Source: Acidobacteriota bacterium (lineage in GTDB: Bacteria; Acidobacteriota; Blastocatellia; Pyrinomonadales; Pyrinomonadaceae). From it: a stretch of DNA of 64,000 bases. The stretch lies in the NCBI GenBank assembly GCA_016703965.1, contig JADJBB010000005.1, positions 1,471 to 65,470 on the forward strand. Direction: 5' to 3'. Positions 1 through 64,000 of this stretch are shown piece by piece (within the stretch, counting starts at the first letter, position 1; each line of letters starts with the position of its first letter). The notes under the pieces are model-generated. The model had not been told where the DNA came from. It searched no databases and saw only the letters and a program-made list of their open reading frames with translations. Position numbers and translations under genes: made by a program.

Positions 1-447
1 GAGTTCCAAGCGGAAACACCGGCTTTTGCGGTCAACTACCATCTCATATCGGTTCTTCAGAATTGGGCGCCCCGCAGCGATTGCGGGAGGACCGCCGAGA
101 CCACCCAAACGATAACCGATGACCTGAAGCCGCAGGATTTTCTCCTGATGTTCGATCTGCAACAATTGATAAGCAACAGGACTAGCTTCGCTCACACCCG
201 AAACCGTGAGGATATTGCGATAGAGATCTTCGGGAACCCGAGAACTTTCCGCAAATGGACCATTGGTATCTTTTTGCACAACCCATAAATCAACTTTGGG
301 GGCACGAACAATGCTCAACGCGTCTTCAACCATACCCGCGTAAATTCCATTCATCGCCATCACTGTTGTGAGCAGCAAACCGAGACCTACAGCAGTTAAA
401 ATAAACCGACCCAACCGATATTCAACATCATGGAGTGCGAGGTTCAT
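1..447 (-). CDS. ABC transporter permease, MacB/DevC (FtsX) type, N-terminal part; gene continues beyond the window start
   Basis: Not in the ORF track because the window edge truncates it. Own translation from the ATG at 447: MNLALHDVEYRLGRFILTAVGLGLLLTTVMAMNGIYAGMVEDALSIVRA... This is an N-terminal TM helix followed by a soluble loop, as in MacB-type permeases. The start overlaps the stop of the upstream adaptor gene (ATGA at 444-447). Confidence 0.6.
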   Translation of the reverse strand, partial: MNLALHDVEYRLGRFILTAVGLGLLLTTVMAMNGIYAGMVEDALSIVRAPKVDLWVVQKDTNGPFAESSRVPEDLYRNILTVSGVSEASPVAYQLLQIEHQEKILRLQVIGYRLGGLGGPPAIAAGRPILKNRYEMVVDRKSRCFRLEL

Positions 448-1892
448 TGTTTCACCTGCGGCTCTTCTTTACTTTCTTCGGCAGCGCTTGAAACTCGCCG
501 ACCTTCATTGCTCAAATCGGATAATTTACCCGGCGAAACGACAACCTTATCTCCGCTTTCAAGTCCTGAAATCACTTCCGCCCAGCCGCTTGCATCAACC
601 ATTCCGGTTTGTATTTTTCTAAACTGCAAACGATTTTCAATCACCAGCCAAACGCCGATTCCTTCTTTTGAGCGAATCAATGCAGATGCGGGAATAACCT
701 TCAAAGTCCTTGTTTTTGGTCGAATTATTGCTTCTAGCTGTTCGCCAAGCCTGATATGTTCGGGTATTCGCTCAAACGAAATATCAACGGCAATTTGTTC
801 GGTTACGCGATCACTTTCACGCTGAATCCGTGTTACTTTTCCCTGCAAATTCCCCGTCTGCATCGAACGCAAAGTAATTTCGGCAAGATCACCAACTTCA
901 AAAGAGTTTGAATTGCTTTCATCAATAAAAACAGTCGCCCAAATTGTTGTTGGGTCGGCAATTTTGAGTATCGGGGTTCCGGGATTTACTACTGCACCGG
1001 GTTCTAGTTCACGACTGACCACATATCCGCTTATTTGACTGACGATCACACCTTCAGATTTCCGCGCATCTGCTGATGCAAGTGCAGCTTCGGCAACACT
1101 TATATCTTGCTCAATTACTTTCAACCCGGTTCTTAGCGTTGCGACATCGTCATTTGCAACTTTCAGTTGGGCTTGAGCCTGCTTAACATCTTCGCCGACT
1201 GTATTGATTTGAGCCTCGATGTTTTTCACATCTTCCAATGCTGTATTTCGTTGAGCTTCGGCATTTTTTACATCATCGTCAGCGGCTTTCTCCTGCGTCA
1301 GACGTTCTTCCAATTCCATTTTTGAAACATCGCCGGATTGATAAAGTTTTTGCCACCGATTAGCGTTGTTTTGTGCTTGTAAGCGAAGAGTGCGCAATTT
1401 TGAAATGGTTGAATCGAATGAGGTTACGGCAGATTTCGCCCGACGCAAAGACGCTCTTGGAACTTCCCTATTAGTCATTATTCGTTGAACAGATGCTCGC
1501 TGAACTTCAACGGCGGACAGCGCCCGTTGAATCTCCGCCCGACGAACTTCCGCAGTTGACCTTGAACGCTGCAATGTGGATTCGGCACGCTCCATTTCAG
1601 CCCGTAATTCAGAATCTTCGAGCGTCGCTAAAACCTGTCCATTTGAGACCGTATCGCCTTGATCCACGTCAATTGAAATTAATCGCCCAGGTATTTTCGA
1701 AGCAATATTTACAACGATTTTTGATTCAACCGTTCCAATGCCTTGAATCGATGGCGTGATTCTCCTCTCCGATATTTCTGTAACCGTAACTTGTGGCGGG
1801 CGCAGCCAAAACCACAAAAGCCCCCCGGCCAGAGCCAAAAATCCTACTGCCAAAAGGACTCTCAAGAACGATTTTGTGTATCCGCCTTTCAT
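444..1892 (-). CDS. HlyD-family efflux periplasmic adaptor (MacA/DevB-like)
   Basis: 482-aa ORF. It has an N-terminal membrane anchor (LLAVGFLALAGGLLWFWL), a long heptad-rich alpha-helical hairpin and a C-terminal beta segment (GYVVSRELEPGAVVNPGTPILKIADP), typical of MFP adaptors. It is translationally coupled to the permease gene. Confidence 0.8.
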   Translation of the reverse strand: MKGGYTKSFLRVLLAVGFLALAGGLLWFWLRPPQVTVTEISERRITPSIQGIGTVESKIVVNIASKIPGRLISIDVDQGDTVSNGQVLATLEDSELRAEMERAESTLQRSRSTAEVRRAEIQRALSAVEVQRASVQRIMTNREVPRASLRRAKSAVTSFDSTISKLRTLRLQAQNNANRWQKLYQSGDVSKMELEERLTQEKAADDDVKNAEAQRNTALEDVKNIEAQINTVGEDVKQAQAQLKVANDDVATLRTGLKVIEQDISVAEAALASADARKSEGVIVSQISGYVVSRELEPGAVVNPGTPILKIADPTTIWATVFIDESNSNSFEVGDLAEITLRSMQTGNLQGKVTRIQRESDRVTEQIAVDISFERIPEHIRLGEQLEAIIRPKTRTLKVIPASALIRSKEGIGVWLVIENRLQFRKIQTGMVDASGWAEVISGLESGDKVVVSPGKLSDLSNEGRRVSSAAEESKEEPQVKQ

Positions 1893-1929
1893 TAACTGCT
1901 CATCGTTTCCAGTAAGCTCTTTCGAAAAA

Positions 1930-2340
1930 TCACTTCTCCTTGAATTTGGTCAATAATACGGAAACTTTTGATAAAGCTCTTATTTCGTGAACGACATTTG
2001 GTTCGATCGTAACCAACACACCTACTTTTAGTTCAACCTCTTCCTTTTCCTCGCCGACAATTAATAGGCCTTTTCCCGCAACACATTGAATCGTAATCGG
2101 TTCGGCGGCTTTATGAGCATCCAAAATGGCTTTATTGCGTAGCGTGATTTGGACGATTTTTCGGCGATCACCATCAAAAAGCGGCGTAACCTCTTTATCT
2201 TTGCCGTCGCCGATTTTAGTTTGTAAATTCAACTTTTGCATATTTCTTTCCTGACTATTGACATTAAAACCGATGAACGTAATCATCAGAGCAACTCCTA
2301 AAACTACAGTTAAAAACAAAATTCTCTTCATTTTTGACAA
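1930..2340 (-). CDS. exported cupin-like protein
   Basis: 136 aa. N-terminal signal/TM segment (ILFLTVVLGVALMITFIGF). The C-terminal ~90 aa show a cupin-like beta pattern (ITIQCVAGKGLLIVGEEKEEVELKVGVLVTIEPNVVHEI). Confidence 0.45.
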   Translation of the reverse strand: MSKMKRILFLTVVLGVALMITFIGFNVNSQERNMQKLNLQTKIGDGKDKEVTPLFDGDRRKIVQITLRNKAILDAHKAAEPITIQCVAGKGLLIVGEEKEEVELKVGVLVTIEPNVVHEIRALSKVSVLLTKFKEK

Positions 2341-2560
2341 ACCCCCAACCTGCCTCCGAAACTTTATTAAGATTCAGACAGTTGAAAAATACTCGATTAG
2401 CCGATCAGATCATTTCCATCTGGTTGAAATCCGAAACCGCGCGCAAAGCGGGCAAAAACTAATCAAACTCATCAGTAAAAACGCAATTCGGTCAATCGCC
2501 GGGCCGCAATGGTCGGACCGGGAAAATCCGTTGTTACCTCAGATGGTCGTATCATGCGGC

Positions 2561-2941
2561 TTAGCACGCGGCGTCGCCCTTGGGGTGAGGGTAGCGGTCA
2601 GACTGGTCTTCGTCGTTGTGGGCATTTAGACAAACAAAGTCCTTTTCGATCAATATTCTGAGTTCGGTTTGTTCGTCCGCAAGAAACGTTCCGGCAAGGC
2701 TAACCTCGTCGGAGTTGGCCCAGCTATTGGCGTCGGAGGCAGGTACGCGAACCACGATTATTCCGTCCGCAAAAGAGGCCGAAAAATTACTGTTGGGCGT
2801 CTTTTCGAGCAAGTAGCCAAAGTCGTTTTTACCTAGCCCAAACCGCACGTTGTCCCCGATGGTTCCTGTTTGATCAAAAGTCTCGACTTCGGAACGGGCC
2901 AACCGAAAACGAAGAGTGTTTTCTCTAATTCGAAGTTTCAT
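2561..2941 (-). CDS. hypothetical protein
   Basis: 126-aa ORF (MKLRIRENTLRFRLARSEVETF...), soluble and acidic at the C-terminus. I could not assign a family from the sequence alone. Confidence 0.4.
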   Translation of the reverse strand: MKLRIRENTLRFRLARSEVETFDQTGTIGDNVRFGLGKNDFGYLLEKTPNSNFSASFADGIIVVRVPASDANSWANSDEVSLAGTFLADEQTELRILIEKDFVCLNAHNDEDQSDRYPHPKGDAAC

Positions 2942-3093
2942 GATCCATCCTCAACGCAAGTCTTAGAATAAGGAACGTAACACGAAGCACGGTCGCCGAA
3001 ATATGATCCAGATCACTTTTTTTGCATATGGCTAACGGATAAGAGTGCGAAGATGCTCAGTCGTTTCGACGAATATTCTTCCGCCGACTATTT

Positions 3094-3675
3094 TCAGATA
3101 TCCCTTTCCGCGAGCTTTCGGATAGTCCGGATCGTGGTCTCGAGCGAAAGCCCTGCCATCTCAGCTATATCTTGCCGTCGATGGGTGATCTTCTTAACTT
3201 CGCCCGCATTCATTTCACCCGTAAGCCTCAAAATAATGCTCGCAACACGCTGCTCGGCGGATGGCGTGGCCAAAATCTGAACGGTATCGGCACGGTCACG
3301 GAGAATGCCGCACATTCGGTTAAGCACCAGGGAAGAAAATTCGGACGATGATTCCATTAAAGCAAGAAACTCACCCCGCGGGACCATTAGAAGCGAGCTG
3401 TTCTCGATTGCAACGGCTGTTGCGGGAAATCGCTTTCCGTCCATCGCCGGCGGAATTGCGAATATCTCGCCAGCCTGAAACGTGCCAATGATGATCTCCT
3501 TACCCGCCTCAGGATAGCGAACCATTTTGATCTTTCCAGCCAATATGATCGGTAAAAATGTGGCCTGATCACCCTCGAAAAAAACGTGCTCGCCGCCACC
3601 GAACGAACGTCTGCGTCCAATAGCAAAGAGACCTTCTGTTAGTTCGGCACTAAAATGGTCGGATATTTGACTCAT
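3094..3675 (-). CDS. Crp/Fnr family transcriptional regulator
   Basis: cNMP-binding beta-roll (FFEGDQATFLPIILAGKIKMVRYPEAGKEIIIGTFQAGEIF) plus a C-terminal HTH (RRQDIAEMAGLSLETTIRTIRKL). I prefer the ATG at 3675 over the TTG at 3705. The gene is divergent from the nitrate operon. Confidence 0.8.
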   Translation of the reverse strand: MSQISDHFSAELTEGLFAIGRRRSFGGGEHVFFEGDQATFLPIILAGKIKMVRYPEAGKEIIIGTFQAGEIFAIPPAMDGKRFPATAVAIENSSLLMVPRGEFLALMESSSEFSSLVLNRMCGILRDRADTVQILATPSAEQRVASIILRLTGEMNAGEVKKITHRRQDIAEMAGLSLETTIRTIRKLAERDI

Positions 3676-4040
3676 GAACGTATGAAGCCCCCCAGCGATT
3701 CCCAAAACAATAGTTACATTTCATGAGCCAAATCATAAATCGAACGGCCGGAATTTGATATTTAATAAGGGAGCACGAGGGGACTCACATGAAGTATTTT
3801 CTCCGTACATTCTTACTAACAGGAAATTCGACTGTGATCTATCCCGTTTTCGAAGGGCCTTTTACTCATTCTTACATTACTCGCTATCGATCCGGATCTT
3901 CTGTGACCGCTAGTTTTAACGCGGCCTATCCGCATAAGTACGCTCACTTGTATTTTCGCCTGTAACGTTTCGAATATATGATAACTATCTAAGCCCAAGG
4001 AATTGCTCATTAGTTGTACGCACCATATTCTCTTTTAGGT

Positions 4041-4056
4041 TGGCACTCATTTTGCA
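4041..4056 (+). promoter_or_regulatory. sigma-54 (RpoN) -24/-12 promoter upstream of the nitrate operon
   Basis: TGGCAC-tcatt-TTGCA at 4041-4056 is an exact match to the TGGCAC-N5-TTGC(A/T) consensus (GG-N10-GC spacing). It ends 32 nt upstream of the ATG at 4089. Confidence 0.55.
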
Positions 4057-4088
4057 GACGACAGATGGTTGCCCTATAGAAAAAACGA

Positions 4089-5177
4089 ATGCCCATCGAG
4101 ATCACCAAGCCAGCTACTTCGATTAATTATCGCAACCCGACCTTGATCGGGCTCGGGGCATCAATGGCTCTGACGGCACTTGTTATTGTCGGTTCGCGAA
4201 ATCTTGAGCATTTCGATTCGGCGCTATTCGGATATCTGATCGCAAGTATCGTCGCGATCGGTGCGATTTTTTTCCGCTATGCACTTTGGCTTCAGCGTCC
4301 GGCGACGCGAGCATATTTTTCTAGAGGGTTGAAGCTATTTTTCCAGCGAAAGAAATTTGCACGCAACACACTAGACGCTACAAAAACGGTAGGCATCAAT
4401 ATGCTCGCCCAGAAGTTTATCTTCAAACGGGCCAAATCAAGATGGCTGATGCATTTTCTGATCATGTGGGGCTGTATTTTGTCAGCGGCCATCACATTCC
4501 CGCTGGTATGGGGCTGGATACACTTCAAACTTGAGAGCGAAACAGGCTACAAGGCCTACGTATTCGGCTTTCCAATGCAATCGATGGACGTCCACAGCGT
4601 ACTGGCATTTTTCACGTTCAAGGCTCTCAATTTCACGGCTCTCATGGTGCTCGCGGGTTGTGCTATTGCGATCCATCGCCGCTTAAAAGACCGCGGAGCA
4701 ATAGCGGTCCAGCAATTTCTTTTGGATTTTGTTCCCCATCTTTTGTTGATCTCGATCTGCGTTTCGGGACTTATGTTAACGGCATCGAGTACATATTTCG
4801 GTGGGTATATGTACTCGTTCATTGCCCTGACCCATCAAGCGATAGTGATAATGACACTATTCTTCCTGCCGTTTGGCAAGCTATTTCATATTGTTCAGCG
4901 TCCGGCGTCGATCGGCGTTGAGCTATATCAACAGCGAGCGAAAGAAATGGAGCAGGCAAAATGTCGGCGGTGCGGCGTAGAATTCGCGTCTGTTATGTGG
5001 CTCGGCGATCTGAAGAGCGTCGTCGAAAAAGTCGGGTTTGACTACACAATGGAAAATGGTGAGAAGTTGCAGGATTATTGTCCGCGTTGCAAACGTGTAA
5101 TCCGGGGCCTTGCATACTCCGTCCTAATGGATCGCCCCGATAAGGTCTTTCACGGCTCACGCTCCGGCACCGAATAG
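4089..5177 (+). CDS. NarI/DsrM/HdrE-family membrane (di-heme b type) subunit with C-terminal Cys4 ribbon
   Basis: 362 aa, multi-pass membrane protein with His in TM helices (WLMHFLIMWG, VPHLLL, LTHQAIV). It carries the family-typical C-terminal TM motif LPFGKLFHIV. An extra cytoplasmic tail has CRRCG...CPRCK. Confidence 0.6.
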   Translation: MPIEITKPATSINYRNPTLIGLGASMALTALVIVGSRNLEHFDSALFGYLIASIVAIGAIFFRYALWLQRPATRAYFSRGLKLFFQRKKFARNTLDATKTVGINMLAQKFIFKRAKSRWLMHFLIMWGCILSAAITFPLVWGWIHFKLESETGYKAYVFGFPMQSMDVHSVLAFFTFKALNFTALMVLAGCAIAIHRRLKDRGAIAVQQFLLDFVPHLLLISICVSGLMLTASSTYFGGYMYSFIALTHQAIVIMTLFFLPFGKLFHIVQRPASIGVELYQQRAKEMEQAKCRRCGVEFASVMWLGDLKSVVEKVGFDYTMENGEKLQDYCPRCKRVIRGLAYSVLMDRPDKVFHGSRSGTE

Positions 5178-5183
5178 CAAATA

Positions 5184-7415
5184 ATGTCAAAAGTTGAGAA
5201 TCTCGCAAGTATCATTGATCGTTTCGGCCCTCATTTGCACGATGAGCCTATAGGCGGTTGGAGCGCCGAACGAAAAGTCGACAAGATGGTGCCCACCCAC
5301 TGTCCGTATTGCGGAATGCAGTGTGGCATGAATCTGCTGGTTGAAAAGAATCATGTTGTCGGCGTAGAACCGCGTTACGATTTTCCGGTAAACGAGGGCC
5401 GATTGTGTCCAAAGGGAGTGACGGCGTATCTACAGACACATCATCCCGATCGGCTGGAATACCCGCTGATAAAACAAAATGGCAATTTCGAGCGAGCGAG
5501 CTGGGACGAGGCTCTCGATCTGATCGTGGCGAAATTTAAGGGGCTGCAGGAAAAATACGGAAAGGATTCAATCGCTGTTTATTCAGGCTCGTCGCTGACG
5601 ACCGAAAAGACATATCTCGTCGGTAAATTCGCCCGCCTTGGTTTGCAGACCAGATACATTGATTACAATGGACGACTTTGCATGGCGTCCGCTGCAGGCG
5701 GCAATAACAAGGCGTTCGGCATCGACCGGGCGGCAAATCCATGGAGCGATATACCGCACGCCGAGGTTCTGATAATCGCCGGAGCAAACTGTGCTGAAAC
5801 GTTTCCCATCCTTAACGGATTCCTTTGGAAACAACGTGATAACGGCGGCGTCTGGATCGTAATCGATCCCCGCGAGACCGCGACAGCTCGTCAAGGCGAT
5901 CTGCATTTACAGCTCAAGCCCGGAACGGATGTGGCCGTTGCGAATGGCATCTTGAATGTCCTGATCAATGAGAACCTCATCGATCAGGCGTTTATCGACA
6001 GCCGCACTAATGACTGGGAAGCGGCCAGGGCGGCGGCATTGAATTATCCACCCGATGTCGCTTCAGAGATCTCCGGTGTCCCGGCGGGGAAGATCATTCA
6101 GGCCGCTCGCCTCTACGGTCGTGCAAAGACCGGAATGATCATGCATGCCCGCGGCATCGAGCATCACTCGAACGGGACGGAGAACGTGCTGAGTTATATC
6201 AATATCGCACTTGCGACCGGTAAGATCGGCTCGGAAGGCCGCGGCTACGGCACGATCACCGGTCAGGGCAACGGCCAGGGCGGCCGTGAGCATGGACAGA
6301 AGGCCGACCAACTTCCGGGCTATCGGTCGATGCTTAATCCTGAACATCGGAAGTACATTGCCGAGGTTTGGGGGATCGACGAATCTGAAATGCCTGAACC
6401 TGGCGTATCCGCCGTCGAGCTGTTTAACAAAATGCGGGAAGGCGAGATCAAAGGCCTTCTCTCGATATGCAGCAACATGATGGTCTCGCTGCCGGATACC
6501 AATCAGGTGCGGAAGTCGCTCGAGGGACTCGAATTTAACGTCTGCATCGACTTCTTTATGTCCGAGAGCGCCCGTTATGCCGACGTTGTCCTCCCCGGTA
6601 CAACATGGTCCGAAGACGAAGGTACGACCACCAGCGGCGAGGGCCGCGTGATAAAGATCAATCAAGCGATAGACCCGCCCGGTGAGGCTCGCCACGATTG
6701 GCGCGCCCTCCAGGAGATCGCTCATAGGATGGGTCGCGGAAAGTACTTTCAATTTGAGTCTCCTCGGGAGATATTTGACGAGCTCCGAGTCGCTTCCAAG
6801 GGTGGGAAGGCAGATTATTTCGGGGTCACTTACGAAAAGATCGACAAACAGGACGGCGTGTTCTGGCCATGCCCAACCGAGGAAAGCACGGGGACGCCGC
6901 GTCTTTTCGAGGAACGTTTCGCTCACGATGACGGCAAGGCAAGATTTCACGCGATCGAATATAAAGGTGCCGCAGAGAAACCCGATGAAGAGTATCCTTT
7001 GATCTTTACCAGCGGGCGTATCGTTCACCAGTATTTGTCGGGCAATCAGACCCGGCGTATTGGCTTTCTTGTTCAGCAGTGTCCGGAGCCATTCGTTGAG
7101 ATGCATCCTGAAACCGCAATGAGATACAAGATCAACGATGGCGAGCGGGTCAAGGTGATCTCGCGTCGCGGTGAAGGTATATTCCCCGCTCTGGTAGTAA
7201 AAACCATCAGGCCCGATACGATCTTTATCCCGTACCACTGGGGAGAGGAACTCGCGGCAAATCAGATAACCAACGCCGCACTCGACCCGACCTCGAAAAT
7301 ACCGGAATTCAAAGCATGTGCCGCCCGTCTCGAGAAAATACACACGAGAGAATTGCCGATACTGGGCGAGGTGCGAAAGGGAACGTCGCAAAATGAAGTG
7401 CAGAAAGGAAAATAG
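5184..7415 (+). CDS. molybdopterin (bis-MGD) oxidoreductase, Nas/NarB/Nap-like nitrate reductase catalytic subunit
   Basis: 743 aa. N-terminal 4Fe-4S motif HCPYCGMQCG...(27)...CPKG. Mo-ligand region NGRLCMASAAGGNNKAFG, as in Nap/Nas enzymes. C-terminal EFKACAARLEKI. No twin-arginine signal peptide. Confidence 0.85.
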   Translation: MSKVENLASIIDRFGPHLHDEPIGGWSAERKVDKMVPTHCPYCGMQCGMNLLVEKNHVVGVEPRYDFPVNEGRLCPKGVTAYLQTHHPDRLEYPLIKQNGNFERASWDEALDLIVAKFKGLQEKYGKDSIAVYSGSSLTTEKTYLVGKFARLGLQTRYIDYNGRLCMASAAGGNNKAFGIDRAANPWSDIPHAEVLIIAGANCAETFPILNGFLWKQRDNGGVWIVIDPRETATARQGDLHLQLKPGTDVAVANGILNVLINENLIDQAFIDSRTNDWEAARAAALNYPPDVASEISGVPAGKIIQAARLYGRAKTGMIMHARGIEHHSNGTENVLSYINIALATGKIGSEGRGYGTITGQGNGQGGREHGQKADQLPGYRSMLNPEHRKYIAEVWGIDESEMPEPGVSAVELFNKMREGEIKGLLSICSNMMVSLPDTNQVRKSLEGLEFNVCIDFFMSESARYADVVLPGTTWSEDEGTTTSGEGRVIKINQAIDPPGEARHDWRALQEIAHRMGRGKYFQFESPREIFDELRVASKGGKADYFGVTYEKIDKQDGVFWPCPTEESTGTPRLFEERFAHDDGKARFHAIEYKGAAEKPDEEYPLIFTSGRIVHQYLSGNQTRRIGFLVQQCPEPFVEMHPETAMRYKINDGERVKVISRRGEGIFPALVVKTIRPDTIFIPYHWGEELAANQITNAALDPTSKIPEFKACAARLEKIHTRELPILGEVRKGTSQNEVQKGK

Positions 7416-7418
7416 AGC

Positions 7419-8069
7419 ATGAATGAAACGATGTTTATCGATCCGCAGCGATGCATAGGGTGTAGGTCCTGTGTAGCCGCATGCCGCGAGTGTTCGACGC
7501 ATAAGGGTTACTCGATGATCTTCGTCGACTATATCGACCGCAGCGAGACGACCGCTACCATGCCCACCATATGTATGCACTGCGAAGAGCCGACTTGTGC
7601 GCTGGTTTGCCCCGCGGACGCGATCAAACAAAATGAAGATGGCGTGGTCATGTCTGCACTGAAGCCACGATGCCTCGATTGCCGCAATTGTGTGAACGCG
7701 TGCCCTTTCGGTGTGCCGAAATATAATTCCGCGATGCATCTGCAGATGAAATGCGACATGTGCTACGACCGAACGAGCGAGGGTCTCAAGCCTATGTGCG
7801 CAAGCGTCTGTCCGACAGGAGCAATTTCGTTCGGTACTTATGAACAGATCGTTCCGCTACGTAGAACTAAGCCCGTCAATGCTCACGTTTTTGGCAATCA
7901 AAGCGTTAAGACAAAAGTCTACATGATGCTGCCGACTGACGCTGATGAGGTAAGCGTCGACGGGTGCGGCGTTTTCGAGGGACAGACAGCGCTTGACGGA
8001 GCTAACGTAAGCGAAGAATCGTGGATAGATACTCAAGTGGAGGAATCCAATAAGAGCAATGAATTCTAA
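7419..8069 (+). CDS. four-cluster 4Fe-4S ferredoxin subunit (DmsB/NrfC/HybA-like)
   Basis: 216 aa with four Cys groups: [37 protein letters not shown] and CDMC...CASVCP. No signal peptide. It starts 3 nt after the catalytic subunit. Confidence 0.8.
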
Positions 8070-8645
8070 AGCATTCCATCAAGATACGATCAATAAGATA
8101 CTGGCCGGGGATAATGAAATATCGGATGAAGTAAATGTCCGCACAGCGACGGCTCCGTTTCAGGCCGAGTTCCCTTATGAACGAGACAGCGAAGCTCAGG
8201 TTACTAGGCGGGAGTTCTGCAACTTTCTCTTTTTAACATCGAGTGCACTGTTTTTGGCGCGGCTGGATTTGCAGGGAAATCTGCATATGATGCCCGATCG
8301 CCAAGAACCTTTACGCCGGCGAAGATCGATGGTGCAATGAGCATCGAACCCGGATCAGCCTTGAATTTCGCGTACCCCTCGGAGGAAGATACCGCGATCC
8401 TGATACGCGACACCGACGGCACCTATGCTGCCTTTGGGCAGAAATGCACGCATCTGTCTTGCCCGGTCTACTATTCACAAGCAAACGACCGTCTCGAATG
8501 CCCGTGTCACAATGGTGGTTTCAGCTCCAAGACAGGCGAGGTATTGTATGGCCCGCCGCCGCGTCCGCTCGACAGAATTGAGCTTGAGACGATCAATGGT
8601 GAAATTTTTGCAGTTAAAAGAGAGGTGCGTGGCAATGAAGGATAA
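8059..8645 (+). CDS. Rieske [2Fe-2S] protein with N-terminal TRREF motif and TM helix (split by one frame break)
   Basis: ORFs 8059..8340 and 8337..8645 join into one protein if one base is added in the run at 8251-8257: ...[18 protein letters not shown]|[33 protein letters not shown]... Cluster ligands are CTHLSC and CPCHNG. Confidence 0.75.
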
Positions 8646-8886
8646 CGCCAAGCCGAGAAGACCCCAGAGCCGCGGACTTGCCGCCGTTTGGCAGGCCCGG
8701 CTCGCGATGCTTGTAATGATCAACGTGGCTCAGCTCTGGATCCTATCGGCAGCGGTCGAGGCGGCTCTTGCTCAGTCGTATGGGCAGTTGGCACCGCTCG
8801 TTATTGCATCGGGAATATGCTGGCTGATCGCTCTGAGCATCTTTCTATGGTGGCGCCCCGCCGGCGAAGGAGGTAGACGCTATTAA
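8635..8886 (+). CDS. small two-TM membrane protein
   Basis: An internal ATG at 8635 in ORF 8425..8886 gives 83 aa ([42 protein letters not shown]...LIALSIFLWW). It overlaps the Rieske stop by 11 nt. Confidence 0.45.
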   Translation: MKDNAKPRRPQSRGLAAVWQARLAMLVMINVAQLWILSAAVEAALAQSYGQLAPLVIASGICWLIALSIFLWWRPAGEGGRRY

Positions 8887-9340
8887 CCTTCAATTCTTAA
8901 AACTAGCCGTTTTAGGCATCGCGGTAGGCGGAGCACTTGCGATCGGGGTTTACACCTTTGTGTACGCCAAGGGATATTCGTATCTTTCGAACGACCCTGG
9001 AAACTGCGTTAATTGCCACATCATGAATGAACAATTTGATGGTTGGCAGAAGGGTAGCCATAAGAACGTCGCGACCTGTAATGATTGTCACACGCCCCAC
9101 GATACCATTGGAAAATATATGACCAAAGCCTCGAACGGCTTTTGGCATTCCTATTATTTCACCACTAATACTTTTCATGAACCGATTCAGTTGACCGAGC
9201 GAAGCCGGCAGATCACCGAAGAATCCTGTCGGCACTGTCATCAGAATATGGTTGATGCAATAACCGTTTCATTAGATAAAAAGCATACGGATGAGGTGTC
9301 TTGTCTCAGGTGCCATCGTTCAGTGGGGCACTTACATTAA
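8882..9340 (+). CDS. nrfH: NrfH, NapC/NirT-family tetraheme cytochrome c quinol dehydrogenase
   Basis: Four CXXCH motifs (CVNCH, CNDCH, CRHCH, CLRCH). The track ORF starts at GTG 8960, which lies inside the obligatory N-terminal TM helix (LKLAVLGIAVGGALAIGVYTFVY). The frame is open from 8837 with no ATG/GTG/TTG. AAGGAGG at 8867-8873 precedes an in-frame ATT at 8882. Confidence 0.8.
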   Translation: MNLQFLKLAVLGIAVGGALAIGVYTFVYAKGYSYLSNDPGNCVNCHIMNEQFDGWQKGSHKNVATCNDCHTPHDTIGKYMTKASNGFWHSYYFTTNTFHEPIQLTERSRQITEESCRHCHQNMVDAITVSLDKKHTDEVSCLRCHRSVGHLH

Positions 9341-9376
9341 AAAATTGGCTCAGTTGTAATACTAGGAGAAGGTAGC

Positions 9377-10879
9377 ATGGAAAACGAAGAAAACACGGTG
9401 TCTAAAAAAGCACCGGCCAAATCGAGGTTGTACGGAGGAAAGGTCGTGGTATCGGTCGCGTTTCTAGCGTTTGCCGCGGCCATTCTTGGCCTTGGGCTTC
9501 TAACAAATATTCTTGAGCGGAAAAATGAGGCTAAGAACCCTTTTTTTCGTGTGGTTGAATTGACCGACGATACGACCGACCCAGAGGTCTGGGGTAAGAA
9601 TTTTCCTCTCCAGTATGATGGTTACAAAAAGACCGTCGATCAGGTACGAACTCGTTTTGGCGGCAGTGAGGCGGTTCACAAAACGCCAAAGGACTCTGAC
9701 CCGCGATCGATGGTAGCCCAGTCGCGTCTGGAAGAGGACCCTCGATTAAAAACGATGTGGGATGGCTATGCTTTTGCTGTCGACTTTCGGGAAGAGCGGG
9801 GCCACGCTTTCATGCTGGAAGACCAGATGTTTACTGAAAGGCAGAATGTTGTTAAACAGCCTGGTAGTTGTATTAATTGTCACGCCTCCGCGTACGCTGC
9901 TTACAAGAAACTCGGAGGTGGCGACATCGTAGCTGGGTTTCAAGCACTCAACAAACTGCCGTATTTTGAAGCAAAGAAAGAAATTTCACACCCGGTTGCT
10001 TGTATAGACTGCCACGATTCACAAACGATGGCATTACGAATTACCAGGCCCGCATTCATGGACGGGATAAAAGCGTATAAGGCGTCTCAAGGGATCCAAA
10101 ATTATGATGTAAATCGTGATGCAACTCGGCAGGAAATGCGGAGCTACGTCTGCGGTCAGTGCCACGTAGAATACTATTTCAAGGGGAGCCGATAAGCAGT
10201 TGACCTATCCTTGGGAAAAGGGGCTAAAAGTCGAAAACATTATGGCCTACTATGATGAGGTAAAACACAAAGATTGGTCACACAAGCAAACTGGAGCCGA
10301 AGTTCTGAAAGCTCAACACCCTGAATTTGAGATGTTCAACCAGGAATTCACTCAAGGGCAGGTGTTTCCTGTGCCGATTGTCACATGCCGTATAAACGTG
10401 AAGGGGCAATGAAAATCAGCGACCATCATGTTCGGAGCCCGCTCCTGAACATTAGCCAGAGCTGCCAAACTTGTCACAGTACGAGCGAAGCGGAGCTCAA
10501 ATTCCGGGCCGAGGCGATCCAGGAACGCACTTTCAATATGCGAAACATTGCCATGGACGCTCTTGTGCAGCTCATTGACGATCTTAGGAAAGCGAAGGAA
10601 AGGGGCGCCACAGACGAAGACCTCGCAGCGGCACGAGACTTTCAGCGGAAAGCACAGTTTTATCTTGATTTTGTCGAGGCCGAAAACTCAATGGGTTTTC
10701 ACGCTCCAGCCGAGGCGGTAAGGATCTTAGGCGAATCTGTGAATTTTACACGCCAAGGGCAACTGTCGCTTAAAAATGGAAAAACCCTGCTCGCTACAGC
10801 TGCCCGCACTGATTTCTTCATACGATACCGAGAGTGGTTTAGAGACGTTCTAAGGGACAAAGAAGGGACACGGTATTAG
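9377..10879 (+). CDS. nrfA: NrfA, pentaheme cytochrome c nitrite reductase (split into three ORFs by two frame breaks)
   Basis: ORFs 9377..10195, 10200..10412 and 10385..10879. Repairing the breaks at 10183-10187 and 10343-10344 gives ...[21 protein letters not shown]... and ...[32 protein letters not shown]... Five heme motifs: CINCH, CIDCH, CGQCH, CADCH, CQTCH. N-terminal signal anchor. Confidence 0.85.
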
Positions 10880-10934
10880 ACCATTACCTTTGTGCGGCGA
10901 TTTGTCCGCATTCTCTGCGAAGTTCTTTGCGATT

Positions 10935-12422
10935 ATGGAAACGAGCACGCCTCCTGGGGCAATCCGGATACTGATATTAAATACACTCGCGTTCACCGTA
11001 TGTTTTTCGGCGTGGATGTTAAACGGCGTTCTTGTTACTTTTCTTTCGGTAAACCAGGTCTACAAATGGACCGCCTCTGAGATCGGTTGGCTGATGGGAA
11101 TACCGGTTCTTGCAGGCTCTATTTTTCGTCTGCCTGCGGGTATGCTAACCGACAAGTTTGGTGGCAAACCAGTAATGACGGCGACCTTGCTCCTCTGTGC
11201 GGTCCCAATGTTTCTTCTTTCAAAGGTCGATTCATTCACTGGTTTCGCTCTGTGTAGTTTCGGATTTGGGCTTGTCGGTGTGAGCTTTTCGATCGGCATT
11301 GCCTACACATCGGTTTGGTTCCCGAGATCAAAACAAGGATTTGCTCTCGGTATCTTCGGAGCCGGAAATGCCGGTTCGGCCATCACCACTCTTGTAGCTC
11401 CAACATTACTCAACACGTTTACGGCAAACGGTTCGGACATCGATGCCTGGCGCAGACTGCCAATAGTCTATGCCGCGGTCCTTGCGGTTACGGGCGTAAT
11501 GTTCTTTCTGGCGACGACAAATAAGAAGCCGCTGTGGGTAGCGAAGACTTTTGCCGAACAACTCGCCCCTCTCAAGAATATTCGCGTGTGGCGTTTCGGA
11601 CTGTACTATTTTCTTGTATTTGGCTGCTTTGTCGCTTTTTCGCAATGGCTCGTCCCCTATTTTGTAAACGTCTATTATTTGCCGTTGGTTACAGCCGGTT
11701 TGCTGGCCGCACTATTCAGCTTTCCCTCAGGTGTTATCAGGGCGTTCGGCGGCTGGCTGAGCGATCGTTTTGGCGGTCGAAAAGTGATGTATGGCGTCCT
11801 CGGCCTGTCGTTACTACTATCCGCTCTGTTGATAATTCCCAAAATGGAAATATCGTCACCGGGCAAGGGGGTCGTAGCCGAACGTGATGGCGTTGTAACA
11901 GGTGTCGACGCTGATTCTGTCACTGTGGACGGCAAAAGATATCAGGTCAATGCCAAAAAGGAAACGGGCTCGGTCGAACAAGACCAAATGCTTATCTTCC
12001 CTACAAAAGAGATATGGCAGGAACCCGTTGTACAGATCGGACAGGAAGTAAAACGAAAAGAACTGCTGGCGAAAGGGACCACCAAGATCTTTTTTCAGGC
12101 CAATGTGTGGATATTCGCCGGGATCGTGATGTTTCTGGGTATTGTCTGGGGCGTCGGCAAGGCTGCTGTATACAAACACATACCTGAATATTTTCCCGAG
12201 GAAGTTGGCGTCGTTGGCGGAATGGTTGGAGTTCTGGGCGGCCTTGGCGGTTTCGTAAGCCCAATCATCTTTGGCTATTTACTTGATGAAACCGGCCTTT
12301 GGACTAGTTCGTGGATGATGATGCTCGTTCTTTCAGCGATCTGTTTGGTCTGGATGCATCGCGTGATTCAGAAAATGATGCACGAGCAGCAGCCGGATCT
12401 GATGAAGAAGATTGAGGATTAA
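10935..12422 (+). CDS. narK: MFS nitrate/nitrite transporter (NarK/NasA family) with a soluble insertion
   Basis: 12-TM MFS pattern (start METSTPPGAIRILILNTLAFTVCFSAWMLNGVL). A ~85-aa hydrophilic insert is encoded at about 11843-12100. The gene sits inside the nitrate operon. Confidence 0.75.
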   Translation: METSTPPGAIRILILNTLAFTVCFSAWMLNGVLVTFLSVNQVYKWTASEIGWLMGIPVLAGSIFRLPAGMLTDKFGGKPVMTATLLLCAVPMFLLSKVDSFTGFALCSFGFGLVGVSFSIGIAYTSVWFPRSKQGFALGIFGAGNAGSAITTLVAPTLLNTFTANGSDIDAWRRLPIVYAAVLAVTGVMFFLATTNKKPLWVAKTFAEQLAPLKNIRVWRFGLYYFLVFGCFVAFSQWLVPYFVNVYYLPLVTAGLLAALFSFPSGVIRAFGGWLSDRFGGRKVMYGVLGLSLLLSALLIIPKMEISSPGKGVVAERDGVVTGVDADSVTVDGKRYQVNAKKETGSVEQDQMLIFPTKEIWQEPVVQIGQEVKRKELLAKGTTKIFFQANVWIFAGIVMFLGIVWGVGKAAVYKHIPEYFPEEVGVVGGMVGVLGGLGGFVSPIIFGYLLDETGLWTSSWMMMLVLSAICLVWMHRVIQKMMHEQQPDLMKKIED

Positions 12423-12433
12423 GGAAGTACTTT

Positions 12434-13777
12434 ATGTCAGCCTGGTTAGAAAAATGGACCCCCGAAGATGCTGATTTTTGGGAAACAACCGGAAGCAAGA
12501 TCGCCTGGCGTACACTGATCGTCACAACGACAACGCTAACGCTTTCATTCGCGACGTGGTTTATGATGAGTGCGATCGTCGTCAAACTGCCCGGGATCGG
12601 CTTTAAATTTTCCACCTCACAGCTCTTCTGGCTTGCAGCGATGCCGGGTCTTGCCGGCGGAACGCTCCGAATGATCCATACGTTTTTACTGCCTATCTTC
12701 GGTACGCGAAAGATCATAACCATCGCCACATTTCTCAAACTGATCCCATGCATCGGACTAGGTTTGGCAATAATGAATCCGGAGACTCCGTTCTGGTTAT
12801 TTATGGTTTTGGCATTTTCTGCCGGGTTTGGAGGCGGCGACTTTTCGTCCTACATGCCCAGCACGAGCGTGTTCTTTCCAAAGCGATTGCAGGGTACGGC
12901 ATTGGGCATTCAGGCTGGAATTGGCAACTTCGGCGTAAGTCTCGCTCAATTCGCGACACCCATGATCATCACTTTTGCGATGATCGGTGGTTCGCAGACG
13001 ATCCAAACGATCGATCCAAATACGAAGGCAGTCACGGGATCAAATTCGATATGGCTGCAGAATGCAGCATTCTGGTACGTTCCCCTACTGATCATCATGG
13101 GCATCTTGGCCTGGCTGTTGTTGCGGAGCGTGCCCATTAAGGCGTCGTTCACCGAACAGCTAGATATCTTCAAAGACAAACACACCTGGTTTTGCACAGT
13201 CACTTACCTCATGACCTTCGGAGGTTTCTCCGGTCTCGCCGCAGCGTTCCCCTTGCTCATCAAAATTCTATATGGAGGCTTTCCTAACCCGCCGGATCCG
13301 CTCAAGTATGCATTTTGGGGACCTCTAATTGGATCTGCCAGTCGCGTCCTATTTGGGTTTGTAGCGGACAAGGTCGGCGGAGCGATCTTGACGACGATCT
13401 GTGGACTCGCACTAATTACAGGGACGATCACAATGATCGCGTTGGGTCTATTTGCACCGACATCGGTTGATCAGTTCGGACTATTTGTGACGCTTATGCT
13501 GACCCTCTTTTTCTTTACGGGAATGGGCAATGCCGCAACATTTCGCCAATTTCCGATCATTTTCGGACACAATCCACGACAGGCTGCGGGCGTTATAGGT
13601 TGGACGGCAGCCGTCGCTGCTTACGGCCCATTCCTGTTCTCGATGTTGATCAGCACAGTACTTTCGGCGACCGGAACCGTCGATCTATTCTTTATAGGCC
13701 TAACTGTATTTTTTGTAGTTGCCACCTTTATTAATTGGTGGTTTTACAACCGAAAAAACTGCGAGAGGCCGAGCTAA
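12434..13777 (+). CDS. narK: MFS nitrate/nitrite transporter (NarK family)
   Basis: 447 aa. N-terminus MSAWLEKWTPEDADFWETTGSKIAWRTLIVTTTTLTLSFATWFMMS is typical of NarK2-type antiporters. It starts 11 nt after the first transporter. Confidence 0.8.
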   Translation: MSAWLEKWTPEDADFWETTGSKIAWRTLIVTTTTLTLSFATWFMMSAIVVKLPGIGFKFSTSQLFWLAAMPGLAGGTLRMIHTFLLPIFGTRKIITIATFLKLIPCIGLGLAIMNPETPFWLFMVLAFSAGFGGGDFSSYMPSTSVFFPKRLQGTALGIQAGIGNFGVSLAQFATPMIITFAMIGGSQTIQTIDPNTKAVTGSNSIWLQNAAFWYVPLLIIMGILAWLLLRSVPIKASFTEQLDIFKDKHTWFCTVTYLMTFGGFSGLAAAFPLLIKILYGGFPNPPDPLKYAFWGPLIGSASRVLFGFVADKVGGAILTTICGLALITGTITMIALGLFAPTSVDQFGLFVTLMLTLFFFTGMGNAATFRQFPIIFGHNPRQAAGVIGWTAAVAAYGPFLFSMLISTVLSATGTVDLFFIGLTVFFVVATFINWWFYNRKNCERPS

Positions 13778-13879
13778 GCTTTGCTAATTTTACGGAAGTC
13801 TCTCTTGAGGCTGGTACTCCCGCCCATTCCTTAGCAGTAATAGAAGACGAGGAGACACTTTTAGAATACTTTTGAGGCA

Positions 13880-14521
13880 ATGAGATTGATCGATGGATTT
13901 GTTTTGGCAGGCGGACAAAGCCGGCGGATGGGGCAAAACAAGACGGCACTGTTGCTCGGCGGCAAGACGCTTATCGATCGTGCGGCCGATGCATTGTTTC
14001 CCGTTGCAAACACAGTTTACGCGGTCGGTAATTTAACCCACCAAATTACTTCGCTTCCGATAATTCAAGATCATCCCATTACGGGAGATACCCGCGGAGC
14101 GATCGTGGGGTTATATACAGCGCTTGTGAACGCTAAGACCGAGTGGGTAGCCGTACTCGCGTGCGACCTGCCATTTGTCACTGGCGAATTGATGACTCGG
14201 ATGGTAGACATTATGCGGCACGGCGCGGAGTTGCAAATGAACGATGTCGATGCCGTCTTCGCCGAACAGCCAGATGGACGCATTCAGCCACTTTGTGGGC
14301 TGTATCGTCGAGATAGGTGCCTGCCCGAGATTGAGAAAATGTTGTCAGATGGTGAATGGCGATTGCAGCAATTGGGGGTGCGACTCAAGACACGGGTAAT
14401 TGGGTTTTCCGAGATCAAGGATATTCAAGGCGCCGAATTCTTGTTCTTTAACATGAACACACCCGAGGAATATCGATTAGCAGTCGAAATTGAAAAGAGA
14501 TGCGACTCCAGTCCGTTTTAA
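13880..14521 (+). CDS. mobA: molybdenum cofactor guanylyltransferase
   Basis: 213 aa. N-terminal GFVLAGGQSRRMGQNK nucleotide-binding motif. It follows the Mo-enzyme operon. Confidence 0.8.
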   Translation: MRLIDGFVLAGGQSRRMGQNKTALLLGGKTLIDRAADALFPVANTVYAVGNLTHQITSLPIIQDHPITGDTRGAIVGLYTALVNAKTEWVAVLACDLPFVTGELMTRMVDIMRHGAELQMNDVDAVFAEQPDGRIQPLCGLYRRDRCLPEIEKMLSDGEWRLQQLGVRLKTRVIGFSEIKDIQGAEFLFFNMNTPEEYRLAVEIEKRCDSSPF

Positions 14522-14628
14522 GGCAGCCAATTCGCTAGGCCCCATAATCCAGGTTGTATGCGATCATGTTCCTTTCCTTTTTCATACACAATCCCTATTT
14601 GCTTATGCATGATTAGAAATTCTTTACC

Positions 14629-15018
14629 TCACATCTCCGGTTTCGTGGGCGACGCGAACGCTAAAATGTATCCGTCAGCATCAAGACTGTATGCAACCAA
14701 CTCACCCCAGTCTCTAGGTGCCAGCGGGCTGAGTTCCTGGGCTCCGGCAAGGAGAGAGCGCTCGTGAAATGCGGCCGGATCATCCACCACTAAATAGATC
14801 TCGCCACGCAGAACGTCGGGCATTGAAGACGGATCGCCGATGCGACCTAACAGCCGTATAATCCCTTCCGACGGCATAAGGCCGAGAATCGTTTGTTCTC
14901 CAATCGAAAACTCCGTCATTCCAGGCACATCAAGAATAGGATCTTTCCCAAGAACCGTCGAATAGAATGCTGCACTATGCTTCTGGTCGGATACGTATAA
15001 GATGAAATGCACCTTCAT
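14629..15018 (-). CDS. VOC (glyoxalase/bleomycin-resistance) family protein
   Basis: 129 aa, beta-alpha-beta-beta-beta repeat pattern (MKVHFILYVSDQKHSAAFYSTVLG...EIYLVVDDPAAFHERSL). Confidence 0.6.
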   Translation of the reverse strand: MKVHFILYVSDQKHSAAFYSTVLGKDPILDVPGMTEFSIGEQTILGLMPSEGIIRLLGRIGDPSSMPDVLRGEIYLVVDDPAAFHERSLLAGAQELSPLAPRDWGELVAYSLDADGYILAFASPTKPEM

Positions 15019-15163
15019 TTTCCTCTAAACCTCGTGAAACTTAATTTCAGTACAACTTGCTGGCGGCGTTTTGCCAGAGTAAAGGGAGGCATCGCTCGCG
15101 TTTGCAACCGGATCTGATAGCTTGGACTCGTGGCCCCCTAAGTAAAGTAGTTGTACAGCCTAC

Positions 15164-15814
15164 TTACCTTTTCTTGACGAAAGCTCCAGAAACGAGAAAC
15201 ATCAAACCGAAGAAAAATTCTCTAATTTCAATCCCGTCAACATACTTCGACAAGATCTGCCACGGCTCAGCGTTCGGTCTCGGCGTTGTTTTGAATGAGA
15301 GGTTGTGAAGCGTCTTCAATATCGGATTGAGGAGGTTTCCTGAGCGAGCACTCGAAGCTTTAGCTCCGAAAGCTACGACCCGCGCGCCAACCTTCAAGTG
15401 TAGCAAAATATTTTCCAACGCCCCTTCTAATGCATAGACATCAGGAGCCGCAAACATAACAAGACCATCGAATTCACCCGTCAAATTTGCGTCTTGCGCC
15501 GCAGCGACGATCACTTCTACATTATCCCAGTGGTTTGCCGCAATACGCCTCCGTGCGAGTTCGCTGTGCTTGGGGCTGATATCGACACCGACGACTTGGC
15601 CGGAGGGCCCAACCGCGTCAACAAGAAATGGAAAACTGCCTCCCGGACCGCAACCAACATCCAAAACACGGTCCCCTTCTTTGAGATTCAGGAGTTCGAC
15701 AGCCTTTCGACGGACAGGCTTAATGAACGAGAAATCGAAGTTCGGGAATGGTTTCGTCAACTCAATCAGCAAGCGGCCATAAAGCGGCGTTAGTTCTTTG
15801 TCTTGTTTTTCCAT
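15164..15814 (-). CDS. class I SAM-dependent methyltransferase
   Basis: 216 aa with SAM motif I (RVLDVGCGPGG) and the downstream acidic loop (VVGVDISP). Confidence 0.75.
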   Translation of the reverse strand: MEKQDKELTPLYGRLLIELTKPFPNFDFSFIKPVRRKAVELLNLKEGDRVLDVGCGPGGSFPFLVDAVGPSGQVVGVDISPKHSELARRRIAANHWDNVEVIVAAAQDANLTGEFDGLVMFAAPDVYALEGALENILLHLKVGARVVAFGAKASSARSGNLLNPILKTLHNLSFKTTPRPNAEPWQILSKYVDGIEIREFFFGLMFLVSGAFVKKR

Positions 15815-15832
15815 CGAAACGACCTCTCTTGT

Positions 15833-16246
15833 TCAGTCAATCCCCAGAATTGCGTTAAAGAAAGAGACCACATGTCTCCAAACGAGGTAGAAAACGATCA
15901 CCAAAACTGGGAAGCCGAAAGGAAACGCGCTCGCTACGACCGACGGGATTTCAACGTCAGTGAGCTTAGCTATTCCAAATGCTGTCATTGCCTGTACAAA
16001 CGTAAGAAGTGCCCCATGAAGACCGATAGACAAATACCGATTTCTTCGCAATCGTACGTAAGCCATATTCCAAATGCCCCATAGATTTGGAACTATCGCC
16101 AAAGGAAAAACTATCAATCGCTCAATCGGGATAAGTTCGCTGTATTCGTGACGAGCAAACGTAAAAACAGTAACGAACAAAACAAGAAGAATCGTAGGGA
16201 TAGTGATTCCTGCCATATATGCTCGAAGATAAGGATACGTTTTCAT
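15833..16246 (-). CDS. integral membrane protein (4 TM), unknown function
   Basis: The ATG at 16246 (MKTYPYLRAYMAGITIPTILLVLFV...) gives 137 aa of mostly hydrophobic helices. It lies directly downstream of the anti-sigma gene. Confidence 0.5.
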   Translation of the reverse strand: MKTYPYLRAYMAGITIPTILLVLFVTVFTFARHEYSELIPIERLIVFPLAIVPNLWGIWNMAYVRLRRNRYLSIGLHGALLTFVQAMTAFGIAKLTDVEIPSVVASAFPFGFPVLVIVFYLVWRHVVSFFNAILGID

Positions 16247-16260
16247 ATGGATCTCCTGCG

Positions 16261-16482
16261 CTAGAGGTTGAACAGCAGCCCGGTAATCGCCTCCGGGACA
16301 AACAGGCAAAGAATCACGACAATGGCGACGAGGACGAAATCAAACCAGCGCACACGAATGCCCGAATCACTTAATTTTAGATGTACGCGAGGCCACAGAT
16401 CTTGCGGTGGTTCCTGCTCGTCCATTGGAGCAATCGCGTTCCTAAGAAATTTGCTAAATTGTTCGTCATCAAGACGGTTCAT
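16261..16482 (-). CDS. putative membrane-anchored anti-sigma factor
   Basis: 73 aa with one C-terminal TM helix (FDFVLVAIVVILCLFV). It overlaps the ECF sigma stop by 4 nt. Confidence 0.5.
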   Translation of the reverse strand: MNRLDDEQFSKFLRNAIAPMDEQEPPQDLWPRVHLKLSDSGIRVRWFDFVLVAIVVILCLFVPEAITGLLFNL

Positions 16483-16997
16483 GATTCTATACCTAGTTGT
16501 TTTAAGTGTTCGCGCAAAAGGCGTGTGGCCCGGAATAGACGCGACTTAACCGTTCCAACAGGAATACTCAGCGCCTCCGCAATCTCTTCATACGGTCTTT
16601 CTTCAATCAGTGCCAACGTTGCAGCCACTCGAAGTTTCGGTGGCAATTGGCTGAATGCTTGTTGAATCCGTTCCCGCGTATCCCGTTGAATCGCAGCATC
16701 GGGCGGCGTTTCAAGTGACCGATTTTCCTGAAATTGAACCTCCGGTCGAACATGTTTCAAATGGTCAAGAGCAAGATTTGTTGCAATACGTCGCGCCCAA
16801 GCCCCGAAACTTCGCGTTGGATCGAATCTAGCGTGAGAGCGATAAAGACGCCAGAATGTTTCCATTGTGAGCTCCTCTGCAACTCTCGGATCTCGAACTA
16901 TTCGGACGATCCAGCCATATACTTCTTTCTGGAACTGCCGGAATAGTATTTCAAAAGCATCGAGATCGCCATGTGTGAACTTCTCTAGCAATTCCAT
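16479..16997 (-). CDS. ECF-type RNA polymerase sigma-70 family factor
   Basis: 172 aa. Region 2 (FRQFQKEVYGWIVRIVRDPRVAEELTMETFWRLY) and region 4 HTH (YEEIAEALSIPVGTVKSRLFRATRLL). Confidence 0.85.
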   Translation of the reverse strand: MELLEKFTHGDLDAFEILFRQFQKEVYGWIVRIVRDPRVAEELTMETFWRLYRSHARFDPTRSFGAWARRIATNLALDHLKHVRPEVQFQENRSLETPPDAAIQRDTRERIQQAFSQLPPKLRVAATLALIEERPYEEIAEALSIPVGTVKSRLFRATRLLREHLKQLGIES

Positions 16998-17371
16998 TTC
17001 TTCTATTAAACTTACTGCCTACGTCGCATTTTAGTTCACTTTACCGATCACATTTCTGAAACAAAATATTTTTTCCGAGTCCAGTCAGGTTTTCCTGAAA
17101 TTTGAAGAAAAAATATACGGGTCCTTGCCCCTTCGGCAGACAGAAGAAGAGACGTTTTCGGAACTCACCGCTCCTAGATTATTCTACGGTCTTTTCTTGA
17201 GCGAATTCAGCAAGACGACGTAAAGTGGGCGCAACGATCGTGGGCAAGTCTTGTCCAGCAATCTGTTATGAACGAGATACGTCAAATAACGACCCCCGAC
17301 CGCCACTTCCGACAGGGCTCGTTATAAATTCCAATCAGAAGCAATTTGAAGCGCCGTTTCTTGACGGGCTC

Positions 17372-18439
17372 TTAGTCTGCGGTATCGAGCCTTTTTACCG
17401 CTTCCAGCAAGAGTTTGTCATCAGTTTGAGCGTAGACCGTTGTGATGCTCATGTCAGAGTGCGCAAACAGATTCTGCACTATAAGCGGGTTCGTATTTCG
17501 CCGGATTAGCTCGCTGGCGAAATAGCTGCGAAGATCGTGGAAGTGATAGTTCTCTTCTCTCGTTCCGCCTTTTTTGTTTATCCCAGCGTTACGGAGTGCA
17601 GTTTGCCATCGTTTACGGAAGTCTTTTACCGGGAACGGCAACTGTTTTTCATCGATCATCGCTTTCAATATCTTAGTCGCAGTTGCATTAAGCGGAACTA
17701 AACGCGGCGGTCTTCCTTTCGATCCAATGACGAATACATGTTCGTTTTCAAAATCGATAACATCTTCCGTGATCGCGACAAGTTGTCCGCGACGTAATGG
17801 AAGATTCACTGCGAGGACTATCAGTCGATAAAGCAGTGTATCCTTCTCCAACTCCGTCCAAAGCGCTTCCTTTTGTTTCGGATTTAGCAACCGTCTTCGA
17901 GGGGGCGGTTCCGGTAGAGCCTTCACGTATTGCATCGGGTTGCGTTCCAGAATTCCCTCTTCACACGCTAAGCTGAAGATCTTCGACAACGTGGACATGA
18001 TCCGGTTGATCGACGCCGATGAGAGTGCACTTTCTTTCTTCCGTTTGTTTTGGCGAGTCTGAAGTTTGGTCCGGCAGTTTCGACAGTCCTGAGGACTGAT
18101 GCTGGACAAAGTTTGCTTCTTGAAGTGACCAAGTAGAAGCCTTATATAAAGTTCCTTAGCTCCTTTGTTGACGTTGTTCTGCTGGACATAGGGCCGATAT
18201 TTCTCGTCGATGAACGAGGCAAGAGTCGTGGTGGTATCGGTAACGTTATAGCTATGATCAAAGGACGCTTTAATGATCTGCCTCTCAGCCAGCTCAGCTT
18301 CCTGTTTGGTCTTCGCTTCGGGAATACTCTGATGAATGACCTTCCCTTTCAGCCGCTTATAGATCCACCATCGGGCTTTCGAATAGTCGGGATGGGAGGA
18401 TGAGACTCGCTTACCGTTGTATCTTTTGTAGACAGACAT
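17372..18439 (-). mobile_element. int: tyrosine site-specific integrase, copy 1 (intact)
   Basis: ATG at 18439 (MSVYKRYNGKRVSS...). C-terminal catalytic region with HDLRSYFASE...LFAHSDMSITTVYA (R..HxxR..H..Y pattern). It lies next to a partial tRNA. Confidence 0.85.
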
Positions 18440-18765
18440 ATTCTTCGTTAGTAGATTTGCTCTGGTCAGTAGTCGAGGGACGTGACAAACCGGTGCCTCT
18501 CGCGTAGCCTTTCGCAAGTTCTATTCCGCTGACTGTTAGCCGCTTATTTGCTCGGAATCGGAGTGAAAAGGTGAAATTTGGAACGCCGATGCAACAGTTG
18601 GTTTTTTCCTCGCACCGTGGTTGGTGCGTCTGTTCACCAAAACGGCTCTAATTTGAGGTGCAGAAGGTTGGTTGCAAAATGGAGGCGCTTTTTCTGACGG
18701 GTGGTAGGCCGTAAATGCGGCAATCAGGGGGCTTAGCAACCCGCCCTCTCGTGGCTGTGGAGAAA

Positions 18766-18800
18766 CTACGAAAAATGGGACTTTCGGATTTCTCCGAAAG
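18766..18800 (-). terminator. intrinsic terminator following the tRNA fragment
   Basis: Hairpin CTTTCGGA-ttt-ctCCGAAAG at 18781-18800, followed on the minus strand by ...CCCATTTTTCG. The same structure recurs at 38583-38602. Confidence 0.5.
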
Positions 18801-18812
18801 CCCCATGTTTAT

Positions 18813-18857
18813 TGGTCGGGACGGCGAGATTTGAACTCACGACCTCTCGCACCCCAA
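18813..18857 (-). other. 3' part of tRNA-Pro(GGG): CCA, acceptor 3' strand, T-arm, variable loop, anticodon 3' stem and loop; no 5' half (att core)
   Basis: Reverse complement reads ...TTGGGGT-GCGAG-AGGTC-GTGAG-TTCAAAT-CTCGC-CGTCCCG-A-CCA. The T-loop TTCAAAT and anticodon loop TTGGGGT (anticodon GGG) are clear. Beyond 18857 there is no anticodon 5' stem, D-arm or CGGGACG acceptor strand. Confidence 0.6.
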
Positions 18858-19581
18858 CCAACCTGCGCGCTTTTCACAACTTCTCACAATCCCTCAAAAC
18901 CAATCAAAATCGGCAACTTGCTTGTCGCTTATAAGGTTTAATTAGCTATGCGTCGGGAAAAGTGCAACCATCTTGCAACCAACTAAACAGCCCCATTCTC
19001 AAATAGATCGTCGATAAAAAATGTAGTTGGGAACATCAAAATAACACATTCTGATCGAAGATAAAACACTTATTTCTGAGATGTTGGTGCTTTGTGACAT
19101 TTCTTATAGGAAATATCACAAAGGACCAAAAAGCCCTTTGATATTATGGATCAATAATAAGCCATCGAGCCGACAATATATCAAAGCCAGTGCTGCTAGT
19201 CAGCTCACATAGGCGTGAGCATACAAACAATCTGGGGACCGACTGGCTCGTTTCGAGAGGCTTCGCGTTTGGGCGGGTCGGACTCCGATCCAATTACTTA
19301 AATGCATGAGCAATCTGGCAGCCTTGCTTTTTTGAGTCGACCAGCATGGCCCTCAATGCATTGTAAGTATTCGCGGAGCGTGAGTCGGGACTTGATCGTA
19401 AACTGAGGTATTCAAGGATCTCCAAAAAAGGTGGTGTGGTTCGGAGATGAGAACACTGACTTTTAGGGATCGGCCAGAGCACGTAGCCGAGCCTATCCCA
19501 AAGTCGTTGTTCGCTGAACATTGAGATCAGGTTCGCGTCGTGCACGCTGTTAGTTGAAGTCGACTTGCAAGTATTCCACAG

Positions 19582-20637
19582 TTACAACTTCAGAACTACG
19601 ATCTCTCCTTTGCTAGTTCCATAGGCAATATGCTTACCATCCGGAGAAAAAGCGAGTGATTTCACATCTCCTAAGGCTTTAATATTCTTTCGAGTTTGGT
19701 TCCCCGACATAGCCCAAACAGCCACCATTTCACAACACGTAGACACACCAGAGGACGCAAGCAATCCGCCATCAGCTGAAAATACCATGTTATAAGTAAG
19801 CTGAGATTCAGGTAGCAACAGATTTAAGGGATTATTTTTAGGAGTTCTTTGGCTCAAATCCCAGATTCTTAAACTACGAATTCCGCCGTTGTAACCACCT
19901 ACCGCGAGCGATCTGCCATTTGCCGATACCGCTATTCCCGTGATTTGTCCTAGCCGTTCCGGAATCTCCTGTACGATCTTACCTGAAATCAGGTCGTAAA
20001 CCGCGATCATAGGACCAGCATTGTCCCATCCGACTGCGGCAGCAACGACTAATTTGCCTTCTGATCCAAACAGAGGCTTCCCGATTTTTTTGACTGAAAA
20101 CCGTTTAATCTCTTTACCATCATTGGTGCTCCAGATACGAGCCATTTTTTCTGGTCCAACTGTGACAAGAGTCTTGCCGTCAGGAGAAAATACAAATTCG
20201 GAATCGTCATTTGAGAGGATAGTCTTAACTCTTAGGTTTACCGGGTCAATTAAGGCTATTCGGTTTACTTTATCGCTCTGTAAAACTTTGTTAACTACAC
20301 TCGTTTGGCTGTATGAGATAGATATCAAATCTCCCGCAGACGACACCGCCATTTGGCGAACGTGGGAAATTGTCTCCTTATGCTCACTTTTTTTTTCGTC
20401 AAGATCGAGAAACCCACTGCGACCCCCCGTAGTCAGGTTCCATTTCGCAATAGTGCCATCCCAACTTGCAGACAACAAATGACTTCCGCCGTCTGTAAAC
20501 CACAACGAAATAATGTCACCGTTGCCGTGTTTCAGTTTCGCATCCTGGGACTGCGCTAGTCCCTTCGATGACCCGGCGAACGTGATTAACATAAAAATGG
20601 TTACGATTTTTACTTTTCTACTTATCTTTAATCTCAT
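19582..20637 (-). CDS. exported WD40/beta-propeller repeat protein A (candidate immunity protein of RHS-A)
   Basis: Internal ATG at 20637 in ORF 19582..21237: MRLKISRKVKIVTIFMLITFAGSSKGLAQSQ is a Sec signal peptide. Repeated blades follow (LLSASWDGTIAKWN, FSPDGKTLVTVGPEKMARIWS, LAFSPDGKHIAYGTSKGEIVVLKL). Confidence 0.7.
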   Translation of the reverse strand: MRLKISRKVKIVTIFMLITFAGSSKGLAQSQDAKLKHGNGDIISLWFTDGGSHLLSASWDGTIAKWNLTTGGRSGFLDLDEKKSEHKETISHVRQMAVSSAGDLISISYSQTSVVNKVLQSDKVNRIALIDPVNLRVKTILSNDDSEFVFSPDGKTLVTVGPEKMARIWSTNDGKEIKRFSVKKIGKPLFGSEGKLVVAAAVGWDNAGPMIAVYDLISGKIVQEIPERLGQITGIAVSANGRSLAVGGYNGGIRSLRIWDLSQRTPKNNPLNLLLPESQLTYNMVFSADGGLLASSGVSTCCEMVAVWAMSGNQTRKNIKALGDVKSLAFSPDGKHIAYGTSKGEIVVLKL

Positions 20638-21262
20638 AACTCGGTTGAATTGTTCTTCCACTCGGCGCCCCGTCAAAGCTTTATAGATATTGACCGGATC
20701 CGCTCCGTTGATTGCGTTCCAAGCATGTGCGGTACCGCTACACCCCTTACAACCTTTCCCTCTTTCGTCGGCGTCCATATCCAGGGCTCCGAATTTCTCA
20801 CTCGTCGCGAATGACATCTGTATCTGTCCGCGATCATAGTTTTCGCGAAATGTAACATCGTAGATCACTCCCGTAGAGTCATTCTTGTGTTCAACGTCCT
20901 GACCTCCGGGGCCGATGAAGCGTTTGTCTGCCGCCGCTTTTTTGCTGCTAATACCTTCCATCTGTGTGTTAAGTTCGGCATCTGCATTCGCATATATTCG
21001 TTCTCCTTTTTTGTAACCAGTAATGCCCGTGACGTAGTTGATAGCGCTCTTTCCATTCGCAAACTTGATATCAGCCAGAGCAGCCGTCATGTTGAGTATC
21101 CCAGCCAACTGCTTTCCACCATCGACAGTCTTTAAACGTTCGTAAAGATCCTTTCCCGATAGAGAGTCTTTCCCCTTATCGACCGCAATTTTTTGAGCCA
21201 TTGAAAACTCTCTTTTCTTCGTCTGAAAGCTTGTCAAAGTCTTTCCAGACGTACTCAGTTTT
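20638..21262 (-). other. variable C-terminal toxin domain of RHS-A (~208 aa, family unassigned)
   Basis: It starts right after the core-end motif NRYTYALNNPIRAIDPTGM. The sequence KTEYVWKDFDKLSDEEKRVF...LSGKDLYERLKTVDGGKQLAGILNMTAALADIKFANGKS...GCKGCSGTAHAWNAINGADPVNIYKALTGRR is homologous to, but strongly diverged from, the copy B tail. Confidence 0.6.
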
Positions 21263-24200
21263 CATGCCGGTTGGATCGATCGCTCTTATTGGATTGTTCA
21301 AGGCATATGTATATCTGTTCCAACTTTGTGGGACATCGGCGACTGCACTCGCTTGTAACGGATCTAGAGATGAAAATCGCCCTAAAGTACAGCCGAAGTA
21401 TCGAGCCTGGGCAAAATCTAGCCCACTTTCGCTGTCCCTCTCATAACCTGTAAACTTCTGCCTCGGGGCTGATACAGAGGACCAACCACTGCCGCTTGAA
21501 CGCCCCGCACCAGACGTGACTTCTTCGCCGAATGGCATAAAGTCTCGGCGTTGCGTTACTGTTGCGGAAGAGTTCGTGACGACTCTTGGGCTACCGAGAT
21601 GATCGGGCGTAAGGTACTCGGTGCCGTTTGTTGGGTCGATGACGGCGGTTAGGCCGCTGGCTCCGTAGAGATATTCTTTTGTGATCGCATTCGTAGAGCC
21701 GTTGTATTCGGCGAGAAGTTCGCCGCCGATGCCATAGACGAAGCGTGTGTTTTCGCCGACGTATTTTCTTACGCGCTTGCCTTCGCCGTCGTAGGCGTAA
21801 GCCAAAACGGTGTCGAGTTTAAGGATTTTGTTTTCGGCATCGTAGGTGTAGGCGTGGCTCGGGTCAACAGTTAGGTTGCCCGCCGCGTCGTAGCTGTAGC
21901 CGCTGGTCGTGATCCGGTTTGTTGTACTGCTGAACGTCGGGGCTGTTCCGCTTCCAACTCCCGCCGTAATGGTTCGGTTTCCATAGCGGTCGTAACCGTT
22001 CGTCTGAGTCCAGCTGGAGCCGCTTTGCTCCTGTGCGGTTGCGAGGCGATTGAGATTGTCATAGGTAAAGTCCTGCGTAAAACTCGTTCCGCCCCGCTGT
22101 AAGCGATGCTCGTGATATTTCCATTATTCGTTGAGCTGGTGCCGTAAGTATAGCTAAGCGACATCGTAGCTCCCGACGATCCAAGTTGAATACTTGTCGG
22201 CTGAAGTCTTGTGTTGTATCCAATTGCATGAACCAGCCCATTACCCAAGGTCTGGCTCGCAATTCCGCCCTGAGCTGCATACGAAACGCTCGAAACACTG
22301 GCAGCCGCAAAGCTTCCTACGTTGTACGTTACAGCACTGGTGCTCAGGGATGACATTCTGCCAGCCGCGTCGAATGAATAGCTGACCGAACGCCGGGCGG
22401 TTCCATCACCCGGATAGGTTTGGCTCGTCATACCGTTAGCCAAATCGTACGCGGCGTCTATCTCGTAGTTCGTTGTGTCAGTTCGCTGCCACTGCTCGGT
22501 TACGCGTCCCAGTTTATCGTAGGCTCGGTACGTTCCGTTCGAACTGCTCGATCCATAAGTCACCGCAACTAGTCTTCCGATGGACGAGCCTCTTGTGTAA
22601 CTCGGTGCTCCAGACGGCAGGCTTTGGCTGTCGTAGTAGAAATAAACGGGGGCCGTAACTCCGCCATCGTTCGAATAGGTGCGAGAGGTAATTCGATTTA
22701 AGTCATCGTAAGCGTAGGAAGTCGTCCAGTTACTGCCGCTGGTTGTTCGCGGATCAACTTTGCTGGTCAGATTTCCATTTGGGTCGTAGCCATAGCTGAC
22801 CGTACCCGATTCTGGATTCACCGCCTGTGTAAGTCGGCTCAGATTGTCATAACTGAACGTTCGCGTCTGGGAGCCTTGCGAAACCGTAAGCAGATTATTT
22901 AACACGTCGTAGGTGTAATCCGTATTCACATTCAACGTGCCGCCCGAATCCGGTTCGTAGACAGTTTTCAAGCGCCCAAGAGCATCGGTTACGGATTTTC
23001 TTTGTTTGCTGGCCTGATCTGTCACGGTTACTGTGTTTCCGCTGTATGAAGTTCCAACGGACGATCCGTCGGATGTTGCGACGGCCGTTACGCGCCCCAG
23101 TGCGTCGTAAGTGTTCTCCGCGTAGCCGTATGTCGTGTCCGACGTAGTGCGAAACGGATTGTATGACCGTTTGATGCGCCCAACAGCATCATAGGTTTGC
23201 GTAGTTTTTATATAAGTCGAACTGCCCTCATATCGCCGAGTCTCGGTCGTTCGGCCAAGGCCGTCGTAGAAACTCTCCGTTTTCAAAGCATTGTCATTGT
23301 AACTCGCCAGATCGCTGGTCGTGGTTACTTTCTTGTTCGTGTCGTCATAAGCGAAAGTGGTTTGACTCTGCTCTGACTGCCCCACCGCCCGAATGATCTG
23401 CGTCGGACGGTCGAGCGATTCACTCGTCGAGTACCCGCTCGTCACTACGCCATTGACGTCCTGCCCATCGACCGGCATCCCGGTGTAGAAATCGAATTGA
23501 GAGGAGACCGTTTGGCTCAAACAGTTAGTAACGCTCGTCGCAAAGGCGTAGCTCGTCTGTGAAACGCCCGATAGCTCGGACGGAGATGTGTTAGTTGTGG
23601 CGTTTCCATTTGGCGCACCGTAGCTATCGCCATAAGCTGCCGAGGTCTCACATCCACGCGGATCGCGAATTTTCACGACGTTCCCAGCGATGTCGTATCG
23701 TTGGAAGCTTTTGACCTCGCCGGTCTCGCCTGCGGCGTTTTCATAACGCTTGATCGCAGTAGCGTTGCCTCGCGTCAGGTAGCTGGTAGTGTAGCCTGAA
23801 TCATGGCCACTGATCGACGATCTACTGGTGAGTCCCTCGTTGTAGCTGGTCGAATACTGATCGTATTCAAACTTTGTCCTCGACTTTATCGTTGAACCGG
23901 CCGAGTCACTGGAAACCCACGTCTGAGTCGGCAGATTGCGAATGTGGATCGTTCCCTGAGCCGGTGTTGCGGTCGGGGTTGGGGTCGGAGCCACGTTAAT
24001 GTAATCCGTACCGTTTACGGTCGTTGCGTAATCGGTGTGAGTTCGACGAACAAACGATCCGACTGCTCCCGACCCATAGTCGTACTCGAATACATCGGTC
24101 TGATTGTTGAATTGATCGAATCCTCGTGAACTGTCGTTTGGGTTGATAGCAGAGGTTTTCGACTTTTGGCCGTCGTCGAGAGTTGTTACGGTCTCAATGA

Positions 24201-25865
24201 GTCTGGGGTCGTAACCCGGTGCGTCGTCAGCCGTACCAGACCACCAGCTGAAGGGCGATGAAGCGGTACGCTGCTCCCAGGTATAATCCACTGTACGAAG
24301 AACGGTCGATCCGTTAGTCGCATATGCCTCTGTCTTATACTCTTTCGCCTCACGCCATTTAGTGTAGCTGTTCGCATCCGAGGTCTGACTGAATGAATAA
24401 AGAGCACTTCCGAAATACGATGATTTTTGTTTGGCAAGCAGATTGTTGCTTGCATCGCGAGTTTCGGTGACGACAGAACTTTCAGTATTACTGTTGAAAT
24501 CTGTAGGTCGTTCAATGATCAGCTTGTTCTCAAGAGTAGAGCCATCAACGTATGTTCTTCGCTCAAGAATGCGTCGATAGACTGCGTAGTCCATGTACGT
24601 CGCCGTTGCGACCACGCCGCCGTTTGTATTTCCGTATTCACCGACATCCCAGTCGTATTCTATAGCCCCGCCCGTTGGCAGATCGATCCGCGCGAGTTCG
24701 CCGTAACTTGTGTATTTGAATTGATAACTCTTTCCATTGGGAAGTATGACACCACTCTTAACCTCTGGATTGAAGTAGGTCGACGTCGAACCGTTAAGAC
24801 TCGGAAAAAGCTGCGCGTAGGTTTTCAGAGTTTGGCCAGACTTTAATACGTTCGTCAGGTTGGTTTTCGTAACAAGTATGGTTCGCGACGCTCCGCCGAA
24901 GCCTTTATAGGTTATTTTGTCGCAGAGGCCGTAGGTTCCGTCAGTATAGCCGAGAGCTATACTGACGACACGATTAAGAGAGTCCGTAACCGTGAGCGTT
25001 CCGCTGGACCCCGAGAACGTGACTTTGTTTCCGTTTCGATCCCGGATCTCGGTCAAGCTTCCGCCGACAAAAGTCCACCTGGATCCGTCCTTTAGGTACA
25101 TAATTCCGGAAGCCTCTGGAACGAAATCATCTGCGTCGGCATATGCCTCGTCAACGATGTCCGCCCCCGAAACAAAAGTCGCCGCCGAGCCGTCCGTCGT
25201 CACAAAGATCTGCCCACGGTTCTGAGCTGCTGTCGTTGGACACTGGTACATGTTACGGGTCGTATTCTTTGGCTCTCCTCCGACGCGTGAATCACGAAAC
25301 TCATATTCAGTCCCATCAGCGAGCGTTACGTTTATTCTGGACAAGGTCTTTATATAGACAGGACGGTCAGGCAAGACGTGGCTGACGCAGGTCACCGTCG
25401 CTCCGCCACCTCGTCGAATTTCGGCTCTGGCTCCCATGTATGGCGGCCGGGGATCCAGCTGTTGTAGTCGGGGTAGTTGACGATCGTGTTGTAGTCCGGA
25501 TCGACTATCTCACGTCGCACATTCCATTTCTGATCGATCTGCACTGCTAACCCGGTCGAAGCACCGCCGCGTCCTCCGACCGAGACAAGCGGCAGGCTGA
25601 AATTGAGGTTGCCGTTGTATGAGTTCACACTTTCAAAACCGCTCAACGAATACGATCCGGCGGGAGCTCCAGGGGTCAACCCGGACGGTGTTACCCCACT
25701 CAGTGCAGCCTGTGCGGACACGGACGCGGTCAGAGCGACGGAAAGTATTATCGCTACAAGAATATTTCGTGATCTGACTGACCCAGCCAAATCGGAAAAA
25801 CAGGCTGTTGACAAACTAAACATGGCACACCTCTCTTTTTCTTTACCCCTGGAGAATGAAAACAA
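20638..25865 (-). CDS. RHS/YD-repeat polymorphic toxin, copy A (Sec signal peptide; three frame breaks in this sequence)
   Basis: Pieces: 25392..25865 (signal peptide ILVAIILSVALTASVSAQA, then the N-terminal region), 21871..25437 (1188 aa), 21176..21805, and the first 200 codons of 19582..21237. Dozens of YD repeats (YTYDALGR, YSYDNLSRL, YAYDDLNRI, YAYDGEGKRV). The DPxG core end lies at about 21263-21320. Confidence 0.85.
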
Positions 25866-27029
25866 TGAGCGAATTAGACGATTTTCTATTCGGTTATCTC
25901 AAGACTTAGACTACGTGTCGGTCTTTGAATATCGACGATCCTGTATCGTCCCGGCTCGAGGGTCATCGGAATGCTAAGTCGGCGGCGATTTCGAGGCATC
26001 TCGACAGTGCGGAGCATTGAGCCATTGACTTGCTCCAATCTGAGCGTCATAAGAGGCAGTTCCGATCTGTTTACCATCGCAAGCAATACCGGGCCTTTTG
26101 GCCGACGGATCGTACTGGGCTCAAAACCTCTTGGACTGATCAAGATCAGTTCTGCGGTCATACGTTGTTCTACAGGAGGCGTCGCCGCAGCGGTTGCTTG
26201 AGGTGGAGTCGGCTGCGTCTTCGCGTCTGCTGTAACCGCAAGTTCCGGAACTCCACTTGTCACAAAAGTGAAAACGGATTCAGGAAGCACTTGCTTTGCC
26301 GCGAACACAGCCATCGATAAGAGGCCCAGAGCAAATATCACGATTACAGTCGTTTTGCGGTATTTGCGTTGGTTTCGCAAATTTGCCGTTTCCTGACCAG
26401 GCAACGGGTTGAGATCGAATTCATTTTGTTTTGACATTGATAGCTCCTCTCTCGTCAGAGACAATTAACAGGCTGGAAATAGCGGCAAATGAATACGCCG
26501 ATATCTCACTTGAGATTCGAAACGAAAAACGATTGATAAAAACTAACGAGGTGTGTAAAATGCAGAGTTGTTGGGGCTCGCTTTTACGGACACTTCGTCC
26601 CTAAACGTGAACCGAACGCCTGATCGATAATTGGCGTTATCGATCAGGCCTTTTTCAGTCCAGGTATTAATTTCAAAAAACATCTTCACCGTACAAACGG
26701 CAAAGAAAAGTCGTGTGTCACCGACGGACGCACGACTTAACTAGTAACCAAAACTCCAACCCGTAATTTTGTAAGTTTGAATTTGGAGGCACTTCGTTAC
26801 CGGCTAGTTGTAAATCCTTCGGGAGATTCAAACCAGTAACGTAAAGCTGATTGCGGGAAGCACTCGACATTTTTACCCCTTAATTCCTCGGTTTAGACAG
26901 CTAAAAAAGCCGCTGCCACTGTAGCAATCTCCGAAATAACCGAAGACTTCAAAAAACCTAAAGGTCGAATACCAAGAGCCTATCACCGAACCGTTAGCCG
27001 TGTCAATATCTTTTTTAATCTTGTTAAAC
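21405..27029. repeat. 5.6-kb direct repeat, copy A (RHS core, N-terminus, upstream gene and 565-bp leader)
   Basis: Near-identical to 31360-36980, apart from scattered 1-nt indels and a few substitutions. Identity starts at GCCTGGGCAAAATC and ends at CTTGTTAAAC. Confidence 0.9.
25886..26437 (-). CDS. single-pass membrane protein encoded upstream of RHS-A
   Basis: The ATG at 26437 (MSKQNEFDLNPLPGQ...) matches the start of the copy B ORF. One TM helix (TTVIVIFALGLLSMAVFAA), a Pro/Thr/Ala linker and a ~100-aa beta-rich C-terminal domain. Confidence 0.55.
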   Translation of the reverse strand: MSKQNEFDLNPLPGQETANLRNQRKYRKTTVIVIFALGLLSMAVFAAKQVLPESVFTFVTSGVPELAVTADAKTQPTPPQATAAATPPVEQRMTAELILISPRGFEPSTIRRPKGPVLLAMVNRSELPLMTLRLEQVNGSMLRTVEMPRNRRRLSIPMTLEPGRYRIVDIQRPTRSLSLEITE

Positions 27030-27162
27030 GTAGTAGAGTTGGGGCAATCTTTGTTATCGGCTTTAGAGGTGTCGTTCTCAAGCTCGGCCGAATACAGCAG
27101 AGCCTGCTCACAGTGATTATCCGCCGCCCATTTATCGTTGGAGCATAGCTATGTCTTTATGC

Positions 27163-27217
27163 TAACATGATATATGCACAGTAACATTGATGCTGTTACT
27201 GTGCACACATCATGTTA
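27163..27217. promoter_or_regulatory. 55-bp near-perfect palindrome (candidate operator) upstream of the wHTH gene
   Basis: TAACATGATATATGCACAGTAACA-ttgatgc-TGTTACTGTGCACACATCATGTTA: 24-nt arms with 2 mismatches. It ends 14 nt before the ATG at 27232. Confidence 0.5.
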
Positions 27218-27231
27218 TTATGCTCTTGGCT

Positions 27232-28227
27232 ATGAAACGAAAGCTCATTCAGGAATTGGGAAATTATATTGAGGAAACTCTTGGTCTTTCGATCAAAGTC
27301 GACCTGTGGATCGGTAGCAGTAGTCTTCCGCTATTTCTCCGAAACCAATACGAATTCTATGAAATCACGATCATCGACAGAAATTTTCTTACCCTTGTAG
27401 ATATAAGCCCGGATGAAAAGACGCCTGGAGTAATAAGAAAGCATTTCGATTACGTTCAAAAGAATTGGAATATCGACTCAATCTATGTAACAGATTCGAT
27501 GCCAGCATATAACCGTAAGAGATTGATTGCGCACAAGATCGCCTTTATCATCCCCGGCAATCAAATGTACCTGCCGGATATCGGTGTTGATCTGCGCGAA
27601 CATTTTGCCGCCACACGGATTCCACGAAGTTCGATAATACTTAGCCCTTCAACCCAAACCGTGATCCTACACGCTCTGCTCTGTACGACCGAGACGACGT
27701 TCACCCCATCTTCCTTGGCGGATAATCTGAATTATTCCCAGATGACGATGAGCCGAGCGTTCGACGAACTTGAAGCCTTTGACTTGGGAAAGATCGAGAT
27801 TAAAGGACGAGAACGGGTTTTATATTTCGATAACGACAAGAAACATCTTTGGGAATCGGCCAAAAATAACCTCTCTAGTCCCATCAAGAAGCGATTTCAT
27901 GTACGATCCACGATAAACCATTTCGGGGTTCGCACGGGACTGACTGCACTCTCGACCTACAGTATATTGGCCGAGCCCACGACCCCAGAGTTTGCAATTA
28001 GCCCGGAAGAATGGAAAGAATTACAGAATAACGAGAAAGTTGAAACCTTTTCGGTTCCCGAGTTCGATTCGACCAATATTACGATTGAGGTTTGGAAATA
28101 CGACCCTAAGCTCTTTGCACAATCGGGAGTTGCAGATCGCTTTTCCCTGTTCTTGAGCTTGAGAAATCAGAAGGATGAACGCGTCGAGGCCGCTCTGAAT
28201 GAAATGCTGGAGAATATCGAATGGTAA
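27232..28227 (+). CDS. wHTH-containing protein, AbiEi-like antitoxin/regulator candidate
   Basis: 331 aa from the ATG at 27232 (MKRKLIQELGNY...). Central HTH-like segment (FTPSSLADNLNYSQMTMSRAFDELEAFDLGKIEIKGRERVLYF). The stop overlaps the start of the nucleotidyltransferase gene (ATGGTAA). Confidence 0.45.
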   Translation: MKRKLIQELGNYIEETLGLSIKVDLWIGSSSLPLFLRNQYEFYEITIIDRNFLTLVDISPDEKTPGVIRKHFDYVQKNWNIDSIYVTDSMPAYNRKRLIAHKIAFIIPGNQMYLPDIGVDLREHFAATRIPRSSIILSPSTQTVILHALLCTTETTFTPSSLADNLNYSQMTMSRAFDELEAFDLGKIEIKGRERVLYFDNDKKHLWESAKNNLSSPIKKRFHVRSTINHFGVRTGLTALSTYSILAEPTTPEFAISPEEWKELQNNEKVETFSVPEFDSTNITIEVWKYDPKLFAQSGVADRFSLFLSLRNQKDERVEAALNEMLENIEW

Positions 28228-28984
28228 AAGGAATCGAAAAATTCAAAGAACATTTCGCAGGATTTGACGACAAGTACATATTGATCGGCGGTTCTGCATG
28301 CGATCTGGCAATGGCGGAGGTCGGGGGCGATTTCAGGGCGACAAAGGACCTCGACATCGTAATCGTGGCTGAAACGCTGAATCCGGAATTTGTTACTCGC
28401 TTCTGGGAATTTATAGAAACAGGTGGGTATGAGTCTCGTCAGAAGAGCACAGGAGAACGACGCCTATATCGCTTTCACTCGCCTACGGATGATTCTTTTC
28501 CCTACATGATCGAACTCTTCTCGCGGATTCCTGATGCCATTTCATACGAAGGTGAAGGGAGATATACGCCTCTTCCGATAGGCGAGGAAGCGTCGAGCCT
28601 ATCCGCCCTTTTGATGGACCATGCTTATTATGAACTGGTACACGGGGAATGATTGTGATTGATGGACTGCCAATTCTCAGGCCCGAGTACATCGTTTTGT
28701 TGAAAGCCAGGGCGTGGCTGGATCTGACTGCGAGGAGGGAGAGCGGCGAGATCGTAAATAGTAACGATATAAAGAAACACAAAAACGACCCGTTCCGACT
28801 ATTCACAATTCTTTCGCCGGAATTGTGACTTGAGATATCGGAACCAGTCCGGTCCGATTTTGAGAAGTTTTTAGAAGGAATGTCCGGAGAATCTATAGAC
28901 CTTCATAATCTTGGAATCCGGGATATGGATCTGGCGGAGGTTATTAGAAACTTTAGGCAAATTTATGGAATCGACGACAGTTAA
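28221..28984 (+). CDS. nucleotidyltransferase-fold protein, AbiEii-like toxin candidate (one frame break and one in-frame TGA)
   Basis: NTase motif LIGGSACDLAMAEVGGDFRATKDLDIVIV. The frame break at the G4 run 28644-28647 is repaired by one extra G (..YELVHGGMIVIDGLPILRPEY..). After the in-frame TGA at 28826-28828 come 51 more coding-like codons (LEISEPVRSDFEKFLEGMSGESIDLHNLGIRDMDLAEVIRNFRQIYGIDDS). Confidence 0.5.
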
Positions 28985-29511
28985 ACGGCGGATAGCTCCG
29001 ACTTTCTAGTTTTTAATAGCAACCATTATCCGAAGGAATGCTCTCTAGATTTCGCTATCAAAAGGTGGAAGCCGCCGGTCGCTCGCGCCTTACAGCCCCG
29101 AAGCGTTCTCGATCCTTCAACCCTGTTTTCCTTGAATATCATTGCATCTCAGCAATGTCATAACATACATAGGGCAAGTCAGGCAATTTGCTCTAAGTCA
29201 ATAGGTTTTGGCCAGGTGGTGATCCCGACGCTGGAAGCCCCTCCAACATAGGACCTTCTGCTGCTGGTACGTCCAACTGCGGGGCGTAAGAATCCTAGTT
29301 GCAGAGGAGGGGGCAAAGGGGTAGGCAAAATCGACGACGAGATAACACTGATTATTCTTCAGGCAACTGTCAAAAAATGACAGGCCTTTGCAATAGAAGT
29401 GATAGAACATGGAACTGATATGGTTACTCTAAGTCAATTGGTTTACGAGGGCTGCCATCTCAAACATCGGAGTCCAAATTGCTGAACGGCTCACAAGGAG
29501 AATATGTGAAA

Positions 29512-30553
29512 TCAGTTGCGGTATAGTGAAATGCTTCCATCATCCGATCCCGCCGCAACGATATTAGACGAAGAATACGCAAGTGCAGTTATGGGCCTTC
29601 CAGTGCTATAGGTCTTTTTTTATGTGACGCCTTTCAACATCAAAAACAGCGATGTTTGAATTGATCGAGTTGGGAAATGCAGATATCAGCTGTTTTCCGT
29701 CGGCAGAAAACGTCAAGCCCTCACCCACCGGATGAGATTCAAAGATTTTCGATGTCCATTTCTTTGTATTAAGCAACTTAAGCACTAATCGACCTATGCC
29801 CCGTTGATTCTTGATGCCTGCAACCGCAAGCACCTTACCATCCGACGAGAAATCGACATCGAAGATTCCCGATAGTGTCGAATCCCGATGTAGTTCACGA
29901 CCATTTTGGCTATTCAACACGTAAAATGTGCCGAAGTCCTTCGGGCCACTTACGCCTTTTCCAGTTCCTATCACGATCATTGATCCATCAGGTGAAAAAG
30001 AGCTGGCAGAAATCCCAGAGTCTAACGTTAAAAAACTAGGATTTAGCACTTTAATCTCTTTAATATTTCGGAGGTCAAGAAGCTTAACAACTCCTATATC
30101 TAATCCAACTATCAACGTTTTATCGTCAGGCGACACTGCAAGTGACGTTATTAACGCCTTTGTTGGGTCGCTTTCGGTGTAGGTCGAAATTTGATTTTCC
30201 GCCTGAACATCCCAAACCGACAGCACTGATTTTCCGTTCTTTACACTCGCCGAAAAAAGAAACTTCCCAGAATGTGAAAATTCTACATCGATCACATCCG
30301 ATCCGTTATTTGTTTCAAATAAGACGTTCCACGATTCGGTGCTCCACACACTGATCTTCCCCCCAGCTCCAGCTGCGGAAAGCATGCTTCCATCTTTTGA
30401 AAAAGCCAGATCGTGAACAAAGTCTTTCAGTGACAATTTCGGTAGCTTCTTGGCACTCAATATATGAGTAGATTGACAAAGGTATTCGCTTCTTAAGAAA
30501 CTGCACACAAAAAGAGCCATTGAAAAAAATATAATGGGACGAAGTAATCTCAC
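29512..30553 (-). CDS. exported WD40/beta-propeller repeat protein B (candidate immunity protein of RHS-B)
   Basis: GTG start at 30553 with a GGAGA RBS. Signal peptide MRLLRPIIFFSMALFVCSF. Blades include LAFSKDGSMLSAAGAGGKISVWS and FSPDGSMIVIGTGKG. The track ORF stops at 29606. Shortening the T7 run at 29615-29621 by one base adds a last blade (ITALAYSSSNIVAAGSDDGSISLYRN) ending at 29512. Confidence 0.7.
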
Positions 30554-30566
30554 GGTTCAATTCTCC

Positions 30567-31185
30567 TCACCTGTTAACTTCATAGCTTAATTTAACACCC
30601 CGACTGCGTAAGATGTCGTAAACCGAATATGGGTTAGTAACTGCGTCACCGCGTGTGCCAATCAATTCGACTCCGTGACCGATTGCTCCTACTATCTTTT
30701 CAGGGGATTTTTGACTTTAATATTGTACAAATCCGTATCGGCATCAAGCCCCCGTCCATCTTTGGAAAATGACGCTTGCAGATTTTCCCTTCAAGGAGCG
30801 ATTGTCCTTCCAACTATCGTCATACCCCTCATGTCCCGGAGCTCGAGAAAACCTTGGATCCTTTGATACCAGTGTTCTAAGCTCAGATCCTACTGTCGCA
30901 TATATCCTATCTGGTGCGATTCCGACAACGCTGTCAACGAACGAAAGAGCACTTCTCGACCCGCCATCAACATTAAAAGTGATAGAGGCCAGTTGAGCGG
31001 TTTGGTTTAGGAAGCCTGCAAGAGCCGCAGGATTATTTGCTGCAAGATGATCAAATAAAGCCTCACCAGTTAATTTAATAGGTTCGAGATTTTCACCAAT
31101 CATCTGCTTAACAGTAAATTCGGAATTTTCAAGAATGCGGCGCTCGTCCGCACTTAATTTGTTCCAATCAAAAGCTGGTTCTGGG
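30567..31185 (-). other. variable C-terminal toxin domain of RHS-B
   Basis: It follows NRYTYSLNNPLKIVDPSGL. The sequence TPEPAFDWNKLSADERRILENS...LTGEALFDHLAANNPAALAGFLNQTAQLASITFNVDGGS... aligns by eye with the copy A tail. The last ~60 codons are only readable after further frame shifts (..DADTDLYNIK.., ..GTRGDAVTNPYSVYDILRSRGVKLSYEVNR, then TGA at 30567-30569). Confidence 0.5.
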
Positions 31186-34100
31186 GTTAATCCGCTTGGG
31201 TCAACTATTTTTAACGGATTGTTTAGCGAATAAGTATATCTATTCCAATTTTGTGCATTCTTGAGATAAATATTCAAATCGCTACGGTTTGACGAGTCTA
31301 CAACTATATTGTAGGGATCGGCGCTACTGAACCGGCCCACGGAACTTCCGAAATACCTCGCCTGGGCAAAATCTAGCCCACTTTCGCTGTCCCTCTCATA
31401 ACCTGTAAACTTCTGCCTCGGGGCTGATACAGAGGACCAACCACTGCCGCTTGAACGCCCCGCACCAGACGTGACTTCTTCGCCGAATGGCATAAAGTCT
31501 CGGCGTTGCGTTACTGTTGCGGAAGAGTTCGTGACGACTCTTGGGCTACCGAGATGATCGGGCGTAAGGTACTCGGTGCCGTTTGTTGGGTCGATGACGG
31601 CGGTTAGGCCGCTGGCTCCGTAGAGATATTCTTTTGTGATCGCATTCGTAGAGCCGTTGTATTCGGCGAGAAGTTCGCCGCCGATGCCATAGACGAAGCG
31701 TGTGTTTTCGCCGACGTATTTTCTTACGCGCTTGCCTTCGCCGTCGTAGGCGTAAGCCAAAACGGTGTCGAGTTTAAGGATTTTGTTTTCGGCATCGTAG
31801 GTGTAGGCGTGGCTCGGGTCAACAGTTAGGTTGCCCGCCGCGTCGTAGCTGTAGCCGCTGGTCGTGATCCGGTTTGTTGTACTGCTGAACGTCGGGGCTG
31901 TTCCGCTTCCAACTCCCGCCGTAATGGTTCGGTTTCCATAGCGGTCGTAACCGTTCGTCTGAGTCCAGCTGGAGCCGCTTTGCTCCTGTGCGGTTGCGAG
32001 GCGATTGAGATTGTCATAGGTAAAGTCCTGCGTAAAACTCGTTCCGCCCCCGCTGTAAGCGATGCTCGTGATATTTCCATTATTCGTTGAGCTGGTGCCG
32101 TAAGTATAGCTAAGCGACATCGTAGCTCCCGACGATCCAAGTTGAATACTTGTCGGCTGAAGTCTTGTGTTGTATCCAATTGCATGAACCAGCCCATTAC
32201 CCAAGGTCTGGCTCGCAATTCCGCCCCTGAGCTGCATACGAAACGCTCGAAACACTGGCAGCCGCAAAGCTTCCTACGTTGTACGTTACAGCACTGGTGC
32301 TCAGGGATGACATTCTGCCAGCCGCGTCGAATGAATAGCTGACCGAACGCCGGGCGGTTCCATCACCCGGATAGGTTTGGCTCGTCATACCGTTAGCCAA
32401 ATCGTACGCGGCGTCTATCTCGTAGTTCGTTGTGTCAGTTCGCTGCCACTGCTCGGTTACGCGTCCCAGTTTATCGTAGGCTCGGTACGTTCCGTTCGAA
32501 CTGCTCGATCCATAAGTCACCGCAACTAGTCTTCCGATGGACGAGCCTCTTGTGTAACTCGGTGCTCCAGACGGCAGGCTTTGGCTGTCGTAGTAGAAAT
32601 AAACGGGGGCCGTAACTCCGCCATCGTTCGAATAGGTGCGAGAGGTAATTCGATTTAAGTCATCGTAAGCGTAGGAAGTCGTCCAGTTACTGCCGCTGGT
32701 TGTTCGCGGATCAACTTTGCTGGTCAGATTTCCATTTGGGTCGTAGCCATAGCTGACCGTACCCGATTCTGGATTCACCGCCTGTGTAAGTCGGCTCAGA
32801 TTGTCATAACTGAACGTTCGCGTCTGGGAGCCTTGCGGAAACCGTAAGCAGATTATTTAACACGTCGTAGGTGTAATCCGTATTCACATTCAACGTGCCG
32901 CCCGAATCCGGTTCGTAGACAGTTTTCAAGCTTCCAAGAGCATCGGTTACGGATTTTCTTTGTTTGCTGGCCTGATCTGTCACGGTTACTGTGTTTCCGC
33001 TGTATGAAGTTCCAACGGACGATCCGTCGGATGTTGCGACGGCCGTTACGCGCCCCAGTGCGTCGTAAGTGTTCTCCGCGTAGCCGTATGTCGTGTCCGA
33101 CGTAGTGCGAAACGGATTGTATGACCGTTTGATGCGCCCAACAGCATCATAGGTTTGCGTAGTTTTATATAAGTCGAACTGCCCTCATATCGCCGAGTCT
33201 CGGTCGTTCGGCCAAGGCCGTCGTAGAAACTCTCCGTTTTCAAAGCATTGTCATTGTAACTCGCCAGATCGCTGGTCGTGGTTACTTTCTTGTTCGTGTC
33301 GTCATAAGCGAAAGTGGTTTGACTCTGCTCTGACTGCCCCACCGCCCGAATGATCTGCGTCGGACGGTCGAGCGATTCCTCGTCGAGTACCCGCTCGTCA
33401 CTACGCCATTGACGTCCTGCCCATCGACCGGCATCCCGGTGTAGAAATCGAATTGAGAGGAGACCGTTTGGCTCAAACAGTTAGTAACGCTCTCGTCGCA
33501 AAGGCGTAGCTCGTCTGTGAAACGCCCGATAGCTCGGACGGAGATGTGTTAGTTGTGGCGTTTCCATTTGGCGCACCGTAGCTATCGCCATAAGCTGCCG
33601 AGGTCTCACATCCACGCGGATCGCGAATTTTCACGACGTTCCCAGCGATATCGTATCGTTGGAAGCTTTTGACCTCGCCGTCTCGCCTGCGGCGTTTTCA
33701 TAACCTTGATCGCAGTAGCGTTGCCTCGCGTCAGGTAGCTGGTAGTGTAGCCTGAATCATGGCCACTGATCGACGATCTACTGGTGAGTCCTCGTTGTAG
33801 CTGGTCGAATACTGATCGTATTCAAACTTTGTCCTCGACTTTATCGTTGAACCGGCCGAGTCACTGGAAACCCACGTCTGAGTCGGCAGATTGCGAATGT
33901 GGATCGTTCCCTGAGCCGGTGTTGCGGTCGGGGTTGGGGTCGGAGCCACGTTAATGTAATCCGTACCGTTTACGGTCGTTGCGTAATCGGTGTGAGTTCG
34001 ACGAACAAACGATCCGACTGCTCCCCGGCCCATAGTCGTACTCGAATACATCGGTCTGATTGTTGAATTGATCGAATCCTCGTGAACTGTCGTTTGGGTT

Positions 34101-35822
34101 GATAGCAGAGGTTTTCGACTTTTGGCCGTCGTCGAGAGTTGTTACGGTCTCAATGAGTCTGGGGTCGTAACCCGGTGCGTCGTCAGCCGTACCAGACCAC
34201 CAGCTGAAGGGCGATGAAGCGGTACGCTGCTCCCAGGTATAATCCACTGTACGAAGAACGGTCGATCCGTTAGTCGCATATGCCCCCTGTCTTATACTCT
34301 TTCGCCTCACGCCATTTAGTGTAGCTGTTCGCATCCGAGGTCTGACTGAATGAATAAAGAGCACTTCCGAAATACGATGATTTTTGTTTGGCAAGCAGAT
34401 TGTTGCTTGCATCGCGAGTTTCGGTGACGACAGAACTTTCAGTATTACTGTTGAAATCTGTAGGTCGTTCAATGATCAGCTTGTTCTCAAGAGTAGAGCC
34501 ATCAACGTATGTTCTTCGCTCAAGAATGCGTCGATAGACTGCGTAGTCCATGTACGTCGCCGTTGCGACCACGCCGCCGTTTGTATTTCCGTATTCACCG
34601 ACATCCCAGTCGTATTCTATAGCCCCGCCCGTTGGCAGATCGATCCGCGCGAGTTCGCCGTAACTTGTGTATTTGAATTGATAACTCTTTCCATTGGGAA
34701 GTATGACACCACTCTTAACCTCTGGATTGAAGTAGGTCGACGTCGAACCGTTAAGACTCGGAAAAAGCTAGCGTAGGTTTTCAGAGTTTGGCCAGACTTT
34801 AATACGTTCGTCAGGTTGGTTTTCGTAACAAGTATGGTTCGCGACGCTCCGCCGAAGCCTTTATAGGTTATTTTGTCGCAGAGGTCGTAGGGTCCGTCAG
34901 TATAGCCGAGAGCTATACTGACGACACGATTAAGAGAGTCCGTAACCGTGAGCGTTCCGCTGGACCCAGAGAACGTGACTTTGTTTCCGTTTCGATCCCG
35001 GATCTCGGTCAAGCTTCCGCCGACAAAAGTCCACCTGGATCCGTCCTTTAGGTACATAATTCCGGAAGCCTCTGGAACGAAATCATCTGCGTCGGCATAT
35101 GCCTCGTCAACGATGTCCGCCCCCGAAACAAAAGTCGCCGCCGAGCCGTCCGTCGTCACAAAGATCTGCCCACGGTTCTGAGCTGCTGTCGTTGGACACT
35201 GGGTACATGTTACGGGTCGTATTCTTTGGCTCTCCTCCGACGCGTGAATCACGAAACTCATATTCAGTCCCATCAGCGAGCGTTACGTTTATTCTGGACA
35301 AGGTCTTTATATAGACAGGACGGTCAGGCAAGACGTGGCTGACGCAGGTCACCGTCGCTCCGCCACCTCGTCGAATTTCGGCTCTGGCTCCCATGTATGG
35401 CGGCCGGGGATCCAGCTGTTGTAGTCGGGGTAGTTGACGATCGTGTTGTAGTCCGGATCGACTATCTCACGTCGCACATTCCATTTCTGATCGATCTGCA
35501 CTGCTAACCCGGTCGAAGCACCGCCGCGTCCTCCGACCGAGACAAGCGGCAGGCTGAAATTGAGGTTGCCGTTGTATGAGTTCACACTTTCAAAACCGCT
35601 CAACGAATACGATCCGGCGGGAGCTCCAGGGGTCAACCCGGACGGTGTTACCCCACTCAGTGCAGCCTGTGCGGACACGGACGCGGTCAGAGCGACGGAA
35701 AGTATTATCGCTACAAGAATATTTCGTGATCTGACTGACCCAGCCAAATCGGAAAAACAGGCTGTTGACAAACTAAACATGGCACACCTCTCTTTTTCTT
35801 TACCCCTGGAGAATGAAAACAA
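30567..35822 (-). pseudogene. RHS/YD-repeat polymorphic toxin, copy B (about ten frame breaks)
   Basis: The gene is fragmented into ORFs 35349..35822, 35107..35394, 34617..35273, 34270..34572, 33951..34472, 33731..34051, 33282..33476, 33046..33342, 32197..32778 and 30744..32267. All are collinear with copy A. It differs from copy A by indels and some substitutions (for example GTYGLCD versus GPYDLCD). Confidence 0.8.
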
Positions 35823-36980
35823 TGAGCGAATTAGACGATTTTCTATTCGGTTATCTCAAGACTTAGACTACGTGTCGGTCTTTGAATATCGACGATCCTG
35901 TATCGTCCCGGCTCGAGGGTCATCGGAATGCTAAGTCGGCGGCGATTTCGAGGCATCTCGACAGTGCGGAGCATTGAGCCATTGACTTGCTCCAATCTGA
36001 GCGTCATAAGAGGCAGTTCCGATCTGTTTACCATCGCAAGCAATACCGGGCCTTTTGGCCGACGGATCGTACTGGGCTCAAAACCTCTTGGACTGATCAA
36101 GATCAGTTCTGCGGTCATACGTTGTTCTACAGGAGGCGTCGCCGCAGCGGTTGCTTGAGGTGGAGTCGGCTGCGTCTTCGCGTCTGCTGTAACCGCAAGT
36201 TCCGGAACTCCACTTGTCACAAAAGTGAAAACGGATTCAGGAAGCACTTGCTTTGCCGCGAACACAGCCATCGATAAGAGGCCCAGAGCAAATATCACGA
36301 TTACAGTCGTTTTGCGGTATTTGCGTTGGTTTCGCAAATTTGCCGTTTCCTGACCAGGCAACGGGTTGAGATCGAATTCATTTTGTTTTGACATTGATAG
36401 CTCCTCTCGTCAGAGACAATTAACAGGCTGGAAATAGCGGCAAATGAATACGCCGATATCTCACTTGAGATTCGAAACGAAAAACGATTGATAAAAACTA
36501 ACGAGGTGTGTAAAATGCAGAGTTGTTGGGGCTCGCTTTTACGGACACTTCGTCCCTAAACGTGAACCGAACGCCTGATCGATAATTGGCGTTATCGATC
36601 AGGCCTTTTCAGTCCAGGTATTAATTTCAAAAACATCTTCACCGTACAACCGGCAAAGAAAAGTCGTGTGTCACCGACGGACGCACGACTTAACTAGTAA
36701 CCAAAACTCCAACCCGTAATTTTGTAAGTTTGAATTTGGAGGCACTTCGTTACCGGCTAGTTGTAAATCCTTCGGGAGATTCAAACCAGTAACGTAAAGC
36801 TGATTGCGGAAGCACTCGACATTTTTACCCCTTAATTCCTCGGTTTAGACAGCTAAAAAAGCCGCTGCCACTGTAGCAATCTCCGAAATAACCGAAGACT
36901 TCAAAAAACCTAAAGGTCGAATACCAAGAGCCTATCACCGAACCGTTAGCCGTGTCAATATCTTTTTAATCTTGTTAAAC
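31360..36980. repeat. 5.6-kb direct repeat, copy B
   Basis: Matches 21405-27029 at an offset of about 9.95 kb. Confidence 0.9.
35843..36394 (-). CDS. single-pass membrane protein encoded upstream of RHS-B
   Basis: 183 aa, identical in sequence to the copy A protein from MSKQNEF onward. Confidence 0.55.
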   Translation of the reverse strand: MSKQNEFDLNPLPGQETANLRNQRKYRKTTVIVIFALGLLSMAVFAAKQVLPESVFTFVTSGVPELAVTADAKTQPTPPQATAAATPPVEQRMTAELILISPRGFEPSTIRRPKGPVLLAMVNRSELPLMTLRLEQVNGSMLRTVEMPRNRRRLSIPMTLEPGRYRIVDIQRPTRSLSLEITE

Positions 36981-37178
36981 AAATACGGCTTCCGGAGACG
37001 GATGTCTTCGAAAACGCCTATATTTATTCTTGGCAGGGGTCATCATCCACCGGTCTACTTTGAGTTGTTGCGAAGCGCTAGAAAAGGCGTACCTTCAAAG
37101 GTTCCTCCACCAGCTGCCTCGGAACCGGTAATCATTCGCCGCCCATTTTTAGTCGCTTCATTGATCCAAAGCAGCCGA

Positions 37179-38243
37179 TTACGCCGTTTCATCGAGCCGC
37201 TTCACGGCTTCAAGTAGTAGCTTATCGTCCGTCTGGGCGTAGACGGTCGTGATGCTCATATCGGAGTGAGCAAACAGATTCTGCACGATTAGGGGATTTG
37301 TGTTTCTTCGAATCAACTCGCTCGCAAAATAGCTTCTAAGATCGTGGAAGTGATAGTTCTCCTCCCTTGTCCCACCTTTCTTGTTTATCCCTGCACTAAG
37401 GAGCGCGGAATACCAACGCTTACGGAAATCCTTAACCGGAAAGGGCAACTGATGGTCCTCGATCATAGCTTTTAGAATCTTGGTTGCGGTGGCGTTGAGC
37501 GGAACCAGACGGGGCGGCCTGCCCTTCGATCCGATGACAAAAACATGTTCATTTTCGAAATCGATAACATCTTCGGTAATCGCAACGAGTTGTCCACGCC
37601 GTAATGGAAGGTTGACTGCGAGGACTATCAGTCGATAAAGCAGCGTATCCTTCTCCAACTCAGCCCACAGGGCTTCCTTTGTTTCGGATTTAGCAGTCGT
37701 CTTCGAGGGGCGGTTCCGGTAGAGCCTTCACGTACTGCATCGGGTTGCGTTCCAGAATTCCCTCCTCACACGCTAAGCTGAAGATCTTCGACAACGTCGA
37801 CATGATCCGGTTGATCGACGCCGATGAGAGTTCACTTTCTTTCTTGCGTTTGTTCTGGCGAGTTTGGAGCTTGGTCCGGCAGTTCCGACAATCCTGAGGG
37901 CTGATGCTGGATATAGTCTGTTTCTTAAAGTATCCGAGGAGAAGTCTAATATACAGCTCCTTTGCCCTTGATTGACATTGTTCTGCTGGAAGTACGGCCG
38001 GTACTTCTGTTCGATAAATGTGGCCAGTGTGGTCGTGGTGTCTGTGACGTTATAGCTATGATCGAAGGAGGCTTTGATGATCTGCCTCTCGGCCAATTCA
38101 GCTTCTTGTTTGGTCTTGGCTTCGGGAACACTCTGATGAATGACCTTCCCTTTTAGCCGCTTATAGATCCACCATCGAGCTTTCGAGTAGTCGGGATGTG
38201 AGGATGACACTCGCTTACCGTTGTATCGTTTGTAAACAGACAT
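37179..38243 (-). mobile_element. int: tyrosine site-specific integrase, copy 2 (three frame breaks)
   Basis: ORFs 37773..38243 and 37179..37658 are collinear with int1 and differ by many substitutions. The breaks are at runs one base shorter than in int1: T3 at 37678-37680, G4 at 37707-37710 and C3 at 37965-37967. Confidence 0.8.
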
Positions 38244-38614
38244 ATTCTTCGTGAATAGATTCGCGTTGGTTCGTAGTCGAGGAGCGACAAGCCGGCTCCT
38301 CTCGCGTAGCCTTTCGCAAGTTCTATTCCGCTGACTGTTAGCCGCTTATTTACTGGGAATTAGGGGTAAAAAGGTGAAATTTGGAACGCCGGAGCATCAG
38401 TAGGTTCTTCCTCGCACCATGGTTGGTGCGTCTGTTCACCAAAATAGCTCTAACTTGAGGTGCGGAAAGTTGGTTGCAAAATGGAGGCGCTTTTTTTGAC
38501 GGGTGGTGAGTCGTAAATGTGGCAATCAAGAGGTTTAGCAACCCGCCCTCTCGTGGCTGTTTAGAAACCAAGAAAAATGGGACTTTCGAAATTCATCGAA
38601 AGCCCCATGTTTAT

Positions 38615-38664
38615 TGGTCGGGACGGCGAGATTTGAACTCACGACCTCTCGCACCCCAAGCGAT
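38615..38664 (-). other. 3' part of tRNA-Pro(GGG), second copy (att core), followed by a hairpin terminator at 38583-38602
   Basis: Identical to 18813-18857 plus GCGAT, which gives 4 of 5 pairs of the anticodon stem. There is again no D-arm or 5' acceptor strand. Confidence 0.6.
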
Positions 38665-38895
38665 TTGGGTAGGTTTGTATAATTTGTCAAAACTGCTCAA
38701 AACCTCTTAGAATCAACAGCTTACGGCTACAGGGATTCGTCGTTAATTAGCCATGATCAGGAACGCTGCAACCAACCTGCAACCAAGTCACCCAATAGAA
38801 ATCGAAGTCTTGATAGCGTGCTATTTGCGAAAAGGACCACACTTCGCTCGGGATCTCGTGAAACATAATAACATATCCTAGCCAATGCCATCCGC

Positions 38896-39217
38896 TCATT
38901 TTTCATACGTAATCTCAACACTGGCAATCGTCACAAACTCTTCCGCGTACCTTCCTTGGCGATGATCGGAACCATTAAGGGTGCCGCAACGGGGTCTGCC
39001 CGGGCAACACAGACGTTCGTAAGAAACAAATTCTGCGGCATTTTTGACACTCTGTTCGTTTGCATCGTAGGTCAGTGAATAGCCGTCGGGAAGCTGGGAT
39101 TGATTGATGGGAACAAAAGAAATCTAACCGCTCTGATATAAATCTCAAGTGGCCGTTTTGGCGCTGAGTGTCAAAATACGGAATGCACCGCGGGCTACGA
39201 CGAGGAAGATGAGCCAA
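38896..39217 (-). pseudogene. small ER.CCP-motif protein (metal-island associated), frame-broken
   Basis: Own translation: ..ISFVPINQSQLPDGYSLTYDANEQSVKNAAEFVSYERLCCPG...EEFVTIASVEITYEK, with the stop at 38896-38898. This frame has no start codon. The N-terminal part seems to lie in the frame of ORF 38975..39217. Confidence 0.3.
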
Positions 39218-39488
39218 TTATGAGGTCGGGATATTTTGAGGCTGTGAAGAAAATAAATACCCCCGCCAAGATCACTCCGAAATTAATAACCACATCGTTG
39301 GAGAGAAAGACATAGTCTGGCCTGCATGTGCGCTTCCTCGCGTTTCGCCGCGTGGTGCTTCGATGTTTTTTTTGGTGGTGACCTGAACCAAGAGACCATA
39401 AACTCAACGAGAAATTTCTGGTAGCGCTACGAATGCGGTTTTGTATAGGCCTAAAAACAGCCTGTGTTCCCTTAGCATCCAAGTCCAT
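39195..39488 (-). pseudogene. possible remnant of a cation-diffusion-facilitator-like membrane protein
   Basis: SNDVVINFGVILAGVFIFFTASKYPDLIIG continues in another frame as LIFLVVARGAFRIL. This resembles the CDF TM5-TM6 region. The fragment is short and broken. Confidence 0.25.
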
Positions 39489-39508
39489 TCGCAGAATGAA
39501 TAGCTCCG

Positions 39509-39895
39509 CTATTTGGCCTCATCAACAATTTTGAGGACTGTGCTTTCGACTTCGGTAGCAAGTTGATCGATATCGGCAGCCGGAAAAAATTCAGTAATCG
39601 AAGTCGGAAGGAGTGTGCTGAGGTATGTTTTGCCTTCCTCTACATAAACGCTGATAGGACAGGGCAGCATCAGTGAGAGCTTCACATCCTTTTTTAACAC
39701 CTCGCTCGCATATCTTGCATTGCAGATCTCGACGATATTCAAAGGTTCGCGAGGAAAGCCCTTTTCAGCGAGAGTCGCCGCCACATCGTGTGTGTACAAA
39801 ACGCGAAAGCCGTTTTCCGCCGCTTTCGTCTGGACGGCCTCAACTGCTTCGCCGAATGGTTTGTCTGTAGTTACTGTATATTCAAATGTTTTCAT
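39509..39895 (-). CDS. DUF302 domain protein
   Basis: The ATG at 39895 gives MKTFEYTVTTDKPFGEAVEAVQTKAAENGFRVLYTHDVAATLAEKGF...PCPISVYVEEGKTYL, a typical DUF302 pattern. Confidence 0.7.
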   Translation of the reverse strand: MKTFEYTVTTDKPFGEAVEAVQTKAAENGFRVLYTHDVAATLAEKGFPREPLNIVEICNARYASEVLKKDVKLSLMLPCPISVYVEEGKTYLSTLLPTSITEFFPAADIDQLATEVESTVLKIVDEAK

Positions 39896-39933
39896 GGTGA
39901 TGATGATTCTCCAATCTAAGGCGTCTCCTGTTC

Positions 39934-40173
39934 CTATTCTGAATTTCCTAAGTTGCTCGGAATATTGCGTTGGTACCACCCCCACGCGTAATTGGCCAAG
40001 GCGATCGTTAGCAAGACATTAACCGTCAGAGGAACAATATTCCATGTTGGGGCTAAAGGAATACCGAAAACCGTTATTGTTGTGCCGGATAGCAATAAAG
40101 TTGCATGGAACAGGGCGTGGAACGCCTCGAACCCACAAAAGAATTTGGCGATTTCCTTCTTTCGACTTGCCAT
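39934..40173 (-). CDS. small two-TM protein, paralog 1 (KKEIAKFF family)
   Basis: MASRKKEIAKFFCGFEAFHALFHATLLLSGTTITVFGIPLAPTWNIVPLTVNVLLTIALANYAWGWYQRN. Paralogs lie at 40193-40399 and 44717-44937. Confidence 0.55.
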   Translation of the reverse strand: MASRKKEIAKFFCGFEAFHALFHATLLLSGTTITVFGIPLAPTWNIVPLTVNVLLTIALANYAWGWYQRNIPSNLGNSE

Positions 40174-40192
40174 TTCGCCCACCAAATCGTGT

Positions 40193-40399
40193 TTACTGTC
40201 CCTTTTGGATCCAAGCGTAATAGACCAGCAAAACCAGAACGATTGCCCATACGATGGCGGCCGCGGTGTTCAATCCTCTGGTGAAGCTGATAACGCCGAA
40301 TAGCGTAAATTCGACGCCGCTAAGAGCAAAAACTCCGTGGGTCAACACCTGATTCGCCGCGACTCCGGCGAAAAATTTGGCAACTTCCTTCTTACTCAT
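40193..40399 (-). CDS. small two-TM protein, paralog 2
   Basis: The internal ATG at 40399 gives MSKKEVAKFFAGVAANQVLTHGVFALSGVEFTLFGVISFTRGLNTAAAIVWAIVLVLLVYYAWIQKGQ (68 aa). Confidence 0.55.
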   Translation of the reverse strand: MSKKEVAKFFAGVAANQVLTHGVFALSGVEFTLFGVISFTRGLNTAAAIVWAIVLVLLVYYAWIQKGQ

Positions 40400-40467
40400 G
40401 ATCTGTGTGCTCCTATGTTTCGGCCGTGATTGTCGTGTCCGAACAACATGAACGCCTAGCGTCGGAG

Positions 40468-40725
40468 CTAAGTGTTCTCGGGTTTCCCAACAGTCGTGTA
40501 GAAATAGCTCGTATCTCCCCTCTTTTTCGCGACGATAAAGTGAACGAAGTGGATCAAGAAAGCTGCCACGCCCAGGGCAAACAACATCCATCCGGCCCAG
40601 GCGGGTATCGGCTGGCCAGTTTTTAAAATCCAACCCATGGCCATGAGAATAATCCCTAAAAGGATTCCGCTTATGTCCAAAAGGGTGTAAAAGCTTGATT
40701 GTATGTATTTAAAAAGTCTACTCAT
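40468..40725 (-). CDS. small membrane protein, unknown function
   Basis: 85 aa with two to three hydrophobic helices (ISGILLGIILMAMGWIL, WMLFALGVAAFLIHFVHFIV). It lies directly downstream of ATPase-1. Confidence 0.45.
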   Translation of the reverse strand: MSRLFKYIQSSFYTLLDISGILLGIILMAMGWILKTGQPIPAWAGWMLFALGVAAFLIHFVHFIVAKKRGDTSYFYTTVGKPENT

Positions 40726-40752
40726 TTCAACCTCCTAGTCCGCATCCGCAGC

Positions 40753-42878
<2,126 letters not shown>

Positions 42879-42911
42879 AAGTCCGGTAACCCCTTCAACT
42901 AATCCAATCGA

Positions 42912-43118
42912 TCATGTTTGACGTTTTGTCAAAAGTCCTAAAAAAGTTCGAAGTCCTTCTGGCAAGAAGGCAAAAGTTGGTCTCATTCGTCGCAAGCACG
43001 GACGGTCGAAGGAAAGCTCCTTGATATCCGGCATGTCCGCAAGAGACATTCCCACTAACTGCTCCTCCGCGGAGCAGTCCATCTTCGCGATCTTGAATGT
43101 GGTTTTATTCATTTGCAA
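42912..43118 (-). CDS. small HMA-like metal-binding domain protein (C-terminus uncertain)
   Basis: MNKTTFKIAKMDCSAEEQLVGMSLADMPDIKELSFD is the MDCxxEE variant of the heavy-metal-associated fold. The sequence after residue ~40 looks out of frame. Confidence 0.4.
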   Translation of the reverse strand: MQMNKTTFKIAKMDCSAEEQLVGMSLADMPDIKELSFDRPCLRRMRPTFAFLPEGLRTFLGLLTKRQT

Positions 43119-43124
43119 AAGCGG

Positions 43125-43730
43125 TCACTCACCTTTTGTTCCGACTCCAAGCACCAGGTCAGAAAAAAGCCAGTAAGTATGATTGTCGCCGACATTGACG
43201 CCGTTTGTTTCAAGCTCCCTAATAAACTCGGGGCCGGAAAAACGATCTTCCGTCGGATGTTTTAGAAAGGTCCGGTATGACCAACTGTCCAGAGCCTTCC
43301 GGGTGACTTCCTCGAAATAGAACTTTCCGCCCGGTTTTAGCACGCGGGCGACTTCGCTAACCGCATTCTGCCACAGCGGAGCGTGATGAATAATCCCAAA
43401 ATCGAAAACGGCATCGTAGGAGTTGTCCGGCGCATCAATCCCTTCCGCATCGCCGACGTAAAGCTGCAGCTTTTCGGCAGGAAATTTCGCCAACCGATTT
43501 CTCGCTAGCCCGATCATCTTTGGGTCGAGATCAAAAGCGTGAACTTCTCCCGCGCCGAATCGCTCAAGAATGATCTGCGACCCGACACCCCGTCCGCATC
43601 CGATCTCTAGTACTATCTGACCAGTCGTTTTACCACCAAATTTCTCGAACATTCGGGCCTCGTGATGCCGCTGGATAAAAGCGCGCACCGGATTGTTCAT
43701 CAAGAATTTTTCGATCGAATTCAGTTTCAT
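43125..43730 (-). CDS. class I SAM-dependent methyltransferase
   Basis: 201 aa. Motif I VLEIGCGRGVG and motif post-I VHAFDLDP. Confidence 0.75.
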   Translation of the reverse strand: MKLNSIEKFLMNNPVRAFIQRHHEARMFEKFGGKTTGQIVLEIGCGRGVGSQIILERFGAGEVHAFDLDPKMIGLARNRLAKFPAEKLQLYVGDAEGIDAPDNSYDAVFDFGIIHHAPLWQNAVSEVARVLKPGGKFYFEEVTRKALDSWSYRTFLKHPTEDRFSGPEFIRELETNGVNVGDNHTYWLFSDLVLGVGTKGE

Positions 43731-43751
43731 CTTCGATTAATACCAACAAAA

Positions 43752-44702
43752 CTACCGACTGGGCTGCTTTGTTTCGCGGACAGCCATATATCCTTTTCGG
43801 GTTCTTATCACAACCCTGCCGCCGCCTGGACCTTTGGGCAATTTAACCTCCATTTTGTGCCATTTATTGTCGGCAATATCAGGCGGTGTAAAACCTATCG
43901 AGTATTGATGCCGAAGCTCAAGGGCGAGTTTCTCAAAGGCCTCATCCATTTCGATTTCATTCTTTGGAAAAAAAGCACGTCCGCCGGTGAGGCTGGCGAG
44001 CGATTCGAGATTGGCCTGACCGAGATATCCGAGCTTTCCGGTTGGAATTGTCTCGATGCCAACGGCATAGATCAGAATGTCGGTCTCCTTCAGCAGGGAC
44101 TTAACGTCACGGAAGCTGTCTCGTGACCTGTTGTCCTGCCCATCGCTGATGATGATGACAGCCTTCTTACGATAGGCGGTTCGCGCGAGAGTCTGAATCC
44201 CGAGAGACAACGCATCATAGAGTGCTGTATTCCCGGACGGCTTTAGCATGACAAGTTTATCCACCACGGCCTGCCCATCGCGAAGGCCTTTGTCCAACAC
44301 CTCAACGCGATCATTGAAAGCGATTGAGAAGTATTCATCCGAGGGATGGCTCGTCATCAGGAATCGGTCAAGAGCGGTGCGCGACTTACGGAGCTTTTCG
44401 ACCGACATCGACCCTGAGACATCAAACAGAAAGAGAACAGAGGCTGGCTCATCCGTGTCTGAAAAGAACTCGATCTCGACGGGGCGGTTATTGTCGAAAA
44501 TCAAAAAGTCAGATTTCTTCTTTCCCGCAACGTATCTGCCGACTTCGTCCTGAACTGTTATCGTGAGCACGACAAGGTCGGTTTGGACGCTGATCCTCTC
44601 GTCAACACTCGGTGTAGGCGTGGGCAGCGGCCGCAAGCTATCTTGGGCTAGACTTCCAACACTGCTCGCCAGCAAACACAGAATGGCGTAGGTACGTCTC
44701 AT
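43752..44702 (-). CDS. VWA domain protein with the VWFA-related acidobacterial N-terminal domain
   Basis: Signal peptide MRRTYAILCLLASSVGSLAQD. Then ISVQTDLVVLTITVQDEVGRYVAGKKKSDFLIFDNNRPVEIEFF, and the MIDAS motif LFLFDVSGSM. Confidence 0.75.
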   Translation of the reverse strand: MRRTYAILCLLASSVGSLAQDSLRPLPTPTPSVDERISVQTDLVVLTITVQDEVGRYVAGKKKSDFLIFDNNRPVEIEFFSDTDEPASVLFLFDVSGSMSVEKLRKSRTALDRFLMTSHPSDEYFSIAFNDRVEVLDKGLRDGQAVVDKLVMLKPSGNTALYDALSLGIQTLARTAYRKKAVIIISDGQDNRSRDSFRDVKSLLKETDILIYAVGIETIPTGKLGYLGQANLESLASLTGGRAFFPKNEIEMDEAFEKLALELRHQYSIGFTPPDIADNKWHKMEVKLPKGPGGGRVVIRTRKGYMAVRETKQPSR

Positions 44703-44716
44703 AAGTTCCGATAATG

Positions 44717-44937
44717 TTAGCGGCCTTGCCTGCGGTAAAGACTCCAACCGTAATTAGCTAATGCGATCGTAAGTAGTATGTTCACTGTCAGCGGTATATG
44801 TGCCATGTCGGGGCCAAGGCAATTCCCAGGATAGTGATCGTAGTACCGGATACCAGAATCAAAATATGTGCGAGCGCGTGTGCTGCCTCGAACCCGCAAA
44901 AGAACTTAGCGATCTCTTTCTTTCGATTCACGTCCAT
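44717..44937 (-). CDS. small two-TM protein, paralog 3 (one frame break)
   Basis: Own translation from the ATG at 44937: MDVNRKKEIAKFFCGFEAAHALAHILILVSGTTITILGIALAPTWHI. It continues in the frame of ORF 44717..44899 as IPLTVNILLTIALANYGWSLYRRQGR. Confidence 0.5.
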
Positions 44938-44986
44938 ATAACCTCCCACTTGGCAAAAATCATCATGACAAAATCGACTCTAACGA

Positions 44987-46762
44987 CTACGGAATCAAGG
45001 CCGATCCTACTCGCTCGGTCAACGATCTAAATTCAGCCGCAGGGACAGGACGATTAAGGTCAGGCGGTTCGAGTGACTTCAATATGTCGTTTTGAAGTTT
45101 GTCCAAAGCGGCTTGACCGTCTGCGTTTACATGGATGGCTGCATTTCCGGTCATGAACGTCTCTCGCATTGCCTGCAAAAAGCCCCGCGCGTCCTGAAAC
45201 TCGATGAGGTTGTCCTTACCTGGCGTACCTGCCTCGACAATCTCGATCTTGTCGCCCTCGGTAGCCGTCGCATATTCACTTGCGGCGGTTTCCAATACAA
45301 AACGAGCGGCCCTGATACGGAAATCCGGTTTGTCGTAAGCAGTTCCGGCAATCGCCTTGCAAGCTTGTTCGGTCGTAGTTATCACGGCCTGATACTTGCT
45401 ATCGATGTCCGCCTGTGGAACGTCGCTTTTGCCCGCGACAGCAACATATTCCGTCAATGCATTATTTACCGAATCAAAAACGCCGTGGTCGCGCAAAAGC
45501 TTTTGCAGCACGAGAGCGTCCGGCTCATTGCCCATTAATAGTTCGTGTTGAGGATGGCCCGCGTGCTTACTTGTTCGTTTTAGATCAAGCGCCGGATTAG
45601 GTCCCTCATTCTTCGTGCCGCGGTCGTGCAAGGCTTTAGAGGTTCGAACGTGGCCTTCCAAGATCATCAACGCGCCAACCGCATTGACCTCGTCGGTCAA
45701 CGGTTCAATTGCTCCGCCGGGCTGAACGACAATTGTTCCCGTGCCACTCTGTCCTCGCTCATCGACTAATGCATATTTGCCTTCATTACCAGATGCGGTG
45801 ACTGTAATACTGCCCGACGCAGGAGCAACGACCTCACCGACAAACAAACCGTTGCCTTCAAAGACCAAAGGAACGTTTCCATCGTTTTGAATTGTGAACG
45901 CCTGTCCACGAGCCAACGTTATCGACGGTGGATCGACTTGTTTATTGGCGAAGCGAAGTGTGGCTGTTGATTTTGTGTTTGAGGAATTTGCGGCTGCTTT
46001 GGACTGTGCAACACCAACGACAAGCTCCGTTCCGAATCCAAGAAAAAAACCGAAGGCCAAAGCCGCTGTAGCGCCAACGGCGCCGAGTTGTGGAAATCGA
46101 AGCCGGAACAATTCACGAGTGACATAAACGAGTGAACCAACCGCAACGGAAAGAAATAAGAGTTCCAACGAAGGATTCACCCAAATGCCGCCCACGAACG
46201 ATCCAATTGCTGTCGGAACGCCTCCTATCAATCCGAGCACCAATAAGCGTGTCCAGGAAATGTCGCGTCCAACAAGCGGGCCCGCGATGCCAAAGCCTTC
46301 GGTAGCGTTATGCAAAGCAAAACCGACGACAAGCAACGTTCCTAAAGCCGCATTGCCACCCGAAAACGATTGTCCGATTGCCAGACCTTCGGCAAAGTTG
46401 TGCAGACCGATACCGATTGCGATCATTGTTGCAACTTCGAGAGCATCGACGCCTGTAGATTCGACTCGTTTCTTGCGGCGTTCCTCAAGCCATGCCAAGC
46501 CGACCAAACCGAGGGCAAATCCGCCAACAAGGATTATTCCCTGCACGATGGCGGTGTTTACTAAGCCGCCTTTCGCAGACGTTTCGACCGTTTCCATCGC
46601 GTGATAGCCGACCTCAACAACAAGAAACAAAAGGACGCCAGCCGACGCAAGTGCGAGAATTCCGCGCAAGCGTTCTGAAGCGCCGCGCCAACGAGCAATC
46701 GGAAGACCTAGAAAAATTGTTATTCCGGCAATGGCGCCGAGTAATATGTTTGTTGAAATCAT
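44987..46762 (-). CDS. ZIP-family metal transporter fused to a ~330-aa C-terminal soluble extension
   Basis: 591 aa. The N-terminal ~260 aa have ZIP/ZupT signatures (GLHNFAEGLAIGQSF, ALHNATEGFGIAGPL). A beta-rich segment follows (ITLARGQAFTIQNDGNVPLVFEGNG...ITVTASGNEGKYALVDERG), then a helical domain of unknown family. Confidence 0.7.
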   Translation of the reverse strand: MISTNILLGAIAGITIFLGLPIARWRGASERLRGILALASAGVLLFLVVEVGYHAMETVETSAKGGLVNTAIVQGIILVGGFALGLVGLAWLEERRKKRVESTGVDALEVATMIAIGIGLHNFAEGLAIGQSFSGGNAALGTLLVVGFALHNATEGFGIAGPLVGRDISWTRLLVLGLIGGVPTAIGSFVGGIWVNPSLELLFLSVAVGSLVYVTRELFRLRFPQLGAVGATAALAFGFFLGFGTELVVGVAQSKAAANSSNTKSTATLRFANKQVDPPSITLARGQAFTIQNDGNVPLVFEGNGLFVGEVVAPASGSITVTASGNEGKYALVDERGQSGTGTIVVQPGGAIEPLTDEVNAVGALMILEGHVRTSKALHDRGTKNEGPNPALDLKRTSKHAGHPQHELLMGNEPDALVLQKLLRDHGVFDSVNNALTEYVAVAGKSDVPQADIDSKYQAVITTTEQACKAIAGTAYDKPDFRIRAARFVLETAASEYATATEGDKIEIVEAGTPGKDNLIEFQDARGFLQAMRETFMTGNAAIHVNADGQAALDKLQNDILKSLEPPDLNRPVPAAEFRSLTERVGSALIP

Positions 46763-46798
46763 TAAAATAAACCTCTCATAAAATTGCTTTTAATATTC

Positions 46799-47182
46799 TT
46801 AATCCAGTAGTTCTTCAACATGGCGAAAGCCTTCATCGAGTAAATGTTCGATATGTTCGTCGTCTAGTGTGTAGTAAGCTATTTTTCCCTCTTTTCGAAA
46901 CTTTACAAGCTGCATCTCACGAAGGACCCGCAAGCTATGCGAAACGACCGATTGCGAAACACCAAGTAGATTTGCAAGGTCACAGACGCAGAGTTCTTCC
47001 CGCGAAAGAGCGAAAGCGATGCGAATGCGTGTTGGATCTCCAAGCGCTTTGAACGTGTCTGCAAGTAAACGAAACGCAGCGTCCGTTTTCATCGCCTGAA
47101 TGACGTTAGAAACCTTTTCGCTGTCAACGAATTGAATCTCGCACGCGTAAGCACGTTTTTTGTCCGAAGCTGCTGAAGTCAT
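46799..47182 (-). CDS. ArsR/SmtB family metalloregulator
   Basis: LGDPTRIRIAFALSREELCVCDLANLLGVSQSVVSHSLRVLREMQLV: wHTH with an ELCVCDL metal-site motif. I prefer the ATG at 47182 because the operator lies just upstream. Confidence 0.85.
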   Translation of the reverse strand: MTSAASDKKRAYACEIQFVDSEKVSNVIQAMKTDAAFRLLADTFKALGDPTRIRIAFALSREELCVCDLANLLGVSQSVVSHSLRVLREMQLVKFRKEGKIAYYTLDDEHIEHLLDEGFRHVEELLD

Positions 47183-47190
47183 TGTCTGTA

Positions 47191-47218
47191 TGTTATATGA
47201 ACGGACGTTCATATAACA
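47191..47218. promoter_or_regulatory. 13-2-13 perfect palindrome, ArsR/SmtB-type operator
   Basis: TGTTATATGAACG-ga-CGTTCATATAACA at 47191-47218, located 9 nt upstream of the arsR-family start codon. Confidence 0.65.
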
Positions 47219-47407
47219 ATGACATCAATAAGAAAGATGAAAAAAAATGCTTTGTGCTTGCAACAAAAAGGGCATCGTCAATAACGATCCCCAACAGGCT
47301 TACGCGGAACGTCTCACCCAAAATTCACTCAACGCAAAACTAGATGATGATCAGACAGGCGAGCAAACGGCGACGACTTACATAACGCGATATTGGAATG
47401 TCTTTTT

Positions 47408-47764
47408 TCATTGGATAAAGATCAAAAGAACCCCACACGGGTCCCAAACGTGGCAGATCTTTGTATCACCGATCATTTCGGGTTCTGCGATGCGGGCATC
47501 GCTGTATTTGTTTTCGTCGAGAACTTTCTTAATGTGTTCGAACCACTCCTGAACGTCTTCGACATCGAACTTCATCATAAAGTTCTCCGCCCAATCCTTG
47601 ACGTAATAATTCTGCAACCGAAACACCGCACCGCCGAGACGACAATCCATTGTCCCGCCCCAACCCTCAGTTAACTCAAATCCAAGTGCAGCGTAGAAAC
47701 TCTTTGAGATCGCGAAATCCTCGGCGGGCACGTAGATAACAAGTTCTTTTATAGTTGGCTTCAT
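47408..47764 (-). CDS. VOC (glyoxalase/bleomycin-resistance) family protein
   Basis: 118 aa (MKPTIKELVIYVPAEDFAISKSFYAALGFELTEG...CHVWDPCGVLLIFIQ). Confidence 0.6.
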   Translation of the reverse strand: MKPTIKELVIYVPAEDFAISKSFYAALGFELTEGWGGTMDCRLGGAVFRLQNYYVKDWAENFMMKFDVEDVQEWFEHIKKVLDENKYSDARIAEPEMIGDTKICHVWDPCGVLLIFIQ

Positions 47765-47769
47765 ATTAG

Positions 47770-47794
47770 ATAAAAGAGGCCCCGAAGCCTCTTT
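47770..47794 (-). terminator. intrinsic terminator after the Cys-rich ORF
   Basis: AAGAGGC-cccgaa-GCCTCTT hairpin at 47774-47793, followed on the minus strand by TTTTA. Confidence 0.5.
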
Positions 47795-47814
47795 ATTAGT
47801 CGTAAAATTAACGG

Positions 47815-48171
47815 TTATACAGCGGGTGTGTCTTTCTTTTCCTTGTCCTTTTTACAGCAGCCGCAGCAGCAGTCTTCGTCGGAAACGACCATTACGACGT
47901 TTTTCATTTCAGGATTGGTTTGAACCGGCTTCTTGTCGACCGTTTTCTTCTTCATCGGGCACGAATCGCCTTTGCAGCAATCGCAGTTGTCACAGCACGA
48001 AGCTGTTTCTTTTCCCGAAGCGTTTTTCTTCTTTATCGGGCAGGAGTCCCCGCTGCAGCAGCACGATATTGCCGTTTTCGACGAAGTATTTGTCGAAGTG
48101 AAAGCAAATGCAACGATCCCGAGTCACATGACCATGACCGCTACAATTGTTAATATGACTTTCTTTTTCAT
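47815..48171 (-). CDS. Cys-rich (15 Cys) metallothionein-like small protein with signal-peptide-like N-terminus; in-frame TGA at codon 16
   Basis: Absent from the ORF track. Own translation: MKKKVILTIVAVMVM*LGIVAFAFTSTNTSSKTAISCCCSGDSCPIKKKNASGKETASCCDNCDCCKGDSCPMKKKTVDKKPVQTNPEMKNVVMVVSDEDCCCGCCKKDKEKKDTPAV. RBS AGAGGAG lies 5 nt upstream of the ATG at 48171. TGA at 48124-48126. Confidence 0.55.
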
Positions 48172-48253
48172 GATTACTCCTCTTTTATTTAGAAATTATT
48201 AATGCAGCCGAAACGCATAGAGCGTCGGCATTAGTGAACGCGCAAAAATACTT

Positions 48254-48676
48254 CTAAATACGAAAGACACAGTTCCTGATAAAAGTGCCGTGTCTGTCGG
48301 GCGTCCGCTTGTGAAACGCGGGGAATGAAGTTGTGATCTTAGTGACTGTGGGAAGTGTGAACTTTATGGCGACAACTGTCAGTGCCGGGGCAATCTGCTT
48401 TTCGGTTTGGTTGATCTTTCGCGATTTGTCGAAGACTATCGGCAAGAAACCGCAGCAGTCCATGCTGCTCTCGTCGGTGAGACCAATAACCGGACTGTTC
48501 GCTTGCTTTGCCTTATCGGAATGCTCGGACATCTTAGCCAACGGGCAAGATTCCATGTCCATCGACTGGCCGTTAAGCGTTTCGCAGCAAAACAAAAAGA
48601 CGAATCCACTCAACCACAACGCCATGAATCCGGCGAAGGTCTTGTGCGCGATCTTCTTTACTGTTTTAGCTTTCAT
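48254..48676 (-). CDS. membrane-anchored Cys-motif protein, unknown function
   Basis: 140 aa. N-terminal TM helix (FAGFMALWLSGFVFLFCC). Motifs MESCPLAKMSEH and MDCCGFLP. It sits in the metal-resistance context. Confidence 0.45.
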   Translation of the reverse strand: MKAKTVKKIAHKTFAGFMALWLSGFVFLFCCETLNGQSMDMESCPLAKMSEHSDKAKQANSPVIGLTDESSMDCCGFLPIVFDKSRKINQTEKQIAPALTVVAIKFTLPTVTKITTSFPAFHKRTPDRHGTFIRNCVFRI

Positions 48677-48727
48677 ACAACCTGCCCTGATAATATCAGG
48701 GACTGCAAACTTTCAGCATTTGATCTG

Positions 48728-49088
48728 CTACCGTGCTGTGTCTAGAATCTTCTTCAAATCGTCAGGAACCGGCATTGATTTGAAAAACCACACGTTAGCT
48801 CCGCCCGTGTTGCCGGTTGGATAGATGCCGAAAGGCGTTTTGGTCGAGGCTCCGATAAGCCGAACGATCTGTCCCCCAAATCTCGCGAGGCGAACGCTGC
48901 CTGACCGCGAGCTTAAACATTCGCCAATGGATGCAAGTGTGCTGATAGGTCGATGCCTGACCTAGAACGTGAGCGCGTTCGAGGTGATGAAAGGCTAAAT
49001 TCAAGTCGCCGCTTTCAACAAGCGATTCAGCCAATGTTAACTCTTGAGAAATTGCGGTTGCCAACACTTTGCTGTTCTCGGTTTTCAT
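48728..49088 (-). CDS. DUF3703 domain protein (one frame break)
   Basis: AFHHLERAHVLGQASTYQHTCIHWRMFKLAV... Removing one base from the C5 run at 48873-48877 restores EIWGQIVRLIGASTKTPFGIYPTGNTGGANV, the conserved DUF3703 tail. Confidence 0.6.
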
Positions 49089-49236
49089 TTTGAGCCTCCT
49101 TCGAACGCCTCTCTGATAGCTTACCGAGAAGAAAACCTATTCCTACTAACAGGGCGATAATCAGTAAGCTTACACCTACGAAAATTATAAGCTGATGCTG
49201 CGTAAAAACATGAAAAAAGTCTGTTTCTTGTTCCAT
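49027..49236 (-). CDS. possible small single-TM protein
   Basis: MEQETDFFHVFTQHQLIIFVGVSLLIIALLVGIGFLLGKLSERR... The 3' end overlaps the DUF3703 start by about 60 nt, so the extent is uncertain. Confidence 0.3.
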   Translation of the reverse strand: MEQETDFFHVFTQHQLIIFVGVSLLIIALLVGIGFLLGKLSERRSKEAQNENREQQSVGNRNFSRVNIG

Positions 49237-49243
49237 TGCGTTC

Positions 49244-50148
49244 TTAAATATGTGTCTCGTGACACGCAAAGCCCTCGCGTTCGGTTTGGGCGGTTACGTG
49301 TGCGATCTTAAATTCGCTCGTGCATGAATTGTGGACACGTTGCAGAACGTCGTCGTGCTCTGCTCCGTCGGCAAGCACGGCGTGGACGCTCAAGGCATTT
49401 ACGCCAGACGTAAGCGACCATACGTGTAGATCGTGAATCTCCGCGACGCCTTCGATCTTAGAAAGTTTGTCTCGCACATTAGCTATGTTTACGTCAGACG
49501 GCGTACCTTCTAGCAAGACAGCAACGGCATCTTTTAGCAACGCCCACGTTCGCGGCAAGATAAACAGGCCGATTCCCGCCGAAATTAACGGATCGGCGTA
49601 ATACCAGCCGGTCGTGAGCATGATTATTCCAGCGATTATCACACCGACAGACGTGAGCGTGTCCGAAAGAACCTCATAATATGCGCCTTTCATGTTCAGG
49701 CTTTCTTTGGAACCGGAACGCAGAACAACCATCCCGACAATATTGACCACCAACCCAATCGATGCGACGCCGATCATCACCGCACTCTGCACTTCGGGCG
49801 GGTTCAGAAACCGCTGATAGGCTTCGTAGAGAATATAAATTGAGATAAGGATCAGTACGATGGCGTTAGTGAGGGCCGCGAGTATCTCTACGCGATAAAA
49901 GCCGTAGGTGCGTTCCGGCGATGCTGGCTTTTCTGCGAACCATATTGCTAACAATGCTAGCCCGACGCCCGCAACATCCGTCAACATATGCCCTGCGTCC
50001 GCAAGAAGAGCGAGACTGCCCGTCCAAAACCCGCCGATCACCTCTACTATCAAGTAGAAAAACGTCAGGCAAAAAACGATCATCAAGGGCTTTTTATTTC
50101 TGCCCGCCGCCGAAATCTCGTGTCCGTGTCCCTTTCCCATTTCTTTCC

Positions 50149-50152
<4 letters not shown>
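49244..50152 (-). CDS. czcD: cation diffusion facilitator transporter (CzcD/ZitB-like)
   Basis: 302 aa. His-rich N-terminus (GKGHGHE), TM2 motif GSLALLADAGHMLTDV and a C-terminal cytoplasmic domain. Confidence 0.85.
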
Positions 50153-52131
<1,979 letters not shown>

Positions 52132-52659
52132 TCAATTCGGTCTAGGGACAAATTCGCCACATTCATGAGCGTCTAAATAGTTAAATACCTCGCTGATCCA
52201 AGATTTACCGTTGTACGGGCGCTTGCCCGTGTTTGCCATCGCGATAGCGCTTCTTGTCACAAAAGCCTCGGTCATGATCCTTGGTTGTGACGGCGGACTT
52301 TCTACCGTCCCGCCCGCTCGATGATCTTGTTCGAGTTCGCCGCGATCAGCGATACGCCGCGACATTTGGAAAAGTAATCGATCTCCGCACGTGCAAACTA
52401 CATAAATGGCATGTAAGGCAAGGCCTTGTCCCATAACAGCTGCCTATTTCAAAACCTAAATCTCCGACTATTACGTCTTTTTTCTGCCTTCATTCGCCCT
52501 AGTCGTTTATACCGGCTCTCTCTTTTTTCGCTAGGATGCGTTTTGATCCCATGCTTATTCAAATAGAGCATTAGCCAAACTAGACCAAGAATCAGGCCTG
52601 TTCCGATCACCGCTCCGACAAGCATTTGAAAAGGCCGTTCAGAAAACATCTTGGTTCGC

Positions 52660-52957
52660 TCAAATCAACGTGGCCGCTTCAATTGGAACGACCGTTATTA
52701 TTCCATCGCCCTTCTTTCCTGTGTGCGTTGTGCTTAATTGCCGCAACGATCTCGTCGGCCATTTCGTCACTTACCGCGATCTCAATCCGTTTGTTCGCCT
52801 TGAACGGATCGAGTGAGTCGTATGTTCCGGTACCCATTCGCTGGCCAAATCCTTCGGAATCTATCAAGGTCATTCCCGGAAAGCCTTCGATGTTTTCAAA
52901 GGCCGTTACGATCTTCTCTACCGTGAATGGCCGCACTATTGCGATTATCAGTTTCAT
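52660..52957 (-). CDS. P-II (GlnB)-like small protein associated with the czc efflux genes (one frame break)
   Basis: MKLIIAIVRPFTVEKIVTAFENIEGFPGMTLIDSEGFGQ... A frame shift near the (CA)n at 52719-52727 restores ..HTGKKGDGIITVVPIEAATLI, with the stop at 52660-52662. Confidence 0.6.
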
Positions 52958-52959
52958 TG

Positions 52960-55900
52960 TTATTCCTCCGTGAACTCTCCTTCCACGTCCTTTTCAAACC
53001 ACGCATAAAGCGTCGGCAGGATCAATAGGGTCAACAGCGTTGATGTTATGAGTCCGCCAATTACAACTGTCGCAAGCGGGCGTTGAACTTCCGCACCCGC
53101 CGATGTTGCCAGAGCCATCGGGATAAATCCAAGACTCGCAACGAGAGCAGTCATCAGAACCGGACGCAAACGGGTCATTGAGCCTTCGTTAACGGCTTCG
53201 ATCACGGATTTTCCTTCTTCGCGTAGATGATTGATAAAACTTATCATCACGACGCCGTTCAATACCGCAACGCCAAATAAGGCGATAAATCCCACGCCCG
53301 CCGAGATCGAAAACGGCATTCCGCGAAGTGCGAGTGCAACCACACCGCCGACAATCGCGAACGGAATCCCGGTGTAGATCATTAAGGCCTGCTTTGCCGA
53401 ACCGAAGGTCGAGAACAGCATTACAAAGATCAGGAACAACGCGATCGGTACGACGATCAACAGGCGGTTGGTCGCACGTTCGAGATTTTCGAACGCTCCA
53501 CCCCACTGGAGATAATATCCAGGCGGCAATTTCACTTCTGTTCCTATCTTTTCCTTTGCCTCGGCGACGAAACTTGCAATATCGCGGTCGCGTACGTTGG
53601 TCGAGACGACTATCCTTCGCCGTGTAGCCTCGCGGGAGATCTGCGCCGCACCCTCGACCAGAGCAATGTCGGCGACCTGTGCGAGCGGGACACGCTGACC
53701 ATTTGGGGCCGTTAGGATCAACGCCCGAACCGATTCGACAGACTTACTAGAGTCCTCATTCAACCGCAGGACTATATCGAAACGCTGTTCGCCCTCAAAA
53801 ACCTCGCCCGCTTTCTGGCCCGCAAAGATCGACTCGACCAGCTCATTTACATTCTCAACGTTTAAACCATAGCGGGCTATCGCCGCACGGTCCGGTTTGA
53901 TCTGTAGCTGCGGCAAGCCCGTCGTGACCTCGACCTTTGTCTCCTCCGCACCATTGACCTTCGCAAGAGTTCTTTCGATCTCTTCGCCTTTTTCTGCCAG
54001 AACTTCAAGGTCGTCTCCAAAGAGCTTTACGGCAAGATCCCCTCGTGTTCCCGCGATAAGTTCATTTACGCGCATTTCGATAGGCTGTAGATATTCTAAA
54101 GAAGCCGCTCCCGGAACTTCCGATTCAAGCTTTTTCGACATTTCTTCGATCAATTTTTCTTTAGACCACCCCGACTTCCATTCATCAATCGGATGGAGCA
54201 TCACGAAAACGTCGCATTGATTTAGACTCATCGAATCCGTCGCGACTGCTGGAGCACCGCATTTAGAGACGACTGTCTTGACCTCAGGAAAGCCTTTGAG
54301 GGACTTTTCCACTTGGGTAGTTACAACCATCGATTGTTCGAGCGAGACGCTAGGTAAAAGCTGCATTCCAACCAAAAGGTCGCCCTCATCAAGGCGCGGG
54401 ATAAACTCTCCGCCGAGATAGGGGAAAACGATTCCCGAAATGATAACGGTCGTTACAGCTATTGCCAGAACTTGTGAGCGGAACTTCATTACGAATGCAA
54501 GCGAAGGCTGATAGATGTGCTTTGCCCAACGGATCAAAAAGCTTTCTTTCTCCGAAACATTGCCGCGAAGTATCAATGCAAGCATTGCCGGTACGTAGGT
54601 CAGCGACAGAAGCAATGAACCAAGAAGCGCAAAGATAACCGTCAAAGCCATCGGTACGAACATCTTGCCCTCGATGCCGCGAAGGCTGAGGATCGGCAAA
54701 TACACGATGCCGATGATCGCCACTGCGAAAACTACGGGACGCGCGACTTCGAGACAGGCTTCGAGAATCGTGCGCTCCGGCGGCTCACGTGATCCTTCGT
54801 GCTGCGCCTCCGCTCGGCGACGAACAACGTTCTCGACCATTACTACCGCCCCGTCAACTATCAACCCAAAATCCAGTGCACCCAGACTCATCAGGTTTCC
54901 TGATACGTTGAAAATTCTCATCAGAATCGCGGCAAATAACATCGAAAGCGGAATGATCGTCGCAACCAACAATGCTCCACGCCAGTTTCCCAGTAGCACC
55001 AGCAAAACCAAGATCACAAGTGCCGCACCTTCCAGTAGATTTTTTTCCACCGTCGCGATCGCCCTTTTGACTAGAGAAGTCCGGTCGTAGAATGGCTCGA
55101 TGGTTACGCCCTTCGGCAGAGTTTTGCTGATCTCATCGATCTTCGCCTGGACGCGTTCGGCAACTACGCGGGAATTTTCGCCTTTCAGCATAATCGCTAT
55201 ACCCGAAACGATCTCGCCTTCTCCGTTGGCAGAAGCTGCACCCTGTCGGATACTTTGCCCCTCGACAACTTCGCCGAGATCGCGGACAAATATCGGAACA
55301 CCTTCCTTGCCGGTTTTGACCACGATGTTGGTAATGTCGTCCATCTTTTCGACAAGACCAACGCCTCGCAACAAATACTGCTCCGCACCTTTTTGAATAT
55401 AACCGCCGCCGACCGTGCCGTTATTTGCGGTCACCGCCTCGTGAACATCATGCAGCGTCAATCCGTAGGATTGCAGCTTTTCGGGCGATAGACGCACCTC
55501 ATACTGTTTGCCGTAGCCGCCGTGCGAATTGACTTCGGTCACACCCGGAACGCCCATCAACTGTCGGCGAATATTCCAGTCGTGGATCGTCCTGAGGTCG
55601 GTCGCCGTGTAATTGCTTCCCGGTTCGGCGCGGACTTCGTATTGGTAGATCTCTCCCAAGCCTGTTGCTATCGGCCCCATCTCCGGCGAGCCGATGCCCG
55701 GTGGAATGTTTTCGCGGGCGGTTGCCATGCGTTCGAGAATTAGCTGACGAGCGAAATAAATGTCGGTCGATTCTTCGAAAACGATAGTGACGTTCGAGAT
55801 TCCGAACTTCGAAACCGAGCGTATTTCTTCGACTCCCGGAATTCCCGACATCGCAACCTCGATGGGGAAGGTGATCTGCCGTTCGATCTCAAGCGGCGCG

Positions 55901-56066
55901 AGGCTCGGAGCGTTGGTCAATACCTGGACCTGAACATTCGTCACATCAGGCACGGCATCGATTGGTAAATTTATAAGGCTATACGCGCCCGCCGCCGCCA
56001 TGATCGCAACGAGCAAAGAACGATCAGCTTTTGAGCAATGGAAAATCTTATTAATGCGTTGATCAT
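52960..56066 (-). CDS. czcA: CzcA-type heavy-metal efflux RND pump (one frame break near the N-terminus)
   Basis: 1018-aa ORF plus an N-terminal exon-like piece from the ATG at 56066 (MINALIRFSIAQKLIVL). They join if the A3 run at 56015-56017 is lengthened by one base. HME signature ALDFGLIVDGAVVMVEN. Confidence 0.9.
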
Positions 56067-56070
56067 ATTT

Positions 56071-57569
56071 TTAGTGATCGTCCCCCATTGCACCTTTTTC
56101 AAGCTGTGTCTTTAAGGTGAAACTGCCTTTCGTCACAACCTTTTCGCCAAGCTTTAATCCTTCAATAACTTTCGTGTAACCGTTTATATCTGCCCCGGCC
56201 TCGATCTCGCGCACTTCATAAGCGCCCGGCTCGTCGTCGCGCGGAACAAAGACGACGGTTTTGTCACCCGTTCGCTGGACTGCGGATGATGGCACAACCA
56301 ACTCTTCGCCGCTCTCCGCATTCGTTCCCGTATAGAAACCCACCTCCGCGAACATTCCTGCCCGAAGCTTTCCGTTCGAATTTGGAACCTCAAGCCGCAC
56401 ACGTCCGGTTCGGGTCGTTTCATCCAATTGCGGGTCAATGTAGGAAACGCGACCGCTGACCGTTCCGATAGCGGGCGACGTAATTTCTGCGACCGAACCG
56501 ACACGAAGCCTTGCCATACTTGTTTCCGGCACATTTGCGATCACGTAAACCGTTCCCAGATTCGAGATCGAAAAATTGGAGTCGCCGCCTCTATACCCGC
56601 TCCAGCGTTAAACTTTCTTTCTGTGACAACACCAGAAAGCGGCGATCTCAGAGAAACAAGCGACGTGTCGCTACGATGATCGTCCGGCTTGCCCGACTCG
56701 ACAGGAACACCAAGCGCCCGCATTTCGTCCTCGATATGCCGCAGATCGACCTGGGCCGTTTCGACCTCGGCTCTCGCTTCCTGCAATTCTTTGTTGAGAG
56801 CGATATTGGACTGAAAATCAAAGTCCGCCTTCGCAGTTTTGTAAACTGTTTCTGCTGCGATCAAATCTTTTCCAGCACCCGCCCCGAGTTCGATAAGTCG
56901 CCTCGTTCGCTTCAACGTAGCTTCGGCCTCATCGAGCTTAGCTTTTGCCTGTAGTACAGCTACGCGGTTCTCAGATTTTTGCACACGCGTCAGATTTCGC
57001 TGAACTAGCTCATATTTAGTTTTAGCCTCGTGCATTTTGCCGTGCATCTGCGCGAGTTGCGGACTCGAAATAACGGCAAGCACGGCTCCCTTTTGCACAT
57101 TGTCACCAACACCGTAGAAAACTCTCTCGATTCTTCCGCCAACTAATGCCGTCGCCATCTCGGTCGTCTCAGGATTCAATTCGACCGCACCCGTAACCAT
57201 TAATCGGGCAATTGCCGGTCGTTGAGTGACGGTTTCCGTGACGATACCGGCGGACTCGATCATCTCAGGATCGAGCTTAACTTCTTTGCCTTTCTCGTCC
57301 TCAGAATGTCCCGGCTCTTCCTTATGTTCCTCGCCGGTAGCTTTATCTCCGCTTGCGGAGTTTTTGTTAACGATCCACGCAATTCCAATTATCGCGATAA
57401 GACCGACGACCGCCGCCGTGATGATCCACGCCCTGGCTGATTTAGCTGTACCGGGCCGCGTAGACTCGACTTTGAGATCTGCCGAATCCAGATTGTTCTC
57501 AAGACGTTCAAGCTCTGCTTCGTCGTTTCTTTCGTACTCGTTTGGTTCTGCGATATTCTTGTTTGACAT
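56071..57569 (-). CDS. czcB: CzcB-type efflux RND periplasmic adaptor (one frame break)
   Basis: ORFs 56541..57569 and 56071..56544 join if the A5 run at 56571-56575 is lengthened by one base (..ATPIFSISNLGTVYVIANVPE..). Confidence 0.85.
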
Positions 57570-57582
57570 AACTTCTTCAGAT

Positions 57583-58959
57583 TTACAGTGTGATTCCTAG
57601 TGCAATAAAAAGATCCGCCCGCCCGATAGCGTTCCGTCAGAGTCTCGGTCAGATCACGGTTGGCATCCAACAATCTGCGCTGTTCCGCAATTAGATCGGT
57701 AATCTTGAGTTCTCCCAGTTCATAAACTCTTCTAATGGTTTCAATGTTTTGACGCGAGCGGCAGCACGGCGGTTTCGAGGTCATTAGGGATCGGTTGGCC
57801 GCTTCGATCCGTTGAAATGCAACAGTAATCTCGTTCTTAATAAACTGCTCGGCAAACGCACGGCGTTCCTGAGCCTGGCGTATCGTGATCGCCGCTTCCG
57901 CCTTTGCTCCCTGATTCTTGTTGAATAGCGGCAGCAATTTGCAACACCAAAGGTTAGCGATCGATCGCGATCCTGCGGAAATGGGCCGGTCGGTAGATCG
58001 ATGGATGAACGTCCCTGAGTGTAACGGGTATAAGCAGTTAGATCCGGCCTGCTCTGAGAATTGATCAGCCGCAGACCGGCGCAAGCTGCTCGTCTAGCTC
58101 TGCAAGCCGAATCTCCGGCCGGTTGCGCAAACCGACGGCAATACCTGTGTCGATGGAGGGTGGAAGTGACGGGAGAGTCGCCGTTGATATATCTTCGCGA
58201 AGTTTGAAAGGCGCTTGCGGCTCGACTCCGGCGTAGAATCTCAATCGTGTCAGTGCGGCCTGCAGCCGTCCCTCAACTAACTGCCGGCGGGCCCGCAGCC
58301 GCTCAACCTCGGTTTGCAGAAGGCTAAGTTCGAGCGGCGGTGTCTCGCCTTCGTTTACGCGGATCTGCACAAACTCGACGGTCCGCACGTCAAGACTTAG
58401 CAATTCCTCTGACACCTGTAGCTCACGCAATGCCGCGAGGGCTTCGGTGTAAGACACAAATATCTGACTCGCCAGAGTTCGCTGCCGGGCAGTGATCTCA
58501 GCCTCTCGCAAGGTGATTTCGGCATTTGCCACATCAATGCGCCGCTGCCGTCGCCCGAATAGTTCGAGTGGAACCGCGATCCCGGCGCTGAACTGGCTGT
58601 CACCGGGCGACCCGGCCAGACGGCCGGAACTTTGTTCAACCTCAAGCGTCGGATTTGGCCGCAGCCCAGCCTGGGTCAGGCGAGCCCTGGCTTTATCGAC
58701 TTCGAGACGGGCGATCTTTATGTCGCCGTTTGTTTCAAACGCAAGTCTGATAATCTCAGCCAGCGACATACCGTCCGTCTGACTATAATAATTTGGCACC
58801 AACAGAATCGTGGAAAGCGTTGGTTCTGATGGGAATGTCGCCCGTCGAGGGAGTTGAATCTCTTCCAACTATTGCTACCTGCGACTGACCAAAACTAGTA
58901 CTTGTTAAGATGGCAACTGCCAAAAGTAACGCCAACGGCACGTCTACCAAAAAGAACAT
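57583..58959 (-). pseudogene. czcC: CzcC/TolC-family outer membrane efflux protein (at least four frame breaks)
   Basis: Signal peptide from the ATG at 58959 (MFFLVDVPLALLLAVAILTSTSFGQSQ). Then ORF 58065..58868, and parts of ORF 57389..58084 (LPLFNKNQGAKAEAAITIRQAQERRAFAEQFIKNEITVAF...). The corrected tail is ..RYRAG.DLFIALGITL, with the stop at 57583-57585. Confidence 0.75.
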
Positions 58960-59828
58960 ACATAAACCTGATCCTTAATTAGAAACTGGAAAATCTCGCT
59001 TGTCTCCCGGCAATAAGCTAGGATAAAAAGCAGTCGTTTCGATTGAAAGAATTAGGCTGTTCTAGGCGGACGGAAGAGTTGAGTTAGGCTTGAATTAGAA
59101 TACCGTCCTACGTACGTATCGGACTGTGAAAACTCTCTAATTTATTCGTAGACTTGGTGGATGGAATTGCGAAATATCCCGTGACGACATGGGAACAGCA
59201 GCAAAAGCACGTATCATCGTCGCAATCCTGAGTCGGGTCGTTTCCTTGTCGGGGTTCCCCGTCTGACTGCAGACGAGTTTGAATGGATTTAGTAGCGGAG
59301 CGGCTGTCAGGATCGCGGGCAGTCTTTGAAAGATGGTGGGCGGGTGGAATGCCGACGGCCTCGTTTCCACAATAGGCTTGAAGAACGCTAACATCCGCTA
59401 CCGCATAAGCTTACAAACAAAAAGCAACAAACTTGAGCTTGTTCCTTAATCTTATTTGAGACTTTGAGGCGATTCGACCATAAGAATTCTTAATCACTAC
59501 AATCCTCACCACGCAATGTCAAAAGTGGTCGAATGAGACGAAGACAAACTTAATTTTCTTTACTGGAGGGCAAAAAGTCAATCTAAGGACGGTTCCGTTA
59601 CGCCACCCTCGACGGTTTAATGACGCGCGGTGCTGTGTGGCAATTTTTGTGCTATCGAGAAGCTCAGGTCCACTCCCTTCTCTTTTGTCGTTGCCGTCAT
59701 GCCTCAAGAGTGACGTGAGTATGATCTCCTCTTCCGAGGTGCAAGACGCGAACCACGAGTGCATAGATAAAGCTTTCTACACTCAAAGCTAACTCCGTGT
59801 TTCCTAAGGAGGTTTTACTCTGCCAAAT

Positions 59829-62231
59829 TAAAAACTCACCTTGATTCCGGTTTGAACGAGACGCGGACCTGAGGGCAGCAATCCACGCGTACGGTCAACG
59901 ATGTATATCCGGTCGAGCAAGTTCTTACCCGTAACGAAAAATGTCATCCTCCATTTCTCGACGATAGTTTGCCGTCGCGTTCCAATAAGTTTGGCTTAGT
60001 ATCGCTCCAAGCTGGCCATTCAGTTCGGGTTAACCGCGTTCAAATCGTCGCCGAACTGGCCCGATGTAAACGTTTTCCAGAAAAGCGTCGAAACCGGGGA
60101 TGCGAATATCGATGCTTTCATCGTCATAAGGACACGCGGTGCATACGGGAAGGCGATTTGCCGTAATCGAACAACTCCTGGCCGAGACCCGCCTGGTTGT
60201 CGGGCGCGTACACATTAAGTGTTGCCGAACTGGTGATAGAGCCAGGCGCATGCCACCCGGAACTCCGCCGTCGGCAAAAGGTATAGGCGGTTCGCAGGTA
60301 AAAGATTATGGGGGCCACGAAAAACAGAGCCGGAATCGATCTGCCCCGTAAATTTAAAACCCCTGCAGTAGTGTGGCTCCGACGTTTGCAAAGGACGCCC
60401 GCCAGCTATCGAAAACCGCCACGATCCGATTCTGATAATCGTTGCGGAAAAAATGCGGCCGAAAATCGGTTCCTCTGAGTGGTCGAGTTCGCACTCCGAC
60501 CTCATAGTTCCAACTCAATTTGAATCAAAAGCTCGATCACGCCGCCAGAATTTGTTACGACGTCCCCACTCTGGGAGGGGAAAACCCTCGATGAACGCCC
60601 ACAAGCGTAGTATCTCTTTACACCCGGAGTAAGCGATGCCAAACCCGGAATGATCTCGGTCACGGTTGTTTTCCCACCGGTCGCCCCCGCTCCGTTGTTG
60701 GCAGGGACGATTGTTCGGCAAAACACGCGCTCAAAACGTACGCCCGGCGTCAATGCGAGGTCCTTCCATGCAAAGCGATGTTGAATAAATCCGAGTGAGC
60801 GAAAGCTTTACGCTCGTTGTTTTCCCAAAGTGCCGTCGCGATGTTGGAAGGTCGCCATTTCGCTGGATCCGTTCCTGATCTTCGCCATGAACTTGAAAAC
60901 CGACGACAAGTTAATTCGCAACTGATCCGAAATTGAAGTTGTGGTCAGCCGCGTCTCGACGCCCCGAGTAAGATAATCGCGAAGCCTTCCTTCGTTGCCG
61001 CAGGTGGTGTTCGTACGGCCAGGCTGAGGCAGTCGGATCGACATTCAAACGATTAGGACATGACTGGAATTGGACGACTGACGCCACCAGTCGCGTGAAA
61101 AAATAGTTTGATAAAGCTAGTCGTCGATTGATTTTAGGTCAGAACCGCGGCGTGCTGCAGCGAGAAACCGGACCTGCGGCCATAAAAAGGAAATCGTTCT
61201 TGAATACGTTGCCGCGGGGGTCTGCGGCGAATTCCGCCTCGGTTGCACCTGTGTAGGTTCGATTCGAATCCTCGAAAAGAAAGTAAATTTCTCCAGTCAG
61301 GCGTTGCGAGCGTTTAACTGCAAAACCGATTTGTTCGAAAAATCATACAACCTAAAACTTGTGCTCTCTCTCGACCCGTTACCCCTGCTTATGATTGAAA
61401 TCGAAAATCGTTAAGTTTGCCAAACGTGCCGCCAACCTGCTCCGCCGTTGAAAAAAAAACTATTGCCGCCTTCTAGTTTGAAATTAAAGTCGGTTTATCG
61501 GGCGGATTGGGTGTCAGATAATTGATTAGGCCTGCAATCGTTTGTGGGCCATAAGCAATCTGACCCGATCCCTTTAGGACCTCGATCGACTCCGTATCTC
61601 CACCGGAGGATGGTAGTAGATGCATTATCTCCGTAGGGTGCATAAGACAATGGAAGTCCATCTTCAACCCCAACACCCTGGTTGAGCGCGTCGGATTGGT
61701 GCTGTGAATGCCGATGTTGGGTCGCAAACCAAACCCCTCCTCATCCCTACATTCACACCGGATACTTTCCTGAGCACTTCGGAGAAATTGAACGCGGCTG
61801 CTTTCCAGTGTTTGCTATCGATCCGTTCGATAGGACCCGGAATTTCAGGCTTTCCGGGGGTTCCAGCTGAGATAGCTTGACGTAACTGAAACGCTCACTG
61901 CAATGCCTCCGGGGTTGTGGTAAAAGACGACGAAGCTGCGTCGACGGGATCATACTTTCACTGCTAGTCTCGCAAAACCCATGGCACCGATCGTGACGTC
62001 ATCACTTACCATCTGACATATTTGTAAGCGAGTACCGGCCCTTCGCCGTCTGTTACGGCTTTTGCAACCAACCCGGCATCCTGATGCCGAACTCAGCGTT
62101 TCCCGCATCTACGTCGCCGTTATCAACAATTCGCCCCTCCACGCCGTTACGCCCCTGTCTGAATAACCATGATTACGGCAAAAATGGAAAAGGCTAAACT
62201 AAGCAACGGATCCCGCAGCAATATTCTTCAT
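59829..62231 (-). pseudogene. TonB-dependent receptor with N-terminal CarboxypepD_reg-like domain, heavily frame-broken
   Basis: ATG at 62231 (MKNIAAGSVA...). Fragments include TDGEG.Y.L.NMSDGK and the plug motif IEVLKGSGQIAYGPQTIAGLINYLT (ORF 61473..61727). The C-terminal end is FFVTGKNLLDRIYIVDRTRGLLPSGPRLVQTGIKVSF, with the stop at 59829-59831. Only 60-96-aa ORFs remain. Confidence 0.7.
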
Positions 62232-62493
62232 AAAAACACCAGTTAGATTACGAGCCACTAAAAACAAGAAATCTTATTGAAATCGATTTCTCAATTTCAT
62301 AATAGTAAAGTACAAGACCCTGTCGGCAGTGTCAAACTTACATATTGCAGTGGCAAATGAAGGCGACGTTAGCTTGTTACCGATTGATGATTTGAGGCTG
62401 ATACGACAGGTCCGCCTGGTTCTCCTGGCCCGGGATTTATTTAACTGACCCGTACGTTGGGTAGAAGTTGAAACACCACGTCAAATCCACTTA

Positions 62494-63480
62494 TTAATAA
62501 TTACGACGTGGTTTGGGGCGAGCTCTAGTCCAACTCGTGCGATCATCGAACAATCTCTCGGAAGCGATGATGATCCCGCCTGGCACACTGTCGGATTCAA
62601 CTATTTCAAACTTCCCTTCACGGTACCTGTATTTTCCGCGGTTTGAAAAGTAGAGGGAAATCGGCTCAATTTGAGGATTGGAGACATAACGCACTGTTAC
62701 AAGGCTCTCAACATCAGTGACCGTAAAATATTAAACTGGAAGGCCTTTTGATTCCAGCTTCATACGCCCATTCCGCCAGTTGTACGACTGGTTTCACCAA
62801 TCCGCTCGCCAAATCCACTGCTCCTAAAAAGTTTTTCCGTGTGTCGGCCCAGAAGGTTTAAGAAAACAGCAAAAGCGTGCCGGAATCCATGGTGCCTTCA
62901 ATCGTCTGATAAATCTCGTGAGTCAACGAGTGTCGCAGGCGGCGCTTATAGAACTAAAGCCTTCGATCGTCCGTTGTGGATCCACATAACGCCCTTTGAC
63001 GGAATGGTTGACAATTGACTTTCGGGATAACCATTCCGGGCGATGCGGAGCGAACGTGCGAGCGGAAAAACAGGACGATCGGATATGTTGAGCCAAATTC
63101 AACAGGTTGCGATTCGCTCCAGGCTGGAGTTATGCTGGTAAAAACACATGCCTCGTTGGAAATCGTTGGTGAATACCAACCAACCGCCAAACGCATCGCC
63201 ATTCAGTGGCTCGCTCAGTTCTTTGGACTTATAACTTTGACGAATGAGTGAGTTAGCTGGATTTGAAATCAGGTCAGGAGCAAAATTTCCTTCCCAAATA
63301 ACCGAGAAATCTACATCGCGATTGTCTCTACGTCTAGCGGATAAACGGATTCTACATAATCAAGCGGGCGACGCGTGAATTCTTTACACCCCTCTGAATA
63401 AAAAAGTAGTCTTTGCCATCCTTAATTCAACGAATAGCTGGCGGCTTCTTCGTCAATCTCCATTTTACAAACCAAGTCTA
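62494..63480 (-). pseudogene. frame-broken ORF remnants of unknown function
   Basis: Protein-like stretches occur in alternating minus-strand frames (NRDVDFSVIWEGNFAPDLISNPANSLIRQSYKSKELSEPLNGDAFGGWLVFTNDF; LRHSLTHEIYQTIEGTMDSGTLLLF; VRYVSNPQIEPISLYFSNRGKYRYREGKFEIVESD). I could not recognise a family. Confidence 0.25.
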
Positions 63481-63486
63481 TAATCA

Positions 63487-64000
63487 TCATGTTCTCCATA
63501 AATGTGCGGCAAAGCAGGCCGTACTCCGACAACTCGTATCCGACGTTAGTGATGCGTCGGGTCCCTCATGTATTTCAGCACGGAGCAGGAAGCCGCCGTC
63601 TGTGACGATCTTGTCGCCGACATTCAGCCCTTCTTCGAGAACAATGAACCACCGTTGTTTTCTTGTGCCGAGACGCTTCACTTTATATTAAAGACATTTT
63701 GGTTTGTCGGTGGCGACGAAAACAACCTGTTTGTCGTTCTTATTTTGGACGGCAGACGACGGATCATCGGCATTGTGCGTTCGGCCATCCCACCCGCCAA
63801 AGGCGACGTTTAGCGTACATTCCGATCTTCAAGACTTATCCCGGATTGTCGAGTTCGACTCTGACTTGTGCGTGCGCGTGTTTCGGGGCTGATATTTGGG
63901 TCGATGTAGGTTACGTGACCGCGAAAGAGCCTGTCAGGATAGGAGCCGGTGCAATGCTTGCTCCGCTTCCATCACGAACTGATGAAAGGTCCTTTTCAAA
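63487..64000 (-). pseudogene. efflux RND periplasmic adaptor, C-terminal part (frame-broken; 5' end beyond the window)
   Basis: Own translation in shifting frames: FRGHVTYIDPNISPETR..VRVELDNPG..LKIGMYA... and VKRLGTRKQRWFIVLEEGLNVGDKIVTDGGFLLRAE. This parallels the CzcB C-terminus at 56071-56544. Confidence 0.55.

Follow-up and report, generated by a model that had tools for sequence, protein, structure and literature searches.

The window analysed here, a stretch of 64,000 nucleotides, contains an operon of a soil or sludge acidobacterium in which ten genes follow each other on the forward strand. ORF coordinates and profile matches agree with the gene order claimed in the original prediction: a NarI-like membrane anchor, a Nas-type molybdoenzyme, a four-cluster ferredoxin, a Rieske protein, a small protein with two membrane helices, nrfH, nrfA, two narK genes and mobA. 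The tight spacing claimed for the first six genes is also seen in the coordinates, with gaps of 6 nt between the anchor and the Mo subunit (5177 to 5184) and of 3 nt between the Mo subunit and the ferredoxin (7415 to 7419), followed by overlaps of 11 nt for ferredoxin and Rieske (8069/8059), 11 nt for Rieske and the two-helix protein (8645/8635), and 5 nt for the two-helix protein and nrfH (8886/8882). The operon start has to be moved from position 4041 to the ATG at 4089, where the first ORF begins. Upstream and divergent, a Crp/Fnr-type regulator is encoded (3094..3705, minus strand; Pfam cNMP_binding and HTH_Crp_2), which is a candidate regulator of the operon; a homologue adjoins the cassette formed by the first five genes in 24 of 78 related loci.

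The catalytic subunit and its partner proteins

The second gene (5184..7415) codes for a Mo-bisPGD catalytic subunit of 743 amino acids, matched by Pfam PF04879, PF00384 and PF01568. The FS0 motif CPYCGMQCG and the Mo-ligand motif RLCMASA are both present as originally described, and the N-terminus has no twin-arginine motif, in agreement with the claimed absence of a Tat signal; an extension of about 35 amino acids at this end is specific to the cassette enzymes. The top NCBIfam match was NasC with 906 bits, below the equivalog cutoff of 1100. The closest relatives outside the cassette share 46-50% identity and are located in narK-nasC-nirBD operons. In a neighbour-joining (NJ) tree, the cassette enzymes were monophyletic in 100 of 100 bootstraps and adjoin NasC/NasA, while the formate dehydrogenases formed a separate clade, also in 100/100 bootstraps. 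At the Mo ligand, the cassette enzymes share the Cys-Met motif with Nas and Nap, whereas formate dehydrogenases have Cys/Sec-His. By the NasC match, the tree and this motif, the subunit is of the Nas type, as predicted, and not a formate dehydrogenase.

For the first gene (4089..5177), encoding a protein of 362 amino acids with six membrane helices and a C-terminal ribbon of four cysteines (C292, C295, C331 and C334), the label in public annotations is 'MFS transporter'. No Pfam model matched, PF02665 included, and the membrane domain of QmoC matched weakly. An hhalign comparison with E. coli NarI gave a probability of 94.6% (E = 6.7e-8), which pairs His249 with NarI His187 and His267 with NarI His205, at an identical spacing of 18 residues. 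In Foldseek searches with the AF2 model (pLDDT 84), NarI chains had the highest probability (0.82-0.90), with no match significant by E-value. The claimed NarI-like protein was thus identified as a remote homologue of NarI, on the basis of the hhalign result and the aligned His pair. H122, H249, H267 and the four cysteines are conserved; these three are the only near-invariant histidines in the whole anchor family, and a second axial ligand for a distal haem is not secure. Both sequence topology and the AF2 model place the basic loops and the 4-Cys domain on the cytoplasmic side. In the model, far more mass lies on this side than on the outer face, and it is predicted to include the anchor's large conserved domains, namely loop 68-117 and the 4-Cys ribbon.

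The third gene (7419..8069) encodes a four-cluster [4Fe-4S] ferredoxin of 216 amino acids resembling DmsB, FdnH and NarH (Pfam Fer4_11). Its NCBIfam matches to HybA, FDH-beta and DmsB were all below the cutoffs, the PDB matches were FdnH, PsrB and NarH, and inspection of the sequence revealed neither a signal peptide nor a membrane helix. By sequence, it belongs with the ferredoxins that act as partners of Mo enzymes. The fourth gene (8059..8645; Pfam Rieske) encodes a membrane-anchored Rieske [2Fe-2S] protein, about 195 amino acids long if intact. It has an invariant twin-arginine motif (S/T-R-R-x-F) ahead of the membrane helix, cluster boxes of the bc1/b6f type (CTHLSC and CPCH) with disulfide cysteines, a GPPP loop, and an N-terminal DFPxD segment before the arginine pair that is conserved across phyla. 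The top PDB matches were bc1/b6f Rieske proteins and AioB. The fifth gene (8635..8886) codes for a membrane protein of 83 amino acids with two helices. In the window, this protein is below the Pfam threshold for DUF6755; the equivalent gene in Planctomyces, Herpetosiphon, Deinococcus and two other loci belongs to this family (PF20540).

Downstream, nrfH (8882..9340) codes for the tetrahaem quinol dehydrogenase of cytochrome c nitrite reductase (NCBIfam TIGR03153, 152 bits, above the cutoff of 134), and nrfA (9377..10879; PF02335 matches in three ORFs) for the pentahaem nitrite reductase, which has a membrane anchor at its N-terminus and whose five haem motifs are all CxxCH. Two NarK-family MFS transporters follow. 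The first (10935..12422; Pfam MFS_1) matched TIGR00886 NarK with 186 bits (cutoff 311.7) and contains a soluble insertion of about 90 amino acids; its ORF opens at TTG 10890, and ATG 10935 is the likely start. The second (12434..13777) reached 265 bits for TIGR00886 and 262 bits for NarU, both below the cutoffs. The last gene (13880..14521) encodes a MobA-like molybdenum cofactor guanylyltransferase (Pfam NTP_transf_3; TIGR02665, 106 bits, cutoff 152), and 10 of the 78 related loci have a mobA gene adjoining the cassette.

Conservation and genomic context of the cassette

The first five genes form a cassette which was identified complete and in identical order in 59 of 59 Pyrinomonadaceae loci, the set comprising the related loci that continue downstream of the anchor gene start for 5 kb or more. 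Beyond the family, the cassette is present in Planctomycetota, Chloroflexota, Deinococcota and Bacillota, so that at least five phyla are covered overall; carriers are Planctomyces sp. SH-PL62, Herpetosiphon giganteus, Deinococcus wulumuqiensis and Brevibacillus laterosporus, a metagenome-assembled genome (MAG) of the Phycisphaeraceae and further metagenome contigs. The genes are therefore conserved neighbours both within the family and across phyla, with the Rieske protein and the protein at the DUF6755 position among the constant subunits of the cassette. A description of this cassette was not found in the literature, and no match to an already characterised enzyme family came to light that would refute the original prediction.

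A NarK or SLAC1-type anion transporter adjoins the cassette nearly always. In the other phyla, a gene for one of them is directly attached in six loci, and the anchor of a seventh, fragmented locus (L087) is fused to a NarK-like transporter; NarK-anchor fusions also occur naturally as full-length proteins. Among the Pyrinomonadaceae loci, NarK was found in 31 of 78 and SLAC1 in 26 of 78. RIC/ScdA-hemerythrin neighbours are present in 55/78 loci and NnrS in 10/78, other neighbours are Crp/Fnr and Rrf2 regulators, and in locus L089 a cbb3 oxidase cluster lies immediately upstream of the cassette. Families of the NirB/NirA type were not among the 25 most frequent neighbour families of the 78 loci, and this neighbour survey revealed no cytochrome c partner conserved with the cassette. 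Only 12 of the 78 related loci have NrfA within 7 kb of the cassette, and it is absent nearby in all six fully read loci of other phyla (L087, being too fragmented, was left out of this count). NrfHA is therefore an add-on and not part of the module, and its linkage is lineage-specific.

A putative quinol:nitrate oxidoreductase

The gene identities, homologies and synteny described above and the clade of the catalytic subunit are direct results of the analysis, from which we infer the topology of the complex, its haem ligation, the route of the electrons, the substrate and the physiological role as follows. By a modest margin of confidence, the products of the genes from 4089 to 8886 probably assemble into a quinol:nitrate oxidoreductase of five subunits that is bound to the membrane, resembles NarGHI in architecture and mode of action, and has a Nas-type catalytic subunit facing the cytoplasm. 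The anchor would oxidise quinol at the outer face, and two b haems would carry the electrons over the membrane, with H249 as ligand of the distal and H122 and H267 as ligands of the proximal haem. From there, perhaps via the cytoplasmic 4-Cys domain, electrons would pass to the ferredoxin, to FS0 and to the Cys-ligated Mo-bisMGD. Nitrate would enter through NarK (other lineages would use a SLAC1-type channel) and be reduced to nitrite in the cytoplasm; in the window organism, the second NarK would export nitrite, and NrfHA at the outer face would convert it to ammonium. MobA would supply the guanylylated cofactor. A cytoplasmic active site is favoured because NarK or SLAC1 is attached in six other-phylum loci and many Pyrinomonadaceae, because natural NarK-anchor fusions exist, L087 included, because the Mo and FeS subunits lack a Tat signal, and because the anchor mass is mostly cytoplasmic. 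Against this model stand the missing PF02665 match of the anchor and the non-significant E-values in Foldseek.

The twin-arginine motif and helix of the Rieske protein, its bc-type boxes and its GPPP loop predict that the domain is probably on the outer face, opposite the predicted cytoplasmic Mo and FeS subunits, so that it would not be a simple in-line relay. The original proposal that the subunits are wired in series through the ferredoxin and the Rieske centre is thus not upheld. Instead, the Rieske protein, whose domain is predicted to lie beside the quinol site, could offer electrons a second way out or in there. A plain NarGHI-like chain gives it no role, yet it is invariably present, which leaves a conserved part of the cassette unexplained by the preferred model.

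This difficulty would disappear if the nitrate reductase faced outward, with the Mo subunit and ferredoxin binding the Rieske protein in the cytoplasm and being co-exported on its twin-arginine anchor, like AioA with AioB. Electrons would then flow from quinol through anchor, Rieske and ferredoxin to Mo, a single linear chain that places every redox subunit and resembles the Rieske/cytochrome b-linked pNar proposed for haloarchaea. A Tat-signal Rieske protein beside a signal-less Mo enzyme is exactly the arrangement of arsenite oxidase, AioB ranks with the best matches of the cassette Rieske in both the family and the PDB comparisons, the S/T-R-R-x-F motif and the bc-type boxes with disulfide cysteines suit such an export, and the ferredoxin gene overlaps the Rieske gene. 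However, we regard this arrangement as unlikely. A NarK or SLAC1 transporter is attached nearly always and NarK is even fused to the anchor, and nap operons are not known to carry narK; the Mo subunit has its closest relatives among cytoplasmic NasC enzymes, a cytoplasmic location is predicted for both loop 68-117 and the 4-Cys ribbon, and a DFPxD segment conserved across phyla would be unusual for a mere signal n-region.

For the cytoplasmic enzyme, a dissimilatory role is favoured because nrfHA is co-operonic in the window, because of the divergent Crp/Fnr regulator and the nitrosative-stress neighbours RIC/ScdA-hemerythrin and NnrS, and because of the cbb3 cluster in L089 and the lack of NirB/NirA among the top 25 neighbour families. 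The identical enzyme and mechanism could also serve mainly for quinol-pool-driven nitrate assimilation, with the nrfHA linkage in a few Pyrinomonadaceae being secondary. Such a role would fit the sister relation to assimilatory NasC/NasA, the rarity of NrfA near the cassette, and the cassettes of Herpetosiphon, Deinococcus and planctomycetes without nrfA nearby. These organisms are aerobes, and in them the role may be assimilatory. As the general function, however, assimilation appears improbable, since NirBD/NirA are absent from the frequent neighbour families, since RIC, NnrS, hemerythrin, Crp/Fnr, Rrf2 and the cbb3 cluster are typical of low-oxygen and nitrosative-stress regulons, and since the classical nasA-nirBD-narK locus of Deinococcus grandis is a separate one and belongs to a different clade.

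Very little probability is given to a reversed chain or another oxyanion, that is, a detoxifying oxidation like that of Nitrobacter NXR, in which electrons from nitrite or another cytoplasmic substrate would pass from Mo via ferredoxin, b haems and the high-potential Rieske to outer-face cytochromes or oxidases, or a reduction of chlorate, selenate or tellurite: a linear Mo, FeS, haem b and Rieske order would use all cofactors by membrane position, the L089 cassette directly follows a cbb3 cluster and SLAC1/TehA-type channels replace NarK at many loci, but nrfHA and two NarK genes accompany the cassette in the window operon, the enzyme has the Nas clade and the Cys-Met motif common to nitrate reductases, no cytochrome c partner is conserved, and the identified hosts are heterotrophs, none to our knowledge a known nitrite oxidiser.

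Frameshifts in the Rieske and nrfA genes, which the original prediction had overlooked, bear on whether the operon functions in the window genome. The Rieske gene, an intact single ORF in relatives, is interrupted by a 1-nt indel at about 8254, within a T run at about 8251-8255, and reads as two ORFs (8059-8340 and 8337-8645). For nrfA, three ORFs (9377-10195, 10200-10412 and 10385-10879) match the consecutive PF02335 profile positions 1-183, 191-237 and 252-382; the breaks are due to one G too many at 10183 and one too few at 10343, and a further indel at 10805 alters the 3' end. The gene is intact in the related locus L005. In addition, nrfH has no ATG, GTG or TTG start that takes in the membrane helix, which is read solely from an apparent ATT start at 8882, in frame and 9 nt after GGAGG; L005 has an ATG at the corresponding position. 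By sequence comparison, the frameshifts are most likely long-read consensus errors and not gene decay, because the 95% identical locus L010 differs by single-base indels at exactly these positions and bears its own, different set, and because the second copy of a 99.4%-identical direct repeat of 5.6 kb in the window also contains about nine frame changes. A decaying pseudogene cluster, in which these frameshifts and the ATT codon were real mutations and the operon dead in this genome with two frameshifted genes, might be suspected from the presence, inside 2.7 kb, of three to four indels that disrupt the frame and from the loss of one ATG, but is hardly credible given that every indel sits in a homopolymer run, that several of the closest related loci have the 'tig' contig names typical of long-read assemblers, and that the frames elsewhere are intact and conserved. 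The originally proposed self-contained pathway from nitrate to ammonium therefore stands for the window genome if the frameshifts are errors, and does not hold for the cassette as a module, given the counts for NrfA.

Comparison with known systems

With NarGHI of the E. coli type, the cassette shares a NarI-family anchor with the last-helix His pair, a four-cluster FeS subunit, a signal-less Mo-bisPGD subunit, the NarK linkage and the predicted redox-loop logic. In contrast, the catalytic subunit is a Cys-ligated Nas-type enzyme of 743 amino acids and not NarG (narG model 67 bits, cutoff 1084), the FeS subunit has 216 amino acids as compared to 512 in NarH (narH model 48 bits, cutoff 524), NarJ is lacking in the cassette locus, the anchor has six helices and the 4-Cys ribbon, and the bc-type Rieske and the DUF6755-position protein are additional constant subunits.

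NasC/NasA/NarB form the sister clade of the cassette enzyme at the identity given above, and share the Cys-Met motif, the absence of a Tat signal and the linkage to NarK. Nas enzymes are soluble, with NAD(P)H-flavoproteins, ferredoxin or flavodoxin as electron donors; NasG, too, is soluble and is a ferredoxin of the Rieske type. NasG/NirD of the Paracoccus NasC-NasG-NasB system is a precedent for a Rieske-fold partner of Nas (PMC3475470). The cassette differs by having a membrane cytochrome-b-like anchor, a four-cluster ferredoxin and a membrane-anchored bc-type Rieske with a Tat motif as partners, by the lack of linked NirBD, and by missing the NasC equivalog cutoff.

The pNar system is the subject of PMC2483277 and PMC4683180. 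The pNar cluster of haloarchaea and Methanoperedens contains NarB (Rieske) and NarC (cytochrome b), a proposed quinol-oxidising module, and is in this respect similar. However, its catalytic subunit is of the NarG type, with its own Tat signal and facing outward, and its cytochrome b is of the bc1 type, whereas the cassette has a signal-less Nas-type enzyme and a NarI-type cytochrome. In arsenite oxidase, the Mo subunit is co-exported with the Tat-signal Rieske, and a signal-less Mo-bisPGD subunit gene likewise lies beside a Rieske gene with a twin-arginine signal anchor in the cassette, for which AioB is among the best matches. AioA belongs to a distant clade (arsenite_ox_L, 187 bits for the cassette enzyme, cutoff 359), and Aio has no four-cluster ferredoxin, membrane cytochrome or anion transporter, and oxidises its substrate.

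In the planctomycete Lacipirellula parvula, a NapA-like enzyme has an FeS subunit fused to an NrfD-like anchor, which also represents a Nap/Nas-like subunit on a membrane quinol-interacting module with NarK linkage (PMC6995999). There, however, the anchor belongs to another family and is haem-free, a Rieske protein is lacking, and the system is linked to the NAD(P)H nitrite reductase. The annotation pipelines in present use do not label the cassette as a respiratory nitrate reductase. Set beside these systems, it is a conserved and apparently uncharacterised combination of an assimilatory-type nitrate enzyme with a respiratory-type anchor and a Rieske protein.

Organization and distribution of the cassette

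Ten co-directional genes are located on the + strand between positions 4089 and 14521, and their families were assigned with Pfam and NCBIfam. The first gene codes for a membrane protein of 362 amino acids (4089-5177), here called the anchor, and is followed by the genes for a molybdopterin oxidoreductase of 743 amino acids (5184-7415; the Mo subunit), a four-cluster ferredoxin of 216 amino acids (7419-8069), a Rieske protein (8059-8645) and a two-helix protein of 83 amino acids (8635-8886). These five genes, referred to as the cassette, are co-operonic with nrfH (8882-9340), nrfA (9377-10879), two genes for NarK-family MFS transporters (10935-12422 and 12434-13777) and a gene for a MobA-like guanylyltransferase (13880-14521). 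Between the first six genes there are gaps of 6 and 3 nt, followed by overlaps of 11, 11 and 5 nt. The original prediction of a ten-gene co-directional operon described gene order and tight spacing correctly; however, the first open reading frame starts at 4089 and not at 4041. No napB, napC or napGH genes are present, and a NarJ gene was found neither within 4089-14521 nor among the 25 commonest neighbour families of the related loci, as far as these families are annotated. In the first NarK-like transporter (10935-12422), an insertion of about 90 residues was noted (about MEISSPGKG...KIFFQAN), which is soluble-looking, strand-rich and conserved in the orthologue from the related locus L005.

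A scan for the anchor in one genome per species identified 80 loci, all from Pyrinomonadaceae or from Acidobacteriota labelled "Chloracidobacterium". In every locus with at least 5 kb of sequence downstream of the anchor start (59/59), the order membrane protein, Mo subunit, ferredoxin, Rieske protein and two-helix protein is kept. The conserved unit is thus the five-gene cassette, with nrfHA as a lineage-specific add-on. In a whole-library search, the anchor family comprised 1019 clusters at 50% identity (E <= 0.001), with members in Acidobacteriota, Planctomycetota, Chloroflexota, Deinococcota and Bacillota. With a profile, sequences with the labels Herpetosiphon giganteus, Planctomyces sp. 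SH-PL62, Phycisphaeraceae and Blastocatellia were found, and an anchor homologue with the label Myxococcales. A cassette including a small protein that scores as Pfam DUF6755, in the position of the two-helix protein, was identified in Planctomyces sp. SH-PL62, in H. giganteus, on Deinococcus megaplasmids, in a Phycisphaeraceae MAG and on a 469-kb unassigned metagenome contig; for Brevibacillus laterosporus, only the first four genes were detected. The expectation that the four-gene core would be conserved as neighbours is therefore borne out within the family and in other phyla.

In the window, the Rieske gene is read as two open reading frames, with a break in a T run at about 8254, and nrfA as three, whose matches to the cytochrome c552 profile (PF02335) follow one another. 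The breaks in nrfA also lie in homopolymers, with one G too many at 10183 and one too few at 10343. Both genes, for which no frameshift had originally been noted, are split here by homopolymer indels; in relatives they are single open reading frames. Compared to L010, a locus of 95% identity, the window carries single-base indels at exactly 8254, 10183, 10343 and 10805, while L010 has its own, different indels at several positions between 8548 and 9049 (window coordinates). Two separate sets of homopolymer indels are the pattern expected of long-read consensus noise. A direct repeat of 5.6 kb is present at 21393-27029 and 31348-36980, with 99.4% identity and 20 gap positions; its first copy contains an intact gene of 1188 amino acids (21874-25437, -), which in the second copy (31859-35394) switches frame about nine times. 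A recent duplication overlaid by sequencing errors would explain this repeat, as would misassembly of a long-read contig. Names of the 'tig' type, which long-read assemblers commonly give to contigs, were found for several of the closest loci. The indel pattern of L010, the noisy repeat and these contig names suggest that the breaks in the Rieske gene and nrfA are long-read consensus errors and not signs of decay. Programmed frameshifting was rejected, as both genes are unbroken in relatives and these indels are absent from the near-identical L010.

For NrfH, the TIGR03153 model gave 152.3 bits, above its cutoff of 134.2, and four CxxCH motifs were identified. Its start codon is non-canonical: the membrane helix is retained only with an ATT start at 8882, located 9 nt after GGAGG, and the first canonical start, GTG at 8960, would remove it. 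In L005, an ATG is found at this position, and the ATT is either a rare start codon or a base error. NrfA was matched by PF02335 over its three open reading frames with two to three indels, which are probably sequencing errors; the NCBIfam NrfA models remained below their cutoffs. The active-site haem motif of classical NrfA is CxxCK. In NrfA from the window (9377-10879) and from L005 (16918-18468), all five haem motifs are CxxCH, with CINCH as the first in place of CxxCK. The protein also carries an N-terminal membrane anchor instead of a cleavable-looking signal.

A gene for a Crp/Fnr regulator (3094-3705, -) is divergent from the cassette. No FNR box (TTGAT-N4-ATCAA, at most one mismatch) was found in the promoter region 3706-4088, the scan giving 5 matches compared to 2.8 expected, and scans of the operon for sigma-70 promoters and terminators gave counts no better than those from shuffled sequence. 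The Crp/Fnr reading frame stops about 25-30 residues before the end of its orthologue in the related locus L004 (...KLAERDI compared to ...KLAEKGYLKVVGGRILVE... in L004), which may be one more indel-type error. Further upstream, a DUF7009 protein (2561-2941, -) and a small cupin (1930-2340, -) are encoded.

The catalytic subunit, the anchor and the Rieske protein

For the Mo subunit, the CPYCGMQCG and RLCMASA motifs and an N-terminus without a twin-arginine motif were found as predicted. Of the NCBIfam models, the NasC equivalog scored highest, with 906 bits compared to a cutoff of 1100. The formate dehydrogenase model TIGR01591 scored 664.8 bits, just under its cutoff of 666.25, so that model scores alone are ambiguous. 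A NarG-type subunit is not present, since TIGR01580 (narG) gave 67.5 bits compared to a cutoff of 1084, and the protein has 743 amino acids and a Cys-Met pair, compared to about 1200 amino acids and an Asp ligand in NarG. Here, also the ferredoxin of 216 amino acids is not a NarH-type beta subunit (TIGR01660, 47.8 bits, cutoff 524). The NapA models gave 280-298 bits, with cutoffs of 904-930, and no RR motif was found at the N-terminus; the protein is thus not of the Nap type. The Aio models scored far below their cutoffs.

The best matches of the Mo subunit among solved structures are formate dehydrogenases, and no Nas-named PDB entry was found among its structure matches. In a neighbour-joining tree of 685 columns, containing nine cassette enzymes, six Nas enzymes from nirBD or nirD contexts, four FdhF proteins and E. 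coli NapA, the cassette enzymes were monophyletic in 100/100 bootstraps and adjacent to the NasC/NasA group. The formate dehydrogenases formed a clade of their own, also with 100/100. The Mo-ligand position is occupied by Cys-Met in every cassette, Nas and Nap sequence, and by Cys/Sec-His in all four formate dehydrogenases. On the basis of the motif and the tree, a formate dehydrogenase was rejected in spite of the structure matches and the score near the cutoff, and the outcome that would have contradicted the original prediction, placement within that clade, was not obtained. In the annotated plasmid and chromid records, the relatives outside the cassette with the highest identity (46-50%) are encoded in nas operons, where nirB-"nitrate reductase" beside a nitrate/nitrite transporter was identified for Paenibacillus, and narK-Mo enzyme-nirB-Rieske(NirD) for Skermanella. 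An N-terminal extension of about 35 amino acids (consensus xGPH) is common to the cassette enzymes and absent from the Nas references. From clade placement and gene context, nitrate is inferred as the best-supported substrate.

The anchor of the window has no Pfam match, including PF02665, and resembles the membrane half of QmoC only weakly. Distant relatives are borderline for the NarI model PF02665, with up to 23.5 bits for a cutoff of 22.9. When a profile of 45 diverse members was compared to E. coli NarI with hhalign, a probability of 94.6% (E = 6.7e-8) was obtained; His249 aligns to NarI His187 and His267 to NarI His205, with an identical spacing of 18 residues. In the NarGHI structure, these NarI residues are the ligands of the distal and the proximal haem. 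Near-invariant throughout the family are His122, His249 and His267, the only three histidines of this kind, and the cysteines 292, 295, 331 and 334; His41 and His145 are conserved in a closer subfamily. In the AF2 model (pLDDT 84), there are six membrane helices, and the loop that connects helices 3 and 4 contains a three-stranded sheet; residues 68-117 form a helical basic loop, and the C-terminus a 4-Cys domain of the knuckle type. Both the basic loop and the 4-Cys domain are predicted to be cytoplasmic on the basis of the positive-inside rule and the NarI homology. A Foldseek search of this model against the PDB gave no match with E <= 0.001; NarI chains were the top matches in probability, with low TM-scores (0.43-0.47, target-normalised), and the model would thus lend weak support to the NarI likeness.

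Full-length natural fusions of a NarK-like transporter with the anchor occur in at least two lineages. They tie the anchor to nitrate/nitrite transport and fit a topology with the N-terminus inside. Public annotations designate the anchor, which has no MFS domain, as 'MFS transporter' or 'NNP family nitrate/nitrite transporter', also for the homologue in the locus L083 (8917-10029). The "MFS transporter" label has probably spread from such natural fusions (P0130, P0148 and P0160). Fusions of the anchor with the Mo subunit (P0241, P0265, P0236 and P0231) could have been proof of a cytoplasmic Mo side; they were rejected as frameshift or gene-call artefacts because of out-of-frame Arg-rich stretches and an internal start in these sequences.

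Intact copies of the Rieske protein have about 160-220 amino acids, with a conserved N-terminal DFPxD, an invariant Arg-Arg in S/T-R-R-x-F and one membrane helix, followed by a compact Rieske domain with CTHLSC, CPCH and GPPPRP. The best family and structure matches are the Rieske proteins of b6f and bc1 complexes (PetC/QcrA/bc1) and AioB, all family scores being below the cutoffs. The sequence contains the features of a bc-type protein, namely a Tat signal anchor, the CTHxxC and CPCH boxes and a Pro loop. A Tat motif, a helix and such boxes are characteristic of a Tat-inserted, disulfide-containing Rieske protein at the outer face, and not of the soluble NirD/NasG kind. A cytochrome b of the bc1/b6 type is absent, since the membrane subunit of the cassette is NarI-like, and no gene for a cytochrome c1 or f is present in the cassette. 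From its bc-type and Tat-motif features, the Rieske centre is predicted to lie on the face opposite to the Mo and FeS subunits. The wiring originally proposed, in which electrons pass in line through the ferredoxin and the Rieske centre, does not agree with this location.

Genomic neighbours and the side of the active site

In 78 related loci, the most frequent neighbours of the cassette are RIC (a protein with ScdA_N and hemerythrin domains; 55 loci), DUF7009 (33), NarK (31), SLAC1 (26), hemerythrin (25), Crp/Fnr (24), NrfA (12), NnrS-DUF1858 (10) and MobA (10). For loci in other phyla, RIC, an Rrf2 regulator and a cbb3 oxidase cluster were identified among the neighbours. This set is a signature of a low-oxygen nitrate/nitrite metabolism prone to nitrosative stress, and not of assimilation, and the neighbours RIC and NnrS-DUF1858 suggest that the cassette belongs to a nitrosative-stress regulon. 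No NirB/NirA-type family was found among the 25 commonest neighbour families within 7 kb in the 78 loci, and the operon contains neither a soluble electron donor (NasB/NirB flavoprotein, ferredoxin or flavodoxin) nor an assimilatory nitrite reductase. An assimilatory or mixed role is nonetheless possible, as the loci outside Acidobacteria have no linked nrfA and their hosts are mostly aerobes. The self-contained pathway from nitrate to ammonium of the original prediction is consistent with the co-operonic nrfHA and two NarK genes of the window, but only 12/78 related loci have NrfA as a neighbour.

Some loci show further variations. RIC adjoins the cassette on its upstream side in 55/78 Pyrinomonadaceae loci (from L001-L080) and also adjoins it in L087, L088 and L089 from other phyla; it is not present in the window. 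In L088, from a Phycisphaeraceae MAG, a cupin gene separates the anchor gene from that of the Mo subunit. A SLAC1/TehA-type channel takes the place of NarK directly 3' of the DUF6755 gene in many loci (L078, 8000-9064; L088, 15553-16620; L089, 13838-14869). A possible role of this family in bacterial nitrate/nitrite transport is a question of interest by itself.

The Mo active site is considered likely to be cytoplasmic, because a transporter is nearly always attached (NarK or a SLAC1/TehA-type channel is present in every locus from other phyla), NarK fusions exist, the Mo and FeS subunits are without signals, the Mo subunit is of Nas descent and the anchor has conserved domains predicted to be cytoplasmic. 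In the alternative, an outward-facing site, the Rieske centre would be a natural link between the anchor and the ferredoxin. A precedent is Aio, where a signal-less Mo subunit is exported on its Rieske partner. Fusions of ferredoxin and Rieske protein were not found, the best 120 Rieske homologues being all stand-alone proteins of 185-206 amino acids, which gives no topology information.

Electron transfer and comparison with known nitrate reductases

With a cytoplasmic active site, quinol would be oxidised at the outer face of the NarI-like anchor, and electrons would pass via b haems across the membrane to the ferredoxin and on to the Nas-type Mo centre. Nitrate imported by NarK would be reduced in the cytoplasm, and nitrite would be exported and, in the organism of the window, reduced to ammonium by NrfHA. 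This NarGHI-like scheme leaves the constant Rieske and DUF6755 subunits unaccounted for. A speculative and rather improbable extension is that the Rieske protein and the NarI-like cytochrome form a new quinol-oxidising site resembling the Qo site of bc1, with one electron leaving via the Rieske centre and the other passing inward through the b haems to nitrate. The outward electron would then reach acceptors at the outer face, for example cytochromes c or nitrite-reducing machinery. If true, the cassette would encode a respiratory complex of a class not known so far, a 'Rieske/NarI' nitrate reductase, distributed over roughly a thousand protein clusters of 50% identity in several phyla, and surveys of nitrogen-cycle genes would be blind to its respiratory nature.

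Nitrate reductases are divided into the Nar, Nap, Nas and eukaryotic types, and environmental surveys assign function by these classes. The cassette would be read as "assimilatory nasA/narB" and "MFS transporter", while architecture and neighbours point to a membrane-bound, energy-conserving enzyme. In RefSeq, the Deinococcus genes carry the names "MFS transporter", "molybdopterin oxidoreductase family protein", "4Fe-4S dicluster domain-containing protein", "Rieske 2Fe-2S domain-containing protein", "DUF6755 family protein" and "nitrate/nitrite transporter", with no functional name for the cassette. In a study of wastewater Acidobacteriota, 23 MAGs were reported to carry nrfAH, and only 11 a recognised nar or nap together with nrfAH (PMC8100337). 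This gap is consistent with a nitrate reductase that is invisible to KEGG-based pipelines. If the cassette is present in the remaining nrfAH MAGs, it could supply the step from nitrate to nitrite that is missing for DNRA in such soil and sludge bacteria. Cultured carriers exist with Deinococcus spp., Brevibacillus laterosporus, Herpetosiphon giganteus and Planctomyces sp. SH-PL62.

Full-text literature searches, which cover few papers from subscription journals, gave no description of the cassette, and none was found for a bc-type Rieske protein paired with a NarI-type cytochrome, a natural experiment in the modularity of Mo enzymes. The parts are familiar Mo-enzyme modules; the combination of a Nas-type enzyme, a NarI-type anchor with a 4-Cys domain, a bc-type Rieske protein and DUF6755 is outside the described architectures. 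Among published proposals, those closest to the cassette are the soluble NasC-NasG(Rieske)-NasB system (PMC3475470), the planctomycete NapA-like enzyme with an FeS-NrfD anchor (PMC6995999), and the archaeal pNar, an outward-facing nitrate reductase linked to a Rieske protein and cytochrome b.

Follow-up and report, generated by a model that had tools for sequence, protein, structure and literature searches.

Two paralogous RHS loci of an acidobacterium carry a putative new toxin tail family and exported WD40 propellers as probable immunity proteins

The window, a stretch of 64,000 nucleotides from an Acidobacteriota bacterium (contig JADJBB010000005.1, positions 1,471 to 65,470), contains two RHS loci, both on the minus strand, which were delineated with an ORF listing and a three-frame translation (locus A, 26464-19582; locus B, 36394-29512; Table 1). 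In each locus, an ORF of 183-192 aa is followed by the RHS protein, its C-terminal tail and a WD40 gene. The preliminary description had reported, for both copies (19582-21262 and 29512-31185), a ~205-aa tail followed by a ~350-aa WD40 protein with a signal peptide, and this layout is retained here with the refined lengths of Table 1. It had also placed the WD40 gene within 0-14 nt of the tail, which holds for copy B, where 13 nt separate the tail stop from the WD40 start, but not for copy A, where the WD40 ATG (20637) precedes the end of the tail and the two genes overlap by 20 nt. The ORF that opens each locus (second copy at 35843-36394) has no Pfam match, and its membership in the toxin system is uncertain.

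Table 1. Coordinates and characteristics of the features of RHS loci A and B.
Feature	Coordinates	Strand	Characteristics	Basis
RHS A	21263..25865	(-)	Sec signal peptide and RHS/YD core, ends DPTGM	RHS_repeat, DUF6443
RHS B	31188..35822	(-)	Paralogous core, same signal peptide as RHS A, ends DPSGL	L007 and L008
Tail A	20618..21262	(-)	214-aa C-terminal putative toxin domain, stop codon 20620-20618	Intact in L005
Tail B	30567..31187	(-)	206-aa diverged member of the tail A family, stop codon 30569-30567	Intact in L008, L007
WD40 A	19582..20637	(-)	351 aa, seven-bladed propeller, signal peptide MRLKISRKVKIVTIFMLITFAGSSKGLA, putative cognate immunity	Pfam WD40, hydropathy
WD40 B	29512..30553	(-)	346 aa, propeller, N-terminal signal MRLLRPIIFFSMALFVCSFL, GTG start preceded by GGAG	Pfam WD40, intact in L008
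Upstream ORF	25886..26464	(-)	192 aa, one hydrophobic segment, conserved	Inside duplicated block

The RHS proteins begin with a Sec-type signal peptide, as judged by hydropathy (N-terminus ...RNILVAIILSVALTASVSAQA), and their core contains RHS repeats (PF05593 RHS_repeat, E = 1.6e-23 on 21871-25437) together with a DUF6443 match in Pfam. Over 5.3 kb, the core regions 21405-26700 and 31360-36650 share ~99.5% identity, most of the differences being single-base indels. This identity stops at 21405/31360, about 47 codons ahead of the DPTGM and DPSGL motifs, and beyond the junction the two sequences are different but alignable. Tail A starts at the lysine encoded at 21262, directly after DPTGM, and tail B at 31187, directly after DPSGL. 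To judge from these sequence features, the two loci have the classic arrangement of polymorphic toxins. In the part of the window scanned for a T6SS context, no PAAR, VgrG, Hcp or Eag chaperone was found, the RHS N-terminus being a Sec signal; the flanking genes scanned include an integrase, a sigma factor, a methyltransferase and genes without assignment.

As assembled, the window does not present these genes in uninterrupted form. RHS A appears as three ORFs owing to homopolymer indels, including one at 25452, and RHS B is broken up by many such indels. Single-base homopolymer indels also affect tail A (21194, +A; 20665, -C), tail B (30786, +A; 30700, -A) and WD40 B, which an indel at 29621 shortens to 315 aa. 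A metagenome scan recovered three short-read contigs of the same species (L005, L007 and L008) that are 99.9% identical to the window. All differences between the window and these contigs are one-base homopolymer indels, further examples lying at 28647 and 26655; the reading frames of RHS B are intact in L007 and L008, and in L005/L008 each tail and each WD40 gene is intact and separate. The window is a long-read MAG assembly with uncorrected homopolymers, and its genes are therefore to be read as intact; the coordinates and hand repairs of the preliminary description were correct in the main. The raw sequence does contain a 551-aa ORF (19582-21237) that joins tail A to WD40 A in frame, and this ORF, along with the many frameshifts, could be taken to mean that the pairing is an artefact, reflecting either a real toxin-propeller fusion or decayed pseudogenes with a chance neighbor. 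We give this reading hardly any probability: fusion and pseudogenization are both refuted by the intact copies in L005/L008 and by a cluster look-up that places an identical WD40 A protein (P0238/P0370, 351 aa) on at least nine contigs and the WD40 B cluster (P0240/P0361, 346 aa) on 22, and 11 other loci show the same pairing.

The propeller identity of the partners, already proposed in the preliminary description, is well supported. WD40 A and WD40 B score 54.3 and 59.1 bits against Pfam PF00400 (cut-off 27), and both cover seven-bladed propeller profiles from end to end, as illustrated by the match of WD40 A to positions 5-271 of 272 of Beta-prop_THOC3. When a profile of eight WD40 partners was compared with the PDB, it matched 2YMU, PkwA (5YZV) and WDR5 at E = 1e-35 to 1e-120. 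An export signal was recognized in 13 out of 13 WD40 partners: before the first blade, a basic n-region is followed by a hydrophobic h-region (10-15 residues) and a polar c-region. These signals were judged by hydropathy (Kyte-Doolittle > 2.2 over 11 residues) and by inspection. The N-terminal signal of WD40 B may be a signal anchor rather than a cleaved peptide.

Linkage between tail and propeller was assessed from both sides. Starting from the tail, a ~350-aa WD40 protein with a signal peptide follows in window A and B and in L001, L002, L003, L004, L009, L010 (P0006), L013 (P0016), L022 and L023, its start either overlapping the tail by up to 20 nt or following the tail stop by up to 13 nt. 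A profile scan with alignment A5 returned two acidobacterial genomes; an earlier scan with A2 returned none. Starting from the WD40 protein, all three of the closest new members (P0242, P0244 and P0239) have a tail immediately upstream. The pairing is present in 13 loci, namely window A and B and 11 further ones, three of them reached from the WD40 side, and all named loci come from Acidobacteriota. As had been suspected from the two copies in the window, the tails are diverged and their partners have diverged with them. The pairwise identities of tails and WD40 proteins correlate with r = 0.87 over 28 pairs that are not phylogenetically independent, and the tail nearest to tail B, that of L013 (56%), is accompanied by the WD40 protein nearest to WD40 B (38%). 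WD40 A and WD40 B share 28% identity behind near-identical RHS cores; the WD40 protein therefore tracks the tail, not the delivery scaffold. In the orphan array of L003, the WD40 gene occupies the slot that is filled by a small lipoprotein after the neighboring, unrelated RHS tail. A distant tail subfamily (P0061, L015) has a small, unrelated partner of 179 aa in place of the WD40 protein, also with a signal peptide, and a substitution of this kind is typical of turnover among immunity genes.

Tails A and B, which had been aligned by eye, share 38% identity over 136 aa in a local alignment and fit one profile, and on this basis they are diverged homologues. While a word-indexed search returned only four relatives, an exhaustive profile search expanded the family to 120 cluster representatives at E <= 1e-3, 40 of them at E <= 1e-10. 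The domain forms the C-terminal end of unrelated RHS proteins (P0005, P0006, P0009, P0016, P0022, P0040 and P0061), RHS repeats being detected also on the homologous carriers P0006, P0016, P0040 and P0061. It is further found behind a WXG100 (T7SS) domain in P0020, behind bare signal peptides or lipoboxes in P0015, P0018, P0029, P0032 and P0035, and in orphan cassettes that adjoin integrases or transposases (L001, L002 and L003). The contigs of P0020 and of the lipoprotein P0015 are too short to show neighbors. Such a range of carriers, from RHS and WXG100 proteins to secreted forms and orphan cassettes, is characteristic of a polymorphic toxin domain. Among the more distant relatives is a standalone family of ~290-320 aa with an Ig-like N-domain, which is abundant in Blastocatellia and Pyrinomonadaceae; an alignment-based homologue search was dominated by this ~320-aa family and added one RHS example. 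Members of the standalone family sit among ordinary genes and have no partner gene beside them. Other distant relatives are fused to TIR (P0109) or, via a membrane segment, to nSTAND1 NTPases (P0103 and P0114). Since some distant relatives carry no signal peptide and one is fused to a cytoplasmic TIR domain, the fold of the tail is not tied to the periplasm.

The preliminary description had left the tail unassigned, and it stays outside the families searched. Neither tail has a match at E < 0.01 in Pfam or NCBIfam, PADLOC returned nothing for members of the family, and no described family is even weakly common to 51 tail members. Sequence profile searches of the PDB (profile A3, P0113 and P0060) gave nothing significant; the best match, to a RAP domain at E = 0.78, was taken as noise. 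With an alignment of 51 sequences, AlphaFold2 returned a confident model of tail A (pLDDT 91.7, pTM 0.91), whereas an alignment of five sequences gave an unusable one (pLDDT 53). The predicted alpha+beta fold opens with a helical part, continues with about seven strands that form a sheet, and closes with a helix at the C-terminus. The Foldseek comparison that had been suggested for the repaired tail found no match in the PDB (best E 0.3) or in BFVD (best E 0.03), with TM < 0.3. The tail is best read as a new, previously undescribed putative toxin family without a described sequence or fold relative. Non-significant echoes of Bet v1/START-like proteins were noted (4igx, 4rei, a viral SRPBCC protein and, for one member, Pfam START_2), which may serve as a weak lead only.

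Over 92 sequences and in tail A numbering, N57, R88, H125, Q148, F151, D161, D163, H179 and P189 are conserved at 90-99%. D165, conserved in 80% of them, completes a D161-x-D163-x-D165 (DxDxD) motif; GNLQASF and DADTD motifs are present in intact tail B (L008 and L007). The conserved N/R/H/Q/DxDxD/H set suggests that the tail is an enzyme, and the pattern fits a catalytic center that probably binds metal.

Among known systems, the loci are closest to the RHS/YD polymorphic toxins, which include the Sec-dependent class of Zhang et al. (2012), WapA-type proteins and T6SS Rhs effectors. In both, a shell of RHS repeats leads via a DPxG(L/M) junction to a variable tip, and both have a downstream cognate gene, orphan cassettes of tip and partner, and identical cores with different tips. 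Given the RHS repeats, the junction motif and the shared core with different tips, the loci can be assigned by sequence to this class; likewise, the WD40 gene, which is downstream, co-oriented, tightly coupled and covarying with the tip, and which travels with orphan tips, has the predicted attributes of the second member of a toxin-immunity pair. What sets the loci apart from described RHS/YD toxins is a tip that lies outside the described families and has no solved structural relative, a partner that is a full exported WD40 propeller of ~350 aa and not a small immunity protein, and a Sec signal as the only delivery feature, the host being a diderm acidobacterium.

That an exported propeller would be unusual as an immunity protein had also been claimed, and this agrees with the survey of Zhang et al. 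(2012; PMC3482391), which states that beta-propellers were not found among immunity proteins. The claim must nevertheless be qualified by two precedents. In Proteus mirabilis, PefE is a 320-aa protein with a bladed propeller predicted by Phyre and a demonstrated immunity function (PMC5714391). The PefD/PefE pair, from a T6SS primary effector operon, resembles the present loci in that a gene beside the toxin encodes a protein of ~320 aa with a predicted bladed propeller, as judged from the Phyre model of PefE; it also has allele-dependent specificity, and an orphan pefE2 follows an rhs fragment. PefD, however, belongs to the PAAR-type effectors of the T6SS and has a putative nuclease-like domain, and the present partners consist of canonical WD40 repeats with signal peptides, found only in Acidobacteriota. 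In Pseudomonas aeruginosa, Tsi1 is a periplasmic partial propeller (PMC3391265), whose propeller-like beta-sheets block the periplasm-acting toxin Tse1, and an analogous role is proposed for the WD40 partners. Tsi1 is a small three-sheet protein resembling DPP-IV blades, whereas the partners are complete, seven-bladed and of WD40 type; Tse1 is a known NlpC/P60-type amidase, delivered by a T6SS. Finally, canonical bacterial WD40 proteins (2YMU from Nostoc, PkwA 5YZV, and WDR5 as a comparator) share the repeat type and blade number of the partners, but they serve as scaffolds in the cytoplasm or form part of larger proteins, whereas each partner consists of one propeller behind a signal peptide and is strictly linked to one toxin domain.

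Taken together, gene order, co-divergence and export signals support a toxin-immunity reading, and we consider it probable that the loci encode two paralogous Sec-signal RHS toxins with a new tail family and an exported WD40 propeller as the cognate immunity protein. In this scheme, both toxins would share a shell-forming RHS core and differ by two diverged versions of one C-terminal toxin domain, which would be released by autoproteolysis after DPxG(L/M). The WD40 protein, which is very probably the immunity protein of the tail, would reside in the periplasm of the producer, where it would bind the toxin directly and in an allele-specific manner, most likely with one propeller face, and thereby block it. 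For the toxin, a site of action in the periplasm or on the envelope is most likely: an exported partner is present in every pair, and the distant subfamily also has one, although of a different kind; the RHS protein would cross the inner membrane of the producer by Sec, and numerous members of the family are simple secreted proteins or lipoproteins. The tail could be a hydrolase-type enzyme, probably metal-dependent, acting on a periplasmic or envelope substrate, and a metal-assisted hydrolase of an envelope substrate is proposed with low confidence. A more far-reaching interpretation, to which we would give less than an even chance, combines a new enzymatic toxin fold with an N/R/H/Q/DxDxD/H center directed at a periplasmic, possibly lipid-linked, envelope substrate, the first sequence-defined and family-wide immunity class made of full WD40 propellers, the recruitment of the module into TIR/nSTAND conflict proteins, and an origin in the abundant standalone family of acidobacterial enzymes. 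The idea of a lipid-linked substrate stems from the weak, non-significant helix-grip/START echoes.

The WD40 protein could instead be mainly accessory to the toxin, as a periplasmic chaperone, activator, loading factor or target-binding subunit, or could combine an accessory role with inhibition. WD40 propellers are generic scaffolds, and propeller lectins act as targeting subunits in umbrella toxins. Moreover, disruption of pefE abolishes PefD activity, and PefE, which is reportedly needed for toxin activity as well as immunity, was proposed as a chaperone (bioRxiv 10.1101/2023.03.28.534661); because of this dual requirement, a chaperone or activator role cannot be told apart from immunity in the present pairs. 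Nevertheless, we regard a mainly accessory partner as unlikely, since the WD40 protein covaries with the tail rather than the RHS core, stays with orphan tail cassettes that lack a delivery scaffold, and gives way to an unrelated small exported protein in the distant subfamily, while no other immunity candidate is conserved beside the tail in the loci compared. An accessory function fits poorly as the sole role of the WD40 protein, but may exist as an additional one.

Quite improbable, in our view, is a tail that is not antibacterial, whether it targets eukaryotic predators or hosts or has a non-toxic function, with the WD40 protein as a co-secreted partner that plays no part in self-protection. 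RHS proteins with a Sec signal only, the absence of T6SS, PAAR or VgrG context from the part of the window scanned, and the standalone relatives that lie among ordinary genes without a partner would all be compatible with it. However, two hallmarks of interbacterial toxin-immunity systems are present: a tightly coupled downstream gene that diverges with the tail in an allele-specific way, and orphan arrays of tail and partner. To our knowledge, a partner gene of this kind is normally absent from Tc or RHS toxins that act on eukaryotes.

If the toxin-immunity reading is true, the immunity repertoire would extend to the WD40 propeller, the commonest eukaryote-style interaction scaffold, which the reference survey recorded as absent. 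Polymorphic toxins are a productive source of new enzymes and antibacterial targets, and the tail family offers a confident model, a candidate active site and putative natural inhibitors. With the two alleles of the window and the 11 further pairs, cognate and non-cognate combinations are available for studies of specificity, and the system is well suited to experiment because such natural alleles stand side by side. The exported partner also narrows the search for a target to the cell envelope. Furthermore, these loci put Sec-signal RHS toxins on record for Acidobacteriota, a phylum whose interbacterial antagonism has hardly been studied.

The artefactual products of the window (539-aa and 315-aa proteins) are also listed on an NCBI contig in the cluster look-up, and other members of the same cluster carry the name 'Acidobacteria bacterium' MAG.

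Relatives of the RHS toxin tail are also found outside RHS proteins. Blastocatellia and Pyrinomonadaceae are rich in standalone versions (P0113, P0158, P0060 and kin), which lack a signal peptide and lie among ordinary genes with no partner gene; the toxin domain may have had its housekeeping ancestor among these proteins. The domain is also fused to a TIR domain or to nSTAND1 NTPases (P0109, P0103, P0114), in the latter case via a membrane segment and a coiled coil. Such TIR and nSTAND1 architectures are typical of conflict or defence systems.

On the RHS protein P0061, a distant subfamily of the toxin domain is followed by an unrelated protein with a signal peptide, not by a WD40 propeller; this protein appears to be another exported partner, of a different kind. 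Other orphan RHS tips flank the tail-WD40 cassette on two contigs, one of them (L003) with a small lipoprotein gene after the tip, and these loci are thus arrays of toxin-immunity cassettes. Two further loci, L010 and L023, are unrelated, yet both encode a similar secreted protein directly after the WD40 gene, which may be part of the neighbourhood.

Tail A carries a CxxC pair (CKGCSG) in a low-confidence loop. The pair, which reads CPYCGS or CQNCAD in relatives, is confined to some tail subfamilies and may form a disulfide or a metal knuckle.

Both RHS loci are bracketed by two copies of a tyrosine-recombinase gene, the copy at 37-38 kb being split into two ORFs. The match between the window and a contig of the same species (L005) breaks off precisely at position 18839, where the recombinase repeat has its edge, which suggests an island or insertion boundary. 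A Pfam search of the two ORFs between the RHS loci gave no match; the second is truncated by an indel at 28647.

All differences between the window and short-read contigs of the same species are single-base homopolymer indels. The source of the window is a long-read MAG whose errors were left uncorrected, and public records therefore list a "fusion" protein of 539 aa together with a WD40 protein cut short at 315 aa.

Table. Coordinates of features in the window and in related loci
Feature	Locus	Position	Strand	Details
Standalone relatives	L011	6001-6969		about 290-320 aa; Ig-like N-domain and toxin-tail domain
CxxC pair	window	about 20755-20720		tail A residues 170-180; loop after DxDxD strand
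Tyrosine-recombinase genes with flanks	window	17372-18857; 37179-38659		78-91% DNA identity between copies
Two ORFs between RHS loci	window	27187-28652	+	346 and 143 aa
Secreted protein after WD40	L010; L023	6699-7850; 5830-7380		…QWTTPD.N.NI.NTN.GNVGVGTT.PG…
Orphan RHS tips	L003; L022	2-1480; 2362-2901		flank tail-WD40 cassette
Protein after P0061 tail	L015	5080-5646		179 aa; signal peptide, MKKNILFFMVLLFLL...
Homopolymer indels	window	21194, 20665, 30786, 30700, 29621, 28647, 26655, 25452		comparison with same-species short-read contigs
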